A model generated the notes under the pieces. That model saw nothing but the letters and a program-made list of their open reading frames with translations, was not told the DNA's origin and did no database searches. Positions 1 through 64,000 of a stretch of DNA of 64,000 nucleotides are shown here, one piece after another (positions within the stretch are counted from its first letter, which is position 1; every line of letters starts with the position of its first letter). The DNA comes from an uncultured Candidatus Saccharibacteria bacterium (GTDB lineage Bacteria; Patescibacteriota; Minisyncoccia; Minisyncoccales; Staskawiczbacteraceae). The stretch lies in the NCBI GenBank assembly GCA_964356545.1, contig CAYHHX010000001.1, positions 1,918 through 65,917 on the forward strand, written 5' to 3'. Position numbers and translations under genes: made by a program.

Positions 1-258
1 ACTAAAACAAGGCCTAAAGTTCATTATATCTGGAGAAAAAGAAGGGTATTTTTACGGGCAAGAAGAATGTTTAAAAATTCTATTTTAAGATTTCCTGCGC
101 TTTTTCCAGACAGACAAAGTATTTCAGCTATTTTAAGCACAGAAGAAATGGCAACAATATTTCACTTCCCAATGAAAATTACAGGTTTAGTTGCTCCAAC
201 CATGTCGAGAGTTGAGTCTAAAAAAGGAGGACCACCTCCTAATTTACCAGTTGAATAA
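1..258 (+). CDS. Hypothetical protein, C-terminal part. The reading frame is open from the window edge.
   Basis: Frame 1 has no stop from nt 1 to the TAA at 256-258. The first in-window Met is at 67. No motif recognised. Confidence 0.3.
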   Translation, partial: TKTRPKVHYIWRKRRVFLRARRMFKNSILRFPALFPDRQSISAILSTEEMATIFHFPMKITGLVAPTMSRVESKKGGPPPNLPVE

Positions 259-271
259 TATTATTTAGTTT

Positions 272-2083
272 ATGAAAACCGATATAACATTTTTTGGGTT
301 AACCAGTTTTCGCAATGCAAAGAAAAAATTCGGAATAAAAACCGACGACAGACGCCGTCATTTTTATGTTATAGGTAAAACAGGCATGGGAAAATCAAAT
401 ATGATGGAGAATATGGCAATTCAGGATATACAGGCGGGTCGCGGAGTAGCTTATATTGACCCTCATGGAGAAGGAGCAGAAAAAATTCTTGATTTTGTGC
501 CAGCCGAAAGAATTAATGATGTCATTTATATTAATCCTTCCGACTTAGATTACCCGATTGCTTTTAATGTTATGGAAAAGGTTGATTTTCGACATAGGCA
601 TTTGGTGGCATCTGGATTAATGGGAGTATTTAAAAAAGTTTGGCCTGATGTTTGGTCGGCCCGTATGGAATATATTTTAAATAATTCTATTTTAGCTCTT
701 TTAGAATACCCAGATGCAACGCTTTTAGGAGTTAACAGAATGTTTGCTGACATAGAATATAGAAAAAAAGTGGTTGATAAAATTACAGATCCTATAGTTA
801 AATCATTTTGGGTTACTGAATATGCCAGATACACTCAGAGATATGAAATAGAGGCAACGGCTGCTATTCAAAATAAAGTTGGACAGTTCATTTCAAATCC
901 TTTAATCAGAAACATCGTTGGTCAAGTAAAATCAACCATTAATATGAGAGACATAATGGACCAGCAAAAGATATTGATTATGAATTTATCAAAAGGAAGA
1001 ATAGGAGAAGATAATTCAAAACTTTTAGGAGCTTTGTTGATTACGAAATTACAACTTGGCGCAATGTCTCGCGTTGATATGCCAGAAGAAGATAGAAAAG
1101 ATTTTTATCTTTATGTTGACGAATTTCAAAATTTTGCCACAGAATCTTTTACTAATATATTGTCTGAAGCCAGAAAATACAGGCTAAACCTTATTTTAGG
1201 TCATCAATATATTACTCAAATGGAAGAAACCGTCAGAGATGCTGTTTTTGGAAATGTTGGCACATTGGTTGTTTTTCGCGTTGGAGCCGAAGACGCTGAA
1301 TTTTTAGAAAAAGAATTTAATCCAGAATTTACTGCCGTAGATTTATGTAATCTACCAAAATATAATATATATTTAAAGTTAATGATTGATGGAATAGCCG
1401 GTCACCCTTTTTCAGCAGAAACTCTTCCCCCGCCAATTTTAACAGATATATCAAATAAAGATAAAATAATTAAGGCATCTCAAGAAAAATATGGAGTTAA
1501 AAGTGAAATAGTCCAAGAAAATATTTCACGGTGGTCAGGTTTTTTAAAAGAAGAATTAGCTGAACAGCCAGTAAGGCCACCAATAAAAATAGAACAAAAC
1601 ACTAAAAAAGAAACAGAATTAGGCACAATAAAAGTTGTCAATTCAAACGAACAAATAACTCTTTACGACGCTATTTGTTCTATGTGTCAAAAGCCAACTA
1701 AGGTTATTTTTCAGCCAGAAGAAGGACGGCCAATCTATTGTAAATCTTGTTTAAAAAAGATAAAATCACCAACGAAAGAACTTGTTCCTCGCGAGCGAGA
1801 GCAGAATAATAATGCAGAAAAATTTAATAAAATAGAAAATATTCCTTTTCATAATCCTAAAAAAATACAATCGCAAAAACCAATAAGAAAAGAAATCAAT
1901 TTATCTGATCTCAAAAAAGCATTAGAGGAGTCACTTGAAGATAAAGAACTATCTGCAGATACAGAAGATTTAGAAGTAGAAAAAATAGATAGTAAAAAAC
2001 CAGATATTACACAGACAACAGAAGATAAGCTTAATCAGCAAAAAAAGGGAGTGATTAATCCAGGTCAGATAGTAAAACTTTAA
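272..2083 (+). CDS. TraG/TraD/VirD4-family coupling-protein-like P-loop ATPase with a C-terminal CxxC...CxxC zinc ribbon and a Lys/Glu-rich tail.
   Basis: Walker A 'VIGKTGMGKSN', Walker B-like 'LYVDEFQNF' and 'RKYRLNLILGHQYITQ' are typical of T4SS DNA-transfer coupling ATPases. 'CSMCQ...CKSC' forms a zinc ribbon. The low-complexity K/E tail is not typical. Confidence 0.55.
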   Translation: MKTDITFFGLTSFRNAKKKFGIKTDDRRRHFYVIGKTGMGKSNMMENMAIQDIQAGRGVAYIDPHGEGAEKILDFVPAERINDVIYINPSDLDYPIAFNVMEKVDFRHRHLVASGLMGVFKKVWPDVWSARMEYILNNSILALLEYPDATLLGVNRMFADIEYRKKVVDKITDPIVKSFWVTEYARYTQRYEIEATAAIQNKVGQFISNPLIRNIVGQVKSTINMRDIMDQQKILIMNLSKGRIGEDNSKLLGALLITKLQLGAMSRVDMPEEDRKDFYLYVDEFQNFATESFTNILSEARKYRLNLILGHQYITQMEETVRDAVFGNVGTLVVFRVGAEDAEFLEKEFNPEFTAVDLCNLPKYNIYLKLMIDGIAGHPFSAETLPPPILTDISNKDKIIKASQEKYGVKSEIVQENISRWSGFLKEELAEQPVRPPIKIEQNTKKETELGTIKVVNSNEQITLYDAICSMCQKPTKVIFQPEEGRPIYCKSCLKKIKSPTKELVPREREQNNNAEKFNKIENIPFHNPKKIQSQKPIRKEINLSDLKKALEESLEDKELSADTEDLEVEKIDSKKPDITQTTEDKLNQQKKGVINPGQIVKL

Positions 2084-2094
2084 CTATTTTATTT

Positions 2095-3141
2095 ATGTTC
2101 AAATCCGTAAGAGACTTTGATGTTGCAGAAAAAAGGGTTTTAGTTAGGTGTGATTTTAATGTTCCGTTAGATAATAATGGTAATATTTTAGATGATTTTA
2201 AAATTATACAAACTCTTGACACAATTAAGTATTTGACAAAAAACAACGCAAAAATAATTTTAATGAGTCATTTAGGTGAGCCAAAAGGTAAAGTGATAGA
2301 TATTTTAAAATTAGATAAAGTAAAAGAAAAACTCGAAGAATTATTAGGCACAACTATTATAAAAACCGATGATTGTATTGGTAGAGAAGTTTTGCAAAAA
2401 GTTTCAAATTTAGAAAATGGTCAAATTTTATTATTAGAGAATTTGAGGTTTTATAAAGAAGAAACAGATAACGACTTAGCATTTGCTAAACAACTTTCAC
2501 AATTAGGCGAGATATATATTAATGATGCGTTTGGTGACTGTCATAGAAATGATGCGTCAGTTGTGGGCGTGCCAAAGTTTTTACCGCACGGCGCAGGATT
2601 TTTGCTCGAAAAAGAAATCATAGTACTAGATAAAATTATGAAAAATCCAGAAAAACCAATGATAGTTATAATTGGCGGTAAAAAAGTAGAAACTAAAACA
2701 AAATTTGTTAATACAATATCTAAAGTGGCAGATTTTGTTATAATAAGCGGATTAATAAAAAAAGAAGCAATTGAAAAGAAAATAGAATTTAATTTTCCAA
2801 AAAAAATAATAGGACCAGAAGACTCTTTAGACGAGTTAGACATTGATGAAAAAACCATAGAGTTATTTAGAGAAAAAATATTAGTTTCTAAAACTATTTT
2901 ATGGAATGGGCCTTTTGGTAAATTTGAAGATAATAATTATAAAAAAGGTACTTTGGAGATAGCTAAAGCAATTATCGAGAGTAAAGCGTATTCTGTGGTT
3001 GGCGGAGGAGAGACAATCGATTTTTTAAATAATGAGAGCTTGCTTTCAAATTTTTCACATGTTTGTACTGGAGGAGGAGCAATGCTACAATATTTGAGTG
3101 GAGATAAATTACCGGGCATTGAATCATTAGAAAATGACTAA
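2095..3141 (+). CDS. pgk: Phosphoglycerate kinase (a short form).
   Basis: N-terminal 'VRCDFNVPLD...ILMSHLGEPKG' and C-terminal 'CTGGGAMLQYLSGDKLPGI' are PGK hallmarks. Confidence 0.85.
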   Translation: MFKSVRDFDVAEKRVLVRCDFNVPLDNNGNILDDFKIIQTLDTIKYLTKNNAKIILMSHLGEPKGKVIDILKLDKVKEKLEELLGTTIIKTDDCIGREVLQKVSNLENGQILLLENLRFYKEETDNDLAFAKQLSQLGEIYINDAFGDCHRNDASVVGVPKFLPHGAGFLLEKEIIVLDKIMKNPEKPMIVIIGGKKVETKTKFVNTISKVADFVIISGLIKKEAIEKKIEFNFPKKIIGPEDSLDELDIDEKTIELFREKILVSKTILWNGPFGKFEDNNYKKGTLEIAKAIIESKAYSVVGGGETIDFLNNESLLSNFSHVCTGGGAMLQYLSGDKLPGIESLEND

Positions 3142-4294
3142 ATTTAAAAACTTAGAAAAAGTGGCAGAAAGAATTAAAAAAGCGGTCTTAAATAAAGAGC
3201 GTATTATTTTGTATGGAGATTCTGATTTAGACGGTATATCGTCGGTTGTTATTTTAGAAGAAACTATCAAAAATTTAGGCGGTGAAGTTTCTGCTGTGTT
3301 TTTTCCAGACAGGGAAAAAAATGGCTATGGCATTAACTCAAATGCTTTAGAAATTTTAAAAGATAAGGCTCCCGCCCTTTTTATTACATTAGACCTTGGT
3401 ATAGGTAATATTAAAGAAGTGGAAATTGCCAAAAAATTAAATTTTGAAGTAATAATTATTGATCATCACGAACCTTTAAATAGTATCCCAGATATTCCTC
3501 TAATTATTGATCCCAAACAAAAAGATGATGATTGTCTTTTTAAAGGCATGGCTAATGTTGGAGTTACCTTTAAACTTTGTGAAGAAATTTTAGGAGATAA
3601 AATTTCAGAGAATCTAAGAAATAGTTTTTTAGAATTAGTTGCGCTAGGCACTATTTCTGATATGGTTCCTCAAATAGATGAAAATCAAAAATTTATTGAA
3701 GACGGGTTAAGGTCTTTAAAAAGCACATTTCGCCCGGCATTAAGGGCCTTTTTAAATGTTTTGGGAGAAGGTTATGTTTTTCAAGGAGCCATACAAAAGA
3801 TTATTTCGGCTTTAAATGCAGCAGAAAGTATAAATTACCAAAATGATTCTTATTTACTTTTAACTTCTTCTTCTGCTGAAAAATGCAGAGAAATTGCAGA
3901 AGATTTAATTAATAGAACTAATTATAAACAACAAAAAATTAAAGAAATTACACAAGAAGTAGAAAGAAGAATTAATCAAAAACCAGATGCGCTAATTATT
4001 TTTGAAGGAGACCCTGCTTGGAAATTAACATTAGCAGGTTCTGTTGCTTCAATTATTGCCCAAAGATACGAAAAACCAACTTTTATTTTTAAAAAGGGAG
4101 ATATAGAATCTTGTGGTTCTGTGAGAAGCCTTAAAGAAGGGTATAATTCTGTTGATGCAATGAAAACTTGCGAAGATTTTTTAATAACTTATGGCGGTCA
4201 TGCCAAGGCGTCAGGATTTAGATTAAAAAACGAAGATTTAGAAAAATTTGAAAAATGCTTAAACGAATATTTTAAAAATAGAAATAATAAATAA
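3134..4294 (+). CDS. DHH/DHHA1 phosphoesterase (NrnA/RecJ-like oligoribonuclease or pAp phosphatase).
   Basis: 'DSDLDGISS' and 'IIIDHHEP' give the DHH motifs. 'YGGHAKASGF' is the DHHA1 GGGH motif. Confidence 0.75.
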   Translation: MTKFKNLEKVAERIKKAVLNKERIILYGDSDLDGISSVVILEETIKNLGGEVSAVFFPDREKNGYGINSNALEILKDKAPALFITLDLGIGNIKEVEIAKKLNFEVIIIDHHEPLNSIPDIPLIIDPKQKDDDCLFKGMANVGVTFKLCEEILGDKISENLRNSFLELVALGTISDMVPQIDENQKFIEDGLRSLKSTFRPALRAFLNVLGEGYVFQGAIQKIISALNAAESINYQNDSYLLLTSSSAEKCREIAEDLINRTNYKQQKIKEITQEVERRINQKPDALIIFEGDPAWKLTLAGSVASIIAQRYEKPTFIFKKGDIESCGSVRSLKEGYNSVDAMKTCEDFLITYGGHAKASGFRLKNEDLEKFEKCLNEYFKNRNNK

Positions 4295-4398
4295 CTATTG
4301 AAAAGGTAGATAGATGAATGAAATTAAACTTTAAACACAGTTTTACATATTTAAACTTATATGTTAAACTTTAAATATAGATAATAGTATTAAAAGTT

Positions 4399-5529
4399 AT
4401 GAAATCAACATTTAAGGCTGGTATATATAAACAGCAATTTGAGTATAAAAGTTTTAGTCCTCTCCCAATTAATAAACCTTTTGAATGGGAAGACAAAAAA
4501 ATAAACATATTGTCTGATGAAGCAATGCGGCTTTTGGGTGAGCTTAACGCCTATTCTAGTCTTGTACCAGATGTTGATTATTTCATCCTTATGCATATTA
4601 TAAAGGAAGCTACTACTTCAAGCAGAATTGAGGGCACAAAAACAGGTATTGATGAAGCATTGCTTTCAAAGGATGATATTAATCCGGAAAAACGCGATGA
4701 TTGGAAAGAAGTTCAAAACTATATTGAAGCAATCAATTATTCTATTAAAGAATTAGATACTGTGGCTTTATCTATGAGGATTCTGAAAGGTGCACATAAA
4801 ATACTTTTAACTAGTGTAAGAGGAGAACATAAAACACCTGGCGAAATACGAATAAGTCAAAATTGGATTGGCGGATCAAATTTAAAAGATGCATTTTTTA
4901 TACCGCCCCATCCAGACGAAGTTAGTGAATTAATTTCTGATCTTCAACTATTTTGGCATAATAAAAATCTTCAAATACCATTGCTTATTAAAGTTGCTAT
5001 GAGTCATTATCAATTTGAAACCATTCATCCATTTTTAGATGGTAATGGAAGAATTGGGCGTCTTTTAATGACTCTTCAATTAGTAGATGCTAAAGTATTA
5101 AAAAAACCAACTCTTTATCTTTCTGATTTTTTTGAAAGAAATAAAGGTTCATATTATGATTCTTTGACTATAGTTAGGTCTTCAAATAATATTGAACAAT
5201 GGATTAAGTTTTTTCTATCGGGAGTCATTGAGATTGCCAACAAAGGCAAATTAACTTTCGAAAAGATAATAGAATTACGTCAAAAGTATGAACAAAAAAT
5301 AATGAAATTAGGTCGTCGAGCAGAAATCGGTCAGCGATTTTTAATTGCATTATTTTCCCAGCCAATTATGAATGTCAATCAAATTGTAAAAGAATTAAAT
5401 ACTACTTTTCCTACGGCCTCAAAATTGGCTGAAGAATTCGAAAAGGTTAGTATTTTAAGAGAAGTCACTGGTTTTTCTAGAAACCGTTCTTTTGAGTTAT
5501 TCGAGTATGTAGAACTATTTAGAAAATAA
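4399..5529 (+). CDS. Fic/DOC family protein (AMPylation or related activity).
   Basis: Canonical Fic motif '[12 protein letters not shown]'. Overall length and N-terminal extension are typical of Fic proteins with a C-terminal wHTH. Confidence 0.85.
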
Positions 5530-5559
5530 AAATTTAAAGATTAATTAAGAAATAAAAAT

Positions 5560-6165
5560 ATGGATTTGAGTCAATTGACGGAAGAAGATTTTAAAGTATA
5601 TTTAATAAAAAAATTAAATAGAATATATAGTGGGTGGATTGATGGAGACAAAAATAATATTACAAACAAAACGGCCGATCTAATAAATGAACCGCTAAAA
5701 TTTGCGATTGAAATAAAAGATGACAAAACATACAAACATAAGTTTCCTCCCTTGACTGGAGAAATGATCACTAGTGGACTAGATTTGAACAATAAAAGTG
5801 AACAGTTTAAGAATCATGCAAGAGATGCAAATAAAAAATTCAAAAATTATTTAAATTATAAAACAATACTTTTAATTCGTACAGAATTAATAAATATTCC
5901 TCTTGATGTTATCGGTTATATCTTTAGCGGTATGCAGAGATTTATTAAGCCAGGTAACCGACTCATGGAAATAGGAAGAAAAAATAAGTTCCTTTCTAAA
6001 ACTAATACTACTGAAATAGGTTGCTATTTATTATTTGGGAACAATAACTATTTTTATATTGAAAATCCGAATGCAAGTTTACATAGAATTGTTTATGAAA
6101 ATATTGTAGAAAAGATATTTCAAGAAAAATTAGAAAAAATAAGAATTAATTATAAAGTAAAATAA
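5560..6165 (+). CDS. Hypothetical protein.
   Basis: 201-aa ORF in an operon-like position. Its stop overlaps the rnhA start (ATGA). No recognisable motif. Confidence 0.4.
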   Translation: MDLSQLTEEDFKVYLIKKLNRIYSGWIDGDKNNITNKTADLINEPLKFAIEIKDDKTYKHKFPPLTGEMITSGLDLNNKSEQFKNHARDANKKFKNYLNYKTILLIRTELINIPLDVIGYIFSGMQRFIKPGNRLMEIGRKNKFLSKTNTTEIGCYLLFGNNNYFYIENPNASLHRIVYENIVEKIFQEKLEKIRINYKVK

Positions 6166-6608
6166 TGAAGAAAATAATTATTTATACAGACGGAGGGTCG
6201 AGAGGAAATCCTGGTAAAGCGGCGCTTGGGGTTGTTTTTTGTAATGAAAAAGAACAGGTTATAAAAAAATACGGAGAATACTTGGGCGATAATTTAACAA
6301 ATAATGAAGCAGAGTATTCAGCTGTAATTTTTGCCCTAAAAAAGTTTAAGGCGTTTTTTGGTAAAGCCGTAGCAGAAATTAGTGAAATTGAAATAAGATC
6401 TGATTCGGAATTATTGGTAAAACAAATGAATGGCGAATATAAAATTTTAGACGAAAAAATTCAAAAGTTTTTTATAGAAATTTGGAATTTAAAAATGGAT
6501 TTTAAGGCAGTAAAATTTAAGTCTATTCCCAGAGAAAATAACAAAGAAGCCGATAGAATGGTAAACGAGGCCTTAGACGGCCACGCAGGGAGTCAAAAGT
6601 TATTTTAA
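6165..6608 (+). CDS. rnhA: Ribonuclease HI.
   Basis: 'IYTDGGSRGNPG', 'EAEYSAVIFAL', 'IRSDSELLVKQMNGEYK' and 'EADRMVNEAL' match the RNase H catalytic DEDD layout. Confidence 0.8.
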   Translation: MKKIIIYTDGGSRGNPGKAALGVVFCNEKEQVIKKYGEYLGDNLTNNEAEYSAVIFALKKFKAFFGKAVAEISEIEIRSDSELLVKQMNGEYKILDEKIQKFFIEIWNLKMDFKAVKFKSIPRENNKEADRMVNEALDGHAGSQKLF

Positions 6609-6618
6609 ATTCACATCT

Positions 6619-6647
6619 TGACAACCACCATTAATAGGTGTATAATT
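6619..6647 (+). promoter_or_regulatory. Consensus sigma70 promoter (TTGACA-N17-TATAAT) at the head of the G+C-rich island.
   Basis: Sequence 'cTTGACAaccaccattaataggtgTATAATt' is a perfect -35/-10 with a 17-nt spacer. The spacer contains the REP half-site 'caaccaccatt'. Confidence 0.6.
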
Positions 6648-6797
6648 AAGTAGTAGTTAAGAATAGCACTTTTACAACATAAATTACTTGCAAGAAAACA
6701 GTCATAGCCAAAAGCTATTAAGAAATTGATAGTTTTTGGCTATGACTGCCAACTTCGGAAGTCAAGCACACACTTTTTTCAAGAAAAGGATGACGCC

Positions 6798-7040
6798 ATG
6801 ACAAAGCTCGTGACCGCATCGCAACAGCTCATGACCGACGGCCAGATCGACAACATCGTCGACAAGTTTCGTGCCGCCCTCCGCAAGCATCGTTCTGAGA
6901 TTTCCTTGAACATTGCCCAGGAGATCGTCGGTATTGAGAACCTCGGCATGGAGTGCTACGAGCCGATTCGTAAGCATGTGGAAGCTCGGAGTAATCAGAT
7001 TGTTCGTATCGTCAATGTCAATCGTATTCGTAGTGCGTAG
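6798..7040 (+). CDS. Hypothetical 80-aa protein in the G+C-rich island.
   Basis: ATG at 6798 preceded by 'aaaagga' as an SD. G+C-rich codon usage is unlike the flanks. Ends at TAG 7038-7040, in frame with the next ORF. Confidence 0.45.
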   Translation: MTKLVTASQQLMTDGQIDNIVDKFRAALRKHRSEISLNIAQEIVGIENLGMECYEPIRKHVEARSNQIVRIVNVNRIRSA

Positions 7041-7064
7041 GCAGCGCTCAATGCCACTGGTTGT

Positions 7065-7412
7065 GTGCAGTACATCGACCGTAAGGTCGTGGACAGCATG
7101 CCACGCGGCGAAGGCAAAGAAGTCGAAGTCGTATTCTTCAACCTCGGCCGATACATCAGCGACGCCGACCTCGACAAGGAGTACGAACTGCTTGGTTTCA
7201 AACCAGCAGATCCCTACTCTTTGTCCGCAGTCAACGAAGAAGATCAGGCATTTGCCGACACCAAGCCCAACGCCACTCATTGGAAGGACGAGAATGGCAA
7301 GTTGTGTTATGCCGCCTTCGACCGGTGGTTCGGCGTCGAGCGGTACGTGCGTGTCCGCCGCTTCGGCATTGGCTGGCGTGGCCACTGGTGGTTTGCTGGC
7401 GTCAGCAAGTAA
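7065..7412 (+). CDS. Hypothetical acidic protein, same frame as 6798..7040. The two may be one gene interrupted by, or reading through, the amber codon.
   Basis: Sense-looking G+C-rich ORF ('...DENGKLCYAAFDRWFGVERYVRVRRFGIGWRGHWWF'). Starts are GTG 7065 or ATG 7098. Followed by a perfect intrinsic terminator. Confidence 0.4.
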   Translation: MQYIDRKVVDSMPRGEGKEVEVVFFNLGRYISDADLDKEYELLGFKPADPYSLSAVNEEDQAFADTKPNATHWKDENGKLCYAAFDRWFGVERYVRVRRFGIGWRGHWWFAGVSK

Positions 7413-7488
7413 TCTTCAGGTCGTTCAGACTCTGAGAGTCTTCAGACTCGAAGAGTTGCCCTTGGTTTCTTGAACCTTCGGCAACAAA

Positions 7489-7528
7489 GTCCTGTTTTGC
7501 AATTGCAAAACAGGACTTCTTTTTTTTG
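7489..7528 (+). terminator. Rho-independent terminator closing the G+C-rich island.
   Basis: 'agtcctgttttgcaa|ttgcaaaacaggact' is a 15-bp perfect stem followed by T8. Confidence 0.75.
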
Positions 7529-7701
7529 TTTCAATATGATAATATAATAATCGGATAGTAGGCTATTATCAAGTCTGCGGTCAAGGCTTCAGACAACCCA
7601 ATTCCATATTTCAGGATTGTGTAGATCGGCCTCCTAAAACATGGCAACACAAAGAAGATTAAAGGTGTGGTCTTAAAATTATACAGTCAAAACTTTATTG
7701 C

Positions 7702-7730
7702 TTGACAAAGGTGTTTTTAATTAGTACTAT
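7702..7730 (+). promoter_or_regulatory. Promoter of rnpB.
   Basis: TTGACA (7702-7707), 17-nt spacer, TACTAT (7725-7730). The inferred TSS coincides with the P1 helix start. Confidence 0.5.
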
Positions 7731-7736
7731 ATAAAT

Positions 7737-8184
7737 ATCTTAACAAGATGAGTGATTGCTCTTTATTAAATTGAGGAGAGGAAAGTCCGAACACCATCCT
7801 GAACTGATTTATCAGTGAAGGATAAAATAGTAGTGGCTAACAGCCATCCATAGTAATATGCGAGGTGCGAACAGTGACGCCGAGTTTCGAAAGAAACAAG
7901 GCACCGAGTATATAAATTTATTTATGTGCGAGGTGAATTCAACTGAAAAGTTGAAGTGAAACGGCTAAATCCTTATTGGGTGCAAGAACAAAGTCCCGCC
8001 CCCTAAGCAGTTAATTTTTATCAGGAAAAACCTGAGAGAGCTCTAATAGATATATTTTTTTGAGTTCTTGAATTACAGCATAGGGGGCGGGATTAAAAGT
8101 AGTTCGCTTGAATCAAGAAGTAATTCTTGGTCTAGACAGATAATCACATAAAACAGAATTCGGCTTACGGTCTTGTTAAGATAA
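7737..8184 (+). ncRNA. rnpB: RNase P RNA, bacterial type A.
   Basis: P4 strands 'GAGGAAAGTCCGaACac' (~7783) and 'ACAGAAttCGGCTTAcGG' (~8153). The P1 helix is formed by 7737-7748 'atcttaacaaga' pairing with 8171-8182 'tcttgttaagat'. Confidence 0.85.
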
Positions 8185-8185
8185 C

Positions 8186-8216
8186 TAAAAACAGAGAATT
8201 TATCTCTGTTTTTAGT
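8186..8216 (+). terminator. Intrinsic terminator after rnpB.
   Basis: 'aaaaacagagaatttatctctgttttt' is a hairpin followed by a T-run. Confidence 0.7.
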
Positions 8217-8275
8217 TTATAAAAGAGAGATAAAAGAATTGTAAAATCTAAAAAAAAAGATTAATATAAAAAACT

Positions 8276-8971
8276 ATGGAGTTAAATCCAAATCCAGGTA
8301 AAAATTTAATCATTGAAGTTGATGGTAGAAAATTTGCCAGGTATCCTGTACGGACAAAATTAATAACACCAGAAGACAAAGACATCTCTTTGATTGTTAA
8401 AGAATATGTGGCCTTGCACCTTATGCCAAAAGATATTGTTTTTATAAGCGAAAAAGCTGTTTCTGTAACTCAGGGCAGGTCTTATCCTAAGAAAGAAATC
8501 ATTACGACAAAAATGGCAAATTTTTTATCGCGTTTTGTAACAAAAACTCCAATTGGCATAGGACTAGGGTCGCCTGAAACAATGCAGTTGGCTATTGAAG
8601 AAGTAGGATTATTAAGAATTTTAGTAGCTTCTTTTTTTGGATATTTTTTTAAAATTTTTAATATTAAAGGAGTGTTTTATATAATAGCAGGAAGTAAAGT
8701 AAGGTCTATTGATGGAGCGGTTGAATATGCTATACCGCCATATAATACTTATGTTTCAAAGGGTCCGCTAAAAGCAAATAAGGTGGCAGAAAAAATTTCA
8801 GAAGTATTGAAAACGCCTGTTGTTATTGTTGACGCAAATGATTTTGGAGTAAATATTTTAGGGATTAGTCAAGGTATTGATAAAAAATTAATCGCTAAAA
8901 TTATTAAAGATAATCCTTTGGGGCAGTCAGATGAGCAAACTCCCATAGGCATTATCCGGGAAATTTTTTAA
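8276..8971 (+). CDS. CofE / F420-0:gamma-glutamyl ligase-like family protein.
   Basis: C-terminal 'VDANDFGVNILGISQG...GQSDEQTPIGII' resembles the CofE-family nucleotide-binding region. Size ~230 aa fits that family. Confidence 0.4.
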   Translation: MELNPNPGKNLIIEVDGRKFARYPVRTKLITPEDKDISLIVKEYVALHLMPKDIVFISEKAVSVTQGRSYPKKEIITTKMANFLSRFVTKTPIGIGLGSPETMQLAIEEVGLLRILVASFFGYFFKIFNIKGVFYIIAGSKVRSIDGAVEYAIPPYNTYVSKGPLKANKVAEKISEVLKTPVVIVDANDFGVNILGISQGIDKKLIAKIIKDNPLGQSDEQTPIGIIREIF

Positions 8972-8978
8972 AATAATA

Positions 8979-9407
8979 ATGTTACGACAAGCAGAATTAA
9001 AAGATAAAGAAAAAATTTTAGATATTGTAAATGAATTATCTTTGGATATCTCCGATTTTATTTGGGACAAAGAAGAATTTGTGGATAAGCAAATTAAAAA
9101 TGAAGAATATTTTATTATGGAAGATGAAGATAGATTAGTGGGGGTTATGAGCTTGCGCCAGCGGAGCAATAAGGTAAGCATTGAAACATTGGCGGTTAAG
9201 AAAGAATTTCAATCTAAGGGATTTGGTAGCAAATTTATAGAATTTGCCAAGCAATTTACTAAAGAGAGAGGATTTAAAGTGTTGCACGCCTATTCTTTTA
9301 GTGAGTACCAAGCCACTGATTTCTATTTAAAAAAAGGTTTTAAGGTTTTGGACCATGCGGGATATTATAAAAATCATAAATACGACTGTTTTGAATTAAC
9401 ATTATAA
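8979..9407 (+). CDS. GNAT family N-acetyltransferase.
   Basis: Acetyl-CoA binding motif 'LAVKKEFQSKGFGSKFIEFAK'. Confidence 0.75.
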   Translation: MLRQAELKDKEKILDIVNELSLDISDFIWDKEEFVDKQIKNEEYFIMEDEDRLVGVMSLRQRSNKVSIETLAVKKEFQSKGFGSKFIEFAKQFTKERGFKVLHAYSFSEYQATDFYLKKGFKVLDHAGYYKNHKYDCFELTL

Positions 9408-9415
9408 TTTTTATC

Positions 9416-11083
9416 GTGATAAAAAAATTACTTAATATCCAAACAAAAAGCGTCAGTTTTGCCTCTTTAATTTTGGCAGGATCTTATTTTTTTTCCGCAT
9501 TATTAGGATTGTTAAGAGACCGTCTTTTAGCTGGTAAATTTGGTGCGGGTAATGAATTAGACGTATATTATACTGCTTTCACTATTCCCGATTTTATTGT
9601 TTTAATTTTAATTTTTGGCGCGATATCGTCAGCAATTGTTCCCATATTTACTTCTTATATTAATAAATCAAAAGAAGAGGCATGGCATTATACTTCAGCC
9701 CTTTTAAATGTATTTTTAGTTTTTTTAATTATTACTTGTTTATTTTTTATAATCTTTACCCCCTTTTTTGTATCGTTAATTGCGCCGGGATTTTCAGAAA
9801 GTAAAAAGGAAATGACGGTAACACTGATGAGAATAATGTTTTTGAGCCCTATACTTTTAGGTACCAGTAATATCATTAGCGGTATTTTACAAGTGTTTCA
9901 TAGATTTTTAGCTACCGCATTGGCGCCTTTAATGTACAACCTCGGGATTATTATTGGTATTGTATTTTTTACTCCAAAGCTTGGTTTGACAGGCCTTGCA
10001 TGGGGGGTAGTGCTGGGCGGGATATTACACCTTTCAATACAGATTCCGGCTATTTTACACTCTGGATTCAAGTATACGCCTTTTAAGCCAGGTCAAAAAA
10101 AACTTGATATAAAGCACCCAGGGGTTATAAAAACAATAAAATTAATGCTGCCAAGGTCGCTAGGCTTAGGAGCTAGCCAATTTAATAATATTACTATCAC
10201 GGCTATTGCATCTACTCTGGCCACTGGCAGTGTAGCCATATTTAATTTAGCAAATAATCTGGGTTCTATTTTAGTAAATGCTATTGCTATTTCACTTTCA
10301 ACCGCTATTTTCCCAAAAATGTCTTTAGCGTATTTAAGAGAAGATAAAAGAGAATTTGAAAAAAAGTTTTCTTCGGCGCTTCGCCAAATATTATTTCTAA
10401 TTATCCCAATTAGTATTTTATTGTTTATTTTAAGGGCACAAATAATAAGAGTGGTATTTGGAACTGGTAAATTTGATTGGCTTGATACAAGACTTACTGC
10501 TGCCTGCCTTGGTATTTTTAGCGTAGGATTATTTGCCCAGGGCATTATTTTTATTTTATCAAAAACTTTTTACGCCGCCCACAACACAAAAATTCCCGCA
10601 TGGATAAGTTTTATTGCTGTTGTTTTTAACATTTCTGCTAGTATTTTTTTTGTTAAGCTTTTAAATGCTTCCGGAACATTTTTTAATTTTATGCAAAATA
10701 TATTAAGGCTTGAAGGCATACATAATATTAGTATAGTCGGGTTGTCGCTGGCATATTCAATTACCGTAATTTTTCAAGCCAGTTTACTTTTATATTTCCT
10801 TTATAAAAAATATAAAACATTCAGGATAAAAGAAATATTAGGTTCTGTGTATAAAATTTTATTATCAAGCGCAATAATGGTAATTTTTGTGCTTTTGGTC
10901 AGACAATCATTGGTAAATTATAATTTTATCCAATTGCAGACATTTTTCGGGGTATTTATGCAGCTCGTAATATCGGGCACAGTTGGCGCATTTTTTTATA
11001 TTATTACCGCTTACTTTTTCAAATCACCTGAATTAAAAACAATTAAAGAGTCTTTTTTTAATGGAAAATCAAAACCAAATTAG
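9416..11083 (+). CDS. murJ: Lipid II flippase MurJ (MviN).
   Basis: N-terminal 'LLGLLRDRLLAGKFGAGNELDVYYTAFTIPDFI' is the MurJ signature. The protein is multi-pass membrane and 555 aa. Confidence 0.85.
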   Translation: MIKKLLNIQTKSVSFASLILAGSYFFSALLGLLRDRLLAGKFGAGNELDVYYTAFTIPDFIVLILIFGAISSAIVPIFTSYINKSKEEAWHYTSALLNVFLVFLIITCLFFIIFTPFFVSLIAPGFSESKKEMTVTLMRIMFLSPILLGTSNIISGILQVFHRFLATALAPLMYNLGIIIGIVFFTPKLGLTGLAWGVVLGGILHLSIQIPAILHSGFKYTPFKPGQKKLDIKHPGVIKTIKLMLPRSLGLGASQFNNITITAIASTLATGSVAIFNLANNLGSILVNAIAISLSTAIFPKMSLAYLREDKREFEKKFSSALRQILFLIIPISILLFILRAQIIRVVFGTGKFDWLDTRLTAACLGIFSVGLFAQGIIFILSKTFYAAHNTKIPAWISFIAVVFNISASIFFVKLLNASGTFFNFMQNILRLEGIHNISIVGLSLAYSITVIFQASLLLYFLYKKYKTFRIKEILGSVYKILLSSAIMVIFVLLVRQSLVNYNFIQLQTFFGVFMQLVISGTVGAFFYIITAYFFKSPELKTIKESFFNGKSKPN

Positions 11084-12866
11084 AAACTTTTCAATAATTG
11101 CTCATATAGACCATGGTAAATCAACATTAGCTGACCGTCTTTTGGAGTTGACCCATACAATAGAATCTAAAAAAATGAAACCTCAATTTTTAGATAGCAT
11201 GGAATTAGAAAGAGAGAAGGGAATTACAATAAAATTAAAATCAATCCGAATGAACTATAATTATTTGGGTGCAGATTATATTTTGAATTTAGTTGATACT
11301 CCGGGGCATGTTGATTTTACTTATGAAGTTTCCAGGTCACTCGCCGCCGTTGAAGGAACTGTGCTATTGGTGGATGCTGGCCAAGGAATACAGGCTCAAA
11401 CTTTGGCAAATTTAGAATTAGCAAAAAAACAAAACTTAATAATTATTCCGGTTATAAATAAAATTGATTTACCACAGGCAAAAATAGAAGAAGTCGTTGA
11501 AGAATTAGTTAATCTTTTAAAAATTGACGAAAGTGAAATTTTGAAAATTTCTGCTAAAACTGGAGAAAATATTGAGCAGGTTTTAAAAGCTGTGATTGAA
11601 CGGATCCCGGCTCCAAAAAAAGAAAATTTAGAAAAACCATTTAGAGCTTTAATTTTTGATTCAGATTACGACGCTTTTAAGGGAATTATTGCTTTTATTA
11701 GAGTTGTAGACGGTGAAATTGAAAACAATCAAAAAATTAAACTTTTTGCATCTAATACTCCAGCAGAAATAAAAGAATTGGGTTATTTTAATCCAGGCCG
11801 TTCTCCTCAAAATAGACTTTACGCAGGTGAAATAGGATATATTGCCACTGGCATTAAAGAGCCAGGGAAAGTTAGGGCAGGAGATACTATTATAAAACTT
11901 CAATTTCCGAGTCTCAATATTGAGCCATTACCAGGATATCATGAACCAAGGCCAATGGTTTTTGCCAGTTTTTATCCAGAAGATCCAGACGATTTTGATT
12001 TATTAAAGGACGCTTTATCAAAATTAAAACTCAATGATCCAGCCTTAACTTTTGAGCCAGAAAAAAAAGAGGCGTTAGGCAGGGGATTCACAGTTGGGTT
12101 TTTAGGAACTTTGCATGTTGAAATTGTGGCGGAAAGATTAAGGCGGGAATTTAATTTGAATTTGGTAATTTCAACGCCATCTGTTGTTTTTAAAATTATT
12201 GATATTAATGGAGCGGAAAAATTTATTTATTCGGCTTCCGATTGGCCAGATGCAAGTAAAATTAAGGAAACTCAAGAACCATGGGTTTTGTTGGAGATAA
12301 TAACTCCGTCTACATATTTGGGTAAATTAATGGAAATTTTAAAAAATCTTAACGGTATTTATGTTGATACGCAATACCTTTCTACTGAAAGGGCAATTAT
12401 AATTTATGAAATTCCTTTAAGAGGAGTTGTGACCGGGCTCTATGATAAAATAAAGAGCATAAGTCAGGGTTATGCGTCAATGAATTATAAAATGTCGGGA
12501 TTAAAACCAGCTAAATTAGTGAAAATGGAAATTTGGATTGCAGGTAAAAAAGAAGAAGCTTTATCAAAAATTATTTCTGAAAATGAGGCTCATAAAGAAG
12601 GTAAGTTTGTTGTTGAAAAACTAAAAGAAGTTTTAGAGCCAGAACAATTTTCTGTTGCTTTGCAGGCAGTTGTTTCCGGTAAAGTTTTGGCCAGAGAAAC
12701 AATTAAGGCTCGTAGAAAAGATGTGACTGGTTATTTGTATGGAGGCGATATTACCAGAAAAAGAAAGCTTTTAGAAAAACAAAAAAAGGGTAAAAAGTTA
12801 ATGAAAGGCAAGGGTACAGTGCAAGTTCCAACAAAAGCATTTTTAGAGATATTTAAGAATCAGTAA
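11061..12866 (+). CDS. lepA: Elongation factor 4 (LepA).
   Basis: 'IRNFSIIAHIDHGKSTLADRLLE' G1 motif, 'LVDTPGHVDF' and the LepA-specific C-terminal domain. 601 aa. Confidence 0.9.
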   Translation: MENQNQIRNFSIIAHIDHGKSTLADRLLELTHTIESKKMKPQFLDSMELEREKGITIKLKSIRMNYNYLGADYILNLVDTPGHVDFTYEVSRSLAAVEGTVLLVDAGQGIQAQTLANLELAKKQNLIIIPVINKIDLPQAKIEEVVEELVNLLKIDESEILKISAKTGENIEQVLKAVIERIPAPKKENLEKPFRALIFDSDYDAFKGIIAFIRVVDGEIENNQKIKLFASNTPAEIKELGYFNPGRSPQNRLYAGEIGYIATGIKEPGKVRAGDTIIKLQFPSLNIEPLPGYHEPRPMVFASFYPEDPDDFDLLKDALSKLKLNDPALTFEPEKKEALGRGFTVGFLGTLHVEIVAERLRREFNLNLVISTPSVVFKIIDINGAEKFIYSASDWPDASKIKETQEPWVLLEIITPSTYLGKLMEILKNLNGIYVDTQYLSTERAIIIYEIPLRGVVTGLYDKIKSISQGYASMNYKMSGLKPAKLVKMEIWIAGKKEEALSKIISENEAHKEGKFVVEKLKEVLEPEQFSVALQAVVSGKVLARETIKARRKDVTGYLYGGDITRKRKLLEKQKKGKKLMKGKGTVQVPTKAFLEIFKNQ

Positions 12867-12937
12867 TTTTTTTAGTTGATTTTATCTATTTTTATGTTAG
12901 AATGATAAGACAGGGGTGAGGATTCACCCCATATACA

Positions 12938-13006
12938 GCGCCTTGGAGGAGTAGTACCTCGGCAGTCTCATAAGCTGCAGGCCCCCGTGCAATTCGGGGA
13001 GGCGCA
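12938..13006 (+). pseudogene. Degenerate tRNA-like element (CAU anticodon loop) immediately upstream of tRNA-Met. It may be a decayed tRNA.
   Basis: 7-bp acceptor pairing gcgcctt/gaggcgc, D-stem gagg/cctc and anticodon loop 'cuCAUaa'. It is only 69 nt, the T-loop is 'tgcaatt' (no TTC), and the stems are imperfect. Confidence 0.3.
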
Positions 13007-13027
13007 ACATTAAGGGTTATGGGATTA

Positions 13028-13100
13028 GCCGGGGTAGTTCAGTGGTTAGAACGCAGCACTCATAACGCTGAAGTCGTGGGTTCGATTCCCACCCTCGGCA
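13028..13100 (+). tRNA. tRNA-Met (anticodon CAU). Elongator or tRNA-Ile2 type, not initiator.
   Basis: Cloverleaf: acceptor GCCGGGG/CCUCGGC, T-arm GUGGG-UUCGAUU-CCCAC, anticodon loop cuCAUaa. G1-C72 is paired, so it is not an initiator. Confidence 0.85.
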
Positions 13101-13122
13101 CAAATTTGATAGATTTAATTTT

Positions 13123-13198
13123 GCGGGTGTAGTTCAGCCTGGTTTAGAATATTCCCCTGTCACGGGAAAGATCACGGGTTCAAATCCCGTCACCCGCG
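13123..13198 (+). tRNA. tRNA-Asp (anticodon GUC).
   Basis: Acceptor GCGGGUG/CACCCGC, anticodon stem-loop uuccc-cuGUCac-gggaa, T-arm CGGG-UUCAAAU-CCCG, discriminator G. Confidence 0.85.
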
Positions 13199-13386
13199 CA
13201 AATTCCAGTTCGTTTATTTTTCCCTCGTAAAGTAGGTTCCAATATTTTATAGGACTATAGTACATTAGAGCCTTTTATCCCTAAAAAGCGTTTTTAGTTG
13301 CATTTTTGTTATAAAATAGGCAGAATAGAATAATGTGTTTTAAGATTAGTTTTATGATATAATTTCTTAAAACAAGAAAATAAAAT

Positions 13387-13893
13387 ATGAGTTACGAAAA
13401 TGTACCATTTGGCGCTCCTGAAAAGTTTAATGTCGTGGTTGAAATCCAAAAAGGTGGCCAGGTGAAGTACGAATACGATGAAGCGTGGCATGAAATAAAA
13501 GTAAGTACTATTTTTAAAAATGGATTTTGTTTTCCGTTTGACTATGGATATGTGCCACAGACTCGTGGTGGAGATGGTGACCAGCTTGATGTATTTGTAT
13601 TGGGCTCACAGTCTGTTCAAATGGGGGCGGTTGTTGAATGTCGTTCGATTGGAATGATTGAGTTAATTGATAGGGGTGAAAAAGATGATAAAATTTTAGC
13701 AATTCCTTTGAATGATTTAGGTTTTGAGAATATTAAAACATTAGAAGATTTACCTTTTGACTACAAATCTATTTTCGAAACATTTTTTAAAGAGTTAGCG
13801 ATTCAAAGGAATAAGACAATGGAAATTAGGGGGTATAAAGATAAATCAGTTGCAATCGAAGAATTAAAAATGGCACACAAAAATTTTAAATAA
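13387..13893 (+). CDS. ppa: Inorganic pyrophosphatase (family I).
   Basis: 'FDYGYVPQTRGGDGDQLDVFVLG' is the PPase active-site region. 168 aa. Confidence 0.85.
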   Translation: MSYENVPFGAPEKFNVVVEIQKGGQVKYEYDEAWHEIKVSTIFKNGFCFPFDYGYVPQTRGGDGDQLDVFVLGSQSVQMGAVVECRSIGMIELIDRGEKDDKILAIPLNDLGFENIKTLEDLPFDYKSIFETFFKELAIQRNKTMEIRGYKDKSVAIEELKMAHKNFK

Positions 13894-13896
13894 ACT

Positions 13897-14370
13897 ATGA
13901 AAATAACAATTTGTGGCAGTATCGGTTTTTATCAGGAAATGGAATCAGCAAGAGATGAGCTTATTCAGCACGGACACGAAGTAAAAATACCAGAGCTTAC
14001 TCTTGAAGTTCCGCAAGAGTTTGGCAGTGGTAAGAAAGTGTATTTTGGGCAGTATATTGAACAAAATGGAGGTATCGATGCATTTCCTGCTGGACATGCA
14101 ATATGGAATTTGAAAGAGGGGGCAATTAAAGATCATTATGAAAAAGTTGATTGGTGTGATGCTGTTTTAATCGTTAACCAAGAAAAGCGTGGTATTCAAG
14201 GATATGTCGGAGGTAATACTCTTATTGAGATTGGCGTTGCTTTTTACCTCAAAAAGAAAATATACATATTAAATCCAGTGTCTTCTGAACTTTCTTATAA
14301 GCAAGAGATTATGGGGATGAAACCAAAAATTTTAAATAATAATTTGAGTTTGATAAATCATGAAAATTAG
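13897..14370 (+). CDS. Nucleoside 2-deoxyribosyltransferase-like (Rcl/NDT fold) protein.
   Basis: N-terminal 'MKITICGSI' and 'GYVGGNTLIEIGVAFYLKKKIYIL' resemble the NDT-family catalytic Glu motif (G-T/S-x-x-E-x-G-x-A). Confidence 0.4.
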   Translation: MKITICGSIGFYQEMESARDELIQHGHEVKIPELTLEVPQEFGSGKKVYFGQYIEQNGGIDAFPAGHAIWNLKEGAIKDHYEKVDWCDAVLIVNQEKRGIQGYVGGNTLIEIGVAFYLKKKIYILNPVSSELSYKQEIMGMKPKILNNNLSLINHEN

Positions 14371-14833
14371 AAATAAAGCCATTCCGGCAGTATATATTTT
14401 ACTGGAAAAAGATGGAAAAGTTTTGCTTGGCAGGCGTTGTAATACCGGTTATCAAGACGGTAATTATCAGGTTCCTGCCGGCCACGTCGAAGAAGGAGAA
14501 TTACCAACAGAAGCTATTATTAGAGAGGCAAAAGAAGAAGTGAATGTGGATTTAAGTTTAAGTGGCATAGAATTAGTGCATGTAGGATATCGGCCAAAAC
14601 ATGACCCCAGCGGAGACCGTATAGATTTTTACTTTAAAGCCAAAAAATGGAGTGGAGAAATTAAAAACATGGAACCAGATAAGTGTGAAGACTTAAACTT
14701 TGTTTCTTGGGATAACCTGCCAGAAAACACAGTATTTCATGTTCATGAAGCATTTAAGTGTATTCAGAAGGGAGTATTTTATAATGAAATTGGCATAGAT
14801 TTTTTGAAAGAGAAGGGGCTTTATAGTCTTTAA
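14360..14833 (+). CDS. NUDIX hydrolase.
   Basis: Nudix box 'GHVEEGELPTEAIIREAKEEVNV'. Confidence 0.8.
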   Translation: MKIRNKAIPAVYILLEKDGKVLLGRRCNTGYQDGNYQVPAGHVEEGELPTEAIIREAKEEVNVDLSLSGIELVHVGYRPKHDPSGDRIDFYFKAKKWSGEIKNMEPDKCEDLNFVSWDNLPENTVFHVHEAFKCIQKGVFYNEIGIDFLKEKGLYSL

Positions 14834-14863
14834 ATGAAGGCGGATTATTGGACTAAATTTATC

Positions 14864-14935
14864 ATTTCCACATTCGGAAACTCATTAATAAACCAAGTTC
14901 TAATGTTGGACCACTGGCTGTGCATACGCACAAGT
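14864..14935. repeat. Copy of a dispersed ~70-nt repeat. The second copy is at 59540-59640.
   Basis: 'ttcggaaactcattaataaaccaagttctaatgttggaccactggctg' versus 59545-59636 'ttcggaacattcataaaccaagttc[+40-nt GC-rich hairpin]taatattggaccactaactggg'. Confidence 0.5.
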
Positions 14936-15081
14936 CTGAACTCGTTTGATTGGTAGGAGGGCTTTTGTCCTTATTATCTCCGTTTTCAAACACTTATCAA
15001 ATGTGAGCGGCAGTAATGCCGTCTTTTTTGAAAATATTGATTATTTTATTGATAGATGGTACCATAAATAAAGTAAAGGTA

Positions 15082-15222
15082 ATGGAAATAAGAAAACAGA
15101 TTTTTATTTATAAAAATTCAAAGGTTGAAAATTTAATGTTTCAAGTTTTTTCTATTATTTATCATAAATATCACGAGAAAAGTTTTTCTCTTTTAAAAAA
15201 TATTTCTGGAAGTTTTATTTAA
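15082..15222 (+). CDS. Conserved small protein (46 aa). Divergent copy A of a four-member repeated unit.
   Basis: Aligns codon by codon with the copies at 44364, 49220 and 54666 (I-R/E-K/R-Q-I-F/Y...KNSKV...MF...FS...KY-H/Q-EKS-F/L-SL...IS...F-I). The differences are mostly synonymous or conservative (GAG/GAA, AAA/AAG, TTT/TTC). SD 'aaagg' upstream. Confidence 0.5.
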   Translation: MEIRKQIFIYKNSKVENLMFQVFSIIYHKYHEKSFSLLKNISGSFI

Positions 15223-15252
15223 AAATACACCCATTAGTGGGTGTATTTTTTT
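15223..15252 (+). terminator. Intrinsic terminator of repeated unit A.
   Basis: 'atacacccattagtgggtgtat' hairpin plus T7. The same hairpin, with compensatory loop changes, ends all four units. Confidence 0.7.
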
Positions 15253-15270
15253 GGGGACATCTTAGAAAAC

Positions 15271-15288
15271 GGTGGCTGTTCTCATTTC
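15271..15288. repeat. REP element (reverse orientation, partial).
   Basis: 'ggtggctgttctcatttc' matches the family consensus AATGGTGGCTGTCCCCATTTCC. Confidence 0.5.
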
Positions 15289-15354
15289 TGCCCCCCCAAC
15301 AAATTAACTTTATTTTGAAATATTATTTAATAATCAATATAATCAAAGTTGAGT

Positions 15355-18300
15355 ATGAATAAAATAAAAAACAATTTTCATAAAAATAAATTAGCATTCA
15401 GTAAAAAAGTGACGGCATATTTATTGATTGCATTATTTTTCTATTTTCCCTTAGAGTCGGTTTTTGCAGAAGAAAATATATCAGAAAATATAAACAAAGA
15501 AGAAACTTCGGCAAGCCAACTAGTCGATTCCGAAAAAAATAATCAAGAGAAACCTCTAGCAGAAAAAAATATTATCGGGGATACTAAAAATAATATTCAA
15601 CAAAAAGGTGAGCGTAAAAATAACGAGAAAGAAGATAATACAGACAAAAAAGAACGCAACAAGAAAAAGAAAAATGATTCGGATGATGAAGAATTAATCC
15701 AAGCGCAAGCTGCGGGTTCATCTTCAGGTTCATCTAATAATAATCAGTTTGCGTTTAACCCGGCCGCAAAGATAATGATGCCAGAAGCCGATACCACCAC
15801 CGGCGCGCTGGTGTATTCTTATCCTATCGAAGTGCCGTCGGGCAGAAATGGCATGGCTCCGAAAGTTTCACTGTATTATAATTCTCAGAAAAATGACAAT
15901 GCTTCAATAGTAGGATTTGGCTGGGATTTGGACATTCCCAAAATAGAAAGGGTTAACAAGCACGGAGTTAATAAATTATATGATTACCAAGATTTCCAAT
16001 CTTCGCTTTCCGGCGAGTTGGTGAATGTTTCCGGAAATGATTATGGCGCAAAAATAGAAAATGGTTCTTTTCTGAAATACCAATTAAATAATGAGATATG
16101 GACTACCACGGATAAAAAAGGCACTATTTACAAGTTTGGAAGTTCTAACTCATCAAAAATTTATAATTTATCAGATACAAGCAAAATTTACTCTTGGTAC
16201 TTAGATGAAATTATAGACACTAATGGAAATTTCATAAAATATACTTATATAAAAGATAATACTGATAATTTTTTGTACCCTGATAAAATAATTTATACAG
16301 GCAACGGAGAACTATCGGGGATTTTTTCAGTTGAATTTAAAAAAGAATCCAGGCCGGATTCCTATACAATCAATAACGCCGGTTTTTATCAAAAAATAGA
16401 TGAAAGAATTAATTCCATAGAAACATATATAGCCGGTAATTTAAACAGAAAGTATGATTTAACATACGGAATGGGAGACAACGGGAAGCGTTCTATGTTA
16501 GAAAAAATAACTGAAAGCGGGAGAGACAATCTTGGCATTACCGCCACCTTGCCATCTTTTGACATTGCCTATACCGAAGGAAATATTGGCTTGGCAGATG
16601 CTCCGTCAATCAGTTATCCGTGGGTTACAGAAACCGATTCAAATGGAAATTCTTATACAACGCCTTTTACATTAGCCGATCAATCTATCAGGATCATAGA
16701 TATAAACGGCGATGGGTTAAAAGATATTGTTAAGTCGTCTGTTGCCTACGGGCAATGGGGAGCTATGTATCCAAATTTTTGGGTTTTAAAAAATAATGGG
16801 TCAGGGTGGGTAGTGGATAATTCATGGAGTCAACCAACATATTCTTATGTTAACGGTAGCGGAAGAACAATAAGCGAATATTTTACTTTTTCAAACGCAA
16901 TTGACGTTGGAGATTGGAATGGCGACGGCAAAGATGATTTGATTAAATTTTGGGTTGAAAATTTAGGCGGCGGAGCAAATAAACAACATGCAGTTGTTTT
17001 GTTAAATACTGGTGCAGGTTGGACACAAAATACAAATATAGAAACAGATACGCCGACCTATATGAGTTATAATGCCGGTATACAGAATTTATACCTTTAC
17101 TCTGGCTCAAGTGGCTCTAGTCGTTTCATTGATCTTAATGGCGATGGATTGATTGACTGTATCAATGCTTGGAACCATCAAATAAATGGCATTAATTATC
17201 CATCTTTTGCAGTATTATATAACGATGGTGAAGATTTAAAATGGGATCCTACAGTGCTTCAACTATATTTTAAGAATAGTCCAACTTCAGCAAGTAGTCC
17301 GCTTGCGTTAACTAACAGCATAAAAATATTAGATATTAACGGCGACGGACTTGTTGATTTTATGTCCGCTCATAATTACCAAATAAACGGTATTGATAAC
17401 CCATCATTTTGGGTGCTAATAAACAATGGGCATGGCTGGGACCAGGATTTTGGTATAACACATCCCCGATACACTGCTCTTGATGTGAATGATAACCTAC
17501 AAACAAATTACTTTAGCAGCACTTCGGGGTGGCAAGTTGTTGATATAAACGCAGACAATTTACCTGATTTTATTATATTTGCGCCACTTAATAGCGGAGG
17601 CGGAACATATAAAAAAAGGAAAACAGTTTTAATAAATACTGGCAAGGGATGGATCCAAGATGACAGTTTGATTAATATTGGGGACTATTCGTATACATAT
17701 AACGGCAGCACACAAACTAATTATCCTAGTTCCAGCGATGCCGGCAGCGCTTTTCTTGATATTAACGGCGATGGGTTGGTTGATATTGCTCACCCATCTT
17801 TTTATCAGCAACAGGGAATTTACTATACTATTAATTGGACGCTTATAGGAAGCGGTAAAATTGCCAACACTTTGTCAAAGATAACATTACCTGAAGGTGG
17901 CTCTTATGACATTGCATATAAAATGACAAGCGCATATAGGGATGTTTTGGGAAATTTACTGAATAGTAGTTTACTATTAGCATATAATACGGTTGAAAAA
18001 ATAATTCAAAATGATGGCAATGGCATAACGCATATTGCAAATTACAAATATGAGGGAGGACATTTTTTCTATGGTAGTGCTTTTAATAAGCGTTTTGCGG
18101 GATTTAGTATAATTTACAAAAACGATTTTGCGGGCAATACAACCAAAACTTATTATCATACAGCCAATCAAAGCGATTCTAATTACGGAGAATTTCAAGA
18201 CGAATATTGGAAAATTGGTAAAGCATATAGTATAGAACAATATGATAATGCAAACCACTTATATACTAAAACTATAAACAAATGGGACAGTTTTGATTTA

Positions 18301-21300
18301 GGTGGTGGTTCAAAGTTTTTAAAGTTAGCTCAAACCGTAAATTATAATTTTGATGGCGATGCCACTCATCGAGATACAGCTGAAGGTTATACTTACGACA
18401 ATTCCAATGGTAATGTCACCCAGAAAGTTCAATGGGGCGAAGTGTCGGGGCAAGACAATGGAACATTTACTGATACTGGATCTGACAAATTTACCACTGA
18501 CTACGCTTATGCCTCCAATGCAAGCTTATCTATTGTTGGATTGCCATCAAAAGAAACGATAACAGATCAAAACTCGTTGAAGGTAAAGGAAAGCAAGTTT
18601 TATTACGATCTGCAGGCCTTAGGTAGTATTATTCAAGGGAACCTTACCAAAAAAGAGGATTGGAAAGTTGGTACTGCTTATATTAATAACCAAACAACTT
18701 ATAACAGCTACGGCTTGGCAACCGTTTCAACAGATCCGCGAGGCAAAACCACCAAGTATGTGTATGATGCTCATAATCTCTATCCTGCCACAGTAACCAA
18801 TGCCAAAAATCAATCCACTAACTATTTGTATAACTATGCTTTAGGGAAAATGACCCAGAAGACCGATCCAAGTAAAAGGGTATTTCAGTATGTCTACGAT
18901 GGATTGGGGCGTCTCATTGAAGAAAAACAACCGGATATTGCAACACCTTCAACATTAATAACAAAGGCAATCTATGTGTATACCGACACTCCAAACGCAG
19001 TAAGTGTTAAAAAATCCAGTTATTTGGACGCATTAAATTTTGCAGAATCATACACGTATTTTGATGGTTTAGGCAGAAAAATTCAGGAAAGGCAGGAGGC
19101 CGAGGGTACAGTTTTTGCCGTAAAAGATTATATCTACAATAATTTGGGTCTGATTACAAAAGAATCTCTACCTTATTTTTCAGCAAATTTGTCTAAGACT
19201 TCGCCAACCATTGATTCTGCGCTCTATATCAATTACAAATATGATGCCCTGGGCCGTGTAGTTTCTGTAACCAATGCAGTTGGCACTACCACAAATATGT
19301 ACAATGATTGGAAGCTTACGGTAATCGATGTAGGTGGTAAGTCTAAAGATTTATATAAAAATGCTTATGGCAGTTTAGTGCAGGTTGATGAGCATAACTC
19401 CCTTGATACATATAGCACATTGTATAACTACAACTATTTAGGAAACATTACTAAGATTACTGATGCGCTTTCTAATATCCGTAAATTTACTTATGATGGT
19501 TTGGGCCGTAGGTTAACCGCAGAAGATTTGCATGTATCATCAGATACAAGTTATGGTATCTGGACATATACCTATGACAATGCAGGTAACTTGACCCAAA
19601 CACTAGATCCAAATGGCCAAAAAGTAATCTACACTTACGACAACCTTAATCGTGTTCTCAAAGAGGACTATATTGGCGTTACTGGTACAGAGGCTACCTA
19701 TGCCTATGATGCTGGAACAGACGGCATTGGTAAATTAACCAATGTTATTAATAGCTCAATTACTAAAAACTATACCTACAATGCTTTGGGTTTATTGAAA
19801 AAAGAAACAGATAAGTTTGGCCTTACTATCTACATCACGACATATAGTTACGATAGGCAAGGCAACCAGACTACAGTTACCAATCCAGATAATTCTAAGG
19901 TGCAATATATTTACAACACAGCAGGCTTGCTTGACCAGGTCAAACGCAAGGAATCCATTGATAGCGCGTTTGTTAGTGTTGTCAATAATTTTGATTATTC
20001 TCCCGAGGGCAAAGTTACTATTCAGGAAAACTATAACGGAACAACGAACACTAATACGTATGATGTTGCCAAGCTCTACCGATTAACTAGTAAAGTTGCC
20101 ACCACTGCTAACGGAGACCGCATCCAGGATTTAAGCTACACATATGATTTAGTAGGTAATATCACTAAAATTGTAGATGCGTCCACCACTGCAACCGCCA
20201 AAACTTCCGACTACACATATGATGACCTCTATCGTTTAACCTCTGTAACTGTAACAGGCGTTGCTGTTGGCCAAGAGCCATACATTCAAACGTATAGTTA
20301 TGATGCAATAGGAAATATCATTACAAAATCGGATGTTGTTGGATCTTATATATATGACGGTACTATCTACGCCAATCCCCATGCAGTCACTATCATTGGT
20401 TCTGCAACTTTTTCGTACGATAACAATGGCAATCTGTTAAACTCTACCAGCGGTTTTATTAATACATGGGACTATAAGAATCGTTTAATACAATCAGTCA
20501 AAGAAACAATAACAAACAGCTACGGATATGATGCCGAAGGCCAAAGAGTAAAATTAATTACCGCCGATAAAAACACTTATTATCCAACTAAATCCTATAA
20601 CATTACTTTTCTAAATTCTGATACCCAAAACCCAACATCTATTACAAAGCACATCTTTGCAAACAGCATAGACATTGCTACAATAGAAGGCACAGGGGCA
20701 ACTTCTCAAATCTACTACGCATCCAAGGATTTACTGAACAGCTCTAGCATCATAACCGACAGTGTTGGCGTAATTGCTGAGACTATGGATTACTTCCCAT
20801 TCGGCGGAATCAGAATAGACCAAAAAGTCACTGGCAGCTCTTTCTCGGAACAACGTAAATTCATCGGCCAGGAATACGACCAAGACACAGGCCTAAACTA
20901 TCTTAATGCGAGATACTACAACGCAACTATTGGAAGGTTCATTTCCCAAGACCCAATGTTTTGGCAACTGCCAAATGAGCTACTCGCCGACCCGCAACAA
21001 TTGAATTCCTATTCCTACGCCCGCAATAACCCGATAATAGGTAGTGACCCGAGCGGGTTATTAACCGTCATTGTTCCTGGAACCAGCTATAATTCAAAAG
21101 ATTGGTCGTCTTCTGGCTCGATGTCAAATTTTATCTCTTCAGTTGGCAAGACCTTCAATGAAACACATCAAACAAGTGTGATAAACGATAAAAGTAATTG
21201 GTCGGGTGGCGATAATTCTAATGCTCGTCAAAAAGCAGCAGAACATATCACAGGGTTTATAAAAGACTATAAGTTTGCTGATGGAGAACAGTTAAACATT

Positions 21301-21729
21301 GTTGGACATAGCCATGGCGGAAATATTGGAATTCTTGTTAGTCAAAAAACAGAAAGAAAAATAGATAATCTTGTAACTCTTGGTACTCCAGCTAGAAGCG
21401 ATTACCAACCAAATTATGATATGGTGGGACGTCACATAAATGCATACAGTAATGTAGATATGATACAGGGAGGCGGAGGTGGACAAACAAATTTATCTGC
21501 AGTGCTTCTTGGGACTGTTGGTAATGCTTTTGGTATTCCTGGAGCAATTATTGGATATGCGCTTGGTAATATATTAGGCTGGGGAGAATTTGGTTCTGCC
21601 GGTAGAAAATTTAGTGGAGCGGAAAACATTAGTGTAACTAAAGAAGCTGGTCGTTTTAGTCCCTTTAGTTCTCATTCTAATTTATTGCAAAGTAGCGTTT
21701 GGTCAAGGGTTGATAAATTAATTAAGTAG
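15355..21729 (+). CDS. Giant secreted polymorphic toxin: signal peptide, SpvB-like domain, FG-GAP/VCBS-like repeats, RHS/YD repeats, RHS core (DPxGL), and a C-terminal alpha/beta-hydrolase (lipase/esterase-like) toxin domain.
   Basis: Signal peptide 'KKVTAYLLIALFFYFPLESVFA'. SpvB-like 'GMAPKVSLYYNSQ...IVGFGWDLDIPKIER'. Repeated 'DINGDGLxD' / 'DWNGDGKDD' motifs. Numerous YD repeats ('YTYDxxGNL', 'YxYDxLxRL'). RHS core 'RYYNATIGRFISQDP...NSYSYARNNPIIGSDPSGLL'. The C-terminus carries 'IVGHSHGGNI' (a GHSxG nucleophile elbow). ATG 15355 is preferred over the TTG at 15349. Confidence 0.85.
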   Translation: MNKIKNNFHKNKLAFSKKVTAYLLIALFFYFPLESVFAEENISENINKEETSASQLVDSEKNNQEKPLAEKNIIGDTKNNIQQKGERKNNEKEDNTDKKERNKKKKNDSDDEELIQAQAAGSSSGSSNNNQFAFNPAAKIMMPEADTTTGALVYSYPIEVPSGRNGMAPKVSLYYNSQKNDNASIVGFGWDLDIPKIERVNKHGVNKLYDYQDFQSSLSGELVNVSGNDYGAKIENGSFLKYQLNNEIWTTTDKKGTIYKFGSSNSSKIYNLSDTSKIYSWYLDEIIDTNGNFIKYTYIKDNTDNFLYPDKIIYTGNGELSGIFSVEFKKESRPDSYTINNAGFYQKIDERINSIETYIAGNLNRKYDLTYGMGDNGKRSMLEKITESGRDNLGITATLPSFDIAYTEGNIGLADAPSISYPWVTETDSNGNSYTTPFTLADQSIRIIDINGDGLKDIVKSSVAYGQWGAMYPNFWVLKNNGSGWVVDNSWSQPTYSYVNGSGRTISEYFTFSNAIDVGDWNGDGKDDLIKFWVENLGGGANKQHAVVLLNTGAGWTQNTNIETDTPTYMSYNAGIQNLYLYSGSSGSSRFIDLNGDGLIDCINAWNHQINGINYPSFAVLYNDGEDLKWDPTVLQLYFKNSPTSASSPLALTNSIKILDINGDGLVDFMSAHNYQINGIDNPSFWVLINNGHGWDQDFGITHPRYTALDVNDNLQTNYFSSTSGWQVVDINADNLPDFIIFAPLNSGGGTYKKRKTVLINTGKGWIQDDSLINIGDYSYTYNGSTQTNYPSSSDAGSAFLDINGDGLVDIAHPSFYQQQGIYYTINWTLIGSGKIANTLSKITLPEGGSYDIAYKMTSAYRDVLGNLLNSSLLLAYNTVEKIIQNDGNGITHIANYKYEGGHFFYGSAFNKRFAGFSIIYKNDFAGNTTKTYYHTANQSDSNYGEFQDEYWKIGKAYSIEQYDNANHLYTKTINKWDSFDLGGGSKFLKLAQTVNYNFDGDATHRDTAEGYTYDNSNGNVTQKVQWGEVSGQDNGTFTDTGSDKFTTDYAYASNASLSIVGLPSKETITDQNSLKVKESKFYYDLQALGSIIQGNLTKKEDWKVGTAYINNQTTYNSYGLATVSTDPRGKTTKYVYDAHNLYPATVTNAKNQSTNYLYNYALGKMTQKTDPSKRVFQYVYDGLGRLIEEKQPDIATPSTLITKAIYVYTDTPNAVSVKKSSYLDALNFAESYTYFDGLGRKIQERQEAEGTVFAVKDYIYNNLGLITKESLPYFSANLSKTSPTIDSALYINYKYDALGRVVSVTNAVGTTTNMYNDWKLTVIDVGGKSKDLYKNAYGSLVQVDEHNSLDTYSTLYNYNYLGNITKITDALSNIRKFTYDGLGRRLTAEDLHVSSDTSYGIWTYTYDNAGNLTQTLDPNGQKVIYTYDNLNRVLKEDYIGVTGTEATYAYDAGTDGIGKLTNVINSSITKNYTYNALGLLKKETDKFGLTIYITTYSYDRQGNQTTVTNPDNSKVQYIYNTAGLLDQVKRKESIDSAFVSVVNNFDYSPEGKVTIQENYNGTTNTNTYDVAKLYRLTSKVATTANGDRIQDLSYTYDLVGNITKIVDASTTATAKTSDYTYDDLYRLTSVTVTGVAVGQEPYIQTYSYDAIGNIITKSDVVGSYIYDGTIYANPHAVTIIGSATFSYDNNGNLLNSTSGFINTWDYKNRLIQSVKETITNSYGYDAEGQRVKLITADKNTYYPTKSYNITFLNSDTQNPTSITKHIFANSIDIATIEGTGATSQIYYASKDLLNSSSIITDSVGVIAETMDYFPFGGIRIDQKVTGSSFSEQRKFIGQEYDQDTGLNYLNARYYNATIGRFISQDPMFWQLPNELLADPQQLNSYSYARNNPIIGSDPSGLLTVIVPGTSYNSKDWSSSGSMSNFISSVGKTFNETHQTSVINDKSNWSGGDNSNARQKAAEHITGFIKDYKFADGEQLNIVGHSHGGNIGILVSQKTERKIDNLVTLGTPARSDYQPNYDMVGRHINAYSNVDMIQGGGGGQTNLSAVLLGTVGNAFGIPGAIIGYALGNILGWGEFGSAGRKFSGAENISVTKEAGRFSPFSSHSNLLQSSVWSRVDKLIK

Positions 21730-21741
21730 TTCAATAAAAGT

Positions 21742-22020
21742 ATGAAATTTAGGTTTATAATAATTTTAATTTTTTCCTTCATATCCATATTTCTTGTTAG
21801 CGACTTGATTAAGGTTGCAAATTCATACGAAATTTCTCTTGGTTACTTCCTATTTGTAGTGCCTGTCAATGCTATTTTAATAGTCATATCTTTTATTGCT
21901 AAGAGAGAGGATATAGGTTGGGAGAAAAAAATAGCGGTTTTAGGAATTGTTGTTGCCTTTGTCAGTTTGCTATTAGGTGGTCTTACAACAGCATATCGTT
22001 TAATTAGTTATTATTTATAA
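21742..22020 (+). CDS. Small multi-pass membrane protein, a candidate immunity protein for the RHS toxin.
   Basis: 92 aa with three hydrophobic helices. It starts 13 nt after the toxin stop, which is the classic toxin-immunity placement. Confidence 0.45.
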   Translation: MKFRFIIILIFSFISIFLVSDLIKVANSYEISLGYFLFVVPVNAILIVISFIAKREDIGWEKKIAVLGIVVAFVSLLLGGLTTAYRLISYYL

Positions 22021-22032
22021 TGTTGCTTCAAG

Positions 22033-22072
22033 GGGGAAATAGGTACAGCCACTATTCTTTGTGATATGATAT
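22033..22072. repeat. REP element with a 3' extension 'tttgtgatatgatat', placed immediately 5' of the RAYT genes.
   Basis: 'gggggaaataggtacagccactattctttgtgatatgatatca'. The same extension follows the REP at 37693-37733. Confidence 0.6.
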
Positions 22073-22081
22073 CATAGTTCT

Positions 22082-22390
22082 ATGCCGAGGGTTCATAGAG
22101 TTGATATTAAAGAAGAGATATACCATATCATCAATCGCGCCAACGCACGGTTGCCGATTTTTTTTAACGAAGAAGATTATGTGCTATTTGAATTGATATT
22201 TGAGCAGGCGAAAGAAAGATTTGATATGCGTATCTTAGCATATTGCTTAATGCCAAATCATTTTCACTTGGTGTTGTGGCCAAAAGAAGATGACGACCTC
22301 CAAAAATTTATGCAATGGATTACCTTAACCCACACCCAGCGTTGTAAATGGGGTCAGCCACCATTTAATAATAAGTATGGTATACTGTAA
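22082..22390 (+). pseudogene. Truncated IS200/IS605-like HuH tyrosine transposase (RAYT, 5' fragment), cut by a REP insertion.
   Basis: Shares 'IYHIINRANARLPIF...YCLMPNHFHLVLWPKEDDDLQKFMQW' with the intact downstream copy but stops after 102 aa. The disrupted codons run through the REP 'aaatggggtcagccaccattt' (22346-22366). Confidence 0.65.
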
Positions 22391-22392
22391 GT

Positions 22393-23067
22393 ATGCCAAG
22401 AACAACAAGAACAGATGTTGCGCAAGAAATATACCATGTATTGAACAGAGCTAATGCCAGAGTGCAGATTTTTGATGACGATAAAGATTATCTAGATTTC
22501 GAAAAAATATTACAAGAAGCAGTAGAAAAGTTTAATATGGGGCTATTGGCGTATTGTATTATGCCGAACCACTGGCATTTAGTCCTGCATCCAAAACAAG
22601 ACGGCGATCTTGCTAAATTCATGGGATGGCTTTCAAATACCCATACGCGAAGATGGCATACCCAAAAGGGAACCATTGGACAAGGACATCTTTATCAGGG
22701 AAGATACAAGTCATTTTTATGCCAGCAAGATGATCATTTTATTACATTAGTTTTATATGTTGAGCGCAATGCAAAAAAGGCTGACTTGTGTAAGTTAGCT
22801 CAGGATTGGAAGTGGTCTAGCATTTGGCGAAGGGAGAGTGGATTGGCAGAGCAGACTGCGATTTTAGAGAAATGGCCGATTGATATGCCAAAAAATTATT
22901 TATCACTAGTTAATCAAAATCAAGACGCGAACGAAGAAGAAAGAATTGAAAAAGCCATTGATAAAAGTAATCCATATGGAGATACTCATTGGATTCAGAA
23001 AGTAGTTAAAAAGTTTGGTCTTGAGCAAACATTAAGAAGGGTGGGGAGGCCAAAGAATGGTGGCTGA
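22393..23067 (+). mobile_element. REP-associated tyrosine transposase (RAYT, IS200-like Y1 HuH transposase), apparently intact.
   Basis: HuH motif 'MPNHWHLVLHP' and catalytic-Tyr region 'GHLYQGRYKSF'. Its 3' end abuts the REP 'gaatggtggctgaccctaatttcc' (23056-23078). REPs of the same family are spread through the window. Confidence 0.75.
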
Positions 23068-23078
23068 CCCTAATTTCC
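23056..23078. repeat. REP element (reverse orientation) at the 3' end of the RAYT gene.
   Basis: 'aatggtggctgaccctaatttcc'. Confidence 0.6.
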
Positions 23079-23338
23079 ATAACGATTTCATCGATGAAAC
23101 TATTTTTTACTTTTTCCCGATAATTTTTACTACTGTGGTTTCAGTATATTTTTTTACCAAAAAGAAAAAAACCATTGTTGTATTAATGATTATTGCTGGA
23201 GTGCTTTATTATTTATGGATATTATTTGGGGTTCTTTGGACGGCAGGAGAAGGTTGTTTCCCTTTATTTTATGGATTAATAAAACCTTCTTGCTAACTAA
23301 GAAAAGAAACAGAGGGAAGTATTAGTGCATTATCTTCT

Positions 23339-23677
23339 ATGGTCCAAAATGTCAAAGATAAAGTAAATTCATTTTTTTTGAAAAAAAATAACATGAAAAA
23401 ACTATTTATTTTTAGTGTTGGATTAGTTTTAGGTTTCTTCTTTGAGTTTTTGAACCTTACAGAATTTTATAGTATTTTTTTACCAAAAAACTATGTAAAT
23501 GCTAATTCTTCATTATTTCTTTTTGTATATCCATTATTAATCATAATAGTAATTGTTGCTTTTATGATATTTATAAAAAATTATCCTTGGATGTGGTTAA
23601 TGATTGGATTTTTTAGCGGTTTTTTATTATGTATCATGGGTTTTATGGCTCTATTAGGTCTAGGCGGAGGAGTTTGA
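23339..23677 (+). CDS. Hypothetical membrane protein.
   Basis: Hydrophobic helices ('LFIFSVGLVLGFFFEFL', 'LLIIIVIVAFMIFI', 'MWLMIGFFSGFLLCIMGFMALLGLG'). The start could instead be the Met at ~23393. Confidence 0.35.
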   Translation: MVQNVKDKVNSFFLKKNNMKKLFIFSVGLVLGFFFEFLNLTEFYSIFLPKNYVNANSSLFLFVYPLLIIIVIVAFMIFIKNYPWMWLMIGFFSGFLLCIMGFMALLGLGGGV

Positions 23678-23713
23678 TAAAATTAATTGATAAATAAATA
23701 ATAAATTAAAGTT

Positions 23714-24397
23714 ATGAAAAAATATGTATATAGTTTGTTAGGGTTAATTGTTTTATTTAGTTTTTTAATTACAGCCTTACCAATAGAAGCAGCTAAAAAT
23801 CAAAAACTAAAATCAGTTATTAGAGACAACTTTAATAAATACACAAACGGCAGCATTGTTGGGCAAGACGGATGGTTTAATAGAGCAAATGGGTTGCCTT
23901 ATGTTGTTCAAAATATTGTGGTAAAAAAAGGTAAAAAAGCTCTTTATAATAACAATACGGGAGCGGACAGTGTTATTACTAAAACCAGCAGCACTGCGTT
24001 GCCAAATGGCAAGCAATCCTTTTGGATTAGAACAGAAAATAGGTCTGGTTGGGGAAATTACAATATAGGCGAAAATTTCCAATTAGGTCTTTTCCAAGGC
24101 TCTTGGGATGGGTCATCAAGAGCAACACTTGCTTTTATGAAGGATGGGTATGTAGCTATTCTTGATACAGCTACTGACAAGTATGTTAATTTTGACACCT
24201 ACACTGATAATCGTTGGACGTTGATTCAAGCAGAATGGCGTATGTCAGATAAAACAATAAGGTGGCGAGTAAATGAAAGGGTATGGACTAATTGGACACC
24301 TTTTGTAGGCAGCACCTCCTTTACTGGTTTTGACACAGTAGGATTTGTTACTTTTTATCTTGGTTCTGGTGGGGTTTATATTGATGACTTACGTTAA
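23714..24397 (+). CDS. Secreted hypothetical protein (signal peptide plus a likely beta-rich domain).
   Basis: Signal peptide 'MKKYVYSLLGLIVLFSFLITALPIEAAK'. W/G/T-rich mature region. Followed by a REP and a terminator. Confidence 0.5.
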   Translation: MKKYVYSLLGLIVLFSFLITALPIEAAKNQKLKSVIRDNFNKYTNGSIVGQDGWFNRANGLPYVVQNIVVKKGKKALYNNNTGADSVITKTSSTALPNGKQSFWIRTENRSGWGNYNIGENFQLGLFQGSWDGSSRATLAFMKDGYVAILDTATDKYVNFDTYTDNRWTLIQAEWRMSDKTIRWRVNERVWTNWTPFVGSTSFTGFDTVGFVTFYLGSGGVYIDDLR

Positions 24398-24424
24398 AAA
24401 CAATTAGGTGGACTTTTATAAATT

Positions 24425-24456
24425 GGGGAAATGGAAATGATGACAACCACCATTTT
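24425..24456. repeat. REP element (forward orientation).
   Basis: 'ggggaaatggaaatgatgacaaccaccatttt'. Confidence 0.6.
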
Positions 24457-24463
24457 CTTTTTG

Positions 24464-24492
24464 AAACCATCTTTTAATCAAGATGGTTTTTA
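24464..24492 (+). terminator. Intrinsic terminator.
   Basis: 'aaccatcttttaatcaagatggttttt'. Confidence 0.6.
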
Positions 24493-24560
24493 GTTGGATA
24501 GCTTTTTTAAATATTTTTTGCTATAATGAATCAATATAATTAATTAATTAAATAAATTTT

Positions 24561-24773
24561 ATGAAAAAATTTACTTGTAAAGAAATGGGCGGGCCGTGCG
24601 ACATGGAATTTGAAGGAGAAACCATGATGGAAGTTGCCGGTAAAGGAGGGAAGCATATAGAAACCACTACCGATGAAGATCATAAACCAATGAGAGATCA
24701 AATGGCTAATGGAACAGAAGAAGGAAAGGAAGAATGGTTTACTTGGTTTAAAGGTTTGTGGGATGCGAAATAA
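24561..24773 (+). CDS. Small DUF1059-like protein.
   Basis: 'MKKFTCKEMGGPCDMEFEGETMMEV...' resembles the DUF1059 small-protein family. Followed by the terminator 'aagccaccttttaagcaaggtggctttttttt' (24788-24819). Confidence 0.4.
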   Translation: MKKFTCKEMGGPCDMEFEGETMMEVAGKGGKHIETTTDEDHKPMRDQMANGTEEGKEEWFTWFKGLWDAK

Positions 24774-24920
24774 ATTAATAATATCAAAGCCACCTTTTAA
24801 GCAAGGTGGCTTTTTTTTAAATAATGATGTAGGGTAATAGCTTTTTGAATTTTTTTTTGATATAATTCAAAATGAACTACTTAATTGGGTGGAATAATAA
24901 ATTATTTCTCTCTTATTATT

Positions 24921-25433
24921 ATGAAAATTTATATTGCAACTGATCATCGGGGCTATGTGTTAAAAGAAAAGATAAAACAGTGGCTATTGGAGTGGAATTA
25001 CGAATGCGAAGATTTTGGAGCTCACAAATTGGATTTAAAAGATGATTACCCCGATTTTATTTCATTGGCCGCGCAGGCCGTTTCAAAAAACCCAGAAAAT
25101 TCCAGAGGGATTATTTTAGGGGGTTCTGGCCAAGGAGAGGCCATAGTAGCTAATAAGTATAAAGGAGTTAGAGCGATTGTGTATTACGGCGGTCCAGAAG
25201 ACATTATTAAACTATCAAGAGAACACAATAATGCCAATGTTCTTTCTTTGGGAGTCTTTTTTTTGGATGAAGAAAATACTAAAAATGTGGTAAGACTTTG
25301 GCTAGAAACGCCATTTAGTGGCGACGAAAGGCATGTGCGTCGTATTAATAAAATAAGCGCTATTGGAGTACGGGATTCGAACATGAATCAGATTGAGAAG
25401 TCCAAAAATGAGATAATTTCACAGGATTTTTGA
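24921..25433 (+). CDS. rpiB: Ribose-5-phosphate isomerase B (RpiB/LacAB family).
   Basis: 'MKIYIATDHRGYVLKEKI...GIILGGSGQGEAIVANKYKGVRA'. Start at the Met at 24921. Terminator hairpin 'ggcgatgccaattggcatcgcc' follows. Confidence 0.8.
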   Translation: MKIYIATDHRGYVLKEKIKQWLLEWNYECEDFGAHKLDLKDDYPDFISLAAQAVSKNPENSRGIILGGSGQGEAIVANKYKGVRAIVYYGGPEDIIKLSREHNNANVLSLGVFFLDEENTKNVVRLWLETPFSGDERHVRRINKISAIGVRDSNMNQIEKSKNEIISQDF

Positions 25434-25649
25434 GAAGGCGATGCCAATTGGCATCGCCGACGATAAAATCCAAAGAAATTAGCCATTTTTAGGCTTCCCT
25501 GCGGGTACTCGTATATTGCTTATCTTCTGCGTTTTCGGAGCTCAACGATGCGTAAAGCATCGTTTTACTCCTCAATCCTTGAATATAAACAATATACGAG
25601 TACTCAATTGATTCTGTTCGAATCCCGTACTCCTAAAACAATCATAGTA

Positions 25650-26288
25650 ATGAAAAAAATTATTCCGGCTATTTTAACAAAAGATATCGCAGAATTACAA
25701 AGTAAACTTGCGCAAATACAAAAACTTACCGATTGGGCGCAGATTGATATCATGGATGGAAAGTTTGTCCAAAATACTTCAATTAGTTTAGAAAATGTTT
25801 CTTTGATAAAGATTCCCAATGGTGTTTTTTTAGAGGCGCACTTGATGGTTGAAAATCCGGTAAGTTATTTTTTGCAGTGCCAACAAGCTAACATAAAAAG
25901 AGTTGTTTTTCATATTGAAGCGGATAGCGACATTAAAAATATTTTATTTAAAGCTAAAAGTTTTGATTTTCAAAAAGGATTTGCTTTAAATCCGGAAACA
26001 CCGGTAGAAAAAATTATTCCGTATATTAATAATGTAGATGTGGTTCTTTTAATGTCGGTGAATCCGGGGTTTGGTGGTCAAGAATTTATTTTAAATACAT
26101 TAGATAAAATTCGGGCATTAAAAAAAGTAGCGCCACACTTAAAAATTGAAGTTGATGGGGGAATTAATATTGATAACATTAAAGAAATAAGTGATGCCGG
26201 CGCAGATTATTTTGTGGTAGGAAGCGGTTTATTTGAAGCGAAAGACAGTAGAAAACAGTTTGAAAATTTACAAATGCAAATAAAATAG
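25650..26288 (+). CDS. rpe: Ribulose-phosphate 3-epimerase.
   Basis: 'IDIMDGKFVQN', 'HLMVENP', 'VLLMSVNPGFGGQEF' and 'VDGGINIDN'. Start taken at Met 25650 (MKKIIPAIL). Confidence 0.85.
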   Translation: MKKIIPAILTKDIAELQSKLAQIQKLTDWAQIDIMDGKFVQNTSISLENVSLIKIPNGVFLEAHLMVENPVSYFLQCQQANIKRVVFHIEADSDIKNILFKAKSFDFQKGFALNPETPVEKIIPYINNVDVVLLMSVNPGFGGQEFILNTLDKIRALKKVAPHLKIEVDGGINIDNIKEISDAGADYFVVGSGLFEAKDSRKQFENLQMQIK

Positions 26289-26298
26289 AAAAAACAAA

Positions 26299-26754
26299 AT
26301 GCAAGAATTAATTAAAAAATTTGACATTTTAGTGATAAGTCGCCTTAAAGAGCTAGAGGTTCCTATTGACCGAATTGCAATTTTTACCGTTTACTTTTGG
26401 TTTGGAATCCTTAAAATTATTGGAGTTAGTCCAGCTACTCCTTTGGTTCAAGCTCTTTTTGAAAAAACCATCACCTTTATGCCGTTTGCCACTTTTTATA
26501 TAGTATTTTCTTTTTTTGAAATTGCTATTGGAATTCTTTTTCTCACCCGGGGACTAGAGCGTTTAGCTATTTTTTTGCTTGGATTACACCTTATTACCAC
26601 TATATTGCCATTTATTTTTGTGCCACAGCTTACTTGGCAGGGATTTTTAGTGCCGACTCTTGAGGGTCAATATATTATAAAAAATATTTTGATTATTGCC
26701 TCTGCGGTTGTTGTTGGCTCAAAGTTAGTGCCAATGAAATCAATAGTAAAATAA
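26299..26754 (+). CDS. DUF417/DoxX-like small inner-membrane protein.
   Basis: Four predicted TM helices. The architecture resembles the YkgB/DUF417 family. Followed by the bidirectional terminator 'aaaacgagtataataactcgtttttttt' (26764-26797). Confidence 0.35.
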   Translation: MQELIKKFDILVISRLKELEVPIDRIAIFTVYFWFGILKIIGVSPATPLVQALFEKTITFMPFATFYIVFSFFEIAIGILFLTRGLERLAIFLLGLHLITTILPFIFVPQLTWQGFLVPTLEGQYIIKNILIIASAVVVGSKLVPMKSIVK

Positions 26755-26810
26755 AATTTAAAATAAAAAAAACGAGTATAATAACTCGTTTTTTTTATTT
26801 ATTAGGATTA

Positions 26811-28484
26811 CTATGCCTTTTGCGTGTTTATATGATTTTCTGCGTATTCAAATGTACCACCAACTTTTTTGCCTGGATTAAAAATGTTCAATGGATCAAA
26901 AATTTGCTTGGTTTTAGCAAATAAATCACATACTTTTTGGCCATACATTTGCAGTAAAAAAGGAGTGCGAATAATACCATCGTTATGCTCTGATGTTATA
27001 GTGCCATTAAATTTTATAATAAGACCGTATATTTCTTTTGAAAGCGTCATAATTATTTTTTTTGATTTTGGATTAGTAAGGTCCATCAATGGAATAATGT
27101 GAAAATTACCGTCGCCCAAATGGCCCGCAATAGTATATATAAGCTTGTATCGATTTAAAATTTCGTAAAGTTTTGGAAGGAATTCTGGCAAGTAGTCGGC
27201 CCTAACTGAAAAGTCATCAATAAAAGGGGCAGTTCTTAACTTTCTCACATGCTTTCTTAATAAACTAAAACTTTCTCTTCTTATTACCCAAAATTCTTCC
27301 GTTTCTTCGTCGCTTTGAGAAACGCGCATTTTAATTTTATTTCCCAGAGCTTTATGCAGAGCTTCTTTGGCATTTTGCGCAGTTTTATCTGCTTCTTCTG
27401 CTGTATCTGCGGTAAACTCTGCCAGTAAAACTAATTTTGGGATTCCACCAGTAATAATAAGCCAAAGTTCAGGCAGTGTTTTTAATATAATTTTTATCAT
27501 ACTGGATTTAACTCGATGCAAGATTTCTGGGAAAAATCTAATGGCAAGTTTAAATGTGTTGTCGTCGTAGGTTTCAAGGCTTCCGGGATTGAAAGGTAGA
27601 ATAATGCTACTTAATTTTGAAACCAAAGATAGGTCTTTTATAAATACAATAAGTAATTTTGAATATTTTTGAGGATGAATAAGATTAAGTTTTACTTTTG
27701 TCATAAAACCCAATGTTCCTTGCGCTCCAACAATAAGCTTTGCTATATTAAATGTACGGGCTTGTTTATCGTAAACGTCCCACAAAGAGTATCCAGCCGA
27801 ATTTTTAGTAACATTTGGCTTAGCTGTTTTAACAAGGTCATAATTATCGTTGATTAACTTAAACATTTCTTTGTATATTTGCCCTTCGAAATTTTCTAAA
27901 GCCATTTTTTCTTGCAACTGAGTTTCTGTAATTTTTGAAAATTCATATTCATTTCCGTCTGCTAATACCATAGTTAGCGATTCAACATATCGCTCGGTTT
28001 TGCCATAGCGCAAGGTTTTTTCTCCACCAGAGTTATTATTAACAATGCCTCCCATAGCGCAAAGTTCGCGCGAAGCCGGATAACTTGGTAAGATAAGATT
28101 TTTAGTTAAAGTTTGTTTTTCAAAATCTCTGTAATACATTCCCGGTTCTACGATAGCGTAGTCGTCTCCTAGTTCTAATAAATGGTTAAAGTATTTGGTA
28201 AATTCCACCACGATGCTTTCGGTGAGTGGTCCGCCAGTCATGTCGGTTCCGGCTGAACGGGCAGTAAGCGAAACATTGCGTCCATTCTTTTTTTCTTGTG
28301 CGACAAAACGGATTAATTTTTTAATATCTTCTACATTTTTGGGAAATACCACTAATGCCGGTTTTACAAAAAAAAGACTGGCATCAGTGGAGTATTGTAA
28401 AAGCGTAGCAGGGGAGTCGTCTACATCGCCGTCTATATTAAGATTTTTTATTTCGTCTGATAGCATGGGTTCATTATAATTCAA
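26811..28484 (-). CDS. FAD-linked oxidase (D-lactate dehydrogenase / GlcD-like, PCMH-type FAD-binding).
   Basis: N-terminal FAD_binding_4-like region 'ALVVFPKNVEDIKKLIRFVAQEKKNGRNVSLTARSAGTDMTGG' and a C-terminal FAD-oxidase_C-like region with 'GHLGDGNFH'. Confidence 0.75.
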   Translation of the reverse strand: MNYNEPMLSDEIKNLNIDGDVDDSPATLLQYSTDASLFFVKPALVVFPKNVEDIKKLIRFVAQEKKNGRNVSLTARSAGTDMTGGPLTESIVVEFTKYFNHLLELGDDYAIVEPGMYYRDFEKQTLTKNLILPSYPASRELCAMGGIVNNNSGGEKTLRYGKTERYVESLTMVLADGNEYEFSKITETQLQEKMALENFEGQIYKEMFKLINDNYDLVKTAKPNVTKNSAGYSLWDVYDKQARTFNIAKLIVGAQGTLGFMTKVKLNLIHPQKYSKLLIVFIKDLSLVSKLSSIILPFNPGSLETYDDNTFKLAIRFFPEILHRVKSSMIKIILKTLPELWLIITGGIPKLVLLAEFTADTAEEADKTAQNAKEALHKALGNKIKMRVSQSDEETEEFWVIRRESFSLLRKHVRKLRTAPFIDDFSVRADYLPEFLPKLYEILNRYKLIYTIAGHLGDGNFHIIPLMDLTNPKSKKIIMTLSKEIYGLIIKFNGTITSEHNDGIIRTPFLLQMYGQKVCDLFAKTKQIFDPLNIFNPGKKVGGTFEYAENHINTQKA

Positions 28485-28632
28485 ATGAGGTAAAAGTAAA
28501 AGAAAAGACTATTCTTTTGAACAACCTTTTTATGCAATTATTTATATATTCTTTCACCTGGTCATTTGCGACCTTCTTTATGCGGCGTGTATGTCAAAAT
28601 GCCAGGAAATATAAATAGGCAATATTAATAAA

Positions 28633-29712
28633 TTATAACAATTCGGATGGGTATTTTAAGCTTCCACTTTTATACGCCGCCGCCTTAGAATAATACTTTA
28701 TATTTTCTCCAAAACCATCAATATCTTTTCTTATAAAATCCTTAGTTTCCCTGCCAAAATAACCCTCTTCTGGTACAAATTTAATTTTATCCTTTGAATT
28801 TTGTAATATTAATTGAGGAATATTTAATCCCAACTGACACAATGCAAAAATCCAAGCTGGACTTCTGGGATTTATTTCATAGATATAATATGCGTCTTTA
28901 TTTTTTATGCTCTCAATCTCTATAATGCTTGTCCCAAAAGGAATTAATTCTACCAAGTATTCAGCAAATTCAAATAATTCTTTATTTTTATCAATTTTCC
29001 CGAACCAAGTGGCTCCATTTTGGTCTCTTCCTATTTTAACCATCTCTGCATATCCCACGATTTTATTATTTTTTATACCTATCACACAGTTACGAAATTC
29101 CACCTCTTCATTAGTAATATATTTTTGAACGAGACAATTAACCTCTCCATTGTTCCAAATATTAGATAACTTTTTTATATTTGAAATAAGATCCGTTTCA
29201 TTTTCACAAGGATACGCTCCCTTAACAAGCCCTTTGCATATTACAGGATAACCAATTTTTTCTGCGTAATTTATTGCTTCTTTTATAGAATTTACCTGTT
29301 TTGTTTCTGGTGTCTTATAATTTTTGTATTTTACTATTTTTGGTAAATTTATTTTTTGAATTTTTTTAAGAACTTCCCTTGTCGGTATCATTAATTTTAC
29401 ACCGATATGTTCAATTTTTTCTTTAATAAAAGAGAACAAAATTGCGGTTTCGTCGTAACAAGGGAATATGTAGTCTAATCCATATATTTTTTTGACATTG
29501 ATTATTTTATTGATCAAGGAGTCAAAATTGAGAGTTCTTATTTCTTCCCAACAAAAAACCTCTTCAAATAAATTTTTATCTGAAGTAACGAATGAAGTAT
29601 CGTCCACCCCAATAATTTTAAATCCTGCATCTTTTAAACATCGGCTTACGCCAATGCCAGCTTGGGGACTGTCAATCACCTTTAAATCACTCACAATTAT
29701 TATTTTATTCAT
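28633..29712 (-). CDS. ATP-grasp domain ligase.
   Basis: ATP-grasp core 'GYPVICKGLVKGAYPCENETDLISNIKKL...EVNCLVQKYI...YIYEINPRSPAWIF'. Start taken at the Met right after the upstream stop (29712) rather than the longer ORF. Confidence 0.6.
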   Translation of the reverse strand: MNKIIIVSDLKVIDSPQAGIGVSRCLKDAGFKIIGVDDTSFVTSDKNLFEEVFCWEEIRTLNFDSLINKIINVKKIYGLDYIFPCYDETAILFSFIKEKIEHIGVKLMIPTREVLKKIQKINLPKIVKYKNYKTPETKQVNSIKEAINYAEKIGYPVICKGLVKGAYPCENETDLISNIKKLSNIWNNGEVNCLVQKYITNEEVEFRNCVIGIKNNKIVGYAEMVKIGRDQNGATWFGKIDKNKELFEFAEYLVELIPFGTSIIEIESIKNKDAYYIYEINPRSPAWIFALCQLGLNIPQLILQNSKDKIKFVPEEGYFGRETKDFIRKDIDGFGENIKYYSKAAAYKSGSLKYPSELL

Positions 29713-30772
29713 ATACTTTAATTGATGGTATTGGAGAGATAAAATTAGACGCCTGGCTAAAAGAATACGCTCCAACATTGTGAATTATTATTTTATCTCC
29801 AACCACAGGTTTTTGATTGATTATTAAATTTTCAGCGATCTTATCAATTTGCATGCAAGAATTACCAAAAATATTTATCTTTATAATTTCCTCTTTTTTA
29901 TTTTTTTGTTTTGGCATAAATTCAATCCAAAATTTCTTCTCAAAATAACATTGAAAGTGCATAATATTTGTATCTACGACCACATCAAAATAACTATTTG
30001 TATTTTTTCTAATGGAAATTATATTCGCCTCAATATCCATGGTATCTGATACAATATTCCTGCCTGCTTCGCTAATTATTTTAATTTTAGGGAAGATATT
30101 TTTTATTAATAAAGGAAGTTTTTCATAGATATCTTTTTCAAAAATAAATTCATTAGCCGCAGGTAATCCTCCTCCAATATTAACAAAAGTTATTTCGTGT
30201 TTTATTCTATCAAAAGTGCTTTGAATACCATTAAGTAAAAATTCGTAATTAGATAGCTTGAAATTATTAGTTGAAAAATGGAAATGAAGTCCGTCTAATT
30301 TTAAAGTAGTTATTAATAAATTTAACTTTTCTGATAATTTTTCATCGGAAATACTGTATCCGAACCTATTCCATATCTCCGGCTTATTAAAATATAAACG
30401 TAAACCCACCTTTATTTTTGACAAAAACCCTTCTTTTTTTAAAATCTGTAAAGTATCAAAATCGGTATCGTTATCAATATTAAAGTATAAAATTTCTACA
30501 TTATTTAAAATGTCTTTTATGGTCTCGACCGATTTACCAGGACCGTTCAACACTAATTCTTTCGGTTTAATTTTTCGAATTAACTCCCATTCATAACCTG
30601 AAACTATTTCAAACGCGCCACCTGTCTCTTTTACAGTTTCCAAAACTGGTTCCATAAAATTAGTTTTTACCGAATAAAATAATTGAAAATTTAAGCCTTT
30701 TTTTAAAAAGGCGTTTTTTAATTTATTTATATTTTCTTTTCTTTTATTTTTATGGACTATATAGTATGCCAT
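29705..30772 (-). CDS. PLP-dependent decarboxylase of the alanine-racemase-fold family (DAP / ornithine / carboxy(nor)spermidine decarboxylase-like).
   Basis: 'FYSVKTN' (PLP-Lys region), 'GLHFHFSTNN' and 'FVNIGGGLP'. 355 aa, shorter than LysA. Tightly coupled to its neighbours (1-nt intergenic gap). Confidence 0.65.
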   Translation of the reverse strand: MAYYIVHKNKRKENINKLKNAFLKKGLNFQLFYSVKTNFMEPVLETVKETGGAFEIVSGYEWELIRKIKPKELVLNGPGKSVETIKDILNNVEILYFNIDNDTDFDTLQILKKEGFLSKIKVGLRLYFNKPEIWNRFGYSISDEKLSEKLNLLITTLKLDGLHFHFSTNNFKLSNYEFLLNGIQSTFDRIKHEITFVNIGGGLPAANEFIFEKDIYEKLPLLIKNIFPKIKIISEAGRNIVSDTMDIEANIISIRKNTNSYFDVVVDTNIMHFQCYFEKKFWIEFMPKQKNKKEEIIKINIFGNSCMQIDKIAENLIINQKPVVGDKIIIHNVGAYSFSQASNFISPIPSIKVYE

Positions 30773-31618
30773 TTAAATCACTTTCTTTTTTAAATAATAA
30801 AAATAATCGTTGTCAGTTTCATAAAATTCCCGATATTGATTGAGAATATTTAAATCAAATTTAACAGTGTGTAAATAGGAAGAATTCTTATTATTGGTTT
30901 TATAAACTAATCCCAATGGCGGAACCACAAAGTAAGAACCACCCATCATTCTATCCGAGTAAAAAGAAGATTTATACTTTCCAACAGAATTTACAAATAA
31001 AAGAGCGCATGCGTTCTCGTAAGCCCTGGCTATACCCAAAGCATCATAATATTTTTTTTCCAAAGAAAAAGAATATTTTGACTGAAGCGCATTTCCCCCT
31101 ATTCCCCAAAAAGAAGGAATTACAATTAAATCCACTTTCTTGGTATATTTCCTGAATATTTCTGGCAATATCAAATCCCAGCAAATAGCCACTCCAACTC
31201 TTACTTTCCCCACATTGAATGTTATTATTTTGTCATCCGATTCACAAATATAATTTTCGTTATAAATTAAAGCCTTTTTGTGATATTCCTTCAGAATTTT
31301 GCCATTTTTAATAACCAAGGAGGTGTTAAAATACTTACCATTCTTTTTCAAAAGTACTGAACCCATCACAAAAGTTAACGAAGGATATAATTTTGAAATA
31401 TCCTTCAATGTATTTTGTACTTCCAAAGAAGAAATCTCTTTTTCATATTCTGGTATAATATCTAATTTAAGAGGACCAGACAAAAAATATTCTGGGAATA
31501 TAAGTAAATCAAGAGATTTTATCTGTTTTTTATTTTTTTCCAGTAATTTCTTAACTTCTTGGATATTTTCTTTAACAGATAAAAATTTTGGCAAGTATTG
31601 AAAAAAACCTATTTTCAT
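30773..31618 (-). CDS. Carbon-nitrogen hydrolase (nitrilase/amidase superfamily).
   Basis: Glu-Lys-Cys triad contexts 'LLIFPEYF', 'YHKKALI' and 'GVAICWDL'. Confidence 0.8.
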   Translation of the reverse strand: MKIGFFQYLPKFLSVKENIQEVKKLLEKNKKQIKSLDLLIFPEYFLSGPLKLDIIPEYEKEISSLEVQNTLKDISKLYPSLTFVMGSVLLKKNGKYFNTSLVIKNGKILKEYHKKALIYNENYICESDDKIITFNVGKVRVGVAICWDLILPEIFRKYTKKVDLIVIPSFWGIGGNALQSKYSFSLEKKYYDALGIARAYENACALLFVNSVGKYKSSFYSDRMMGGSYFVVPPLGLVYKTNNKNSSYLHTVKFDLNILNQYREFYETDNDYFYYLKKKVI

Positions 31619-31666
31619 AATTTTATAAAATATCCCCTGCTATTTACGGCAAGGGATGGTAACTTT

Positions 31667-32653
31667 TCAGAGTATGTCGTTGAAATAACTGTCTCTGTTC
31701 CAACTCAACATTGGTTTGATCTTTGCTTTATATTCTCGGCACACCGCCAAGAATGGTCTGCGTATACGCCATTTTTCTCCTTCAAAGCGCAATTCCTTTA
31801 TTCTTCTTATCCAGTTGATATTGTGTCCTAATTCCTTAGATACCGTTGTGGGACTTTTTTTCTGCCATCCCAATCTCCTTATTATGGGGTCAATAATATA
31901 ACAAGAAGCACCGTAAAGTTGCTCGTCGCAAATGCCAAGTTCGCTAATCAACGGTTTCCTATCAATTATGCATTGCGGAACTTTTAACATTTCCGCAATT
32001 TTGTAAACTTCGCATTTGTAAAAATCTGCCAATGGAGAGAAGTGACCGGCTGGACCACCAACAGTAAAGGCTCCCAAAATAACCTCCGTACCATTGGTAG
32101 TTCCAGTACATACTGCATTAAGATTATCTGCTATCTGCAGAAGCAGAATTGACCTAATCCTTGGCAGTATTCCACTTAACTCCCATTTCCCGCAATTCGG
32201 GAAAATCCCATACAGCGAGTTTACAGTGGAAGAAATATCTACGTACTGATACTCCATCCCCATTTCTTTCGCAGATTTTACTGCATACAACACGTCTTCG
32301 TATTCCGAGTCAGTCATTTCGCCCTTTTTTCCAAATGATCCCCTCCCCAAAATAATCCCTTTAAAGAAATAACGTGTGTCTTTGAGAGCTTTTTGACACA
32401 GCGATGCCACCGTTATGGAATCAATACCGCCAGAAAGCCCCACTACAATTCCGTCTAATTCTGGCTTTGAATACCCAGAAATATCTTTGAGGCATTTTCT
32501 TATAAATTTCTGTATGCCTTCAACAACTTTAACAGGAATGATAATGTTTTCAGGCTTAATCCTTGCGTCAAAATTAATTTCTCCATCGTTAGCGATGGGA
32601 AACCACATTTTAATTTCAGGATCTACGACTTTTGTGACGATGGCTTTAGCCAT
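31667..32653 (-). CDS. nadE: NH3-dependent NAD+ synthetase-like protein (PP-loop ATP pyrophosphatase).
   Basis: PP-loop 'VVGLSGGIDS' and 'CTGTTNGTEVILGAFTVGGPAGHFSPLADFYKCEVYKIAEMLKVP', as in NadE. Confidence 0.7.
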   Translation of the reverse strand: MAKAIVTKVVDPEIKMWFPIANDGEINFDARIKPENIIIPVKVVEGIQKFIRKCLKDISGYSKPELDGIVVGLSGGIDSITVASLCQKALKDTRYFFKGIILGRGSFGKKGEMTDSEYEDVLYAVKSAKEMGMEYQYVDISSTVNSLYGIFPNCGKWELSGILPRIRSILLLQIADNLNAVCTGTTNGTEVILGAFTVGGPAGHFSPLADFYKCEVYKIAEMLKVPQCIIDRKPLISELGICDEQLYGASCYIIDPIIRRLGWQKKSPTTVSKELGHNINWIRRIKELRFEGEKWRIRRPFLAVCREYKAKIKPMLSWNRDSYFNDIL

Positions 32654-32800
32654 GGTTTTCTCCTAAATGTTGAGTGAAAATTTCAAAGTGCTACATAGAA
32701 ATTAACACATTTACTTTAATTTTGCAATGTTTTGAAAAATGTTGAAACTATTTACTTCTCTCTCCTTTGGAATTATAATAAACTTACAAATTAAAATTTT

Positions 32801-33658
32801 ATGGATATCCACGAAGATAAAATTAAAAAACTTGAAGAGATGGCAAATACTATGCGCCAAGACCTTATTGAAATGCTTTTAAAAGCTGGGTCGGGGCATA
32901 CTGCTGGACCTTTGGGAATGGCGGATATATTTTGCGCTTTTTATTTTCATATTTTAAATCACAATCCTAAAAATCCTCTTTGGGAAGAGCGCGACCGATT
33001 GATTTTATCCAATGGTCATATTTGCCCAATTCGCTATGTGGCCATGGCTCATGCAGGTTATTTCCCAGTTGCCGAACTTGCAACCTTAAGAAAATTTGGC
33101 ACCCGATTACAAGGGCATCCAGAACGCGAAAAATTACCGGGTGTGGAAACTACTTCGGGGCCTTTGGGTTCTGGCTTGGGGCAAGCGGCCGGTATTGCGT
33201 ATGCAGGCTTAATGGATAATAAAAAATTTAAGGTATATTGCTTAATGTCTGATGGTGAGCAAAATGCTGGCAATATTTGGGAGTCGGCCATGTTTGCTGG
33301 AAAAAATAAACTACATAATTTAATTGCGGTTATAGACAGAAACAACATCCAAATTACCGGTATGACCGAAGATATTATGCCATTAGAATCACTGCGCGCC
33401 AAATACGAAGCCTTTAACTGGCATGTTCTTGAAGTAAATGGCAATAATATTGGCGAATTTATAAATGCTGTCGAAGAAGCTAAGGCTATATTTGAAAAGC
33501 CAACGATTATTATTGCTCATACAATTCCTGGCAAAGGAATACCTGAAATTGAGTTTGATTTTAATTGGCATGGTAAGACTCCCAATAAAGAAGAAGCCAA
33601 ACGGTTTTTACATCAGTTAAGGACTATCGGCGGTAAAATAATTTCAGAACATGAATAA
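32801..33658 (+). CDS. Transketolase, N-terminal (TPP-binding) subunit.
   Basis: 'GSGHTAGPLGMADIF' and 'LSNGHICPIRYVAMAHAGYF'. Split two-gene transketolase. Confidence 0.9.
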   Translation: MDIHEDKIKKLEEMANTMRQDLIEMLLKAGSGHTAGPLGMADIFCAFYFHILNHNPKNPLWEERDRLILSNGHICPIRYVAMAHAGYFPVAELATLRKFGTRLQGHPEREKLPGVETTSGPLGSGLGQAAGIAYAGLMDNKKFKVYCLMSDGEQNAGNIWESAMFAGKNKLHNLIAVIDRNNIQITGMTEDIMPLESLRAKYEAFNWHVLEVNGNNIGEFINAVEEAKAIFEKPTIIIAHTIPGKGIPEIEFDFNWHGKTPNKEEAKRFLHQLRTIGGKIISEHE

Positions 33659-34634
33659 ATTTTTAGTAAAAAATATATTTGATAAATCTAAATTAGAAAT
33701 GGCGCCGACGCGCGATGGCTACGGTAAAGGCCTTTTAAAAGCCGGTGAAAAAGACCAGCGCGTGGTGGTGCTTTGCGCCGATTTGGCAGAATCTACCCGC
33801 AGTCATTGGTTCAAAGAAAAATATCCAGAAAGGTTTATTGAAGTTGGTGTGGCCGAGCAAAATATGGCCACTATTGCCGCCGGTATGGCTAACTACGGAA
33901 AAATTCCCTTCATTTCTTCGTATGCGGCATTTAGCCCAGGAAGAAATAATGAACAAATAAGAACCACTATTTCTTTAAATAATCTTCCAGTAAAAGTAGC
34001 CGGAGCTCATGCCGGTGTTTCGGTTGGCCCCGATGGCGCCACTCATCAAGCGCTAGAAGATATAGCTCTAATGCGCGTGCAACCTAATATGGTTGTTATT
34101 TCGCCCTGCGACACTATTGAAGCAAAAAAGGCTACAGTTGCAGCCGCTTTTAATGGAAAACCGACATATATTAGATTGGGTAGAGAAAAGTCGCCGGTAT
34201 TTACCACCGAGGCAATGCCGTTTGAGATTGGCAAAGCCCAAATTTTGCGCCAAGGAAAAGATGTAACCATTATTGCCTGTGGACCATTAGTATATGAAGC
34301 GTTACTTGCCGCCGAAAAATTAGAAAAAGAGGGAATCAGTGCCGAAGTAATAAACAATCACACTATAAAACCAATGGACAAAAAAACCATCTTAGCATCG
34401 GTTAAAAAAACCGGCGCCGTGGTAACCATTGAAGAGCATCAAATTATGGGTGGAATGGGTTCAGCTTGCGCCGAAATGTTAGTGCAAAATTTTCCTGTAC
34501 CAATAGAAATGATTGGTATGAAAGACCAGTTTGGTCAATCTGGCACTCCCGACGAATTGCTTAATTTTTTTGGTTTAACTAGTCCATTTATTGTGAAGGC
34601 GGTAAAAAAAGCCCTTCGACGTTGCTCAGGGTAA
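33651..34634 (+). CDS. Transketolase, C-terminal (pyrimidine-binding) subunit.
   Basis: 'VGVAEQNMATIAAGMA' and 'GPDGATHQALEDIALMR'. Overlaps the N-terminal subunit gene by 8 nt. Confidence 0.9.
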   Translation: MNKFLVKNIFDKSKLEMAPTRDGYGKGLLKAGEKDQRVVVLCADLAESTRSHWFKEKYPERFIEVGVAEQNMATIAAGMANYGKIPFISSYAAFSPGRNNEQIRTTISLNNLPVKVAGAHAGVSVGPDGATHQALEDIALMRVQPNMVVISPCDTIEAKKATVAAAFNGKPTYIRLGREKSPVFTTEAMPFEIGKAQILRQGKDVTIIACGPLVYEALLAAEKLEKEGISAEVINNHTIKPMDKKTILASVKKTGAVVTIEEHQIMGGMGSACAEMLVQNFPVPIEMIGMKDQFGQSGTPDELLNFFGLTSPFIVKAVKKALRRCSG

Positions 34635-34658
34635 ATTTAAAAAGAAAAAAATAAATAC

Positions 34659-35666
34659 ATGAAAAAATTTGACGTTATTTCAATCGGTGACACTACTTTG
34701 GATGTTTTTTTGGAGTTGGACGAATCGGACGCCAGTGTCCAGTGTGGCCCAGATGGGGAAGACTGTAAATTATTGCTTTCCTGGCCAGATAAAATTCCGG
34801 TAAAAAAAATAACTAATGTTCCCGCGGTGGGAAATGCCGCTAATGTGGCAGTGGGATGTGCGCGATTGGGGTTAAAATCAGCTCTGTATACCATATTGGG
34901 TAAAGATTCTAGTGGCAAGGAGGCTTTTGAAAAACTGGTATCAGAAAAAGTAGCTAAGGATTATATTGTTTGGGACAAACATCGTGGTACCAATTATTCT
35001 GCAGTTATTAATCTTAAGGGCGAGAGGACTATTTTGGTTTACCACGAACCTCGGGATTATCAATTGCCAAAATTAGGTAAAACCGATTGGGTATATTTAA
35101 CTGCCAGTGGCCAGCCCGATGAAAATCTCCATTTGCAGGTAATTGAGTATGTGAAAAAAAACAACGCTAAGTTGGCTTTTAACCCAGGTGACCAGCAGAT
35201 GAAAAAGGGTCTTGAAGCGTTAAGACCGGTTATTAAAAATTGCACGGTATTTTTTATTAACAAACAAGAAGCTGAAAAATTACTGGGCCAAGACAGTGAT
35301 GAAAAGACACTTTTGCAATTGTTGCATAATGAAGGGCCAAAAATTGTGGTGATTACCGATGGGTCAAAGGGGTCATATAGTTTTGACGGCAATGATTACT
35401 ATTTTCAGGAAATTTTACATGTTCCACTCATAGAAATGACAGGCTGTGGCGATAGTTATGCAACCGGATTTATTTCGGCTTTGCATTTAGGCAAAAGTAT
35501 TCCTGAAGCGATGAAATGGGGAACAACAAATGCCGCCGCCAAATTACAACAAATTGGAGCTCAAGCCGGTCTTTTAACCAGAAAACAATTAGAAGGTTTT
35601 ATTAACGGAACTGTTAAATTTGATTTTATAAAAGACAATTCTGGTTTGAATCCACAAAAAATATAA
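34659..35666 (+). CDS. PfkB-family carbohydrate kinase (ribokinase-like).
   Basis: PfkB C-terminal motif 'TGCGDSYATGFISAL' and N-terminal 'GGNAANVAVGCARLG'. Confidence 0.8.
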   Translation: MKKFDVISIGDTTLDVFLELDESDASVQCGPDGEDCKLLLSWPDKIPVKKITNVPAVGNAANVAVGCARLGLKSALYTILGKDSSGKEAFEKLVSEKVAKDYIVWDKHRGTNYSAVINLKGERTILVYHEPRDYQLPKLGKTDWVYLTASGQPDENLHLQVIEYVKKNNAKLAFNPGDQQMKKGLEALRPVIKNCTVFFINKQEAEKLLGQDSDEKTLLQLLHNEGPKIVVITDGSKGSYSFDGNDYYFQEILHVPLIEMTGCGDSYATGFISALHLGKSIPEAMKWGTTNAAAKLQQIGAQAGLLTRKQLEGFINGTVKFDFIKDNSGLNPQKI

Positions 35667-35688
35667 AAATTGCTAAAGCAATATTATA

Positions 35689-36714
35689 ATGAACATTAAA
35701 AAACTTACACAAACTACCAAAGCGCTTTTTGCCAACGACAAAGGCTTACTGGCAATGGATGAAAGTACGGCAACTTGCAATAAGCGTTTTGCAGAACTTG
35801 GCATTCCAGAAACCGAAGAAGCCAGGCTGGCATGGCGTGAATTAATTATCACTACGCCAAATCTTGCTAAATGTATTAGCGGCTTAATTTTGTATGACGA
35901 AACGATTCGCCAGAAAAAAGAAGACGGTACGCTTTTTGTTGATGTTATCAAAGATGCTGGTATTATTCCAGGAATTAAAGTTGACGCTGGCCTAAAAGAT
36001 ATGCCAGGCCACCCTGGGGAAAAAGTCACCGAAGGTTTAAATGGATTAAATGGTAGGTTAGCTGAATACTTTCAAATGGGAGCCCGTTTTGCCAAGTGGC
36101 GCGCGGCATTTACTATTGGCGATGAAATTCCCAGTCAAGACTGTATTGAAGAAAATGCAAAAATACTGGCTGAATATGCTCTAATGTGCCAGGAAGCTGG
36201 AATAGTTCCCATAGTTGAACCAGAAGTTTTAATGGATGGCAGTCATACTATGGAACAATGCAGAGAGATAACAGAAAAAGTTTTGCAAACTGTTTTTAAG
36301 TATTTAGTTATAAAAAAAGTGGCATTGGAAGGCATTGTTTTAAAGCCCAATATGGTGGTTGCCGGATTAGATTGTCCTGTTCAAAAATCAGTAAAAGAAG
36401 TAGCCGATGCTACAGTTGAGCTTCTTATGAAAGTTGTACCGGCCAATGTTGCTGGAATTGCTTTTTTATCAGGTGGACAATCTAGCGAACTTGCTTCAGA
36501 GCGTTTGAGTGTTATGAATGCCAAATTTAAAACGCAGTTGCCTTGGCCGTTGACATTTTCATACTCGCGCGCCATTCAATATCCGGCTTTGGCAATTTGG
36601 CAAGGCAAAGATGCCAATGTGGCGGCTGCGCAAGAATCTTTATATCATCGTGCCAACCTCAACCAAGCCGCTCGCCGCGGCGAATATAAAGTTGAAATGG
36701 AAAAATCATTTTAA
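35689..36714 (+). CDS. fba: Fructose-bisphosphate aldolase, class I.
   Basis: 'GLLAMDESTATCNKRF', 'GIKVDAG' and 'LEGIVLKPNMV' are class I FBA signatures. Confidence 0.85.
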   Translation: MNIKKLTQTTKALFANDKGLLAMDESTATCNKRFAELGIPETEEARLAWRELIITTPNLAKCISGLILYDETIRQKKEDGTLFVDVIKDAGIIPGIKVDAGLKDMPGHPGEKVTEGLNGLNGRLAEYFQMGARFAKWRAAFTIGDEIPSQDCIEENAKILAEYALMCQEAGIVPIVEPEVLMDGSHTMEQCREITEKVLQTVFKYLVIKKVALEGIVLKPNMVVAGLDCPVQKSVKEVADATVELLMKVVPANVAGIAFLSGGQSSELASERLSVMNAKFKTQLPWPLTFSYSRAIQYPALAIWQGKDANVAAAQESLYHRANLNQAARRGEYKVEMEKSF

Positions 36715-36716
36715 GT

Positions 36717-36740
36717 GGAAATGGCGACTATCCCCATTCC
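36717..36740. repeat. REP element (variant) at the left edge of the G+C-rich island.
   Basis: 'ggaaatggcgactatccccattcc'. Confidence 0.5.
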
Positions 36741-36921
36741 TCGTTGAGAGGGAAATCCGTTCCGCTCGGCGCGCCACAGTGCGCCTCGCAGTTTGCCAAA
36801 ACGAGGTTAGTCGTTCGCATTTGTTTATTCTTTGTTTGTTGACAAAAGTAGAAAGCCATGATAATAATAACTATAGCCCATCGCTCATTGAAAATTCAAT
36901 AACCTGAAAAGGAAGTTTCTA

Positions 36922-37341
36922 GTGACAAACGACGAAAAAGCCATGTATACTGGCATGGCCATGTCGCGCAATACAGAGGTTACACTGCGGTGGTCACGGA
37001 GTCAGATGTTTATGATCATCAATTCGGCCATGCTTTCAGTCGTGTTCACGCGGGACGCGAGTTTCTTGTTACTTCTTTTCCTTGGCCTCTTTGGCATAGG
37101 AATAGCACTGGTATGGCTGATGATCAATGAAAAAAGTCAGCAGTGGGTTGAATACTGGCAGACTCGCTTGGCGCAGATTAAGCACGAAGAAGAACCTGCC
37201 ACCGTTAATGTGTTCATTGGTCCAGAATGGGACACCATCAACAAAGGGTGGACGTTTCATAGGCTACTTACGATCCTGCCTAGGGGATTCGCCATAGTCT
37301 GGATCGGCGTGTTTCTTTTTTCTTTCACTCGGCTTTTCTAA
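36922..37341 (+). CDS. Hypothetical membrane protein in the G+C-rich island.
   Basis: G+C-rich ORF with hydrophobic segments. Preceded by the promoter-like 'TTGACAaaagtagaaagccatgaTAATAA' (36846-36874) and SD 'aaaggaag'. The start codon is ambiguous (GTG 36922 or ATG 36946). Confidence 0.4.
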   Translation: MTNDEKAMYTGMAMSRNTEVTLRWSRSQMFMIINSAMLSVVFTRDASFLLLLFLGLFGIGIALVWLMINEKSQQWVEYWQTRLAQIKHEEEPATVNVFIGPEWDTINKGWTFHRLLTILPRGFAIVWIGVFLFSFTRLF

Positions 37342-37354
37342 AGGATGACCTTCT

Positions 37355-37630
37355 ATGATGAAGAATTTCAGAGAAATGACCTGGAGGCTCGTACTGGGTC
37401 ATCTGTTCTTTTTTTTCCTGGGAGTAATCGCTCTCACCACAGTCGTAGTCGTTGTTGGCTCCGGACGCGAAAAACTAGGTGATGCCATTGGCGTCATCTC
37501 TCTCGGAATGTCTTACATGATTACCTCTATTATTTCTTTTCTCTGGTTCCTGCTTGAGAAGAGAAAGGAAGGAAATAACCCAGATACCTCTCAATATCAA
37601 AAGCAAAAGGAGTTGACCGTTACTCATTGA
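37355..37630 (+). CDS. Hypothetical small membrane protein.
   Basis: SD 'aaaggatga' upstream. Two TM helices. Followed by the terminator 'aagccccggttctacggaatcagggcttttt' (37651-37688). Confidence 0.4.
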   Translation: MMKNFREMTWRLVLGHLFFFFLGVIALTTVVVVVGSGREKLGDAIGVISLGMSYMITSIISFLWFLLEKRKEGNNPDTSQYQKQKELTVTH

Positions 37631-37692
37631 AAACGGTCGTTAAAATCAACAAGCCCCGGTTCTACGGAATCAGGGCTTTTTATTTTCTGCGT

Positions 37693-37733
37693 GAGAAATG
37701 GGGACAGCTACTATCCTTTGTGATATGATATAC
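37693..37733. repeat. REP element with the 'tttgtgatatgatatac' extension, at the right edge of the G+C-rich island.
   Basis: 'gagaaatggggacagctactatcctttgtgatatgatatac'. Confidence 0.6.
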
Positions 37734-37818
37734 TAAATAAAGGTAAAGAATATAGTATGTGCGTACATCTTGACACGATTTCATTTTCTGCTATACTTTA
37801 CTTAGGTAAAGTAAACAT

Positions 37819-38139
37819 ATGAAAAGCTGGTATACTAAGACAACTAAAGATCTGTTTGAAGCAATCCTTCAATTAAAGGACGTGGGAGAAACTAAAAGGT
37901 TTTTCCGTGATTTGCTTACTGAAGCGGAAATTATCGAATTTAGCAAACGGTGGCAAACCGCACAAATGCTTAATGAAAATATCTCATATGAAAAGATAGA
38001 AAAAGTTACTGGTTTAAGCTCAAGAACCGTTGCCAGAATTTCCAAATGGCTCAACGAAGGAATGGGCGGTTATAAATTAATGCTCAATAAACTGAACCAT
38101 CATCACAGCTCCATCCAAACAGGAAGGGGATTATCTTGA
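37819..38139 (+). CDS. TrpR-like / YerC-YecD family DNA-binding protein.
   Basis: 'FFRDLLTEAEIIEFSKRWQTAQMLNENISYEKIEKVTGLSSRTVARISKWL' is the YerC/TrpR HTH family pattern. Confidence 0.65.
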   Translation: MKSWYTKTTKDLFEAILQLKDVGETKRFFRDLLTEAEIIEFSKRWQTAQMLNENISYEKIEKVTGLSSRTVARISKWLNEGMGGYKLMLNKLNHHHSSIQTGRGLS

Positions 38140-38244
38140 TGTGTAACTAAAATGTAACATAAAGCTAACCTTCTCCTTGTTTGGAGAGGGTTTTTTATTT
38201 GCCTGCCCAAAAGGCAAAACAGTTCTTTGAAGGGGGAGAGAATT

Positions 38245-39132
38245 ATGCAAAGACTCATCAGCTACTTTACAGATGGAATCACTTCGCGGACGCTCCAAAC
38301 CATTGGAGCGGAAGTTGAAACCCAGTTTGTGGATAAAAATGGTGTGGCCATCCAAACACAAACGTCTCAGCAAATGCTAGGATACCTTGCCAAAAACGGA
38401 TGGAAGGTGGATTGCCTTAAAGGCAGCCTGATAACCGCCCTTGTTGATCGGGGTGGTAACAAAATATTCTACGAGCTTGGCAGGCACAACATAGAGGTTT
38501 CCACAGCAGCTTCGACATTGGATTGTGTGTTGGGCGTCGCCAAAAAGTGTCTTGCCCAAATTTATCAAGTTGCTTGGATGTTCGGTGTGGAGCCATATTT
38601 CGCACCGATACTCTTCGGCGACGAAGATTTACTGGTTATTCCTGACGAAAGGGACGCAACTTGGTTGGAACTGGATGGACGAAAAGCGCTGGCTCCGCTT
38701 GCGCGCACGTCGTCTGTCCAATTCACATTCTCGGTTGCCATACAAGATGCCGTGAGAATATTGAACGGATTCGGAGAACGGATCGAATCGTTCTTGGCGG
38801 ATTTTCCACAGGACGTTGTCTGGAAACGATACATCTCGGATTCGTTTGCGGGATATCTTCCTGATCGCTATGGCGGCCCGCTGATGTTTGAGTCATTGGA
38901 GGGTTATTGCCGAGCTCTTGTTCGACACGATGTCATTCAAGGATCGCGTTTTGTGACGTTTCCGAACGCAAGTGATTTGGACATCTCTCTCTATCTGCGC
39001 AGTATCTGGTGGCACTTCAGGCTCAAGCGTTACAGCAACGCTTTGTGCATTGAGGCACGGCCCATGGCTCGCAGGGCGGACGAGCAATTCCAGTGCCAGC
39101 TGGATAGAGTATTGGAAATTGTCTGCGCATAA
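38245..39132 (+). CDS. Carboxylate-amine ligase of the glutamate-cysteine ligase family 2 (GCS2/YbdK-like), short form.
   Basis: N-terminal 'TIGAEVETQFVD' (compare GCS2 'LGVEEEFxLVD') and C-terminal 'CIEARPMARR' (compare 'xxExRxxD'). The gene is G+C-rich. Start at ATG 38245 after 'gggggagag'. Confidence 0.45.
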   Translation: MQRLISYFTDGITSRTLQTIGAEVETQFVDKNGVAIQTQTSQQMLGYLAKNGWKVDCLKGSLITALVDRGGNKIFYELGRHNIEVSTAASTLDCVLGVAKKCLAQIYQVAWMFGVEPYFAPILFGDEDLLVIPDERDATWLELDGRKALAPLARTSSVQFTFSVAIQDAVRILNGFGERIESFLADFPQDVVWKRYISDSFAGYLPDRYGGPLMFESLEGYCRALVRHDVIQGSRFVTFPNASDLDISLYLRSIWWHFRLKRYSNALCIEARPMARRADEQFQCQLDRVLEIVCA

Positions 39133-39245
39133 CTCAAAAAACCTTGTGTGGACGGTTGGCTACACAAGGTTTCTTATTTTTTTCCATATTGTATTTTTAA
39201 TATAAAACAAGCAGAATAAAATAATTAATAAGATAAAAATAAAAA

Positions 39246-39701
39246 ATGAAAAACAAAAATTTATACTTTGCATATGGGTCAAATTTGGACGAAAAACAAA
39301 TGAAAGAACGCTGTCCAGGCTCCGAATTATTAGGTGCGGCAGTGTTAAAAAACTACCGCTTAGATTTTACAATATATTCTCCAAGATGGAAGTATGGATG
39401 CGCTGATGTAATTAAGAATGCGGAAAATGAGGTTTGGGGCGTGCTATACACTTTGTCTGAGGAAGACTTGCAAAAATTAGACAAATGTGAAGGAGACCCG
39501 AATTTTTACAGAAGAATACAAGTTGATATTTTAGATAAAATGGGTGAGTTGGTTCAGGCTTACACCTACGAGGTAGTTAACAAATCTCCATTTCAAATGC
39601 CATCTTCCAAATATCTCAATATTATCAAAGAAGCCTCCAGAAAATTTAATTTCCCCCAAAATTATCAGGATTTTTTGAAAAATATTAAGTTTATTCCTTA
39701 A
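39246..39701 (+). CDS. Gamma-glutamylcyclotransferase (AIG2/GGCT-like).
   Basis: 'LYFAYGSNLDEKQMKERCP' and 'VWGVLYTLSEEDLQKLDKCEG' are AIG2-like signatures. Confidence 0.7.
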   Translation: MKNKNLYFAYGSNLDEKQMKERCPGSELLGAAVLKNYRLDFTIYSPRWKYGCADVIKNAENEVWGVLYTLSEEDLQKLDKCEGDPNFYRRIQVDILDKMGELVQAYTYEVVNKSPFQMPSSKYLNIIKEASRKFNFPQNYQDFLKNIKFIP

Positions 39702-39763
39702 TTTAAAGGGTTTTTTATTGCATTTTCGCTCTAAAAAAGGCATAATAGGATAATAAATCCAAT

Positions 39764-40177
39764 ATGTCAGAAGATTTTTTAAAAAATTTAGTAAAAGAAT
39801 ACAAGTATTGGGAAGTTTACATTCACGAAAATCAAAGCTATCTTGGGCGATGCGTAATTTGGTGCAAGCGGGAAAACGCACTTGATTTAACTGATGCAAC
39901 GAAAAAAGAGCAACGAGAATTATTTTTAATCTTGCACAATTTAAGAGAGGCAGAGAAAAAAGCTTTCCAGCCAGATTGGTTTAATTATTCGTTTTTAGGC
40001 AATGAAACTCGGCATTTGCACGGTCATTTTATTCCTCGGTATGCAAAACCAAAAACATTTATGGGTATTATATTTAAAGATAAGTTATATGGACACAATT
40101 ACAAAACCGACCACAATTTTCAAACATCAACCAAGTTATTAGCCGAAGTAATAAATAGATTAAAGTCGGTTTTATAA
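39764..40177 (+). CDS. HIT-family (histidine triad) nucleotide hydrolase/transferase.
   Basis: Histidine triad 'RHLHGHFIPR'. Confidence 0.6.
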   Translation: MSEDFLKNLVKEYKYWEVYIHENQSYLGRCVIWCKRENALDLTDATKKEQRELFLILHNLREAEKKAFQPDWFNYSFLGNETRHLHGHFIPRYAKPKTFMGIIFKDKLYGHNYKTDHNFQTSTKLLAEVINRLKSVL

Positions 40178-40234
40178 GGTAGTATAAGAAATGGAAATAC
40201 GAATTTTTAAATAAAAATAAAAAAGTTTCAATAC

Positions 40235-40828
40235 ATGGACATAGAATACGAAGCGACATTTATAAATATAAATAAGGAAGAGATAAGAAAAAAATTAAAG
40301 AAGGTTGGGGCGAAATTAGTAAAACCTGAGTTTGTGCAAAAAAGGGTTAATTTTCATTTACCGAAAGGTCACGAAAATGAGAATGCTTGGATGAGGATAA
40401 GGGATGAACAAAATAAAATAACAATGAGCTATAAAGAAATTAACGGAGAAAAAATTGAAAATCAGAAAGAAATAAATTTAGTTATCGATGATTTTAAAAC
40501 AGGAGAAGAATTTTTAATATCAATTGGCTGTCAAAGGAAATCTTATCAGGAAACAAAAAGAGAGATATGGGAGTTGGACGGTGTTGAAATTTGCATCGAC
40601 GAATGGCCATTTTTAGAACCCTTTGTAGAGGTTGAAGGAAAATCAGAAAAAGAAGTAAAAGCAGTTTCTGAAAAAATTGGCTTTGATTATTCAAAAGCTT
40701 TGTTTTGTCCGGCCGGAGATATATATAGTAAAAAATATAATATCTCGTCTCAGGTTATATCTAATAAGATATCTAAAATAACTTTTGGTATGAAAAACCC
40801 ATTTTTAAAGTTTCGAAATAAGCAATGA
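40235..40828 (+). CDS. CYTH-domain protein (triphosphate tunnel metalloenzyme).
   Basis: N-terminal 'IEYEATFI' (ExExK-type start) and the size and spacing of acidic residues fit CYTH. Confidence 0.55.
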   Translation: MDIEYEATFININKEEIRKKLKKVGAKLVKPEFVQKRVNFHLPKGHENENAWMRIRDEQNKITMSYKEINGEKIENQKEINLVIDDFKTGEEFLISIGCQRKSYQETKREIWELDGVEICIDEWPFLEPFVEVEGKSEKEVKAVSEKIGFDYSKALFCPAGDIYSKKYNISSQVISNKISKITFGMKNPFLKFRNKQ

Positions 40829-41400
40829 AAAAAATAATTTTAGCATCATCATCTCCAAGAAGAAAAGATTTACTTTTGCAGATTGGCTTGAAATTTGAAA
40901 TAGATCCAAGCAATTACCAAGAAGATATGACCCTAAAAATGAATCCAAAAAAATTGGCGGAATATTTGTCGTTGGGAAAAGTAAAAAATGTGGCTCAAAG
41001 GCACAAAGATTCAATTATTATTGCAGCGGATACTTTTTGCGTTCTTGACAAAGAAGTTTTAGGAAAACCAAGAACAAAAGAAAATGCTAAAATTATGTTG
41101 CAAAAACTTAGCGGTAAAGTACACTCTGTGATAACTGGATTTACTATTATTGATACCGAAACAAACAAACAAGTTTCAAAATCAATAGAAACAAAAGTGT
41201 ATTTTAAACCTATTTCCAATAAAGAAATCGATGCGTATATTGCTTCAGGGGGACCATTAGAGTTTGCAGGGGCTTACGCCATACAGCACCTCGGAGGTTT
41301 ATTTGTAGAAAAAATAGAAGGTGACTACTTTAATATTGTCGGGCTTCCAATATTACCATTAACTGTAGAACTTAAAAAATTCGGGATTAATATTCTGTAA
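40825..41400 (+). CDS. maf: Maf-like nucleoside triphosphate pyrophosphatase.
   Basis: 'IILASSSPRRKDLL' and 'IIIAADTFCVLDKEVLGKP'. Confidence 0.85.
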   Translation: MKKIILASSSPRRKDLLLQIGLKFEIDPSNYQEDMTLKMNPKKLAEYLSLGKVKNVAQRHKDSIIIAADTFCVLDKEVLGKPRTKENAKIMLQKLSGKVHSVITGFTIIDTETNKQVSKSIETKVYFKPISNKEIDAYIASGGPLEFAGAYAIQHLGGLFVEKIEGDYFNIVGLPILPLTVELKKFGINIL

Positions 41401-41422
41401 ACTTTTTATTAATGAGGAAGTA

Positions 41423-41452
41423 GAAATGGTGGCTGTCCCCATTACCCCCCCC
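41423..41452. repeat. REP element (reverse orientation) with a C-run.
   Basis: 'gaaatggtggctgtccccattacccccccc'. Confidence 0.6.
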
Positions 41453-41617
41453 ACCTATGTAGACATTAGTTATTAACAGGCGAGGGTATTGACATAGAGT
41501 AAACAAAAGATTAGTATGAGTTTAATAAATCCTTATCGTTTGCTTCGGCTACGGTAAGCAATAGGAGCCCCTTTGGGGGCTCTTGTTTTTTATAAAGTAA
41601 AGTTATATCCTTGAAAT

Positions 41618-42178
41618 ATGGAAAATCCAAAGCGTGTAGCTGTCTTTATAGATAATAGTAATGTTTTTCACCACATTTACGATATTAAAAAACAGGATAA
41701 AAGCTGGGTTTGTTTGTATAATCCCTTAATTCTTGCCGAAAAGTTAGCTGGGAATAGAAATCTTGTATATGTTGGTTTTTACTGTGTCCGCCCACCATCA
41801 TATCTTTTAAATGGCACAAAAGATGACCAAAGAAAATACAATATAACTCAAAAATATTATGGGGAAATTGAAAAACTATTAAAACTTTCAATGAAATTTG
41901 GGGATTTAAAGGGTACAAGGGGACAACTTCAAGAAAAGAATTTAGATACCCAATTAGCAACAGATATGGTTACTATGGCGGCTTTAGATGAATTTGATGT
42001 AGCTATTCTTGTTTCAAACGATGGGGATTATAAGAGTGCCATTGAGAACACCAAAAGATTTAATAAAAAGATAGAAAATATGTTTTTTAAAGGTAGCTTA
42101 TCTATGGCTATTGATGGGAAGTGCGATATTAAAAGACGAGCTCGTCGTTCTTTCTTTGTAAAATTAGACAGACTATAA
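41618..42178 (+). CDS. NYN-domain (LabA-like, PIN-related) protein.
   Basis: 'VAVFIDNSNVFH' and 'DTQLATDMVTMAALDEFDVAILVSNDGDY' are NYN/LabA hallmarks. Confidence 0.7.
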   Translation: MENPKRVAVFIDNSNVFHHIYDIKKQDKSWVCLYNPLILAEKLAGNRNLVYVGFYCVRPPSYLLNGTKDDQRKYNITQKYYGEIEKLLKLSMKFGDLKGTRGQLQEKNLDTQLATDMVTMAALDEFDVAILVSNDGDYKSAIENTKRFNKKIENMFFKGSLSMAIDGKCDIKRRARRSFFVKLDRL

Positions 42179-42327
42179 ATTAAATAAAGCTTAATACACC
42201 CATTTCTTGCTTTATTTTATTCCAATCAAGCGTTTTAAATGTGTCCAGCAAGCCCCTCCATTTCTCCATTCCTTAGTCCTAAGCATTTTCAGGCGCTTAT
42301 AGATGCGAAAGTTTTAAAATAATTTTT

Positions 42328-42855
42328 ATGAAAAAATTAATAATTTTAGTTGGCACTACTTCAGATCAAAAAATAAATTATTTGAAAGAGATTTTAAAAG
42401 AACTAAATATAAAATCAGAGTTAATTTCAATTCGAGTGAATAGTGGTGTTTCTGAACAACCTAAAACATCAACAGAAACCAAGAAAGGTTCAATTAATCG
42501 AGCCAAAAGAGCATTTAAAAAAGAATTAAAGGCAGATTTTTCAATAGGAATTGAAGTTGGGTATCATAAAAATTCTAAAAGAAAATATGAAATGTTTTGT
42601 TGGGTTACTATTATTGGTAATAATGGCTATCAAATATCAAGCCAGTCGCATAAGTTTTTATTGCCTAAATATTATCAGAATGTTTTGGAAAAAGGTTTAT
42701 TTGTAAACGAGCATTTGGGTGGGTTCATGAAAAATAAAAAAGAAGCATCGCACGCAAAGAGGAAAATTGACGAAATAGTTCGTCATAGAAAACCGTTTAT
42801 TGAAAACGCCTTAAAAAATGCGTTAATCCGTTATCTAAATAAAGAATATTTTTAG
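42328..42855 (+). CDS. Inosine/xanthosine triphosphatase (YjjX/DUF84-like non-canonical NTP phosphatase).
   Basis: 'ILVGTTSDQKINYLKE', 'SGVSEQPKTSTETKKGSINRAKRAF' and 'IGIEVG' resemble the YjjX family. Confidence 0.55.
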   Translation: MKKLIILVGTTSDQKINYLKEILKELNIKSELISIRVNSGVSEQPKTSTETKKGSINRAKRAFKKELKADFSIGIEVGYHKNSKRKYEMFCWVTIIGNNGYQISSQSHKFLLPKYYQNVLEKGLFVNEHLGGFMKNKKEASHAKRKIDEIVRHRKPFIENALKNALIRYLNKEYF

Positions 42856-42910
42856 AAAGTAGAATAGAGCGTAGAGTTATGAGAACCTTCCAATAAATCG
42901 CTAAAAGTAA

Positions 42911-42932
42911 AAATGGTGGCTGTCCCTATTTC
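42911..42932. repeat. REP element (reverse orientation).
   Basis: 'aaatggtggctgtccctatttc'. Confidence 0.55.
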
Positions 42933-43433
42933 TCATTTTTCGTTTGCCTTGATTGAAGGTAGATAGATAGTGTTCTTTATTTCCCTTGGATGAATTTTTA
43001 ATAATAAATCCTTTATTTCAATAGGAAAGATATTCATTTTTTCTATTTTAGTGTAATCTACCCAAACAGGCGTAAACACATATTTATTAGAAATCTTTTT
43101 AAATTCAGGAGAGTTAGTGTTCAGTTTTGGCCTAAAAGTGCTATTTAATTCTCGGTAAAAGTAAAAACTTTTTTCATTGATATCCTTTTTGTTTAACTGA
43201 ATAATGTGGCTAAGAGTCCCTGAAATATTGTAACTTAGCTCTTCTTTTGCCTCCCTTTTCACAGCATCAATAGCGTTTTCGCCCTTTTCTATAGTGCCAC
43301 CCGGAAAACAATAATAACTGAGGTTTCCTTTTTTTCTTTTGACTAATAATATTCTCTCTTTATAGGTCAAGATAATGACTGTTCTTTTTTTAATCATTGT
43401 GTTAGAATACCATATCTTTTTACCTTTAACCAA
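42933..43433 (-). CDS. NUDIX hydrolase.
   Basis: Nudix box 'GGTIEKGENAIDAVKREAKEELSY'. Confidence 0.8.
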   Translation of the reverse strand: MVKGKKIWYSNTMIKKRTVIILTYKERILLVKRKKGNLSYYCFPGGTIEKGENAIDAVKREAKEELSYNISGTLSHIIQLNKKDINEKSFYFYRELNSTFRPKLNTNSPEFKKISNKYVFTPVWVDYTKIEKMNIFPIEIKDLLLKIHPREIKNTIYLPSIKANEK

Positions 43434-43447
43434 TAAACAAGAAAGGG

Positions 43448-44029
43448 GTGCAAAAGATGAAGCGACCTTTTATCTTTGACGGCTTAGATGGTTCCGGCAA
43501 AACCACGCTAGTGCAGAGCATAGCTTTGGTAACAGGAATGAGTATTATCCCACGTCTTTCGCTAATAGAAGACGCAGGGATCAAAGATAAAATAAGGAAT
43601 AAGAATATCTCGGTGGATACAATTCATAAGCTCTATATGTCAGCAACGCATGTGCACCTTATGGATCTTATTTTGCCGAAGATAGAGTCTGGCGAAAAAT
43701 TTCTCATTGATCGGTGGATAGCAGGAATGTTAACTATGCATGTTTTGCGAGGAGGAACATTAGCTCATTGGACTACTCGAAATTACGACTGGAGTCCTAT
43801 TAAAGCGGTGGATTGTATCTTTGTAAGGGCTTCAGAAGAAGTACGCAAACAAAGAATCATGTGTCGTGGTTCGCTGACGAAATCAGATAGGGTAAGCTTC
43901 CATAAAGATGCTGAAACTATCCACCTCCAATTTGCCCAGAGATTTTACCGACGCGTGATACTTCTTGAGGCAACAAATCTCAATCCCGACGAACTTCTCG
44001 CAGAAGCTTTAAGGGTTTTGGATATTTAG
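43448..44029 (+). CDS. Thymidylate-kinase-like P-loop (d)NMP kinase.
   Basis: 'FIFDGLDGSGKTT' P-loop and 'LIDRWIAGMLT' (compare Tmk 'DRYxxSxxAYQ'). The gene is more G+C-rich than its flanks. Confidence 0.45.
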   Translation: MQKMKRPFIFDGLDGSGKTTLVQSIALVTGMSIIPRLSLIEDAGIKDKIRNKNISVDTIHKLYMSATHVHLMDLILPKIESGEKFLIDRWIAGMLTMHVLRGGTLAHWTTRNYDWSPIKAVDCIFVRASEEVRKQRIMCRGSLTKSDRVSFHKDAETIHLQFAQRFYRRVILLEATNLNPDELLAEALRVLDI

Positions 44030-44363
44030 CACATTGGTTTGCGTAAAGGCGAATGATTTTATAGGAGTAACTCGTAGTTACTCCTTTTTATTTTCTGAAT
44101 TTATCACTATTCTTTCCTACTTTTCTTTGTCCGGAGATGAAAAAAAATGTCATTAATCAGTTAGTTACCCAGTACGAAAGAACTTTTGGCAAAGCACCCC
44201 ATGAATTATGCAAAGAGGTTGTCCAAGATTTAATAGCAGAAATGCCCCCAGAAGAAATTCCTTCAAGTTTAAAGTAAGTACTATTTAGTACACCAGTGGC
44301 CATAGTGTTGTTTTTTTGAAAAAACTGTTGATTGTTTTACTAACAGGTGGTATTATTAGCATA

Positions 44364-44513
44364 ATGAAGACAATAGAAAGAGGTAAGCAGATTTATATGC
44401 ATAAAAATTCAAAGGTTGGAATTTCAATGTTCCGCGCTTTTTCTAGTGTTCCTGATAAATATCAGGAAAAGAGTCTTTCTCTTTCAAAAAGTATTTCTGA
44501 AAATTTTATTTAA
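44364..44513 (+). CDS. Conserved small protein (49 aa), copy B of the repeated unit.
   Basis: Near-identical to copies C and D. Promoter TTGATT-N17-TATTAT lies directly upstream, giving a leaderless or near-leaderless start. Terminator at 44514-44543. Confidence 0.5.
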   Translation: MKTIERGKQIYMHKNSKVGISMFRAFSSVPDKYQEKSLSLSKSISENFI

Positions 44514-44543
44514 AAATACACTCATTAGCGGGTGTATTTTTTT
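44514..44543 (+). terminator. Intrinsic terminator of unit B.
   Basis: 'aatacactcattagcgggtgtattttttt'. Confidence 0.7.
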
Positions 44544-44545
44544 AA

Positions 44546-44620
44546 AAATTATGCATTTTGGAGAACATTTAACAATCGATGGATACGGTGGTAACTTTGA
44601 AAAGCTAAATGATGAAGAAT
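44546..44620 (+). pseudogene. 5' fragment of a pyruvoyl-dependent S-adenosylmethionine decarboxylase-like gene (speH/speD-like), truncated by a REP.
   Basis: 'MHFGEHLTIDGYGGNFEKLNDEE' matches the AdoMetDC N-terminus pattern G-x-H-L-x-x-D/E-x-Y-G-C/G-x-F-x-K-L-N-D. The frame then runs into the REP at 44617-44650. Confidence 0.45.
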
Positions 44621-44650
44621 GGTGGCTGTCCCCATTGTCCCTCCCATTAC
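44617..44650. repeat. REP element (reverse orientation).
   Basis: 'gaatggtggctgtccccattgtccctcccattac'. Confidence 0.6.
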
Positions 44651-44698
44651 TCATTACTGCAGAGGTCAGCCGTATTGCATTATAAGAAAAATCATGGC

Positions 44699-45484
44699 AT
44701 GGTATTGATGGAAGAGATTCATGTTGAGTTTCTCAAACAGCACATTAAAAAAATAAAAAGGATAAGACGTGTATCCAATTTACAATTTGCGCAAAGGAGA
44801 ACTGTTATGCGTAAAATCGAAGGTTTGAAATTTCTTCAGAGATTTTTTCCGGACCAATGCGTTGACTGTATATTCGTAACTGATAAAGAGCCTATTATTT
44901 TAAATGATCTCGAGAAACATGCTTCTTCGCTTTTCCGAGTACGATCAAGTCGAAGGAATGGGTCCGACATCAATGCTCCAAGTAAAACCTGTCACTCGGT
45001 AAAAGAGGTTGTAAAATTCGTAGAAGATTTACGAAGTTTAAAACAATCTTGGGAGTTTGTAATTCACCGTGTAGATAAAGCGTACTTTACACCAAGTTTT
45101 ATTGGCACAATAGCGCTTTTCTATAAGGTAGAACCTCAAATCATGATTGATCTGCAATATGTGCCAAGTAGGGACGCACAAGCAATTGCCAATGGAGCAT
45201 ATCATGGTCAGCCACCGCGAGATTGGAAAGTGGCTGCTATGTACACTTTTCCTTTCTTTGGGCGACAACCTTGGATACGGATTATCGATCCATTATTTCA
45301 ATTAAGTGCGGTGAGTGAGTTTATCCCACGTTTATGGCGTATCGGTCGCGAAATTGATGATGTGAAGCAGTCTTTAGATGATCGATCATCAGCAGCTTTA
45401 CCAGAATCAGTAACGCGTTTCAATCTTTATTCAGATGGATCAATTTTGCTTGACGATCATCGTAACGTGAGTTCGTTCATCTAG
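44699..45484 (+). CDS. Hypothetical protein.
   Basis: Long sense ORF. The annotated ORF start at 44609 lies inside the REP, so a later Met (44699 or 44708) is more plausible. No motif recognised. Confidence 0.35.
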   Translation: MVLMEEIHVEFLKQHIKKIKRIRRVSNLQFAQRRTVMRKIEGLKFLQRFFPDQCVDCIFVTDKEPIILNDLEKHASSLFRVRSSRRNGSDINAPSKTCHSVKEVVKFVEDLRSLKQSWEFVIHRVDKAYFTPSFIGTIALFYKVEPQIMIDLQYVPSRDAQAIANGAYHGQPPRDWKVAAMYTFPFFGRQPWIRIIDPLFQLSAVSEFIPRLWRIGREIDDVKQSLDDRSSAALPESVTRFNLYSDGSILLDDHRNVSSFI

Positions 45485-45581
45485 CATTAATACCGGTGTG
45501 CTATAAGATAGTATGCCGGTTTTCTTTGTATATTAAATTTGATACTATAAAAGATATAAAAAGTTAAATTATTTTAAAAAT

Positions 45582-46094
45582 ATGAATGTTATAAAAGTAA
45601 TTAGGGATGAGGATTTTGGTTTGGATAATCCAGTCCCAAAGAATTATAAGGAGCGCAAAGCAAGTCGTTCCATTGTTTTTGATGAGAATAGACATGTTGC
45701 TTTACTTCATGTAACAAAAAAGAATTATCATAAACTACCTGGTGGAGGCATGGAAAAAGGGGAAGAAATTTCTGAAACACTTGAGAGAGAATTATTTGAA
45801 GAAATCGGATGTTCCGTAAAAGATGTTCGAGAGCTTGGTATCATTGAAGAGTATCGTAATAAACTGGAACTTCATCAAATTTCCTACTGTTTTTTAGCTA
45901 ATCTTATCGGAGATAAGGGAACTCCACACTTTAAAGATGATGAAATAGATGATGGTTTTAAAATAACATGGATGGATATACGGGATGCGATTAGAACATT
46001 AGAAAGTGAAATAAATACCAGAGATTATAGGGATAAATTTATATGCTTACGAGACCTCATATTACTAAAAGAGGCAGTAAAAGTTTACAAGTAA
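45582..46094 (+). CDS. NUDIX hydrolase.
   Basis: Nudix box 'GGGMEKGEEISETLERELFEEIGC'. Confidence 0.75.
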   Translation: MNVIKVIRDEDFGLDNPVPKNYKERKASRSIVFDENRHVALLHVTKKNYHKLPGGGMEKGEEISETLERELFEEIGCSVKDVRELGIIEEYRNKLELHQISYCFLANLIGDKGTPHFKDDEIDDGFKITWMDIRDAIRTLESEINTRDYRDKFICLRDLILLKEAVKVYK

Positions 46095-46167
46095 TATTTG
46101 ACGAATAATAAATGGTTAGGAATACCATCAAGACAGTAATAAAGTTTTAAAAACTAATTTTAAGATT

Positions 46168-47130
46168 ATGGAAAATACTGAAAAGAAATTCTCCATCGCT
46201 GGCGCCAATTTCAAAATTAAATCAAATTTTGAAATAGAAAGCTTGTTGTACGAACCGCAACCATACAATTTACATATCAACTATTTAATTAAAGACAAAG
46301 TTAAAAAGAGAGACATTTTCACTATCGTTATTCTTAGAAATAACAAGAACTTAAGTCTCCATGTAAAGGGTAGAAACCTTACCATTAGTGGCAAGATAGA
46401 CGCTATGTTTGAACGCGAATACAATCCTCAATTCGGACTTTTTGGTAATAAGGGGATAATACATCACTTTATTCTACATACTCTTGAAAACTATTTGAAA
46501 TTCAGCTTTTTGCATGCATCGGCGATACTTCATCCACACAGAAAAAAAATATGTATTGCACTTGGTCCAAGTGGTTCTGGTAAAAGCGTCTTTGTTTCAA
46601 ATGCCCTAAAAATAGGTTGGAAACTAATTGCAACTGAACAAGTTATAATTAGTGCTGACGGAGAAATATTTAAGGGAAATCAGTATGATAATATTTCACC
46701 AAAAGCAGTTGATTTTATAGAATCACAGCTAGACAGGGCAGTTGTCTTTAAAGAAAAACAACTGATTGAACCCACTGGTCAAAAATTACTTGCAAATCTC
46801 TCAGAATACGGGATCAGCGTAAATAAACTTTTACTACAAGGTTACGAACTTAACCTTGTAGTCCTTAATTTTGGTAATCTTTCTCATAAAAATGGTACAC
46901 CTATTATTGATGAAGATTTTTTACTAAGAGTTATGCAATACAGTTCAAGTGAAAAGATATGTGCTCCTATAATTTTTGATAAAAATATATTTAAACTTAA
47001 TATGAATGGGAATTCAAAAAATAGAACAACTACGGTTAATTTAATTATTGGTAAGGCAAATAAAAAAATCGTTCTTGGTGGTAATTATACGGATTTTGAG
47101 AGATGGTTACAGTACGAATATTTAAATTAA
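46168..47130 (+). CDS. HprK C-terminal-domain-like P-loop protein.
   Basis: 'LHASAILHPHRKKICIALGPSGSGKSVFVSNALKIGWKLIATEQVIISADGEI' resembles the HPr kinase C-terminal domain P-loop and flanking region. Very A+T-rich, K/N/I-rich. Confidence 0.4.
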   Translation: MENTEKKFSIAGANFKIKSNFEIESLLYEPQPYNLHINYLIKDKVKKRDIFTIVILRNNKNLSLHVKGRNLTISGKIDAMFEREYNPQFGLFGNKGIIHHFILHTLENYLKFSFLHASAILHPHRKKICIALGPSGSGKSVFVSNALKIGWKLIATEQVIISADGEIFKGNQYDNISPKAVDFIESQLDRAVVFKEKQLIEPTGQKLLANLSEYGISVNKLLLQGYELNLVVLNFGNLSHKNGTPIIDEDFLLRVMQYSSSEKICAPIIFDKNIFKLNMNGNSKNRTTTVNLIIGKANKKIVLGGNYTDFERWLQYEYLN

Positions 47131-47170
47131 TAAAAAAAATTAATAATATTAGAAATCAAATAAGAAAAAT

Positions 47171-47581
47171 ATGGAAAAACTAAAACAAGCAAGGTGGGCA
47201 AATTTTGATGAAATAACATCTCGCATTATTTCATTCGAAGGCAAACAACCTATTCAAATGAAGCATAGCGATGGTACAGCATTGCCACTACTAGTAGACG
47301 ATTCAAAAACTAATAAATTTGGAGCAGATATTATTAGGTTTGCGCCAGGAGAAGGTGTTGGACTTCATAAGCATATTGGTGCGCACATTCTTATGGTAAC
47401 AAAAGGCAGTGGTATACTTGTGTATGAGGACGAAAGACACTCTATGTTCGAAGGGATGATTTATTTAGTTCCATCAAATATTGCTCATGCAATTGAGGCG
47501 ACAACAGAGATAGTACTGGTAGCAATTGGCAATGACTATAGACCAGCTAATAGTGAAGAGCGTCTCAATATTGTAGGCTAA
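47171..47581 (+). CDS. Cupin-domain protein.
   Basis: 'PGEGVGLHKHIGAHILMVTKGSGILVYEDE...LVPSNIAHAIE' is the cupin_2 two-motif pattern (G-x5-HxH...G...H). Confidence 0.65.
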   Translation: MEKLKQARWANFDEITSRIISFEGKQPIQMKHSDGTALPLLVDDSKTNKFGADIIRFAPGEGVGLHKHIGAHILMVTKGSGILVYEDERHSMFEGMIYLVPSNIAHAIEATTEIVLVAIGNDYRPANSEERLNIVG

Positions 47582-47597
47582 TTAATGTGACAAGAAT

Positions 47598-48974
47598 ATG
47601 ATTTTTAACCTTGAACTTTTTAAACAACATTTACAAGATGCGGAAGTTATCATGTTTAAAAATGAAATTAGGGGATCTTTGACATACTTGCAATATGGGA
47701 TGGAAGTTAGAAATAAAATATACTCACTGGCCATGGATATGCTAAGAGATGATGAATTTAAGGAAATTAAATTGTCGGATATTATAAGAAAATCAGATGT
47801 CGTAAAACTCGATTCGATTTCTTTAATATCGGAAAATTATTTTTCCATTATTGAAAATAACTTTAATATGGCGGCGGGGCACGAAATACCGTTTTATTTG
47901 TTTTTAAAGAAATATTTAAAACTTTTTCGTCCTGTTGTTTTTCCTATTAAATTTTTTAATTTTGGATCAGTTTTCAGATTTCCAAAGAAGACAAAGTTCC
48001 CTTTCAACTTAGGAGAGCGGAGGTCCTTTTTAGAATGCTTTATAGTTTACAAAAACGAAAAAAGTAAAGAAAAGTATATTAATTGGGCAGTTGAGTGGAA
48101 TAGACAATTAATAAAAGAAAAATTACATTTACCGTCAATTGAGGTCGAACGTCCTTTGATAACTAACAAATCTTTTTCTCGTAAAACTATTTGTATAGAT
48201 TCGTTGACTCCTATAGGTATAAGCGTTATTACGGGAATGTCCTACTTTCACGATGATATATTTACAAAGTTATTAGAAATAAAATATAAACACAATCTTA
48301 CCGGTAAAAGTAAATTATTTCATGCCATGCATTTTGGAATTAGTGATAACTTATTTTTTTCCTATCTGATTAATTGTCATGACGGAAGAGGGTTTCGTAT
48401 GCTTAATAATATTGCTCCACTTCATATTGAAATCATAATAAGCGATGATGTGAAACCCAAACCCTTTGAATTGGAGTTGATTACTAAATATCTTGATGAA
48501 AAAAAGTATCGGTATAATGTAGAATATGCGAAGAAACTGCAAAAACCGCGTTTTTATATCAAAAAAAATATCATAAATGGTACACCCCTCACCATTATTT
48601 TTTCACATTATAATAGTAGTAGTATGACTTTATTTTATAGAGGAGATTTCGCTACTCAAGAATTTAAGATAAACGACTTGTATCTTATTGATGATTTTTT
48701 GAAGAAAAATGACGAAGAAATTATTTGTCATTTTAAAATAATAGAAGCTGAAACTATAGTTGAATGTGATACGATTGAAGATGTAAACAGATCGCTCTTG
48801 GATGGAAAAGTGTGCAAAATTTACTTAAAAAATAATGATAATAATATTCAAAACTGGAATCAAAAATTATTGCTTGTCCATGTGCTTGGTTTTTGCATTA
48901 GTAAAAATAGTGGTTACGACATCTTAACAGGAGATTCTGTCTTTACATTAGCTTATATCTCAAAAAGGTCATAA
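47598..48974 (+). CDS. Class II aminoacyl-tRNA-synthetase-like paralog (catalytic-core-like, no obvious anticodon-binding domain), otherwise hypothetical.
   Basis: 'FGSVFRFPKKTKFPFNLGERRSFLECFIVY' resembles class IIa aaRS motif 2 (G-x-x-F-R-N-E-x7-L-x-R-V-R-E-F-x-x-x-E...F), with Pro in place of the canonical Glu. Extremely A+T-rich gene. Confidence 0.35.
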   Translation: MIFNLELFKQHLQDAEVIMFKNEIRGSLTYLQYGMEVRNKIYSLAMDMLRDDEFKEIKLSDIIRKSDVVKLDSISLISENYFSIIENNFNMAAGHEIPFYLFLKKYLKLFRPVVFPIKFFNFGSVFRFPKKTKFPFNLGERRSFLECFIVYKNEKSKEKYINWAVEWNRQLIKEKLHLPSIEVERPLITNKSFSRKTICIDSLTPIGISVITGMSYFHDDIFTKLLEIKYKHNLTGKSKLFHAMHFGISDNLFFSYLINCHDGRGFRMLNNIAPLHIEIIISDDVKPKPFELELITKYLDEKKYRYNVEYAKKLQKPRFYIKKNIINGTPLTIIFSHYNSSSMTLFYRGDFATQEFKINDLYLIDDFLKKNDEEIICHFKIIEAETIVECDTIEDVNRSLLDGKVCKIYLKNNDNNIQNWNQKLLLVHVLGFCISKNSGYDILTGDSVFTLAYISKRS

Positions 48975-49094
48975 ATAGAAAAAATTAAGTCGTTAAGCAA
49001 ATGAAAAAACAAATAGTAATAATTCACCGGGGTTTCGCATTTGATACGTATAAATATAATAAATGGGGTGAAATAGGGACAGAAATAGGAAATA

Positions 49095-49120
49095 GGGGAA
49101 ATGGGGACGGCCACCATTTT
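49095..49120. repeat. REP element preceded by tandem degenerate half-repeats (49061-49094).
   Basis: 'aaatggggtgaaatagggacagaaataggaaataggggaaatggggacggccaccatttt'. Confidence 0.6.
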
Positions 49121-49183
49121 ATTTAATATTTTTTATTTGAATAAAATAATTAAGTGGCTATAGTGTTGTTTTTTTAAAAACTG

Positions 49184-49212
49184 TTGATTGTTTTATTGAC
49201 AGGTGGTATTAT
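49184..49212 (+). promoter_or_regulatory. Promoter of repeated unit C (TTGATT-N17-TATTAT). The same arrangement is present in units B and D.
   Basis: TTGATT 49184-49189, 17-nt spacer, TATTAT 49207-49212. The ATG at 49220 sits ~7 nt downstream, so the transcript would be leaderless. Confidence 0.5.
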
Positions 49213-49219
49213 TAGCACG

Positions 49220-49369
49220 ATGAAGACAATAGAAAGAGGTAAGCAGATTTATACGCATAAAAATTCAAAGGTTGGAATTTCAATGTTCCGCGCTTTTTCT
49301 AGTGTTCCTGATAAATATCAGGAAAAGAGTCTTTCTCTTTCAAAAAGTATTTCTGAAAATTTTACTTAA
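49220..49369 (+). CDS. Conserved small protein (49 aa), copy C. Identical to copy D.
   Basis: MKTIERGKQIYTHKNSKVGISMFRAFSSVPDKYQEKSLSLSKSISENFT. See copies A and B for the selection argument. Confidence 0.5.
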   Translation: MKTIERGKQIYTHKNSKVGISMFRAFSSVPDKYQEKSLSLSKSISENFT

Positions 49370-49398
49370 AAATACACCAATTAGCAGGTGTATTTTTT
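49369..49398 (+). terminator. Intrinsic terminator of unit C.
   Basis: 'aatacaccaattagcaggtgtatttttt'. The stem is preserved relative to units A and B despite loop changes. Confidence 0.7.
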
Positions 49399-49415
49399 GA
49401 TTAAGTTAATGATTA

Positions 49416-49490
49416 TGCATTTTGGGGAACATCTTACAATTGATGGATATGGCGGTCTTTTTGAAAAGCTAAATGATAAAAATGGTGTCT
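49416..49490 (+). pseudogene. Second 5' fragment of the AdoMetDC-like gene (MHFGEHLTIDGYGGLFEKLNDKNGV*), ending in a degenerate REP.
   Basis: Same N-terminal peptide as at 44546, followed by 'aaaaatggtgtctgatccc' (a degenerate REP). Confidence 0.4.
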
Positions 49491-49641
49491 GATCCCACGT
49501 AGTATGTGAACCAGAGCTGGTGATTGACAACACTTTTTGGTTAATATAGTATGAAACTGAAGGATTAAGAAGCTTTGCGTTTTGCATATTTTTCCATGAT
49601 CCTTGTTGTTCTTTGAAAAAATAAAGGGAGGTTGGTAAAAC

Positions 49642-50670
49642 ATGAAGTACAATAACCATCTGAATCCGATGAGTGTGAGAGAGTTTTATTCCGATTCTGC
49701 TATGCCACTTTTTTACCAGGAGTGGGCTAATAACTCTGGTAAAGAACCTTTGAGTTCCAAAAAAGTCAGAATTGCTATTACCGAAAAGTGTAACTTCGCG
49801 TGTCCATTTTGTTATAACGAAGGAATGTCTAATATTTCAAAGATATTGAGCGTAGGAGATATTAGGTTAATTGCCGAGGCAATATCTCCTTACGTTTCAG
49901 GATTAAAGATTGTTGGTGGTGAGCCTTTGTTACATCCTCAGTTTGGCGAGGTTGTTGAGCTCTGTTCTAAAACTTGTTCAACAACTGTCACTACTAATGG
50001 GTTTTTCCTTGACCGATGGACTAAGTATTTGGAGAGACTTACTGGAATAACGGTAAGTATCCAATCGCTCAACCCAGAAATCTATCGGTCCTTAATGGGT
50101 ACTCGCTTTGGACCAGAAGTAGTATTAAGGCAGATATCCCTATTTACAGAAAAAACAGAGATACCAGTTTCTGTAAATTGCGTTTTGACAAATGAAAATT
50201 CTCCCTCGATTTTAAATTTCATCGAGGAAATAGTATCTTGTGGCGCCAATGCTGTAAATTTGTTGGGACTCCTTTGTATTACAGACAAGGACAAAGAGGG
50301 GTATTATCCCCTTACATCCATTGTTGCTATTCTGACCGACAAGTATGGTCAGCCCGAAGTTGTTTCAAGTACGAGATTGAGATTTAGAATAAAAGAAAGC
50401 GTCCACACAGATGTTGTATACCAATTCTGTATGGTGGGCTGTGGTGTTTGTCGAACCGACGGATTTATTCGATTCGATCCAACGCCTGCTATTTCTTACT
50501 GCCTAGCGTCAGGTCCCATATCGATAAAGGAGGAAATTGATTCGAAAGATCCCTTAAAAATTCGTCAGTTGTTTTTAAGGGCTGTAAACCAGATGGGTCA
50601 ACCAACTGGTTATAAATACCAGGTTGTCTCCAGGAGACCAGACTCCAAGGGGATATACTCCTTATTGTAA
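49642..50670 (+). CDS. Radical SAM enzyme with a C-terminal Cys-rich (twitch/SPASM-like) region.
   Basis: 'ITEKCNFACPFCYNEG' (CX3CX2C) and a second cluster 'QFCMVGCGVCRTDG'. Strong SD 'aaagggagg' precedes the ATG. Putative promoter TTGACA ~49527. Confidence 0.7.
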   Translation: MKYNNHLNPMSVREFYSDSAMPLFYQEWANNSGKEPLSSKKVRIAITEKCNFACPFCYNEGMSNISKILSVGDIRLIAEAISPYVSGLKIVGGEPLLHPQFGEVVELCSKTCSTTVTTNGFFLDRWTKYLERLTGITVSIQSLNPEIYRSLMGTRFGPEVVLRQISLFTEKTEIPVSVNCVLTNENSPSILNFIEEIVSCGANAVNLLGLLCITDKDKEGYYPLTSIVAILTDKYGQPEVVSSTRLRFRIKESVHTDVVYQFCMVGCGVCRTDGFIRFDPTPAISYCLASGPISIKEEIDSKDPLKIRQLFLRAVNQMGQPTGYKYQVVSRRPDSKGIYSLL

Positions 50671-50839
50671 AGTACACGAGGGGTGCATACATCTGCATCC
50701 CTTTTTCTTTATTATTTTTCTAGATAGTTATAAAATATATATCTTTATGTAGGGGTGGTAGAGGGATTACTAATTTGGGTGCAACCAAATTATTTAAAGG
50801 TTCAACTCCTTTCCCCTACTCTGCCATTTTTTAATAAAA

Positions 50840-52219
50840 ATGAGAAAAATAACTAATAAATCTGAATTCAAAAAAGAATATCAAAAACAGTGTCTTTTCT
50901 TTGGTAAAAATTTAAAAGTTAAAGGTTTTATTAATACTAATATAATAAAAGTAATTGGTAGTAATTTAGAAATATATAAACAGATATTGTCTCAAGAAAA
51001 AAAGCCCATAAAACTAAAGTATATTTATGATAGAATAGAGAATTATAATAATTACTTAAAATTTTTAAGGAACGTATCAGAAAAAAATATCACAAAACCA
51101 CCTCTTGCTCTTTATTCATCCACTGCAAACCTAATTAATAATGGAAATTATGATCTTAGAATTAATTATGTATTAAATATATTTAATACAAATCACCACT
51201 TCTTATTTATTTTTTTAGAAGAGCCTATTTTTCATTCCGATAAAGATTTTAAAATAACAATCGTAAAAGAAAAATTAACAATAGATTTTAAAAGACATAA
51301 ATTTTTAGAAATAAAAAACAATATTTCTTATTGGGACAGAAAAATAAAAAGAGATATTGGGTCGTATATAGAAAATTTATCATTTAAAAATAAAGAATGG
51401 CTCAAAGAAAGATATTTTACGATTTTTGACTTTATTTTTAAATTAATTTTAGATTCTAATTCATATGAAGAACTATCAAAAAAAGTAGCAATTGACTGTT
51501 TGTTAATAGAAGGTTTCCAAGGAGTAATATTAAATCAATTAGATTTGATTGATCTACTAAAAAATAGAGTAGACTTCAGAGAATTATTTAATAATAAAGA
51601 CATTGAAATAGATATAATAAAATGCTGTGTTTGCGATAAACAGCACATAGGTCCATTTAAAAGAAATCTATCCGAAGGAATTTCGTGTGGCGATTTAAAC
51701 TGGTCTATTATATCTAATTCAAAAATAAGATTTAAAAAAGCTCTATTACCCTTTGTAGTATTATTTTACTTGAATATTATACCCGTATTATCTGATCATA
51801 ATTATTCAGAAAAAATCAAGAAATTTGAATCGACGAATAAATTAGATAAAGAAAATATTTGGTTTGCCTTACGCAAAATAAAATTCATATCTCTTTTCAA
51901 AGAATCAATGACATATATTAATATTTTAGCCGAGGGAGTAAATAAAGATATATATAAGCATATTAAAAATTGGAATAATCAAAAAGCAATTATTATTGGC
52001 AATCAAAGCTTTTATAAATTGAAAAACAAACAAGCTGATTTTATTTCCTTAAATAAATCGAATTTTTCTAAAAATATATTGAATATTATAAAAAAGAGAG
52101 AAGAGTTAAGGGTACTCAAAAAGTGGCATGAGGCTGATGCACTGAAAATAAAGCTTATATACTTAGGGATTGATTTTATTGAATCTGGAGGTAAGACTTT
52201 AGTTAGGGAAATTGGCTAA
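50840..52219 (+). CDS. Hypothetical protein (very A+T-rich, N/K/I-rich).
   Basis: 459-aa ORF with no recognisable motif. Composition is even more A+T-rich than the window average. Confidence 0.35.
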   Translation: MRKITNKSEFKKEYQKQCLFFGKNLKVKGFINTNIIKVIGSNLEIYKQILSQEKKPIKLKYIYDRIENYNNYLKFLRNVSEKNITKPPLALYSSTANLINNGNYDLRINYVLNIFNTNHHFLFIFLEEPIFHSDKDFKITIVKEKLTIDFKRHKFLEIKNNISYWDRKIKRDIGSYIENLSFKNKEWLKERYFTIFDFIFKLILDSNSYEELSKKVAIDCLLIEGFQGVILNQLDLIDLLKNRVDFRELFNNKDIEIDIIKCCVCDKQHIGPFKRNLSEGISCGDLNWSIISNSKIRFKKALLPFVVLFYLNIIPVLSDHNYSEKIKKFESTNKLDKENIWFALRKIKFISLFKESMTYINILAEGVNKDIYKHIKNWNNQKAIIIGNQSFYKLKNKQADFISLNKSNFSKNILNIIKKREELRVLKKWHEADALKIKLIYLGIDFIESGGKTLVREIG

Positions 52220-52246
52220 TTTTTTAATATCTAAAAAGAATACATT

Positions 52247-52921
52247 ATGAATAATCCGCTCAAAGCTATCGTATTATTCTTTGAAGGAGAAATTTCAAGA
52301 ATAGAGAAAATAAAAAAAATCAAAAAGAGAAGCAATAAATTTGTGGTTCTCTGTGGTCCAAGTGGAAGTGGCAAAAATATGATAATAAAACATCTTATTG
52401 ATCATTACGATTTCAGGGGACTTCCTTCTTTAACCACAAGATCGTTACGAAAGGGTGATGGTGAGCTTGAGATATTGTCTATGGGCAGGGATGAATTTAT
52501 GGAAAGGGAGCTCGATGGTAAAATATTTTTACCTGTACATAATTATGGTAACTTATATGGGTATGATATAAATACAGTATTAAATAGCATTATTCAGAAA
52601 AGTAGTATTGTTATTGAATCTCCTACAGCCAACTTAACGACAGATGTGGCGTATTTCTTACCTGAAGCCATGGTAATAGGAATAATACCATCAACTACTA
52701 ATGAGTTAGAACATCAATTGAATCTTCGGGGACTAAATGAAAAAAGAGACAAAAGGATACGATTATTAAATACAGAAATTGAAAAAGAACATATTATGGG
52801 TGCTTCAGAATTAATGGAAATTAATCAAGTAGTTCCTATTCCCGGGGTACCACAAGATACGCTTTCTCAAATTGACAGACTAATGGAAGAAAAAGGATTT
52901 AAAAAGAAAATAGCAGAATAA
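52247..52921 (+). CDS. gmk: Guanylate kinase-like P-loop kinase.
   Basis: 'VVLCGPSGSGKNMI', 'SLTTRSLRKGDGE' (compare Gmk 'SxTTRxPRxGExxG') and 'GNLYGYDINTV'. Confidence 0.5.
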   Translation: MNNPLKAIVLFFEGEISRIEKIKKIKKRSNKFVVLCGPSGSGKNMIIKHLIDHYDFRGLPSLTTRSLRKGDGELEILSMGRDEFMERELDGKIFLPVHNYGNLYGYDINTVLNSIIQKSSIVIESPTANLTTDVAYFLPEAMVIGIIPSTTNELEHQLNLRGLNEKRDKRIRLLNTEIEKEHIMGASELMEINQVVPIPGVPQDTLSQIDRLMEEKGFKKKIAE

Positions 52922-53067
52922 ATATTTATTCTATAAAAAGTGATGTAAGTTGACTAATTATTTCAATAGTGATAAATTAAACACAATTCAATTGCACCTT
53001 AAAAACTTAATAAAGTACGGGCGATTGATTGCAAGCATGGTCTATGAAACAACGAAAGGAAAATCTC

Positions 53068-54453
53068 ATGTCTCAGTCAGTCTACCTCTTTGATACCTAT
53101 CAAAGAGAGAAAAGGTTGTTCATTCCACTTGAACAAGGCAATATCAAGATATACACTTGTGGACCCACGGTGTATGACTACCCGCACATCGGCAATCTCC
53201 GTGCATACATTTTTGCGGATGTTCTTCGCAGGATGTTTGAATACAACGGATACAAAGTGCGACACGTGATCAATATCACTGATGTTGGTCATCTTACCTC
53301 TGATTCTGACTACGGCGAGGACAAAATGGAGTTAAGTGCCCAGAGACAAAAGCGTTCTGCATTAGAGATCGCCGATTTGTATACGGGAATCTTTAAACAG
53401 AATCTTTTTGACCTCAACATCAAAGATCCTACTGTCTGGTGCAAGGCGACCGATCACATCAGTGAGCAGATTGTCTTGATCCAACGGTTGGAGAAGGCTG
53501 GGTATACATATTTGACTTCCGACGGTGTCTACTTTGACACCTCTAAGCTGTCAAACTACGGTTATCTTGCTCGTTTGGATGTTGAAGGAATCGAGCCAGG
53601 TGCTCGGGTTGAGTTGGGAGAAAAAAGGAATCCGACCGACTTCGCACTTTGGAAACTCTCTCCGAAAGAGAAGACAAGGCAGATGGAATGGCCGAGTCCA
53701 TGGGGGGCTGGATTTCCTGGCTGGCACATTGAGTGCAGTGCTATGGCGATGAAGTACTTGGGAGAGATGATAGATGTTCACACTGGTGGCATTGATCATA
53801 TTCCAGTACATCATACTAATGAAATAGCGCAGTCGGAGTCCGTAACCGGTCAGAAGTTCGTCAACTACTGGCTACATGTGGCGTTTCTGACTGTCGAAAG
53901 TCAGAAAATGTCAAAGAGCGCAGGGACATTTATTACCTTGCAAGAGGTTATCGATCGTCACTACGACCCTTTGGCGTTTCGCTACATGGCACTGACTTCT
54001 CACTACCGCGCTGGTCTAAATTTCACATGGGATGGATTAAAGGGTGCTCAAAAGGCACTCGCCTCCTTACGTGAAAAGGTGTCTCAGTACCAGCGCAAAG
54101 AGGTGGCACCTGACGAAGAATCTCTGACGGAGTTTAGGAGTCGCATTAACAATGATCTGAACACTCCCCAAGCTTTGGCGTTTCTATTTGAGGTTGTCAG
54201 GTCAAATTTGCTTGACACTGTCAAGCGGGCAACCATGCTTGAGTTTGACAAGGTGCTGGGGCTCAAGTTGGATCAAGTTTCGGCGGAAAGCGATGTACCG
54301 CAAGATGTGGTGGAGCTCTTGGTCCAACGCCAACAGTTCCGCAGGGAGAAAAATTGGAAGGAATCCGACCGCGTTCGTCAGGAGATCGTCGCTAAAGGAT
54401 ACGATGTCGAAGATACGCCTGAAAGGTCACGAGTTGTCAAAAAAGGGTTGTAA
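53068..54453 (+). CDS. cysS: Cysteinyl-tRNA synthetase.
   Basis: HIGH-class motif 'PHIGNLRAY', 'KMSKSAGTF' and a CysRS-like zinc site 'WHIECSAM'. Start at ATG 53068 after SD 'aaaggaaa'. The gene is markedly more G+C-rich than its flanks. Confidence 0.85.
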   Translation: MSQSVYLFDTYQREKRLFIPLEQGNIKIYTCGPTVYDYPHIGNLRAYIFADVLRRMFEYNGYKVRHVINITDVGHLTSDSDYGEDKMELSAQRQKRSALEIADLYTGIFKQNLFDLNIKDPTVWCKATDHISEQIVLIQRLEKAGYTYLTSDGVYFDTSKLSNYGYLARLDVEGIEPGARVELGEKRNPTDFALWKLSPKEKTRQMEWPSPWGAGFPGWHIECSAMAMKYLGEMIDVHTGGIDHIPVHHTNEIAQSESVTGQKFVNYWLHVAFLTVESQKMSKSAGTFITLQEVIDRHYDPLAFRYMALTSHYRAGLNFTWDGLKGAQKALASLREKVSQYQRKEVAPDEESLTEFRSRINNDLNTPQALAFLFEVVRSNLLDTVKRATMLEFDKVLGLKLDQVSAESDVPQDVVELLVQRQQFRREKNWKESDRVRQEIVAKGYDVEDTPERSRVVKKGL

Positions 54454-54470
54454 AGATCACAATCTTAAAT

Positions 54471-54505
54471 TCAAGAGGTTGTAGTACAAAAACTACAACC
54501 TCTTT
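54471..54505 (+). terminator. Intrinsic terminator after cysS.
   Basis: 'aagaggttgtagtacaaaaactacaacctcttttttc'. Confidence 0.7.
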
Positions 54506-54518
54506 TTTCTTATTACAA

Positions 54519-54555
54519 GGAAATGGGGAAATGGAAATGGGGACAGCCATTATTT
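54519..54555. repeat. REP element with tandem half-repeats.
   Basis: 'ggaaatggggaaatggaaatggggacagccattattt'. Confidence 0.6.
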
Positions 54556-54665
54556 GACAATAAAATAGAAACAGAAATAAAATCTATTTTGAAATTAAGT
54601 GGCTTACCGTCGCTTTTTTTTAAAAACTGTTGATTGTTTTATTGACAGGTGGTATTATTAGCACG

Positions 54666-54815
54666 ATGAAGACAATAGAAAGAGGTAAGCAGATTTATAC
54701 GCATAAAAATTCAAAGGTTGGAATTTCAATGTTCCGCGCTTTTTCTAGTGTTCCTGATAAATATCAGGAAAAGAGTCTTTCTCTTTCAAAAAGTATTTCT
54801 GAAAATTTTACTTAA
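54666..54815 (+). CDS. Conserved small protein (49 aa), copy D.
   Basis: Identical to copy C, including the promoter (54630-54658). Terminator at 54815-54846. Confidence 0.5.
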   Translation: MKTIERGKQIYTHKNSKVGISMFRAFSSVPDKYQEKSLSLSKSISENFT

Positions 54816-54857
54816 AAATACACCAATTAGCAGGTGTATTTTTTGATTAAGTTAATG

Positions 54858-55475
54858 ATTGATTTTACAGATTCAAAATCGGTAATTGGGCTCATCGCAG
54901 GCATTATTGCTTTTACGGCTTATATTATCTATATAATTTCAATATTAAAAGGCAGAACCAAGCCAAATAGGTCAACTTGGTGGATTTGGTCGTTTATGGG
55001 ATTGGTGGTTGGACTAAGTTATTATTTATCAGGCGCCGTTAATACTATTTGGGTTCCAGTAGTTGAGTTTATAGGGCCATTATCTATTGCACTATTGTCT
55101 GTAAAATATGGAGAAGGGAAGTTGAGCGATAAAACAGACTTAATTTGTCTCGTTGGCGCGGTTTTGAGTGTAATTTTATGGATAATATTTAATAATCCTG
55201 TTATTGCTTTAGTAACCAATTTAGCGGCCGATTCATTTGCTATTGTTCCTACTATTAAAAAATCATATTTACGACCAGAAGGAGAAGATTTTTGGGCATG
55301 GCTTGGCACAGGCACCGCCGACAGTTTGAATTTCTTTGCTGTTGAAAGATTTTCCTTTGCGATTCTTATTTATCCGATTTATATGCTCGTTTCAGACCTT
55401 ATTATAGTTATAGTATTATTAATGAAGAAAAAAGATATTATGAAAGATACTAGTTTTCTTAGAAAAAAAATATGA
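54858..55475 (+). CDS. Hypothetical multi-pass membrane protein whose start codon lies inside the 3' end of repeated unit D.
   Basis: The ATG at 54858 is the same 'gttaATGatt' that precedes the AdoMetDC-like fragment in unit C. About six hydrophobic helices. Confidence 0.45.
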   Translation: MDFTDSKSVIGLIAGIIAFTAYIIYIISILKGRTKPNRSTWWIWSFMGLVVGLSYYLSGAVNTIWVPVVEFIGPLSIALLSVKYGEGKLSDKTDLICLVGAVLSVILWIIFNNPVIALVTNLAADSFAIVPTIKKSYLRPEGEDFWAWLGTGTADSLNFFAVERFSFAILIYPIYMLVSDLIIVIVLLMKKKDIMKDTSFLRKKI

Positions 55476-55954
55476 AAAAAGATTTATACGTTGCAAAAAG
55501 TAAAACTCACGGTAAAGGAATTTTTACCAAGAGAGATATAAAAAAAGGAGAAAATATTTGTATCATCAGGGGCCCAGAGATGTTTAAAATCAACAAAAAC
55601 ATGAAAGATGTTTTATCTCATCCAAATTGGGTAGGTTTTAAAATAAATAATTGGGTAGACCCAGTTCCACCATATAAATATCTAAATCATTCATGTGACG
55701 CTAATGCTGCAATTAAAGGTCGTAAAACTCTTATAGCTATTCGTGATATCAAAGAAGGGGATGAAGTTACTATAGATTATTCAACGATTGAGGCTGATTC
55801 TCGTTGGTATATGAAATGTGAATGTGGGAGTAAAAATTGCAGAGGTATAATAAAATCAATCCAAGAACTTCCGGAAAAAGTTTATAAAAATTACTATCCA
55901 TATATTTCTAAAGATTTTCAGCGTGCATATGAGAGAAGTAATAAAAAAAACTAA
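55472..55954 (+). CDS. SET-domain protein (putative protein-lysine methyltransferase) with a post-SET Cys cluster.
   Basis: 'NHSCDANAAIKG' (NHSCxPN motif), 'EGDEVTIDYS' and 'WYMKCECGSKNCRG'. Confidence 0.75.
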   Translation: MKKDLYVAKSKTHGKGIFTKRDIKKGENICIIRGPEMFKINKNMKDVLSHPNWVGFKINNWVDPVPPYKYLNHSCDANAAIKGRKTLIAIRDIKEGDEVTIDYSTIEADSRWYMKCECGSKNCRGIIKSIQELPEKVYKNYYPYISKDFQRAYERSNKKN

Positions 55955-55956
55955 AA

Positions 55957-56106
55957 ATGGATAAAAAATCAAAAGTTTTAATATTTATTTTTTTAACAAT
56001 AGTTATAGTGTCTATTTTTATTGCTTTTTATCGATATATAATATTAGAGGACATTACTTTTTATACTGATGAAGAATTATTCGAGCAATCATTATTAGAA
56101 GAATAA
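55957..56106 (+). CDS. Small single-TM protein (49 aa) upstream of the histidine kinase. Not in the ORF track (<60 aa).
   Basis: MDKKSKVLIFIFLTIVIVSIFIAFYRYIILEDITFYTDEELFEQSLLEE. No RBS evidence, so low confidence. Confidence 0.25.
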   Translation: MDKKSKVLIFIFLTIVIVSIFIAFYRYIILEDITFYTDEELFEQSLLEE

Positions 56107-56110
56107 TATT

Positions 56111-64000: not shown

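What the first reader, a model, noticed from the sequence alone, without database searches (positions are those of the whole stretch)
44290..44546. Four-copy ~230-bp unit with promoter, a conserved 46-49-codon ORF under apparent purifying selection, and a strong terminator abutting the next gene's start
Copies lie at ~15040-15252, 44290-44543, 49150-49415 and 54600-54857. Copies B, C and D are >95% identical. Copy A is diverged, yet its ORF aligns codon for codon with mostly synonymous or conservative changes (GAA/GAG, AAA/AAG, TTT/TTC, Y/F, M/I, R/K). That argues the ORF is translated. A perfect hairpin present only in B-D ('ttcctgataaatatcaggaa') is not conserved in A, which argues against a purely structural RNA. 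Each unit ends in the same intrinsic terminator ~18 nt before the start codon of the downstream gene. Those genes are the RHS toxin, AdoMetDC-like fragments (twice) and a membrane protein. The layout is that of a leader-peptide attenuator or uORF cassette, or of a mobile expression module. The peptide (for example MKTIERGKQIYTHKNSKVGISMFRAFSSVPDKYQEKSLSLSKSISENFT) has no homology I recognise. Multiple near-identical small peptide genes around a radical SAM gene also raise a RiPP-precursor possibility, though there are no Cys residues.
Basis: seen in the sequence. Interest (0 to 1): 0.8.

Follow-up and report, generated by a model that had tools for sequence, protein, structure and literature searches.

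The report
Esterase-gene relic reused as leader cassette
The four-copy unit is real. Its small reading frame is the decayed first ~46 codons, plus the promoter, of an esterase gene, ending in a strong terminator, and in related groundwater ultra-small bacteria this cassette normally sits in front of a polyamine-synthesis gene, where it probably acts as a translation-dependent on/off leader.

Summary
The repeat is confirmed. There are four + strand copies (15001-15264, 44291-44553, 49150-49413, 54593-54859). B, C and D are 93-98% identical to each other, and A is about 76% identical to them.

The claim of purifying selection is not confirmed. Between A and B/C, 24 of 28 codon differences are non-synonymous and dN/dS is about 1. 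Across 11 copies, synonymous changes are not enriched.

The peptide does have homology. It matches the promoter and first ~40-46 codons of a 252-254 aa alpha/beta-hydrolase gene (hhalign E=2.6e-10). The catalytic HG motif has decayed and the rest of the enzyme is missing.

The frame is nevertheless kept open in all 15 distinct copies from this window, a Candidatus Staskawiczbacteria genome and groundwater metagenomes. Only 3 of 5000 neutral simulations reproduce this. All five indels are multiples of three. In 11 of 14 copies the stop codon overlaps the base of the intrinsic terminator.

The usual context is directly upstream of a 128-aa AdoMetDC gene with no room for another promoter. Window copies B and C carry 23-25-codon AdoMetDC stumps cut by REP elements of a RAYT transposase system.

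Best reading: a ribosome-dependent (pyrBI-like) attenuator cassette built from a gene fragment and then copied around. No riboswitch, antiterminator or RiPP signal was found. Function is inferred, not shown.

The parts
44293..44317 (+). Copy B: upstream hairpin plus T-run (terminator of the preceding gene). It is part of the repeated segment in all four copies.
   Evidence: Aligned GTGGC...T-run block in A-D and in L008, L009, L010, L067 and L077. The D version was scored as terminator-like.
44328..44356 (+). Copy B promoter: -35 TTGATT, 17-nt spacer, extended -10 TGgTATTAT. It ends 7 nt before the ATG, suggesting a leaderless transcript.
   Evidence: It is conserved in 14 copies. The parent esterase gene in L070 has the same geometry, TGtTATAAT-8 nt-ATG.
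44364..44513 (+). Copy B: 49-codon ORF (MKTIERGKQIYMHKNSKVGISMFRAFSSVPDKYQEKSLSLSKSISENFI). It is a relic of the first ~40-46 codons of an alpha/beta-hydrolase gene.
   Evidence: hhalign E=2.6e-10 to L071 esterase residues 1-39; tblastn E=9e-6; frame kept open in all copies.
44512..44543 (+). Copy B intrinsic terminator (AAAAATACAC-loop-GTGTATTTTTTT). The stem starts at the second base of the stop codon.
   Evidence: dG -12.2 kcal/mol; 95.5% of cells paired and 3 pairs with compensatory changes.
44551..44685 (+). Copy B: AdoMetDC type-1 5' stump. 23 codons are homologous (44551-44619), after which the frame runs into a REP element.
   Evidence: tblastn to the L009/L082 AdoMetDC, 96% identity over 23 aa, E 3e-11. 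The full gene is PF02675, E 5e-26.
44618..44636 (+). REP-like element AATGGTGGCTGTCCCCATT that truncates the AdoMetDC stump.
   Evidence: 14 copies in the window vs 0.02 expected.
15005..15252 (+). Copy A (diverged): upstream hairpin 15005-15029, promoter 15037-15065, ORF 15082-15222 (46 codons), terminator 15221-15252.
15268..15286 (+). REP-like element directly after copy A. The RHS gene's own promoter and ATG (15355) follow.
49100..49118 (-). REP-like element upstream of copy C.
49152..49398 (+). Copy C: upstream hairpin 49152-49175, promoter 49184-49212, ORF 49220-49369, terminator 49368-49398.
49415..49492 (+). Copy C: AdoMetDC type-1 5' stump (25 codons plus stop), followed by a degenerate REP.
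   Evidence: tblastn E 2.5e-9; repeat D4.
54536..54554 (-). REP-like element upstream of copy D.
54597..54844 (+). Copy D: upstream hairpin 54597-54621, promoter 54630-54658, ORF 54666-54815, terminator 54814-54844.
54855..55475 (+). YhhN-like membrane protein gene. Its ATGATT start is the last part shared with copy C, so the cassette is fused exactly at the start codon.
22393..23067 (+). RAYT-type (IS200-like Y1) transposase gene flanked by REP elements at 22347 and 23056. It is the likely source of the REP elements next to the cassettes.
   Evidence: tblastn E 5e-116 to L040 4566-5243, which is PF01797 at E 3e-19.

Best explanation
The unit is a self-contained transcription cassette: upstream terminator, extended -10 promoter, a probably leaderless 46-49-codon ORF, then an intrinsic terminator.

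Origin. Its promoter and ORF descend from the 5' end of an alpha/beta-hydrolase (esterase) gene. The enzyme is gone. The HG motif has decayed and the nucleophile elbow and the rest of the fold are absent, so the peptide is not an esterase.

Usual context. In a clade of Parcubacteria (candidate phyla radiation) the cassette sits immediately upstream of a 128-aa AdoMetDC gene. There is no room for another promoter and no Shine-Dalgarno sequence. Transcription of that gene therefore has to pass the cassette's terminator.

Proposed mechanism (inferred). The stop codon overlaps the foot of the terminator stem. A ribosome that translates the leader ORF and reaches the stop codon while RNA polymerase is at the T-run covers the 5' arm of the hairpin. 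This suppresses termination and may also open the start region of the downstream gene. Without a closely following ribosome, the hairpin forms and transcription ends. What matters is that the frame is translated to that exact point, not what the peptide is.

The window copies. The four copies here are dispersed duplicates of this cassette. B and C still carry 23-25 codons of the AdoMetDC gene, cut by REP elements. D is fused at the start codon of a membrane-protein gene and may still serve as its leader. A and C are followed by genes with their own promoters and are probably orphans.
For: Shown by tool results:
- Homology of the ORF to esterase residues 1-39: hhalign probability 96.8%, E 2.6e-10. 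Nucleotide identity is 58-68% over 136 nt and the promoter geometry is shared. A truncated esterase was hit in the whole-library profile search (P0011, E 2.8e-5).
- The esterases are PF12146 Hydrolase_4. Their GNSFG nucleophile elbow lies at about residues 90-95, outside the fragment.
- Context. The unit lies directly before a full AdoMetDC gene in L009 and L082 (PF02675). It precedes its start MHFGEHLTIDG in L008, L010, L007, L083 and L084. Truncated stumps with nearly the same end point occur in window B and C, L040, L074 and L079.
- The frame is open in all 14 full copies plus partial L067, while the other two frames carry 26 and 63 stops. When the same parsimony substitutions are placed at random, all copies stay stop-free in 3 of 5000 runs (11 sequences) and 56 of 5000 runs (6 DNA-ascertained sequences).
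- Indels inside the ORF are +12, -42, +3, -3 and -6 nt, all in frame.
- Amino-acid identity is barely constrained. The synonymous fraction is 0.194 vs 0.196 in the null. On the tree it is 0.257 vs 0.221 (P 0.13). Median pairwise dN/dS is about 0.5, against 0.12 for the same region of the real esterases.
- The stop codon is 1 nt from the first paired base of the terminator in 11 of 14 copies. TAA and TGA interchange at the same site. In L008 the stop is lost and the ORF reads through the hairpin to a TGA just after the T-run.
- The terminator has compensatory changes.

From the literature:
- In E. coli, moving a stop codon from 28 to 5 bp upstream of terminator tR2 lowered termination from about 90% to under 10%. 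Uncoupling translation restored termination (PMC4824070).
Against: - There is no expression data. Translation, the transcription start and terminator read-through are all inferred.
- No regulatory codon run and no antiterminator were found. The best pairing of upstream RNA with the terminator's 5' arm is no better than for shuffled sequence and is not positionally conserved. The signal being sensed is therefore unknown.
- PMC4824070 also reports that ribosomes often cannot catch up with RNA polymerase within the first ~100 bp. The ORF here is only 141-150 nt.
- The start codon moves between codons 1, 3 and 4. Copies with the later ATG lack a clear leaderless geometry or Shine-Dalgarno sequence.
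- Window copies A and C precede genes with their own promoters, so at least half of the window copies cannot be acting as leaders.
- In L005 the AdoMetDC gene has its own promoter and no cassette, so the association is not obligatory.
- Eight of the fifteen copies were found through protein searches, which favours open frames.
Confidence: 0.5

Rival explanations
1. A functionless mosaic of gene fragments. The esterase 5' end plus the AdoMetDC 5' end was created and scattered by REP/RAYT-associated rearrangement. Promoter, terminator and open frame are simply inherited and not yet decayed.
For: - dN/dS is about 1 for A versus B-D and the synonymous fraction equals the null.
- The HG motif is lost.
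- The AlphaFold model is poor (pLDDT 62, pTM 0.30).
- REP elements abut all four window copies, and a RAYT gene lies in the window and next to the copy in L040.
- A and C are followed by genes with their own promoters.
Against: - The cassette persists with the same length, promoter, stop position and terminator at up to about 35% divergence. It is found in a separate species-level genome (Candidatus Staskawiczbacteria, L040) and in several metagenomes.
- Stop-free frames are very unlikely under neutral placement of the observed substitutions (3/5000 and 56/5000).
- All five indels are in frame, while the flanks are full of indels.
- At least seven loci place it directly in front of an intact AdoMetDC gene with no other promoter.
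Confidence: 0.2
2. An independent small-protein gene. The 46-49-aa peptide, although born from an esterase N-terminus, now has its own function, for example as a partner or regulator of AdoMetDC.
For: - The frame is kept open and indels are in frame.
- Synonymous changes are somewhat enriched in codons 25-36 (17 synonymous vs 30 non-synonymous) and in the closest pair L040/L074 (5 synonymous, 3 non-synonymous; dN/dS 0.11).
- The C-terminal KNISxNFI is fairly conserved.
- Copy A survives as a stand-alone unit.
Against: - Overall there is no excess of synonymous change.
- dN reaches 0.2-0.48 between copies.
- Codons 1-12 show 44 non-synonymous vs 4 synonymous changes.
- A 14-residue in-frame deletion is tolerated in L010.
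- In L008 the stop is lost, adding an 11-residue tail.
- The structure model is low-confidence.
- There are no Pfam hits.
Confidence: 0.13
3. A non-coding RNA. It would be either a riboswitch or protein-binding leader for AdoMetDC, or a multi-copy trans-acting sRNA of about 185 nt released at the terminator.
For: - The unit is an insulated promoter-to-terminator cassette of sRNA size and is present in several copies.
- Nucleotide blocks are conserved, such as ATAAAAATTCAAAGGTTG.
- Whole-unit folds give z-scores of -3.1 and -3.7.
- One small helix (columns 66-83) shows an AU/GC swap.
- Attenuator RNAs can act in trans, e.g. rnTrpL (PMC6614838, listed).
Against: - No Rfam family is hit at gathering score or at E<0.6.
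- RNAalifold gives a covariation term of only -2.2 kcal/mol, and apart from one AU/GC swap in helix 66-83 the compensatory support lies in the terminator.
- No antiterminator was found.
- The conserved blocks are the same ones conserved in the parent esterase coding sequence.
- An RNA-only model does not explain stop avoidance or in-frame indels.
Confidence: 0.12
4. A RiPP precursor peptide gene family serviced by the nearby radical SAM enzyme.
For: There are several near-identical small ORFs, and a radical SAM gene (49642-50670, PF04055) lies 270 nt after copy C.
Against: - Only one of four window copies is near the radical SAM gene, which has its own promoter-like site and a GGGAGG Shine-Dalgarno sequence.
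- None of the 11 other loci pairs the ORF with a radical SAM or other maturase. The recurrent neighbour is AdoMetDC.
- The peptide is a decayed esterase N-terminus with no Cys and no conserved core or leader split.
Confidence: 0.01

Closest known systems
pyrBI-type ribosome-mediated attenuation in E. coli, and more generally ribosome repression of intrinsic terminators placed next to a stop codon (PMC4824070)
   Same: - A leader ORF of about 45-50 codons ends at or in an intrinsic terminator just upstream of the regulated gene.
- No antiterminator structure is needed, because the ribosome itself blocks hairpin formation.
- The peptide sequence is unimportant, which fits the near-neutral amino-acid evolution together with a conserved frame.
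   Different: - There is no sequence relationship.
- No evidence was found for nucleotide-sensitive pause sites, and the signal is unknown.
- The transcript is probably leaderless.
- The regulated gene is AdoMetDC rather than a pyrimidine gene.
- The leader is demonstrably a relic of another gene and occurs in several dispersed copies.
- Nothing has been tested experimentally in these uncultivated bacteria.
Classical leader-peptide attenuators (trpL, hisL, pheL)
   Same: A short translated ORF, an intrinsic terminator and a downstream biosynthetic gene lie on the same strand with no intervening promoter.
   Different: - No run of regulatory codons is present.
- No alternative 2:3 antiterminator pairing exists.
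- The ORF is three times longer.
Eukaryotic AdoMetDC uORF (MAGDIS) and other polyamine-responsive uORFs or arrest peptides (AZIN1, HOL1; bacterial SpeFL, TnaC)
   Same: A small ORF lies upstream of a polyamine-pathway gene. The uORF review PMC11550727 describes polyamine-dependent stalling at or near uORF stop codons. Stalling at the stop codon here would mask the terminator.
   Different: - This is an analogy only.
- There is no sequence similarity and no conserved arrest motif was shown.
- The direction of regulation is unknown.
- MAGDIS, SpeFL and TnaC are recalled from general knowledge, not tested here.
Alpha/beta-hydrolase family Hydrolase_4 (PF12146), represented by the esterases at L070 12381-13139 and L071 3608-4372
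   Same: The promoter geometry and the first ~40-46 codons are homologous (E 2.6e-10).
   Different: Only the first strand and loop region is present. The HG oxyanion motif is mutated and the Ser-Asp-His catalytic machinery is absent. It is a relic, not a member.
REP elements with RAYT transposases (REPINs)
   Same: A 19-nt imperfect palindrome is dispersed 14 times in 64 kb. A Y1 transposase gene is flanked by two of them. REP elements abut every cassette copy and cut the AdoMetDC stumps.
   Different: The cassette itself is not a REP or REPIN. Whether RAYT activity, or recombination between REPs, moved the cassette is not shown.

Membership tests
Ribosome-dependent transcription attenuator (leader ORF type) | Short ORF on the same strand upstream of the regulated gene, within the same transcription unit | tested here: met
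   A 46-49-codon ORF lies 4-20 nt (plus the terminator) before the AdoMetDC ATG in L009, L082, L008, L010, L007 and window B and C. There is no room for a second promoter.
Ribosome-dependent transcription attenuator (leader ORF type) | Intrinsic terminator between the leader ORF and the gene | tested here: met
   An 11-14-bp stem plus a run of 6-8 T, dG -9 to -17.5 kcal/mol, is present in 12 of 14 copies when scored from each copy's first stop; L008 also carries it within its read-through ORF, and only L081 lacks it. Compensatory changes occur in 3 pairs.
Ribosome-dependent transcription attenuator (leader ORF type) | Alternative antiterminator structure competing with the terminator (trp/his type) | tested here: not met
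   The best duplex of upstream RNA with the terminator's 5' arm equals the shuffled controls and is not positionally conserved. This does not exclude the pyrBI type, which needs none.
Ribosome-dependent transcription attenuator (leader ORF type) | Regulatory codons or an arrest motif that tie translation to a signal | tested here: inconclusive
   No codon run was found. The C-terminal KNISxNFI is moderately conserved, but there is no statistical support.
Ribosome-dependent transcription attenuator (leader ORF type) | Stop codon close enough to the hairpin for a terminating ribosome to block it (pyrBI type) | tested here: met
   The stem begins at base 2 of the stop codon in 11 of 14 copies. 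The experimental distance dependence is in PMC4824070.
Ribosome-dependent transcription attenuator (leader ORF type) | Translation-dependent read-through shown experimentally | not testable with these tools
   The organisms are uncultivated and no expression data were available.
Alpha/beta hydrolase, Hydrolase_4 (PF12146) | Sequence homology to family members | tested here: met
   hhalign E 2.6e-10 to L071 residues 1-39; tblastn E 9e-6.
Alpha/beta hydrolase, Hydrolase_4 (PF12146) | Complete fold with nucleophile elbow GxSxG, catalytic Asp/His and the HG oxyanion motif | tested here: not met
   The ORF stops after 46-49 codons. LHGF has become FRAF, FHAF, FQVF or SYVF. There is no Pfam hit for the ORF itself.
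Known RNA families (Rfam 15), including riboswitches and sRNAs | Match to a covariance model at gathering score | tested here: not met
   There are no hits in the units at gathering score. The best sub-threshold hit has E 0.65 and covers only the terminator region.
RiPP precursor | Conserved co-location with a maturase, and a conserved core peptide | tested here: not met
   A radical SAM gene lies near one copy only. The other loci show AdoMetDC, methyltransferase or RHS genes instead.
REP/RAYT system (context, not the unit itself) | Y1 (IS200-like) transposase gene flanked by REP sequences, with many dispersed REP copies | tested here: met
   PF01797 at E 3e-19 for the L040 homologue. The window gene 22393-23067 is 73% identical and is flanked by REPs at 22347 and 23056. 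There are 14 REPs vs 0.02 expected.

The most novel reading that the evidence does not exclude
The leader ORF is a metabolite-sensing arrest peptide. A ribosome stalls at or near the conserved ...KNISENFI-stop end in response to a polyamine or SAM-related signal. The stall masks the overlapping terminator and switches the AdoMetDC gene. This would be a bacterial counterpart of the eukaryotic AdoMetDC uORF. It would have arisen by exaptation of an esterase gene fragment and be spread as a portable regulatory cassette by REP/RAYT activity in candidate-phyla-radiation bacteria.
Probability: 0.1. Interest if true: 0.8.

Novelty: new variant of a known kind. Interest (0 to 1): 0.45.

Why it matters
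Almost nothing is known about gene regulation in candidate-phyla-radiation bacteria, which cannot be grown alone. If the model holds, it would give three things:
- A first candidate cis-regulatory leader for a polyamine-pathway gene in these organisms.
- A clear case of how a leader ORF can be born, from the promoter and first codons of an unrelated enzyme gene. Selection would then act on keeping the frame open up to the terminator rather than on the peptide.
- An example of such a module being copied in front of other genes next to REP/RAYT elements.

It is also a caution for annotation. Gene callers report these units as 46-88-aa hypothetical proteins.

All of this rests on sequence comparison of about 15 copies. 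Without expression data it remains a well-supported hypothesis, not a discovery.

Tried and rejected
- Rfam at gathering and E-value thresholds gave nothing for the unit.
- Exact look-up of the 49-aa peptide found nothing on record.
- The genome-collection scan with a two-block DNA pattern gave 54 hits, of which 53 were chance matches and one was real (L040).
- The viral-contig scan gave no hits.
- The RNAalifold and pair-count search for structure across the ORF found that, apart from one AU/GC swap in helix 66-83, only the terminator has compensatory support.
- The antiterminator search by duplex folding against shuffles was negative.
- AlphaFold on the peptide alignment gave pLDDT 62 and pTM 0.30, so no fold search was attempted.
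- I tested whether the second 49-codon ORF in L040 (5782-5931), upstream of a type-2 AdoMetDC, is a diverged copy. It is not significant (hhalign E 0.12).
- I tested whether the esterase 3' end supplied the terminator. L070 and L071 show no similar terminator after the esterase gene.
- I checked whether L005's own AdoMetDC has the unit upstream. It does not; it has its own promoter.
- A diversity-generating retroelement was considered and dropped. Differences between copies are not adenine-specific and no reverse transcriptase was noticed near the copies (inspection only).
- Literature searches for a bacterial AdoMetDC leader peptide and for CPR leaderless promoters found no prior description.
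Full report
**1. The observation**

The repeat finder reports one four-member family at 15022-15267, 44313-44558, 49169-49414 and 54615-54860. An nhmmer profile recovers the same four places with E-values of 1e-68 to 1e-93 and nothing else in the window.

Over the 246-nt core, B/C are 95.5% identical, C/D 97.6% and B/D 93.1%. A is 75-77% identical to the others.

Each copy has the following parts:
- an upstream hairpin plus T-run;
- TTGATT, a 17-nt spacer and an extended -10 (TGgTATTAT; TACCAT in A);
- an ATG 7 nt after the -10 in B-D;
- a 46-49-codon ORF;
- a strong hairpin plus T-run, with dG of -11.8 to -16.8 kcal/mol.

So the repeat, the ORF and the terminator are real.

The distance to the next start codon is about 7 nt in B and 10-16 nt in C. 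It is 10 nt in D. In A the RHS start (15355) is about 100 nt away, behind a REP element and a near-consensus promoter of its own.

**2. The claim of purifying selection does not hold**

Between A and C, 28 codons differ and 24 of those differences are non-synonymous. Differences fall 6/13-15/9 on codon positions 1/2/3, and NG86 dN/dS is 0.97-1.03.

I assembled 11 ungapped copies and ran three tests:
- Median pairwise dN/dS is about 0.5, with a range of 0.1-2.6.
- The fraction of codon differences that are synonymous (0.194) equals that of column-shuffled alignments (0.196 +/- 0.039, P 0.51).
- On a neighbour-joining tree with parsimony states the synonymous fraction is 0.257 against 0.221 for randomly placed substitutions (P 0.13).

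As a positive control, the same region of the two real esterase genes gives dN/dS of 0.12. The peptide sequence is therefore at most weakly constrained. The constraint is strongest in codons 25-36 and absent in codons 1-12.

**3. Where the window comes from, and relatives**

An exact-protein look-up of a neighbouring gene places the contig in Hainich groundwater metagenomes, 0.1-um fraction.

Relatives of the unit were found in four ways:
- A profile search of the ORF in the 5.8-billion-protein set found seven small ORFs.
- The exhaustive HMMER search added five more small ORFs plus one truncated esterase and one unrelated repetitive protein.
- A DNA pattern scan of species-representative genomes gave 53 chance hits and one true copy, in Candidatus Staskawiczbacteria RIFCSPLOWO2_01_FULL_33_13 (L040).
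- A stricter pattern in metagenome contigs gave further copies: L067, L074, L068 (same as L040) and L075 (same as L005). Unexpectedly it also hit two full-length genes, in L070 and L071.

No copy was found on viral contigs.

**4. The ORF is a relic of an esterase gene**

In L070 (12381-13139) and L071 (3608-4372) the matching DNA is the start of a 252-254-aa alpha/beta hydrolase (PF12146 Hydrolase_4, E 1e-17 to 1e-19).

The esterase sequence MKGGEPIFIDKNSKVGILMLHGFSSTPNEFKELSIFLSK aligns with the unit's MKTIERGKQIY.HKNSKVGISMFRAFSSVPDKYQEKSLSLSK. The supporting figures are:
- hhalign probability 96.8%, E 2.6e-10, 49% identity;
- tblastn E 9e-6 against B, C and D;
- nucleotide identity of 58-68% over 136 nt.

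The extended -10 promoter sits 7-8 nt before the ATG in the esterase gene too.

In the units the oxyanion-hole HG motif has become RA, HA, QV or YV, except in L077. The GNSFG nucleophile elbow and everything after it are absent. An AlphaFold model of the peptide is poor (pLDDT 62, pTM 0.30). So the peptide has a recognisable homologue, but it is a decayed fragment and not an enzyme.

**5. The usual genomic partner is AdoMetDC**

The unit lies directly upstream of ATGCATTTTGGnGAACAT (MHFGEHLTIDGYGG) in B, C, L007, L008, L009, L010, L079 and L082-L084. It also precedes the close variant MYFGEH in L040 and L074.

In L009 and L082 this is a complete 128-aa gene (PF02675 AdoMet_dc, E 5e-26). The T-run and the ATG are 4-20 nt apart. 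There is no Shine-Dalgarno sequence and no space for a promoter.

In window B and C, and in L040, L074 and L079, only 23-27 codons remain. They end at almost the same point (after KLNDK/E). In B, C and L040 a REP element follows.

Other copies precede different genes:
- a methyltransferase in L005;
- an RHS-type toxin in L077;
- a YhhN-like membrane protein in D;
- RHS in A.

In D, identity with C runs exactly to ATGATT, the start of the membrane-protein gene.

The window contains no intact AdoMetDC or esterase gene. L005 shows that AdoMetDC can also have its own promoter without the unit.

**6. What is conserved**

All 14 full copies and partial L067 keep the frame open from an ATG within the first four codons to a stop at the terminator. 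The other two frames carry 26 and 63 stops in the same alignment, and none of 2000 column shuffles is stop-free.

I re-placed the 166 parsimony substitutions at random positions with the same base changes. Every copy stayed stop-free in 3 of 5000 runs. For the six copies ascertained by DNA alone (86 substitutions) the figure is 56 of 5000.

Indels inside the ORF are +12 (L067, DNA-ascertained), -42 (L010), +3 and -3 (L077) and -6 nt (L081). All are in frame, while the flanks are full of indels.

In 11 of 14 copies the terminator stem begins at the second base of the stop codon, with TAA and TGA interchanging in place. In L008 a 1-nt insertion destroys the stop, and the frame runs through the hairpin to a TGA just after the T-run.

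**7. RNA structure**

RNAalifold gives a covariation term of only -2.2 kcal/mol. Helix by helix:
- The terminator is 95.5% paired, with three pairs changed on both sides.
- A six-pair helix at alignment columns 66-83 has one AU/GC swap.

No segment upstream pairs with the terminator's 5' arm better than shuffled sequence. Rfam has no match. I therefore find no riboswitch-like or trp-type alternative structure.

**8. Mechanism**

The pattern is a frame and a stop position under constraint, a peptide sequence nearly free, a stop codon embedded in the foot of an intrinsic terminator, and the regulated gene immediately behind it without its own promoter. This is what is expected if the act of translating to that point is what matters.

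A ribosome at the stop codon covers the 11-nt 5' arm of the hairpin. In E. coli, moving a stop codon from 28 to 5 bp upstream of terminator tR2 lowered termination from about 90% to under 10%, and uncoupling translation restored termination (PMC4824070). pyrBI attenuation works on the same principle (general knowledge; also cited in that paper).

I therefore propose a ribosome-dependent attenuator of the pyrBI kind. These steps are inferred and not shown:
- the transcription start;
- translation of the ORF;
- terminator efficiency;
- coupling of transcription and translation in these bacteria;
- the physiological signal.

The same paper notes that ribosomes often fail to catch RNA polymerase within the first ~100 bp, so the effect may be partial.

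**9. Why four copies**

The 19-mer AATGGTGGCTGTCCCCATT occurs 14 times in the window (0.02 expected). Copies lie at these places next to the units:
- just after A (15268);
- inside the AdoMetDC stump of B (44618);
- about 50 nt upstream of C (49100);
- about 60 nt upstream of D (54536).

A RAYT-type Y1 transposase gene (22393-23067) is flanked by two of them. Its homologue in L040 (PF01797) lies directly upstream of that genome's cassette.

The stumps have the same truncation point in different species. This suggests that a composite of cassette plus about 75 nt of AdoMetDC arose once and was then copied. Whether RAYT or REP-mediated recombination did the copying is not shown.

A and C now stand before genes with their own promoters, so they are probably orphans. 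D, and possibly B, could still act as leaders.

**10. Rivals**

- A purely decaying fragment mosaic is contradicted by stop avoidance, in-frame indels and cross-species conservation of geometry. It remains possible for individual copies such as A and C.
- A free-standing small protein is not excluded. It is disfavoured by near-neutral amino-acid change, tolerated deletion and extension, and the poor model.
- An sRNA or riboswitch lacks structural support and does not explain the coding-like constraints. The terminated leader RNA could still have a trans role.
- A RiPP precursor is rejected by synteny.

**11. Novelty and score**

I found no description of this element in Rfam, Pfam or the searched literature. 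The mechanism class is known. The family, its origin from an esterase gene fragment, its link to AdoMetDC in candidate-phyla-radiation bacteria and its dispersal next to REP/RAYT elements are new. The evidence is comparative only and rests on about 15 copies. I rate interest at 0.45.

Noticed in passing
window 15268, 22038, 22347, 23056, 24436, 36720, 37697, 41425, 42912, 44618, 49100, 54536, 59641, 63496 (19 nt each): A REP-like imperfect palindrome, AATGGTGGCTGTCCCCATT, occurs 14 times in both orientations (0.02 expected by chance). It is often preceded by short tandem GGAAATGG or AAATGGGG repeats, for example at 49070-49100 and 54515-54540.
   Followed up: partly
window 22393-23067 (+), 22082-22390 (+), 63423-63491 (+): A RAYT-type IS200-like Y1 transposase gene is flanked by REPs. 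A truncated tandem copy lies just upstream. A C-terminal remnant sits next to the REP at 63496. The gene lies downstream of the RHS toxin and a small ORF, the same order as in the Staskawiczbacteria locus L040.
   Followed up: partly
window 7740-8183 (+): A class A RNase P RNA scores exactly at the Rfam gathering threshold (100.1 vs 100 bits). It has several large insertions and is therefore an atypical RNase P RNA.
   Followed up: no
window 58553-58621 and 63518-63586 (+): A second repeated 69-nt intergenic segment (93% identical) contains a TTGACA-type promoter-like site. The second copy lies directly after a REP element. It may be another duplicated upstream module.
   Followed up: no
window 57733-57846, 57968-58030, 59852-59965 (+): The 3' ends of histidine-kinase ATPase domains are repeated at 67-84% identity. 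These are paralogous or fragmentary kinase gene ends.
   Followed up: no
L070 12355-12383; L005 2640-2666; window 44348-44366: Several genes of this lineage have an extended -10 element 7-8 nt before the ATG and no Shine-Dalgarno sequence, which suggests frequent leaderless mRNAs. Others, such as the radical SAM gene at 49642, have a strong GGGAGG.
   Followed up: no
L040 5782-5960: Another 49-codon ORF has a stop codon abutting an intrinsic terminator, about 100 nt upstream of a type-2 AdoMetDC gene (6058-6438). The architecture is the same as the unit, but sequence homology is not significant (hhalign E 0.12).
   Followed up: partly
L079 975-1058 and 1115-1510; L040 5537-5614 and 6058-6438: In two genomes the cassette plus a truncated type-1 AdoMetDC stump sits directly upstream of an intact AdoMetDC of a different subtype (PYGxELxxDLHDC). 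This looks as though one paralogue replaced the other behind the same leader.
   Followed up: no
window 44137-44277 (+): A 46-aa ORF ends in ...IAEMPPEEIPSSLK. It matches the C-terminus of a 97-aa protein in L040 (7652-7945) and the gene end upstream of the unit in L010. It is probably a truncated copy of a conserved neighbour of the cassette.
   Followed up: no

Follow-up and report, generated by a model that had tools for sequence, protein, structure and literature searches.

Within a 64,000-nucleotide stretch of DNA from a CPR (Patescibacteria) genome, which we refer to as the window (34% G+C), the first codons of a decarboxylase gene stand behind copies of a repeated unit of about 250 bp and then break off in a short palindromic repeat. 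This raises the question of whether such fragments are copies of one truncated module which the repeats have spread and fused to other genes, as a preliminary description of this DNA had proposed, or what is left of a gene that was lost from behind its own control region. We argue that the second explanation is probably the right one. On this account a dead 5' remnant of speH (codons 1-21 followed by a REP) lies behind the control region of speH itself, the repeated unit is the speH leader, and the bodies of speH have been removed at REPs. Events of this kind, namely gene loss, REP rearrangement and reuse of a promoter or leader, are already known, and the history recorded here is fairly ordinary genome decay.

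Family identity of the truncated gene

The peptide MHFGEHLTIDGYGG(N/L)FEKLND is encoded on the forward strand at window positions 44551-44613 (stub B) and 49415-49477 (stub C), each corresponding to codons 1-21 of a CPR-type AdoMetDC/SpeD-family gene. In B the sequence reads ATG CAT TTT GGA GAA CAT ... AAT GAT and gives MHFGEHLTIDGYGGNFEKLND after the ATG at 44551; in C it gives MHFGEHLTIDGYGGLFEKLND after the ATG at 49415, with the rare leucine codon CTT at position 15 and an in-frame ATG-ATT just 5' of the stub, at 49409. The two stubs show nine base differences over these 63 nt. In stub B the frame stays open across the REP and closes with a stop at 44685, giving 44 aa in total, and the C-terminal tails are unlike, with 23 REP-encoded residues in B and 4 in C. 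At a third site, behind copy A of the unit, what remains of speH is a vestige of codons 3-7 (15249-15270, forward strand; TTTTGGGGA-CATCTTA), which matches codons 3-7 of copy C at 16 of 17 positions, has one base deleted and has no ATG. Copy A is an older, visibly decaying copy.

Neither the stubs (25-44 aa) nor the unit's small ORF gave any Pfam match, even at E values up to 10, and a PDB sequence search with the 23-aa peptide gave no match, because these peptides are too short for either method; in a word-indexed protein search with the 44-aa stub the sole match was the stub itself. When its first 30 residues were searched by phmmer against 1.84 billion representative proteins, the stub itself and three proteins (P0002-P0004) were retrieved, P0002 and P0004 at E values of 9e-5 and 4e-4. 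Both of these match PF02675 weakly, below the cut-off of 25 (P0002, E 7e-5, 23.6 bits; P0004, E 0.006, 17.3 bits). A profile which included the stubs retrieved 1965 proteins; nearly all of the best 120 listed carry PF02675 and measure 123-144 aa, and several among the matches listed are named S-adenosylmethionine decarboxylase from CPR bacteria. The best full-length homologues, of 124-135 aa, come from Moranbacteria, Zambryskibacteria and other CPR bacteria; like the gene content, they indicate a CPR host for the window. Two full-length proteins, P0035 and P0009, are identical to stub B at 21 of 22 residues. The stub covers the N-terminal strand and the start of the helix of PF02675 proteins, including the residues F-G-E-H, D-G-Y-G-G and L-N, which are invariant in the family alignment. 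We therefore regard as sound the assignment of the stubs to the N-terminus of the AdoMetDC/SpeD family (PF02675) as it occurs in CPR bacteria, and the earlier identification of the peptide as the start of a SpeH/SpeD-type pyruvoyl decarboxylase is borne out by the profile retrieval and the near-identity to full-length proteins.

The stubs represent pieces of a family member and are not themselves enzymes. The Glu-Ser self-cleavage site VVIxESHIS, which generates the pyruvoyl group, lies near residue 70 of the intact homologues and is absent from the stubs, which end at codon 21. The family in CPR bacteria includes members neofunctionalised to L-ornithine or L-arginine decarboxylases (PMC10407285), and the residues diagnostic of substrate (AdoMet versus ornithine or arginine) lie beyond the end of the stub, so that the ancestral enzyme can be assigned to the family only. 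The stub matches the N-terminus of the family described there (PMC10407285), but just 21 of about 128 codons are left. Short N-terminal stubs of the same gene exist in other organisms as P0003 (49 aa) and P0004 (58 aa). No spermidine synthase gene was noticed beside the intact speH genes of the relatives L022, L080 and L081. A stub in L013 diverges from the family at codons 21-23, and we considered whether this breakpoint is a general hot spot; the idea was rejected, as L013 has no REP and keeps residual homology after what looks like a +1 frameshift, so that its stub resembles a frameshifted pseudogene.

Each remnant ends at a REP element

Stub B meets a REP at 44617-44640 (AATGGTGGCTGTCCCCATT), stub C a decayed REP at 49481-49496 (AATGGTGTCTGATCCCAC) and vestige A a REP at 15271-15290, all three on the reverse strand. 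The preliminary description, in which the peptide is cut off by a REP in B and C and a shorter remainder precedes the REP in A, is thus confirmed at all three sites. The stub-REP junctions of B and C are identical within 1 nt, and that of vestige A lies at a different point. The 44-aa stub ORF and the same downstream genes were found in identical gene order in three independent assemblies from three samples, Hainich groundwater fractions collected on 0.1 and 0.2 µm filters. Since independent assemblies from different samples agree, the junction is real and not an assembly artefact, an explanation that had been entertained at the outset. A tblastn search of the window with eight family members recovered residues 1-24 at the two stub sites, and no other part of speH was detected in the window or in the roughly 10 kb of flanking contig (about 74 kb in all). 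The simple insertion of a REP into speH, with the remainder of the gene lying beyond the REP, was accordingly rejected; as first described, speH is broken off at the REP, and its remainder is absent from the window.

The REPs look genuine. Allowing up to 2 mismatches, the 12-nt core GGGGACRGCCAC occurs at 12 sites in the window against 1.7 expected from shuffled sequences, none of 100 shuffles reaching 12, and the decayed REP at C raises the window total to 13. An alignment of the copies has GRAAATGGGGACAGCCACCATT in common, mostly with a G-run before it, and the arms AAATGG and CCATTT can pair. Further REPs lie on the forward strand to the left of unit C (49095-49118) and of unit D (54531-54553). 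The window also encodes a RAYT-like Y1 transposase (22393-23067, forward strand; 224 aa; PF01797, Y1_Tnp, E 1.4e-18), flanked by REPs in inverted orientation at 22041 (+), 22350 (+) and 23060 (-). This transposase is 53% identical to the product of a Y1_Tnp gene near speH in the relative L016, and in the relative L080 the same REP stands 35 nt upstream of its own Y1_Tnp gene. In the REP-RAYT systems described so far the transposase is likewise flanked by REPs in inverted orientation (PMC3116915, PMC3337134).

Truncation at REPs appears to be a recurring process in this genome, because two other genes stop at REPs as well. One is a truncated RAYT paralogue (22082-22390; 102 aa), in which homology extends to residue 87 and is followed by a REP at 22344-22366. 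The other is the 5' stub of a gene beginning MKKQIVIIH... (49001-49066, forward strand), in which homology covers about 18-24 residues and gives way to REP-derived repeats at 49066-49118. The system resembles known REP/REPIN-RAYT systems in having a short imperfect palindrome in many copies, mostly intergenic, and a single Y1 (IS200-like) transposase gene flanked by inverted repeats. It differs from them in its host, a CPR bacterium, and in that the REPs here end truncated coding sequences (speH three times, the MKKQ gene once and the RAYT paralogue once); unlike in REPIN systems, no clear REP doublets were noticed in an unsystematic look, and any mobility of the repeats is putative. REP sequences are said to have been recognized as join-points of chromosomal rearrangements by Shyamala, Schneider and Ames in 1990 (EMBO J), and the breakpoints seen here similarly coincide with copies of the repeat.

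The repeated unit as the probable leader of speH

A repeat search found four copies of the unit in the window (246 nt, starting at 15022, 44313, 49169 and 54615), and a profile built from these four finds exactly the same four in the window. Copies C and D are 100% identical over the 246 nt, B is 91% and A 74% identical. In their annotated extent, all on the forward strand, unit A (15010-15252 in a narrower delimitation, 15010-15270 in a wider one) is the most diverged and has lost the aligned start codon of the small ORF; unit B (44299-44550) comprises a hairpin, a promoter, the small ORF, a terminator and a short spacer; unit C (49157-49414) is identical to D over 49169-49414 and includes the 16-nt spacer GATTAAGTTAATGATT; and unit D (54603-54860) is joined directly to a membrane protein gene, with no speH remnant. 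The 5' part of the unit is a hairpin with a T-run, probably insulating, which in B doubles as the terminator of an upstream 46-aa gene; as read from the aligned sequences, both arms have changed in A, D and the related contig L081 without loss of the hairpin. The promoter, TTGATT-17-TATTAT with a TG upstream (an extended -10 promoter), is followed at 7 nt from the -10 box by the ATG of the small ORF (44364-44513 in unit B). This ORF of 49 codons is without indels and ends at one and the same alignment column in each of five copies, and the other two frames contain 2-7 stops. In all five copies the terminator stem AAAAATACACC...GGTGTATTTTT has the stop codon of the ORF (TAA or TGA) in its first bases. 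Where speH is present, its ATG comes 10-25 nt further on.

The terminator is conserved, its changes being one-sided and pair-preserving, and the predicted folds keep conserved hairpins with 4-5 compensatory pairs, a weak covariation since it comes from just about three independent sequences. The small ORF has a pN/pS of about 1 (0.65-1.44), which indicates no protein-level constraint, so selection on its protein product was not supported; it has no homologue among 5.8 billion proteins. Rfam 15 returned nothing in the units at gathering score, the best E value being 0.94 in a permissive scan of 49080-49660. A contig scan of species-representative genomes gave 8 matches to a 21-nt motif of the unit, which we dismissed as chance, as nhmmer found them to match in the seed region only. 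We infer translation of the small ORF solely from the -10 box 7 nt before its ATG, and its mRNA would then probably be leaderless.

The preliminary description had suggested looking for an intact speH with the small-ORF unit upstream. Such an arrangement was found in L081, a 984-nt related metagenomic contig from another sample. Here the unit, which nhmmer matches at E 2.2e-54 and which shares 79-83% of its nucleotides with each of the four window copies, stands immediately before an intact 128-aa speH; a p49-like small gene and the membrane protein gene come next. The promoter segment TGTTGATTGTTTTATTGACAGGTGGTATTATT of L081 is identical to that of C and D. From this arrangement it follows that the unit is the native leader of speH, and the proposal that the unit forms a whole with the 5' end of speH is upheld. 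The 8-mer ATTAAGTT is common to the unit-speH spacer of L081 and to the C/D spacer, so the latter, too, looks native to speH.

The unit precedes intact speH in this one short contig, and five relatives (L016, L022, L025, L080 and L082) have an intact speH without it. In L022, L016 and L082 the box TGnTATAAT stands 7-15 nt before the speH ATG, and the membrane protein gene is preceded by the same box in about 35 of 38 loci, which suggests leaderless or near-leaderless genes. At L081 and at copy D, by consensus reading, there is no TGnTATAAT box between terminator and ATG. The speH promoter of L082, TTGTTTTA-TGGTATAAT, resembles the unit promoter; from this likeness the small ORF with its terminator looks like an insert of about 215 nt between promoter and speH, unless L082 has lost it.

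These same facts bear on the view that the unit is an independent gene for a small protein or small RNA which adjoins speH by chance, its copies being ordinary segmental duplicates with no regulatory link. That the unit has its own promoter with terminators on both sides, that the small ORF is open in all copies and that five relatives do without the unit would all suit such a gene. We nevertheless consider it unlikely: the gene downstream of the unit, in L081 and at D, lacks the promoter box that is near-universal in relatives, the small ORF evolves at a pN/pS of about 1 and is without homologues, and remnants of speH follow immediately after the terminator in three of the four window copies.

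Position and divergence of the copies

If the unit is the leader of speH, the position of each copy tells something of how the gene was lost. The 785-nt Hainich contig L082 carries, in this order, the 3' end of a p46-like gene, a hairpin, a promoter, an intact speH (P0020) and a gene beginning MKKQIVIIHGG.... Its left flank aligns with window positions 44240-44318, that is, with the left flank of B, and we take B to be an in-place remnant on account of this match. Just left of unit C and its REP, the MKKQ 5' stub at 49001-49066 corresponds to the right-hand neighbour gene of speH in L082. The genes downstream of A, B and C begin 60-160 nt beyond the REP and, as read by eye, have their own -10 boxes or a Shine-Dalgarno site. 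The proposal that unit, start site and speH 5' end were copied together and re-fused to different cargos therefore holds in part: the unit and the speH 5' end do belong together, but A, B and C are not re-fused to cargos, their downstream genes lying past the REP with signals of their own, and B is in place.

The sequences of the two stubs carry a further message. Over the 63 nt B and C differ by six synonymous changes and by one codon at position 15, AAC (Asn) versus CTT (Leu), where the family varies most. Their comparison has a pN/pS of 0.12 (Fisher p 0.0009). Between B and the intact L081 gene there are 5 synonymous differences and 0 non-synonymous ones, and the CTT at codon 15 of C recurs in the intact L082 gene. 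Stub against stub there are 9 differences; measured against intact genes from other organisms, either stub shows fewer (5 and 6-7). As the differences between B and C are almost all synonymous, neutral copying of a single dead fragment does not account for them, and the idea that the stubs are simple duplicates of one truncated piece is not supported. These patterns suggest that a functional speH supplied the sequence of each stub not long before that gene was lost, whether through separate truncations or through gene conversion. The stubs are comparable to the gene remnants of reductive evolution in being a 5' fragment of an enzyme gene without its catalytic part, the Glu-Ser site missing and copy A decaying; they are unlike old pseudogenes in that B and C differ from each other, and from intact orthologues, only synonymously and at one naturally variable residue.

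A single truncation would suit the REP junction common to B and C, two sources their synonymous-only divergence, and to reconcile these facts needs an extra assumption, either gene conversion or a REP insertion that prefers a site. Gene conversion may have rewritten the stubs from a functional speH still present until not long ago, gene blocks may have been inserted one after another by recombination within the homology of unit and stub, or REPs may have inserted repeatedly at a preferred site. The perfect identity of C and D shows that these loci have been copied recently and that such copying is ongoing.

Copy D and the membrane protein operon

At D the unit abuts a gene for a six-helix membrane protein (54855-55475, forward strand; 206 aa), the first of a cluster 6TM-SET-p49-histidine kinase, which has no -10 box of its own there. 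The identity of C and D runs through GATTAAGTTAATGATT and ends after the ATGATT at 54860, from where the ORF continues GAT TTT ACA. The only in-frame ATG of this ORF, at 54855, lies inside the piece shared with C. The start context at D is thus fused to the six-helix gene, as had been proposed, but with the ATG at 54855 and not at 54858, a slip of 3 nt. The gene had further been described as unrelated to speH, which is contradicted by its gene neighbourhood in relatives: a homologue follows speH in L022 (speH-p44-6TM-SET-HK), in L080 (speH-6TM-SET) and in L081. Among the relatives of the membrane gene, the 38 closest (66-83% identity) show the order 6TM-SET-p49-HK, their own promoter and no speH within 6 kb, and for this last reason D may be a site newly gained rather than one from which speH was deleted. 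Either history, deletion of speH in place at D or copying of the unit to it, is possible.

A start codon donated to the membrane gene at D is possible, the only in-frame ATG being within the shared piece, but donation is not required. Orthologues of the membrane gene start with ATG-TTT-GAT or ATG-ATA-GAT at a comparable position, their N-terminal length varying from 8 to 16 residues, and in the speH spacer of C an ATGATT stands just before ATGCAT; given such orthologous starts, the ATGATT may be a 6-nt microhomology at the junction.

With copy D described, we can weigh the rival history in which one truncated module, consisting of the unit, the start, the speH 5' end and the REP, was copied by REP-mediated recombination and fused to unrelated cargos, donating its start codon at D. 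It would readily account for the coincidence of the B and C junctions to within 1 nt, for the perfect identity of C and D through ATGATT with the membrane ORF's only in-frame ATG inside it, and for ATTAAGTT in the spacers of both L081 and C/D. Neutral decay of such a module is, however, a misfit with the synonymous bias between B and C and with the occurrence of C's codon 15 in an intact gene of another organism. At B the left flank is orthologous to that of the intact L082 speH, the supposedly unrelated cargo at D is the usual neighbour of speH in three relatives and has orthologues that start ATG-TTT-GAT or ATG-ATA-GAT, and the genes downstream of A, B and C have, by eye, their own expression signals. 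Taken together, we hold this history to be improbable.

Under the explanation we prefer, decay of speH behind its own leader, the body of speH would have been removed at every window copy by REP-associated rearrangement. B would be the in-place remnant of the ancestral locus, and C a second copy with the same REP junction, beside the remnant of the former right-hand neighbour. At D the unit would have come to abut an operon that is found downstream of speH in relatives, the junction lying at the 6-nt ATGATT. At this copy alone is control of a new operon by the leader cassette plausible.

A possible attenuator and the fate of the stubs

Short leader peptides that control attenuation are well known, as in E. 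coli pyrBI, and polyamine genes have upstream ORFs of their own, such as the speFL leader of Gammaproteobacteria and the MAGDIS uORF of eukaryotic AdoMetDC. The unit has the corresponding feature, a short ORF abutting an intrinsic terminator upstream of a gene, if its ORF is indeed translated. In the intact module speH would have no promoter of its own and would be transcribed only by read-through of the unit terminator; on reaching the end of the small ORF, a ribosome would mask the 5' arm of that terminator's stem and so allow read-through into speH. From its anatomy the unit may thus be a translation-coupled attenuator. Like leaders of the pyrBI, speFL and MAGDIS type, it places before a biosynthetic gene a short ORF whose end falls at or within an intrinsic terminator, and its peptide is poorly conserved with the open frame kept; the downstream gene, as judged by consensus, may also lack a promoter of its own. 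It is unlike those leaders in its apparently leaderless mRNA and in sharing no sequence similarity with them; no alternative antiterminator structure was identified in the predicted folds of the units.

A bolder version would make the unit an undescribed, portable attenuator cassette of CPR bacteria, with a leaderless uORF whose ribosome masks the terminator, natively governing a SpeD-family decarboxylase and redeployed by REP/RAYT-associated recombination to rewire operons, at D that of the membrane protein, SET protein and histidine kinase, the 21 speH codons being selected as part of the cassette. We regard this as speculative and rather unlikely.

The stubs themselves are probably without function and most likely inert. 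That they are functional short ORFs, with their 21 codons under selection as a peptide, a uORF or part of a leader cassette, is very unlikely: the low pN/pS between B and C, their sole amino-acid difference at the family's most variable position and the short stubs P0003 and P0004 of other organisms would be in keeping with it, but the stub ATGs have no Shine-Dalgarno site or -10 box before them and a strong terminator directly 5', the tails differ, A has lost its ATG and reading frame, D has no stub, the L013 stub looks like a frameshifted pseudogene, and the prominence of short stubs is probably a clustering effect, as stubs form clusters of their own in a 50%-identity database. Selection on the stub peptide therefore seems unlikely, given the missing translation signals, the differing tails, the decayed A and the stubless D.

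Meaning of the locus

For the roughly 74 kb covered, the locus documents, at base-pair resolution, the loss of a polyamine-pathway gene in a very small CPR genome, with each speH breakpoint at a REP element of a REP-RAYT system. The control region has outlived its gene, speH, and at D it now stands where relatives have the promoter of a conserved operon of membrane protein, SET protein and histidine kinase. Among the parts of the locus, it is the leader cassette on which further study might be worthwhile. If it works as an attenuator, the locus would exemplify regulation rewired in nature by putting an existing leader to new use, and the cassette would be a first candidate cis-regulator for SpeD-family genes in CPR bacteria.

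Gene remnants and REPs

The RAYT-like gene of the window encodes a Y1 transposase of 224 aa, and immediately upstream of it stands a truncated paralogue of 102 aa (both within 22041-23071). Both are bounded by REPs, the short imperfect palindromic repeats, and the homology of the truncated paralogue ends at residue 87, which is the exact start of a REP. Furthermore, a 55-nt repeat with 82% identity was noticed between 63433-63511 and 23003-23071. What it duplicates is the RAYT gene's 3' end (…FGLEQTLRRVGRPK) plus the REP at that end, so another 3' remnant of RAYT is present near 63.4-63.5 kb.

To the left of unit C, a copy of the speH leader, an ORF of 41 aa (49001-49126) starts with MKKQIVIIHRGFAFDTYK, which matches the beginning of the gene behind the intact speH in a relative (L082), and then breaks down into partial REP copies in tandem (GAAATAGGGACAGAAATAGGAAATAGGGGAAATGGGGACGG). 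At 59674-59972, shortly past the REP at 59644, the window also holds a histidine kinase fragment from the C-terminal end of the protein, which may be a further REP-associated gene remnant. It has 40-45% protein identity to the histidine kinase of the relative L022, itself a homologue of the window gene at 56111-57853, and shares with this window gene a 102-nt DNA repeat of 84% identity (57733-57846 and 59852-59965).

Stubs of speH, the AdoMetDC-family decarboxylase gene, were found in other organisms as well. Locus L015 (1091-2608) comes from an unrelated organism whose G+C content is higher (48%). Its N-terminal speH stub, 58 aa long and of the same type, stands ahead of a spermidine synthase gene and also precedes a second, divergent AdoMet_dc gene of 94 aa. 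In L013 a frameshifted speH stub of 49 aa lies ahead of an LPG_synthase_C gene. The stubs of these two loci thus show that decay of the speH gene is recurrent.

Other genes and promoter-like segments

Downstream of unit A, another leader copy, 15349-21729 encodes a protein of 2126 aa that combines SpvB, FG-GAP and RHS-repeat domains with a hydrolase-like tip at its C-terminal end. Polymorphic toxins have this domain architecture, and for so small a genome the gene is large. The RNase P RNA (7740-8183) is unusually divergent, since its match, at 100.1 bits, barely reached the gathering score of 100.

A promoter-like motif of 36 nt, TTTTTnnTTGCATTTTnGnTnTAAAAnAGGCAnAAT, occurs at 13291-13326 and 39711-39746, upstream of the genes at 13387 and 39764, and at 21-56 of the distant contig L081, the three sites being 86-89% conserved. 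A direct repeat of 69 nt with 93% identity (58553-58621 and 63518-63586), which includes TTGACAATGATATGCT, may be another duplicated promoter segment.

In nearly all relatives of the six-helix membrane gene (loci L026-L079) an extended -10 box (TGnTAnAAT) lies just 7-15 nt ahead of the start codon, and the relatives with this box have no Shine-Dalgarno site. Taken together, these two features suggest that mRNAs without a leader are common within this group of CPR bacteria.

Follow-up and report, generated by a model that had tools for sequence, protein, structure and literature searches.

Do the five genes at positions 46168 to 52219 of this stretch of DNA (64,000 nucleotides from a groundwater ultra-small bacterium, hereafter the window; all features given below lie on the + strand) belong to one undescribed biosynthetic or modification system? 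A sequence-only reading had grouped an HprK-like P-loop protein, a cupin, a class-II aaRS-like protein, a radical SAM (rSAM) enzyme and a 459-aa orphan into an A+T-extreme block, punctuated by repeated small-ORF units that might provide a peptide substrate. The five ORFs were all confirmed at their positions, and curated family cut-offs assigned none of them to a standard housekeeping enzyme. We consider it probable, however, that the interval is a mosaic of two independently conserved tRNA-synthetase-related modules, each placed here behind the same portable 5′ leader cassette. Conserved and undescribed gene modules are present, but they do not make up a single system.

The two gene sets were separate in all loci fetched by tblastn and HMM searches. 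The genes for the class-II aaRS-like protein (a ProRS paralogue, see below), the P-loop protein and the cupin travel together, and the rSAM, orphan and Gmk-like genes were absent wherever else the ProRS-like gene was examined (13 of 13 genome contexts). Conversely, the ProRS-like, cupin and P-loop genes were absent from all five other contexts of the rSAM-orphan pair. In the window itself, terminators at 45492, 50678 and 54473, together with three leader copies, split the region into separate transcription units. Because the modules are adjacent in this genome and share the same leader, they may nevertheless be co-regulated or functionally linked in this genome. The two genes preceding module 1 (44699..46094), encoding a 261-aa protein of unassigned function (44699-45484, terminator at 45492-45520) and a NUDIX hydrolase (45582-46094), are window-specific neighbours with no conservation with module 1. 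Base composition does not unite the block either. Against 44 ORFs taken elsewhere in the window (mean GC 33.8%, sd 5.2), the orphan gene at 23.3% GC falls below every comparison ORF (minimum 24.5%) and below its own neighbours, while the P-loop (31.3%), cupin (38.2%) and rSAM (39.9%) genes lie inside the range; the ProRS-like gene has 29.0%. Among the five genes, only the orphan is A+T-extreme.

The core of module 1 is a 458-aa protein (47598-48974), for which a motif-2-like segment of class II synthetases had been noted. The kinship holds, but extends far beyond that segment: the protein is a full-length ProRS paralogue whose active site has been remodelled. The family profile matched the archaeal/eukaryote-type ProRS of M. 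jannaschii (1NJ8) and M. thermautotrophicus (1NJ1) with an E value of 1e-32 over residues 7-457, and the catalytic core, the class IIa anticodon-binding domain and the C-terminal domain are all retained, as are the motif-2 Arg and the adenine-stacking Phe. In contrast to these enzymes, the score against TIGR00408 (E 2e-21) is far under the equivalog cut-off (76 bits versus 437), RPTSE is replaced by AAGHE (TxE to GHE), FRxE by (F/Y)RxP, the motif-3 Arg by N/H and the C-terminal Tyr by a tail ending in SRRS, and its gene is found in linkage with those for a P-loop protein, a cupin and a transporter. None of the 23 sequences departs from the active-site changes: all have lost the TxE Thr and the motif-3 Arg, and a different, strongly conserved pocket replaces these proline-binding and ATP-binding residues. 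Neither LeuRS nor a second ProRS was found in the window, and no second ProRS was visible across the fetched loci. A pattern-based scan recovered the gene in at least 10 of 185,579 species genomes; one host is a large-genome Bacteroidota, where the gene lies beside ECF sigma and FecR genes. Several paralogues of aminoacyl-tRNA synthetases do not charge tRNA, among them HisZ, the HisRS-like domain of GCN2 and the Pol-gamma accessory subunit. Like these, the present family lacks canonical catalytic residues on its class II scaffold, which would have been redeployed beside a partner enzyme; unlike these, which descend from HisRS or GlyRS-like ancestors, it derives from ProRS. A full-text literature search did not turn up a ProRS-derived family with such partners. 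The protein probably no longer serves as the ProRS of the cell, and would have as its ligand tRNA and/or a molecule of the amino-acid or adenylate type.

The HprK-like P-loop assignment at 46168-47130 was also borne out. This 320-aa phosphotransferase-like protein carries the HprK-type Walker A and the PEPCK/HprK fold (hence "mini-PEPCK", PEPCK itself having 500-600 aa). It differs from the superfamily in matching no curated family, in replacing the DD of HprK by (T/S)E(Q/H/L/Y) with an invariant Glu, and in a family-specific YNxQFxLFGNKG motif. Unlike the HprK-related kinases of RiPP clusters, its gene has neither PqqD nor a precursor peptide in its neighbourhood. The 136-aa cupin (47171-47581) was likewise correctly recognised (Cupin_2, E 1e-10); its metal site consists of four invariant His (H66, H68, H72, H106), and its best PDB match is 9ug7 (E 1.5e-12), for which no function is named. 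In L004, L006, L010 and the window, the ProRS-like gene directly follows that of the cupin. Altogether, the ProRS-like gene was followed through 14 distinct genome contexts in three phyla (Patescibacteria, Clostridia MAGs and Pseudoflavitalea), where the P-loop protein is adjacent in nine, the cupin in four and a 10-TM membrane protein in ten; two independent homologue lists for module 1 agreed in eight contig matches. The start/stop overlaps seen in the Clostridia MAGs point to operons. Translation genes abound in the neighbourhoods of the ProRS-like gene (leuS, RF-1, S2, EF-Ts, an rRNA operon). A bona fide LeuRS lies within 8 kb in 9 of the 14 contexts (TIGR00396 above its cut-off in the three of three that were scanned), an adjacency that could in part be explained by the shared ancestry of related Clostridia MAGs. 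For archaeal-type ProRS, binding to the C-terminal domain of LeuRS has been described (PMC4394549).

Module 2 (49642-54453) opens with an rSAM enzyme (49642-50670, terminator at 50678-50703) that contains CNFACPFCYNEG, GGEPL and, as had been noticed, an auxiliary cluster of C-terminal cysteines (C263-x3-C267-x2-C270...C287), which are conserved among homologues. Its profile matched MoaA, the GTP 3′,8-cyclase (1tv7, E 5e-26, residues 40-302), with which it shares the core and the C-terminal auxiliary-cluster region, aligned through ...C-x2-C...G-F-I-R...C-L. Unlike MoaA, it stays under the equivalog cut-off of TIGR02668 (106 bits versus 325), spaces its cysteines as C-x3-C-x2-C-x16-C, shows no Moco genes in its examined neighbourhoods and is accompanied by a conserved partner bearing a tRNA-Cys anticodon-binding domain. 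This partner is the 459-aa orphan (50840-52219). It deserves the name with only four relatives among 1.84 billion representative proteins, but one recognisable domain had been missed: behind some 400 N-terminal residues without a recognised fold, which hold a conserved CxxCxxxH...C motif, the last 55 or so residues form a CysRS-type anticodon-binding domain. CysS_C (PF23493) matched three of six family members (best E 6e-6), BLASTP aligned the orphan with the C-terminus of the window's own CysRS (E 7e-6), and CysRS C-termini were the sole PDB matches of the family profile (E 1e-5). The AF2 model is confident at residues 400-459 only, and the helix-helix-hairpin predicted there agrees with the CysS_C domain. 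The rSAM-orphan pair recurs in L020, L028, L030, L031 and L032, making six contexts with the window, drawn from few and short contigs of which several come from the same aquifer; orphan identity across them is 23-55%. A CysRS gene is present in three of the six (window, L020, L028) and an NMP-kinase-like gene in three. In the window these are a Gmk-like P-loop NMP kinase paralogue (52247-52921; TIGR03263, 51 bits against a cut-off of 160) and, last in the transcription unit, a CysRS with its C-terminal anticodon-binding domain (53029-54453, terminator at 54473-54504). The Gmk-like homologue of L020 is fused to a MutT-like NUDIX domain, and in L030 a Tmk-like kinase follows the orphan homologue.

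Ahead of the orphan we found a non-canonical tRNA-Cys-like gene (50749-50821), absent from the sequence-only reading, whose end is 18 nt from the orphan start codon. Its acceptor and anticodon stems both measure 7 bp, the D-loop is short, the anticodon loop is the 6-nt GUGCAA and the T-loop reads UUCAACU; the gene also carries U73 and the GCA anticodon, the identity elements of tRNA-Cys (PMC7609411). The gene fails the Rfam tRNA model; among tRNA models its region matched only that of tRNA-Sec, under threshold (20 bits, E 0.1), and ARAGORN reported 'anticodon gc'. The same element stands 11 nt upstream of the orphan homologue of L020, with two compensatory pair changes and diverged flanks; with only these two genomes, the covariation was reached by 113 of 500 shuffles. 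A parallel is offered by the selC* tRNA-Cys that goes with CysRS* lacking the anticodon-binding domain (Mukai et al. 2017, as reviewed in PMC7609411). As far as that review describes the system, both RNAs are aberrant, with U73, GCA and a longer anticodon stem, and lie beside cysS-type genes, and L020 has a second CysRS without the anticodon-binding domain. By the same account, the present gene differs in its normal 7/5 acceptor/T stems, the lack of a long variable arm and its 6-nt anticodon loop, and module 2 differs in its partners (rSAM, kinase and stand-alone anticodon-binding protein) and in its patescibacterial host. Within the mosaic reading, module 2 would be centred on tRNA-Cys.

The repeated small-ORF units, also described previously, occur in four copies in the window (15022, 44313, 49169 and 54615; 74-100% identical). 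Unit B (44313..44685) comprises a promoter-like TTGATT-17-TATTAT (44328-44356), a 49-codon ORF (44364-44513), a terminator hairpin and a 23-codon stub of speH (44551-44619) cut at the GGGGACAGCCAC motif (44622-44633). Unit C (49169..49489), separated from the ProRS-like gene by a hairpin-like GGGGACGGCCAC motif (49095..49142), repeats this arrangement (promoter-like site 49184-49212, 49-codon ORF 49220-49369, hairpin about 49371-49398, 25-codon speH stub 49415-49489). In unit D (54615..54860; ORF 54666-54815) the fusion occurs at the speH start codon (ATGATT) with the gene of a 213-aa membrane protein, followed by a SET-domain gene. The most diverged copy, unit A (15022..15267; ORF about 15073-15222; 74% identical to unit C), keeps frame and stop codon and precedes the gene of a 2126-aa RHS/SpvB protein (an RHS toxin gene matching RHS_repeat and SpvB). 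Frame and stop codon are kept in eight of eight copies, one having an in-frame 12-nt insertion, and dN/dS is 0.27-0.47 for most diverged pairs; comparing copy A with copies B and C gives about 1.1. The stop codon directly adjoins the terminator hairpin, and in L027 the unit precedes an intact speH, against speH stubs only in the window. The unit behaves as a leader cassette (promoter, 49-codon ORF, intrinsic terminator) and not as a substrate peptide. Leader-peptide attenuators are familiar from trpL and from speFL upstream of speF. The cassette resembles them in its promoter, its short conserved ORF ending at an intrinsic terminator and its position before the polyamine gene speH in L027; it differs in that no alternative anti-terminator structure was identified and in being copied in front of unrelated operons.

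We then weighed other explanations. A single RiPP or aminoacyl-modification pathway that unites all five genes and acts on the repeated small peptides is very improbable and is largely refuted by the synteny data. Such pathways do include HprK-like kinases, aaRS paralogues and rSAM enzymes, the small ORF appears coding, and one copy lies directly upstream of the rSAM gene. Nevertheless, the five genes are syntenic nowhere else among the examined contexts, and the small ORF was absent from all other fetched loci of either module, preceding instead speH in L027 and unrelated RHS and membrane-protein genes in the window. Copies B, C and D hardly differ (at 2 of 49 codons between B and C), and the rSAM enzyme is nearest to MoaA, not to a peptide maturase, with no match to SPASM or PqqD/RRE domains. 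Ordinary housekeeping, namely a fast-evolving, A+T-biased but functional ProRS and a normal tRNA, Gmk and CysRS among unrelated hypothetical genes, seems unlikely to us. It would account for the translation-rich neighbourhoods, the preserved ProRS architecture and the lack of a visible second ProRS, but not for the loss in every sequence of two residues otherwise universal in class II ProRS, the low ProRS and Gmk scores, the failed tRNA model, the linkage to the P-loop protein across phyla, or the sparse distribution of the gene, which includes a large-genome Bacteroidota.

Module 1 could instead be a regulatory pair that resembles GCN2 or HisZ. The ProRS-like protein would then be a sensor of an amino acid or of uncharged tRNA and would govern a serine kinase of the HprK type, whose target would be a translation factor, for instance LeuRS. 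The lost catalytic Arg beside a preserved anticodon-binding domain, the fold and Walker A of the P-loop protein, the adjoining leuS (and relA/spoT in L008) and the precedent of the LeuRS-ProRS complex (PMC4394549) are all consistent with this proposal, which we regard as a minority possibility. For module 2, a mobile anti-phage or nucleotide-modifying islet, whose viperin-like rSAM and nucleotide kinase would have integrated at a tRNA gene and carried the low-GC orphan as cargo, is rather less probable still. PADLOC pVip matches (E 7.5e-20 and 1.8e-14), the NMP-kinase-like neighbour and its NUDIX fusion, the position of the 23%-GC orphan right after the tRNA-like gene and an rSAM homologue adjoining dnd genes in L021 speak for it. 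Against it, the match to pVip is confined to the rSAM core (residues 42-197), while that to MoaA reaches residue 302-317 and includes the auxiliary cluster region; the sole recognisable domain of the orphan binds the tRNA-Cys anticodon, and CysRS recurs beside the pair. Furthermore, an integrase was not observed, the search of phages and plasmids, made with the ProRS-like protein alone of the block, gave no match, and the tRNA-like gene and the orphan are still coupled after rearrangement in L020.

The mosaic reading remains the probable one, and by their sequences both modules are undescribed gene sets around relatives of tRNA-charging enzymes, with predicted functions. In module 1, the ProRS-like protein would work with a PEPCK/HprK-fold phosphotransferase and, besides, with either a metal cupin or, in other lineages, a 10-TM transporter, on a task tied to translation because leuS usually adjoins, possibly through a physical partnership with LeuRS. 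In module 2, an aberrant tRNA-Cys-like RNA would be transcribed just ahead of the orphan, whose CysRS-type domain may grasp tRNA-Cys or the tRNA-like RNA by its GCA anticodon and, through this grip, recruit or regulate rSAM and kinase chemistry on RNA or on a guanine nucleotide. The leader cassette would be a control element of the leader-peptide/attenuator type, and its copying before four unrelated operons may have placed all of them under one signal.

The five genes that the sequence-only reading had joined into one candidate novel modification system are all present as ORFs at the coordinates given, in a window whose gene content is typical of Patescibacteria/CPR and which matches a 61.9-kb contig from groundwater of the Hainich aquifer, 0.1-um-filtered (ENA ERZ1292625). 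Comparison with genome loci of relatives (handles L004 to L032) separated them into two modules. The loci carrying the ProRS-like gene never contained the rSAM, orphan or Gmk-like genes, and the other loci with the rSAM/orphan pair contained no ProRS-like, cupin or P-loop gene. The block therefore consists of two modules that lie side by side here: module 1 (46168-48974, intergenic gaps of 16-73 nt) encodes the P-loop protein (46168), the cupin (47171) and the ProRS-like protein (47598), and module 2 (49642-54453) contains the rSAM gene (49642), a tRNA-like gene (50749-50821), the orphan (50840), a Gmk-like kinase gene and the CysRS gene. Together with this synteny, the lack of any SPASM or PqqD match and of a conserved precursor peptide argues against a single RiPP-like system. 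Undescribed gene modules are nevertheless there, with the folds that had been guessed. The claim of an A+T-extreme block held for the orphan, which at 23.3% GC lies below its neighbours and below all 44 comparison ORFs taken from elsewhere in the window (minimum 24.5%), but not for the cupin (38.2%) and the rSAM gene (39.9%), which exceed the mean of this set (33.8%, sd 5.2). GC is 29.0% in the ProRS-like gene and 31.3% in the P-loop gene.

The P-loop protein (320 aa) had no Pfam match and reached 16 bits with TIGR04352 (HprK-related kinase A; cut-off 200). Its homologues, about 50 proteins of 315-335 aa, have in common a Walker A motif (GxSGSGKS), a His, the family-specific motif YNxQFxLFGNKG and a (T/S)E motif whose Glu never varies. 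The protein also shows features of HPr kinase/phosphorylase, namely GxSGxGKS after a conserved His and the C-terminal-domain fold. An AF2 model was obtained from the family alignment with a pLDDT of 95; the two-domain PEPCK fold is present and PEPCK, of 514-605 aa versus 320 aa here, is the best fold match. At the sequence level the family profile gave generic Walker-A matches in the PDB, none of them to PEPCK. From the shared motifs, the homologue set and the AF2 model we conclude that the protein belongs to the PEPCK/HprK P-loop superfamily, in a compact form, and the original HprK-like call was right at this level. The cupin was likewise called correctly: it matches Cupin_2, its four His are invariant, and its best solved relative is 9ug7, whose function is unnamed.

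The ProRS-like protein had been described as carrying a segment resembling motif 2 of class II aaRS. The relation to class II holds, but the description was too narrow because the family profile aligned end to end with the ProRS of M. jannaschii and M. thermautotrophicus (E 1e-32; profile 6-457 against residues 41-499 of 1nj1, E 1e-31), revealing a full-length ProRS paralogue with catalytic core, anticodon-binding domain and C-terminal domain. Its score with the curated ProRS equivalog model TIGR00408, 76 bits, is below the cut-off of 437. RPTSE is replaced by AAGHE, so that the TxE threonine is gone, and the motif-3 Arg by N or H in 23/23 aligned sequences; FRxE has become (F/Y)RxP in the same 23 members. 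Other sites do not vary in this alignment: the Arg of motif 2, the stacking Phe and numerous new positions, among them WNR, TNK, ITGMxYxHDD and an ...SRRS tail. As judged from these substitutions, the protein is devoid of two residues that canonical proline activation needs. It is probably a binder of an amino-acid/adenylate-type ligand and/or of tRNA and not the cell's ProRS, since the architecture for binding tRNA persists along with a conserved pocket and the two activation residues are lost. LeuRS and canonical ProRS are both absent from the window. Searches of plasmid and phage collections gave no match, the full-text literature search returned no account of such a ProRS paralogue, and the only family member with a source name is a 'hypothetical protein'.

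By exact look-up and by scanning 185,579 species genomes, the ProRS-like gene was found in 14 distinct genome contexts. Nine uncultured Clostridia MAGs carry it, and the other hosts are Patescibacteria and a cultured member of the Bacteroidota, Pseudoflavitalea rhizosphaerae. Beside it lay the P-loop gene in 9/14 contexts, the cupin gene in 4/14 and a gene for a 10-TM membrane protein without Pfam match in 10/14; a LeuRS gene was located less than 8 kb away in 9/14, and the three LeuRS that were scanned all exceeded the TIGR00396 cut-off. In the Clostridia MAGs, overlapping genes in the order ProRS-like, P-loop, membrane protein, leuS are frequent. Ten loci were checked for T-box leaders 5′ of the ProRS-like/leuS operon, and none had one. 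The ProRS-derived protein would have a PEPCK-fold phosphotransferase as its constant partner, the module being completed by a metal cupin in Patescibacteria and Bacteroidota or by a putative transporter in Clostridia. Because leuS is the commonest neighbour and the archaeal-type ProRS binds LeuRS at its C-terminal domain (PMC4394549), the module could plausibly act in association with LeuRS; it may be metabolic or regulatory, in the latter case in the manner of GCN2 or HisZ.

Individual loci showed further particularities. In a soil Patescibacteria MAG (GCA_965611865.1, locus L006), the LeuRS encoded two genes 3′ of the ProRS-like gene (10466-12463) has only 665 aa and is without the CP1 editing domain, and the usual place of the P-loop protein is taken by one of 338 aa that weakly matches Pol-beta nucleotidyltransferase. 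An Ldh_2-family dehydrogenase gene is intercalated between the ProRS-like and P-loop genes of another relative (L004, 9363-10355, minus strand); this family includes pyrroline/piperideine-2-carboxylate reductases, a hint at a proline-analogue link. At L011 (1-2079), one Clostridia operon of ProRS-like, P-loop, membrane-protein and leuS genes begins right after a 23S-5S-tRNA cluster.

The rSAM enzyme of module 2 is nearest to MoaA, aligning with the structure 1tv7 up to residue 302 (E 5e-26). With TIGR02668 it scored 106 bits over residues 40-317, below the equivalog cut-off of 325; no Moco genes occur among its annotated neighbours in the loci examined. The cysteines of the CxxxCxxC cluster (C50, C54 and C57) are conserved, and so are C263, C267, C270 and C287 near the C-terminus (C-x3-C-x2-C-x16-C), in agreement with the auxiliary Cys cluster proposed from sequence.

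Several other identities were considered for this enzyme and its surroundings. Maturation of a peptide was one role originally envisaged; peptide-maturase models matched the rSAM core only, with 25-37 bits against cut-offs of 268-850, and the repeated small ORF proposed as a conserved peptide beside the rSAM gene is absent next to its homologues elsewhere. PADLOC defence models gave only weak P-loop hits and a partial pVip alignment confined to the rSAM core (residues 42-197 against positions 2-161 of 257, with no match to the nucleotide-binding C-terminal extension); the viperin model NF038283 gave 57 bits versus 180. We also considered that module 1 had been inserted into an ancestral operon of a 261-aa ORF, NUDIX and rSAM genes. 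The window 261-aa ORF and NUDIX showed only generic NUDIX similarity to the genes 5′ of rSAM in two relatives (L021 and L030), and the insertion is therefore unsupported. In the former (L021; 1-4636 and 5984-9017), the rSAM homologue, 40% identical, belongs to a 242-aa/NUDIX/286-aa/rSAM operon that adjoins a dnd (DNA phosphorothioation) cluster, and no orphan homologue is nearby.

A search of 1.84 billion representative proteins yielded just four relatives of the orphan. Its C-terminal ~55 residues form a CysRS anticodon-binding domain. PF23493 matched 3/6 members of the family (best E 6e-6), the window protein itself scoring under the Pfam reporting threshold. In the PDB the family profile hit only CysRS C-termini (E 1e-5), and the domain aligned pairwise with the C-terminal part of the CysRS encoded in the window (E 7e-6). 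The AF2 model from a five-sequence alignment had a pLDDT of 45, the C-terminal 60 residues alone being confident. N-terminal to the domain is a conserved CxxCxxxH...C motif. The rSAM and orphan genes are adjacent in five further loci (L020, L028/29, L030, L031 and L032; orphan identity 23-55%). CysRS adjoins the pair in L020 and L028, and an NMP-kinase-like gene accompanies it in L030 and, fused to NUDIX, in L020.

ARAGORN detected an odd tRNA at 50749-50821, which the sequence-only reading had missed. Its cloverleaf combines acceptor and anticodon stems of 7 bp each with a short D-loop, a 6-nt anticodon loop (GUGCAA), a variable region of 4 nt, the T-loop UUCAACU and a U discriminator; the canonical 5-bp anticodon stem and 7-nt loop are missing. 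It did not pass the Rfam tRNA model, and among tRNA models only tRNA-Sec responded (20 bits, gathering 47). U73 and GCA, the identity elements of tRNA-Cys (PMC7609411), are both present. In L020 a like element lies immediately 5′ of the orphan homologue although nearby genes are rearranged; two pair changes between the sequences are compensatory, and 97.8% of cells are paired. Since only two distinct sequences are available, this conserved pairing is suggestive and not statistically strong. Terminators at 50678-50703 (after rSAM) and 54473-54504 (after CysRS) bracket the tRNA-like gene, orphan, Gmk-like and CysRS genes, which hence likely form one transcript. The orphan's CysRS-type domain should recognise the GCA anticodon; the protein would be coupled with the MoaA-like rSAM and an NMP-kinase-like protein and, in two genomes, with an aberrant tRNA-Cys-like RNA. 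The data point to radical or nucleotide chemistry directed at tRNA-Cys, or to control of the cysS operon by an element that mimics tRNA.

L020 also encodes a second CysRS (9043-10302, minus strand; 419 aa, cysS 421 bits), convergent with the rSAM gene, which lacks the C-terminal anticodon-binding domain (ABD) and resembles the CysRS* of the selC* tRNA-Cys systems reviewed in PMC7609411. Such an ABD-less CysRS together with an aberrant tRNA-Cys-like gene recalls these systems. However, selC* tRNA-Cys has an 8/4 acceptor/T-stem and a long variable arm, whereas the window element is 7/5 with a 4-nt variable region, and the ABD-less CysRS that lies near selC* genes was seen here only in L020 and is absent from the window.

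The repeated units do occur in four copies, at 15022, 44313, 49169 and 54615 (A to D). Each comprises a promoter-like TTGATT-17-TATTAT, a 49-codon ORF and an intrinsic terminator starting 1-4 nt after the stop codon. Frame and stop codon persist in eight copies, some of them diverged and from other samples (L025-L027), with an in-frame 12-nt insertion in one copy; dN/dS was 0.27-0.47 for most of the diverged pairs and about 1.1 for copy A versus B and C. Rfam at E <= 10 gave nothing credible on unit C. The internal hairpin (CCUGAU...AUCAGG) is not kept in the diverged copies, so that a structured RNA was dropped in favour of a coding small ORF. Behind the unit of L027 lies an intact gene for SpeH/AdoMetDC (128 aa). 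Behind B and C, speH is reduced to stubs of 23-25 codons ending at the GGGGACAGCCAC hairpin motif, unit D has the speH start codon fused to a membrane-protein gene, and unit A precedes an RHS/SpvB gene. The other loci of either module contain no unit. Most simply, the units are read as copies of a speH leader, made up of promoter, leader ORF and terminator, placed before several operons; with speH downstream in L027 and unrelated genes in the window, this reading replaces the proposal that the small ORFs are precursor peptides. Such copying would be an unusual route to a regulon.

The GGGGACAGCCAC motif occurs 12 times in the window versus 0.8 expected, at 15272, 22041, 22350, 23060, 37700, 41429, 42916, 44622, 49103, 54539, 59644 and 63500. 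It forms the core of the imperfect palindrome AATGGGGACAGCCACCATT; all sites are intergenic, mostly directly 3′ of genes, and occur in both orientations, and the motif also exists in L026. It sits at the exact truncation points of the speH stubs. The palindrome could represent a REP-like element or the scar of a recombination. Directly behind unit A, 15349-21729 encodes an RHS-repeat/SpvB/FG-GAP protein of 2126 aa, whose C-terminal region is alpha/beta-hydrolase-like. At 54855-55954 the unit D leader is joined at the speH start codon (ATGATT) to a gene whose product, a multi-pass membrane protein of 213 aa, matches YhhN weakly; this gene overlaps a SET-domain gene. Just 5′ of the block, 39200-46100 is unusually dense in nucleotide house-cleaning genes (GGACT, HIT, CYTH, Maf, NYN, NTPase_I-T, two NUDIX and Tmk-like), a third NUDIX gene lying further downstream at ~58 kb. 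At the Rfam gathering threshold the whole window contained RNase P and tRNAs only; the class A RNase P RNA (7740-8183) scored 100.1 for a threshold of 100, right at the limit, which suggests a divergent CPR-type RNA.

Neither module could be assigned to ProRS, HprK, MoaA, viperin, the RiPP maturases or canonical tRNA; each is a known scaffold with its defining features changed. In kind they are akin to aaRS-paralogue modules and non-canonical tRNA-Cys systems. Paralogues of aaRS with unexpected chemistry or regulation recur, as illustrated by HisZ, EpmA, GCN2 and CysRS*. That one or both modules represent a new kind of tRNA-dependent modification pathway we regard as improbable. In such a pathway, a dedicated tRNA-Cys-like RNA with a 6-nt loop would be held by the stand-alone CysRS anticodon-binding protein, and the MoaA-like rSAM and a P-loop kinase would then act on it, yielding either a novel nucleoside in the anticodon loop or a non-canonical aminoacyl-tRNA; the ProRS-derived protein, PEPCK-fold kinase and cupin oxygenase would carry out a comparable reaction linked to tRNA or LeuRS. 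If true, this would be translation-machinery chemistry not known before, in ultra-small bacteria.

A family and a second module are now defined. The ProRS-derived family has a remodelled yet highly conserved pocket and gene partners fixed in three phyla, and is usually found beside leuS, with no named function or literature found; the second module couples a MoaA-like rSAM to a protein with a tRNA-Cys anticodon-binding domain. Because Patescibacteria genomes are reduced, each retained accessory module is informative, and both offer testable entry points to the translation-linked biology of these bacteria.

Follow-up and report, generated by a model that had tools for sequence, protein, structure and literature searches.

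Aminoacyl-tRNA synthetases (aaRSs) have repeatedly given rise to paralogs that proved to perform unexpected chemistry or signalling. A 2022 review of aaRS duplications (PMC9437257) counts asparagine synthetase A, PoxA and the amino acid:carrier-protein ligases, tabulated under AlaRS and SerRS, among others, and lists ProRSx as the sole paralog of prolyl-tRNA synthetase (ProRS), an enzyme derived from bacterial ProRS that attaches Pro to tRNAProA, a tRNA dedicated to it. Hydrazine synthetases combine a zinc cupin with a class I MetRS-like enzyme, sometimes as two stand-alone proteins, and act on a non-tRNA acceptor (PMC8664883, PMC12376268), and Gcn2, with its HisRS-like domain, is a further case (PMC11363354). 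Here we analyse a ProRS-like protein encoded in a 64-kb stretch of DNA (the window, considered over its whole length). It exposes a large, coherent ProRS-derived superfamily with diagnostic active-site changes and recurrent partners, namely SSF-type transporters, a private family of P-loop proteins, a four-His cupin and canonical aaRS genes. No description of this superfamily was found in the literature, and the family is apparently undescribed.

A full-length, remodelled paralog of E-type prolyl-tRNA synthetase

The first-pass annotation had singled out, in a presumed orphan protein, a peptide resembling motif 2 of class II aaRSs. The peptide is real and corresponds to the actual motif 2 in a class IIa synthetase fold, the resemblance reflecting homology far beyond chance. 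A phmmer search aligned residues 6-379 with M. jannaschii ProRS (PDB 1nj8; E=1e-11), and the NCBIfam profile TIGR00408 (proS_fam_I) was matched over positions 11-431 of 475 (E=2.4e-21). The AF2 model (pLDDT 89.5) matched the class II core and, at full length, class IIa ProRS in Foldseek searches, with TM scores of 0.86 against 1nj1 (E=7e-36; about 480 columns, ~460 residues) and 0.89 against 3ial (about 480 columns), at only 15-17% identity to the structurally matched enzymes. Both the class II antiparallel β-sheet catalytic fold with its motifs 1, 2 and 3 and the three-domain architecture of archaeal/eukaryote-type (E-type) ProRS are present, and the anticodon-binding and C-terminal domains superpose on those of full-length E-type ProRS, contrary to the initial impression that no anticodon-binding domain was evident. 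The protein is thus a full-length, heavily remodelled paralog of E-type ProRS (Table 1). Its TIGR00408 score of 76.2 bits falls far below the curated equivalog cutoff of 437 bits, which the canonical controls exceed (521 bits for P0078 and 483 bits for a ProRS neighbouring the superfamily member at locus L034).

Table 1 The ProRS-like gene, its diagnostic segments and its upstream neighbours in the window
Feature	Position	Strand	Remarks
unk291, protein of unknown function	44609..45484	+	C-terminal ~230 residues found again immediately next to the ProRS-like gene in L015/L020
NUDIX hydrolase	45582..46094	+	Opens the apparent transcription unit NUDIX-F1-cupin-ProRS-like
F1, 320-aa P-loop protein (GPSGSGKS)	46168..47130	+	PEPCK/HprK-type fold
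Cupin, 136 aa	47171..47581	+	Four invariant His (H66, H68, H72, H106); 16 nt upstream of the ProRS-like gene
ProRS-like paralog, 458 aa	47598..48974	+	E-type ProRS architecture: catalytic core, anticodon-binding domain, C-terminal domain (phmmer, TIGR00408, AF2, Foldseek, family alignment)
'TxE' loop equivalent AAGHE (canonical RPTSE)	47871..47885	+	E96 kept; T to G, S to H
Motif 2 (residues 122-151)	47961..48050	+	R127 invariant; Glu of R-x-E is Pro; loop Arg (137) is Asn
Strand before motif 3, GISVITGMSYFHDDIFTK (canonical ..lQ.gT.H.LGq.F)	48216..48269	+	Gln to Ile; pocket His to Tyr216
Motif 3 equivalent HFGISDN	48330..48350	+	G247 kept; invariant class II Arg is Asn251 (Asn/His across the family)
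Class IIa anticodon-binding domain fold (about residues 269-360)	48402..48677	+	AF2, Foldseek
ProRS C-terminal domain (about residues 361-458)	48678..48971	+	Ends AYISKRS

Substitutions are given below as the canonical residue, the position in the window protein and the family residue, and conservation in canonical enzymes refers to 31 canonical ProRS representatives. Four ATP-contacting positions that are 94-100% conserved in these representatives have changed in the family (E129 to P/N/S, R137 to N, Q211 to I and R251 to N/H), leaving R127 as the only such contact kept, so that the ATP-binding residue set of canonical E-type ProRS is not present. The loss of E129 confirms the annotated exchange of the Glu following FR for Pro, a position that is Pro, Ser or Asn across the family; the motif-2 Arg, whose status had been left to be checked, is invariant. 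Motifs 1 and 3 proved to be only partly preserved: an equivalent of motif 1 exists, with its invariant Pro (position 60) replaced by Ser or Thr, and motif 3 is recognisable by its invariant Gly, while the Arg found in 31/31 canonical representatives examined has been exchanged. The side-chain pocket is altered as well (T94G, S95H, H216Y, S/C245H), and neither the proline pocket nor the C-terminal Tyr of E-type ProRS is retained, their places being taken by AAGHE, Y216 and S-[RK]-R-x. In this tail motif (S455-[RK]-R457-x), Ser455 is invariant; the role of the terminal Tyr in E-type ProRS is treated elsewhere (PMC12152171).

The pocket and the motif-2 loop are the best-conserved parts of the family alignment. 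The motif-2 Arg R127, the α-amino-binding Glu of the TxE loop (E96) and E146 are all kept, E140 and F144 of motif 2 are, like E146, invariant, conserved Lys residues persist in the motif-2 loop, and H218, D219 and D220 appear as newly conserved residues in the strand preceding motif 3. The anticodon-binding domain retains its structural residues G328 and P330. In contrast to canonical ProRS, in which positions 309, 320, 325 and 348 (window numbering) are 81-97% conserved, the most frequent residue at any of these positions reaches no more than 30% in the family, and the canonical anticodon-domain pattern is hence missing. We infer these positions to be the G35/G36 contacts.

Far from being an orphan, the protein has close relatives in about 30 clusters from Patescibacteria, Clostridia metagenome-assembled genomes and one Bacteroidota isolate, Pseudoflavitalea rhizosphaerae KACC 18655. 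A wider superfamily comprises at least 86 representatives at 50% identity from bacteria and archaea and is concentrated in small-genome, host-dependent lineages. Its members share three derived traits (no Glu in R-x-E, Tyr for the pocket His, and a C-terminal S-R-R-x for Tyr), and the branch of the window protein additionally lacks the motif-3 Arg and other ATP contacts. A Pfam scan of the N-terminal extensions of longer members returned no domain fusions. Since sister branches adjoin canonical ProRS genes, we regard the superfamily members as paralogs: the 483-bit enzyme in L034 is encoded two genes away from the ProRS-like member, two bacterial-type ProRS genes lie immediately upstream of the L032 member, and a ProRS of canonical architecture, including ProRS-C_1, also occurs in the L036 locus. 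Together with the ProRS fold, the score of 76 versus 437 bits and the loss of ATP and anticodon positions, this bears out the original idea of an aaRS-derived paralog with a non-ordinary role. As judged from sequence, an ordinary tRNA synthetase role is unlikely, and a family that lacks the usual ATP- and anticodon-recognition residues and whose partners are a kinase-like protein, a transporter or a metal-binding cupin therefore almost certainly does a job other than ordinary tRNA charging.

Recurrent partners of the ProRS-like gene

The most specific partner of the clade without the motif-3 Arg is the P-loop protein F1, which adjoins the ProRS-like gene at 17 of the 27 loci. It follows P0040 as well, a sister-branch protein in which the motif-3 Arg is missing too; no F1 was seen in the sampled branches that retain this residue, and in six family lineages (L001, L003, L008, L009, L013 and L015) F1 is absent from the sequenced neighbourhood. 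It is known only as a family of 50 clusters, the longest contigs of which agree in size with those of the ProRS-like clusters. F1 had no Pfam match and no PDB sequence match beyond the P-loop. Its model (pLDDT 95) matched ATP-dependent PEPCK (Foldseek E=5e-10, TM about 0.53), and its Walker A motif is invariant and fits G-x-S-G-x-G-K-S, the HprK signature. Matches to HprK-related kinase A (TIGR04352) were weak: against a cutoff of 200 bits, F1 of the window scored 16.1 and its L004 counterpart 21.5. The top structural matches are hence small-molecule kinases (PEPCK) and the weak sequence matches HprK-related protein kinases; at the level of the predicted fold, these results support F1 to be a member of the PEPCK/HprK P-loop superfamily, albeit with 320 aa as compared to about 530 for PEPCK.

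A second partner, the cupin encoded directly upstream, is conserved in six lineages and in the distant branch L037, with identities of 41-81% across partners, L037 included. It closely matches PDB 9ug7 (E=6e-24), a structure for which no publication was found. The ProRS-like family is far smaller than that of the cupin, one distant member of which has no ProRS-like neighbour. Cupin (six lineages) and SSF/F2 transporter (seven lineages) never co-occur, a pattern that is confounded with taxonomy; in L034, L036 and L015, an SSF-type transporter gene overlaps the start of the ProRS-like gene. A bona fide LeuRS gene adjoins the ProRS-like gene in 16 loci and in L037, and the neighbouring LeuRS scores 989 bits, as expected of an ordinary housekeeping enzyme. 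Finally, unk291 is a possible accessory partner, from which a terminator-like hairpin separates the operon in the window.

The other neighbours in the window do not recur. The NUDIX hydrolase is not a conserved partner in other loci, and the radical SAM (MoaA/viperin-like), NUDIX, guanylate-kinase-like, dTMP-kinase-like and ITPase genes, considered as parts of a system, were found in none of the other loci, for which reason we treat them as local neighbours only. A tRNA-like gene (50749-50821) was considered as a dedicated tRNA partner and dismissed, as 26 other loci contained no comparable gene and ARAGORN detected only ordinary tRNAs there. Rfam revealed no T-box or riboswitch leaders in nine Clostridia loci or around the window gene, and an all-against-all blastn comparison of upstream regions yielded only short blocks abutting the start codon. 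A defence system was likewise discarded, as PADLOC matched neither the ProRS-like protein nor F1, cupin and unk291. No canonical ProRS gene lies within the 64-kb window.

A proposed amino-acid-handling module and its alternatives

We tentatively favour, with somewhat less than even confidence, a role of the ProRS-like protein in a non-translational amino-acid-handling module in which F1 supplies a nucleotide-dependent step. The ProRS-like protein would still bind an α-amino (or imino) acid, because R127, E96 and E146 are kept; the ligand is probably not proline itself, given the rebuilt side-chain pocket. With E129, R137, Q211 and R251 lost, we propose that an aminoacyl-adenylate is no longer made in the canonical manner. 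This stays a proposal, since the motif-2 loop Lys residues and the two tail Arg could rebuild an ATP site. F1 would instead phosphorylate or otherwise activate the substrate, or phosphorylate the ProRS-like protein, upon which the ProRS-derived scaffold may bind the amino-acid moiety, ligate it or pass it on. The substrate appears to come from the four-His cupin in Patescibacteria and Bacteroidota or, in Clostridia and further lineages, from an SSF-type transporter. The lack of conserved anticodon determinants makes it unlikely that tRNAPro is charged specifically, and the recurrent linkage to LeuRS and ProRS genes suggests an output that either contributes to aminoacylation or reports on it. 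A more specific version, to which we assign a low probability, casts the protein as a 'split' class II synthetase that has given up adenylation, with phosphoryl transfer by F1 activating the substrate and the scaffold coupling the amino acid to an acceptor, which could be the end of a tRNA, a protein or a metabolite. If true, the scaffold would be a ligase of aaRS fold that draws on an external kinase and not on an ATP site of its own, and the superfamily at large might form an unrecognised branch of amino-acid chemistry tied to uptake and aaRS genes.

Several other readings deserve to be weighed against such a module. The protein could be a sensor pseudoenzyme in the manner of Gcn2, devoid of catalysis, that senses an amino acid and/or, non-specifically, uncharged tRNA and controls F1, through which uptake or an aaRS, for instance LeuRS, would be regulated. 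We consider this unlikely, although it has points in its favour: keeping the catalytic and anticodon-binding architecture while losing ATP ligands and anticodon-specific residues is the pattern of the Gcn2 HisRS-like domain (PMC11363354), a dedicated kinase-like partner exists that weakly matches HprK-related kinase A, transporters and aaRS genes are linked, and the invariant tail Ser455 could be a phospho-site. However, R127, E96 and E146 are invariant together with a dense array of polar residues in the pocket, which is more like a working ligand or catalytic site than the emptied one of Gcn2, and the closest fold of F1 is PEPCK, a metabolite kinase. Rather improbable in our estimation is a natural-product enzyme. 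It would join an amino acid to an acceptor, either a (modified) nucleotide or one of hydroxylamine type, to give a mimic of an aminoacyl-adenylate or a similar toxin; the cupin would act in tailoring, and the aaRS genes nearby would be resistant or immunity copies. Such a role would suit the distant branch L033, which resides in a biosynthetic-looking cluster of a CapK-like adenylating enzyme, nucleotidyltransferases, GTP cyclohydrolase II, GNATs, an MFS transporter, a peptidase S66 and extra ThrRS copies; the peptidase S66 Pfam family includes the microcin C immunity peptidase MccF. The tandem duplicated ProRS genes in L032, the superfamily-wide loss of the adenine-N6-binding Glu, and the MoaA/viperin-like radical SAM, NUDIX and nucleotide-kinase-like genes nearby in the window point the same way, and hydrazine synthetases offer a precedent for a cupin paired with an aaRS-like enzyme (PMC8664883, PMC12376268). 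Yet the recurrent transporters in the window's family are importers of SSF type and not exporters, the LeuRS scores as an ordinary housekeeping enzyme, and two LeuRS genes would be unlikely in the ~1-Mb Patescibacteria among the hosts. Moreover, the radical SAM, NUDIX and kinase genes of the window recur in no other locus, the cupin lacks the Glu ligand essential in hydrazine-synthetase cupins, and no N-hydroxylase is present.

Two explanations would return the protein to translation. A paralog acting in tRNAPro-directed quality control would bind mischarged or uncharged tRNAPro, hydrolyse it or pass it on, and thereby complement a ProRS without editing domain. The full synthetase architecture is in keeping with this, as are the canonical ProRS genes without INS editing domain that adjoin the paralog in L032, L034 and L036. 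We deem it very unlikely, though, as the canonical anticodon-binding positions are not conserved, the neighbour in the window's family is LeuRS and not ProRS, the 2022 review table holds no aaRS paralog with deacylase or editing function (PMC9437257), and the transporter, cupin and kinase partners would be left unexplained. Least credible of all is that the organism's own housekeeping ProRS has evolved very fast, despite the complete domain architecture, the missing canonical ProRS gene in the window, the rapid evolution of Patescibacteria proteins and the automatic annotation of some superfamily members as 'proline--tRNA ligase'. Against it stand the score of 76 versus 437 bits, the loss of the motif-3 Arg, three other ATP contacts, the pocket His and the terminal Tyr, the canonical ProRS genes beside sister-branch members, and the monophyly of a family with members in Patescibacteria, in Clostridia and in one free-living isolate of Bacteroidota.

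The mechanism, once worked out, would reveal either a new use of the class II fold or a prokaryotic device for amino-acid or tRNA sensing, and would also correct such automatic annotations. With a member in the cultured P. rhizosphaerae KACC 18655, the question is directly testable.

Comparison with known systems

With E-type ProRS (TIGR00408; PDB 1nj8, 1nj1, 1h4s, 3ial), the window protein shares the three-domain fold over its full length (TM 0.86-0.89), the motif-2 Arg, the TxE-loop Glu, E140, E146, the motif-3 Gly, G328 and P330. It departs from these enzymes in the change from RPTSE to AAGHE, from the pocket His to Tyr, from the motif-1 Pro to Ser/Thr and from the terminal Tyr to S-[RK]-R-x. 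F1, in turn, resembles PEPCK/HprK proteins in its Walker A motif, its fold match to PEPCK and its weak HprK-related kinase A matches. ProRSx is likewise a duplicated ProRS with a non-standard role; however, the window protein is of E-type and has a remodelled active site, and the 26 other loci provide no dedicated tRNA gene of the kind that defines ProRSx.

The first-pass annotation had pointed to paralogs that aminoacylate carrier proteins or small molecules; a role as carrier-protein ligase is not supported. Known ligases of this kind are of SerRS/AlaRS type, whereas the window protein has a ProRS-derived core and keeps all three ProRS domains, and no carrier-protein or PPTase Pfam family was present among the called or scanned neighbours at any locus. 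Hydrazine synthetases share with the present system the pairing of an aaRS-derived enzyme with a small metal cupin. Their cupins, however, bind metal through H-x-H-x3-E...H or D-x-H-x3-E...H, in which the Glu is essential, as opposed to the all-His set of the window cupin (H66-x-H68-x3-H72...H106), and 5UQP was not among the PDB matches of the latter at E<0.01. With a class II instead of a class I partner and no N-hydroxylase or monooxygenase in the examined loci, we rejected the system as a hydrazine-synthetase analogue.

[quoted passage not shown] The Gcn2 domain derives from HisRS, though, and its kinase is a fused eukaryotic protein kinase, as compared to the separate P-loop protein of PEPCK/HprK-like type here. 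Moreover, Gcn2 has lost amino-acid binding, whereas the ProRS-like family keeps the amino-acid-contacting Arg and Glu residues (R127, E96, E146).

A remodelled E-type ProRS paralog

The first-pass annotation had singled out an orphan protein with a class II aaRS motif-2-like signature. Both the open reading frame and the peptide proved real, and the motif-2 resemblance reflects homology rather than chance: phmmer against PDB sequences aligned residues 6–379 of the ProRS-like protein with M. jannaschii ProRS (1nj8; E = 1e-11) and matched M. thermautotrophicus ProRS (1nj1; E = 3e-9), and the NCBIfam model TIGR00408 (proline--tRNA ligase, archaeal/eukaryote type) aligned over profile positions 11–431 of 475 (E = 2.4e-21), albeit with 76 bits, below the curated cutoff of 437. 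A Pfam scan gave zero matches above threshold. An AlphaFold2 model computed from the 27-sequence family alignment was confident (pLDDT 89.5, pTM 0.91) and superposed on full-length E-type ProRS structures with TM-scores of 0.86–0.89 over ~480 columns at only 15–17% identity, confirming the class II fold. Contrary to the initial impression that no anticodon-binding domain was evident, the superposition revealed a class IIa anticodon-binding domain alongside the catalytic core and the ProRS C-terminal domain. We conclude that the gene encodes a genuine paralog of E-type ProRS, full-length but remodelled. Nor is it an orphan, as 30 relatives at 36–57% identity, with zero informative names, were found among 5.8 billion clustered proteins.

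Within this family (substitutions denote canonical residue, window-protein position and family residue), the motif-2 Arg R127, the TxE-loop Glu E96, E140, F144, E146 and G247 are invariant. Replacements affect the TxE loop (T94G, S95H), the R-x-E Glu of motif 2 (E129P/N/S), whose loss had been noted initially, the motif-2 loop (R137N) and the strand before motif 3 (Q211I, H216Y, L218H, G219D). Equivalents of motifs 1 and 3 were recovered in part: G247 stands, Pro60 of motif 1 is Ser or Thr and the motif-3 Arg is exchanged (R251N/H). The C-terminal Tyr has given way to an S455-[RK]-R457-x tail. In class II enzymes, the R-x-E Glu touches adenine N6, and the ATP phosphates are held by the Arg residues of the motif-2 loop and of motif 3. 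Since this enzymology assigns contacts to residues replaced here, four canonical ATP contacts would on that basis be gone, with the residues holding the alpha-carboxylate/phosphate and the alpha-amino group retained. In the anticodon domain, positions 309, 320, 325 and 348, 81–97% conserved in canonical ProRS, have no dominant residue in the family, which makes specific recognition of the tRNAPro anticodon unlikely. Judged by residue conservation, the window's clade has lost the canonical determinants of ATP and anticodon binding. A weak Rfam match to DUF2693 RNA inside the coding sequence scores 24 bits (gathering score 81; E = 0.29), covers only the model ends and is almost certainly due to chance.

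The ProRS-like superfamily and its canonical relatives

When 1.84 billion representatives were searched exhaustively with a profile, a tight core (657–411 bits) gave way to a graded tail. Sorting full-length representatives by catalytic motifs cleanly separated canonical ProRS (31 representatives) from ProRS-like proteins (86 representatives plus the window's family).

Motifs distinguishing canonical ProRS from ProRS-like proteins
Element	Canonical ProRS	ProRS-like
TxE loop	RPTSE	P[TS]GE or x[AT]xHE
Motif 2	R-x-E	Glu never kept
Segment before motif 3	H-x-L-G	Y-x-[QH]
Motif 3	G-x-S-x-R	Arg retained in many branches, lost in the window's branch
C-terminus	terminal Tyr	[SAG]-[RK]-R-x

Across the superfamily, absence of the motif-3 Arg ('DN' for 'ER') goes together with 'HE' in the TxE loop, a combination found only in the window's clade and the sub-branch sister to it. 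Public sources label members as 'hypothetical', 'aminoacyl--tRNA ligase-related protein' or, automatically, 'proline--tRNA ligase'. The superfamily is large and coherent, and our literature search found no paper describing it. A 2022 review of aaRS duplications (PMC9437257) names a single ProRS paralog, ProRSx, a bacterial-derived ProRS that charges its own tRNA, whereas the window protein is E-type.

Loci of the family come from many MAGs of uncultured Clostridia, from Pseudoflavitalea rhizosphaerae, a cultured Bacteroidota isolate, and from Patescibacteria, among them a contig labelled Candidatus Moraniibacteriota and a 'PAT2' bin from soil. Two metagenome contigs with sister-branch genes (L038, L039) derive from recoded lineages, since their ORFs are uninterrupted only with UGA read as sense (code 4/25); standard-code gene calls there are fragmented.

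Three sister branches adjoin ordinary ProRS genes. On an archaeal contig (L034), the order is ProRS (483 bits, cutoff 437), SSF symporter and ProRS-like gene, and L036 follows the same pattern, with ProRS preceding an SSF–ProRS-like pair. The third case, L032 from a Clostridia MAG, has three consecutive ProRS-derived genes: a tandem of INS-less bacterial-type ProRS genes (432 and 421 aa), each scoring above the TIGR00409 cutoff, directly precedes the ProRS-like gene, and an F2-type membrane protein (see below) is likewise encoded downstream of the tandem. No canonical ProRS lies within the 64-kb window.

Genomic partners

The window's NUDIX, F1, cupin and ProRS-like genes are co-directional, with gaps of 73, 40 and 16 nt, and 667 nt separate the last from the next gene. 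The C-terminal part of unk291, encoded before the NUDIX gene, recurs beside the ProRS-like gene in L015 and L020; the window's radical SAM, guanylate-kinase-like, NUDIX, ITPase and dTMP-kinase-like genes did not recur in the other loci.

Coordinates of features in the window and in related loci
Feature	Sequence	Positions	Strand	Remarks
tRNA-Met/tRNA-Met/tRNA-Asp cluster	window	12937-13199	+	
Long ORF	window	15349-21729	+	2126 aa
unk291	window	44609-45484		
Strong terminator-like hairpin	window	45492-45520		downstream of unk291, upstream of NUDIX
NUDIX	window	45582-46094		
F1	window	46168-47130		320 aa, P-loop
Cupin	window	47171-47581		
ProRS-like gene	window	47598-48974	+	458 aa
DUF2693 RNA match	window	47674-47723	+	almost certainly chance
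Motif-2 peptide	window	47961-48050		residues 122-151
Radical SAM	window	49642-50670	+	
tRNA-like gene	window	50749-50821	+	
459-aa protein	window	50840-52219	+	no detectable family
Guanylate-kinase-like protein	window	52247-52921	+	P-loop
LeuRS	L013	12466-14463		665 aa
Tandem INS-less ProRS genes	L032	5301-8008		
Biosynthetic-looking cluster	L033	1-17536		distant ProRS-like gene

Further downstream, the radical SAM protein is MoaA-like (GTP 3',8-cyclase; 106 bits, cutoff 325) and also resembles prokaryotic viperins (PADLOC pVip, E = 7.5e-20); with the 459-aa and guanylate-kinase-like proteins that follow, it may form a separate nucleotide-modifying module, which does not accompany the ProRS-like gene elsewhere. 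In the intervening tRNA-like gene (MFE -24.6 kcal/mol, z = -2.5), the 7-bp acceptor stem is perfect, the D arm is short with a loop of 5 nt, and the T arm (UUCAACU) is canonical; the anticodon arm is abnormal (7-bp stem, 6-nt loop GUGCAA; ARAGORN call 'gc'). A terminator hairpin precedes the gene and a T-run follows it. The Rfam tRNA model did not match it at E<=1, and the other loci scanned held no counterpart.

F1 adjoins the ProRS-like gene in 17 of 27 non-redundant family loci, representing 14 lineages at 70% identity. Its family comprises only 50 clusters, with no Pfam match and no names, and the longest contigs listed for them equal in size those listed for ProRS-like clusters. The Walker A motif (G-x-S-G-S-G-K-S) is invariant among its members, as are many polar residues. 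The F1 model (pLDDT 95.3) came closest to ATP-dependent PEP carboxykinase (E = 5e-10, TM ~0.53), and weak sequence matches to 'HprK-related kinase A' are consistent with a PEPCK/HprK P-loop fold. P0040, a sister-branch protein also devoid of the motif-3 Arg, has an F1 homolog immediately downstream (E = 4e-53, UGA read as sense); F1 was not seen in the six sampled branches retaining this Arg. The ProRS-like protein has a private P-loop partner family with a predicted PEPCK/HprK fold.

The cupin carries four invariant His, a motif shared with its nearest solved structure, PDB 9ug7 (9ug7_A, 215 aa; E = 6e-24). This structural-genomics-type entry bears just the title 'Cupin type-2 domain-containing protein', and a search found no publication on it; what it binds or where it comes from might point to what the module as a whole does. 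The cupin family is larger than the ProRS-like family (>267 clusters, mostly Patescibacteria); a 41% identical cupin occurs with the ProRS-like gene of a distant branch (L037), and no ProRS-like gene neighbours a distant cupin encoded in a complete Nomurabacteria genome. F2, an 8-11-TM protein distantly related to SSF symporters, recurs in Clostridia loci and L032, its place being taken in L015/L020, L034 and L036 by bona fide SSF genes, which often overlap the start codon of the ProRS-like gene. Because cupin (6 of 14 lineages, L001-L031) and SSF/F2 transporter (7 lineages) never co-occur, they suggest two alternative suppliers of one substrate, a pattern confounded with taxonomy (Patescibacteria and Bacteroidota versus Clostridia and others), so that independence is uncertain.

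Canonical aaRS genes also accompany the ProRS-like gene. In 16 of the 27 loci it lies beside a bona fide LeuRS (989 bits, cutoff 548), Clostridia carry an overlapping operon of ProRS-like, F1, F2 and leuS, and LeuRS reappears in L037 with the cupin and a CysRS-like gene. On a Patescibacteria contig (L013), the short neighbouring LeuRS passes the leuS cutoff (646 versus 548 bits) and gave no match to the LeuRS editing (CP1) domain. Occasional partners include peptidase S51, type I asparaginase, Ldh_2 or 2-hydroxyacid dehydrogenases, PEP-utilizers domains, GTP cyclohydrolase II and CapK-like adenylating enzymes. The L033 cluster comprises an MFS transporter, GNATs, two nucleotidyltransferases, a cupin, GTP cyclohydrolase II, a CapK-like adenylating enzyme, Ldh_2, HpcH aldolase, peptidase S66 (the Pfam family that includes MccF), a full ThrRS, a truncated ThrRS-like protein and thymidylate kinase.

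Candidate functions and known systems

We tentatively propose a non-translational module in which the ProRS-like protein would bind or transfer an amino acid, F1 would perform a nucleotide-dependent step, and the cupin or the transporter would provide the substrate. Aminoacylation of carrier proteins, as initially envisaged, found no support, because no locus shows a carrier protein or PPTase family. An unlikely alternative role is that of a sensor pseudoenzyme controlling a kinase, by analogy with Gcn2: the HisRS-like domain of the latter retains its architecture without ATP and anticodon-specific contacts (PMC11363354), much as the ProRS-like protein does without the canonical ones. Somewhat less likely still, the protein might make an aminoacyl-nucleotide-type natural product, the neighbouring aaRS genes being immunity copies, a reading supported for distant branches by L033 and L032. 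We give little credence to a tRNAPro quality-control factor, and least of all to a divergent, fast-evolving genuine housekeeping ProRS, a very unlikely reading because sister branches adjoin ordinary ProRS genes and a free-living Bacteroidota isolate carries a family member.

The hydrazine synthetases differ in cupin ligand set, aaRS class and accessory genes; they serve as an analogy only, offering a precedent for the pairing of a cupin with an aaRS-like enzyme (PMC8664883, PMC12376268).
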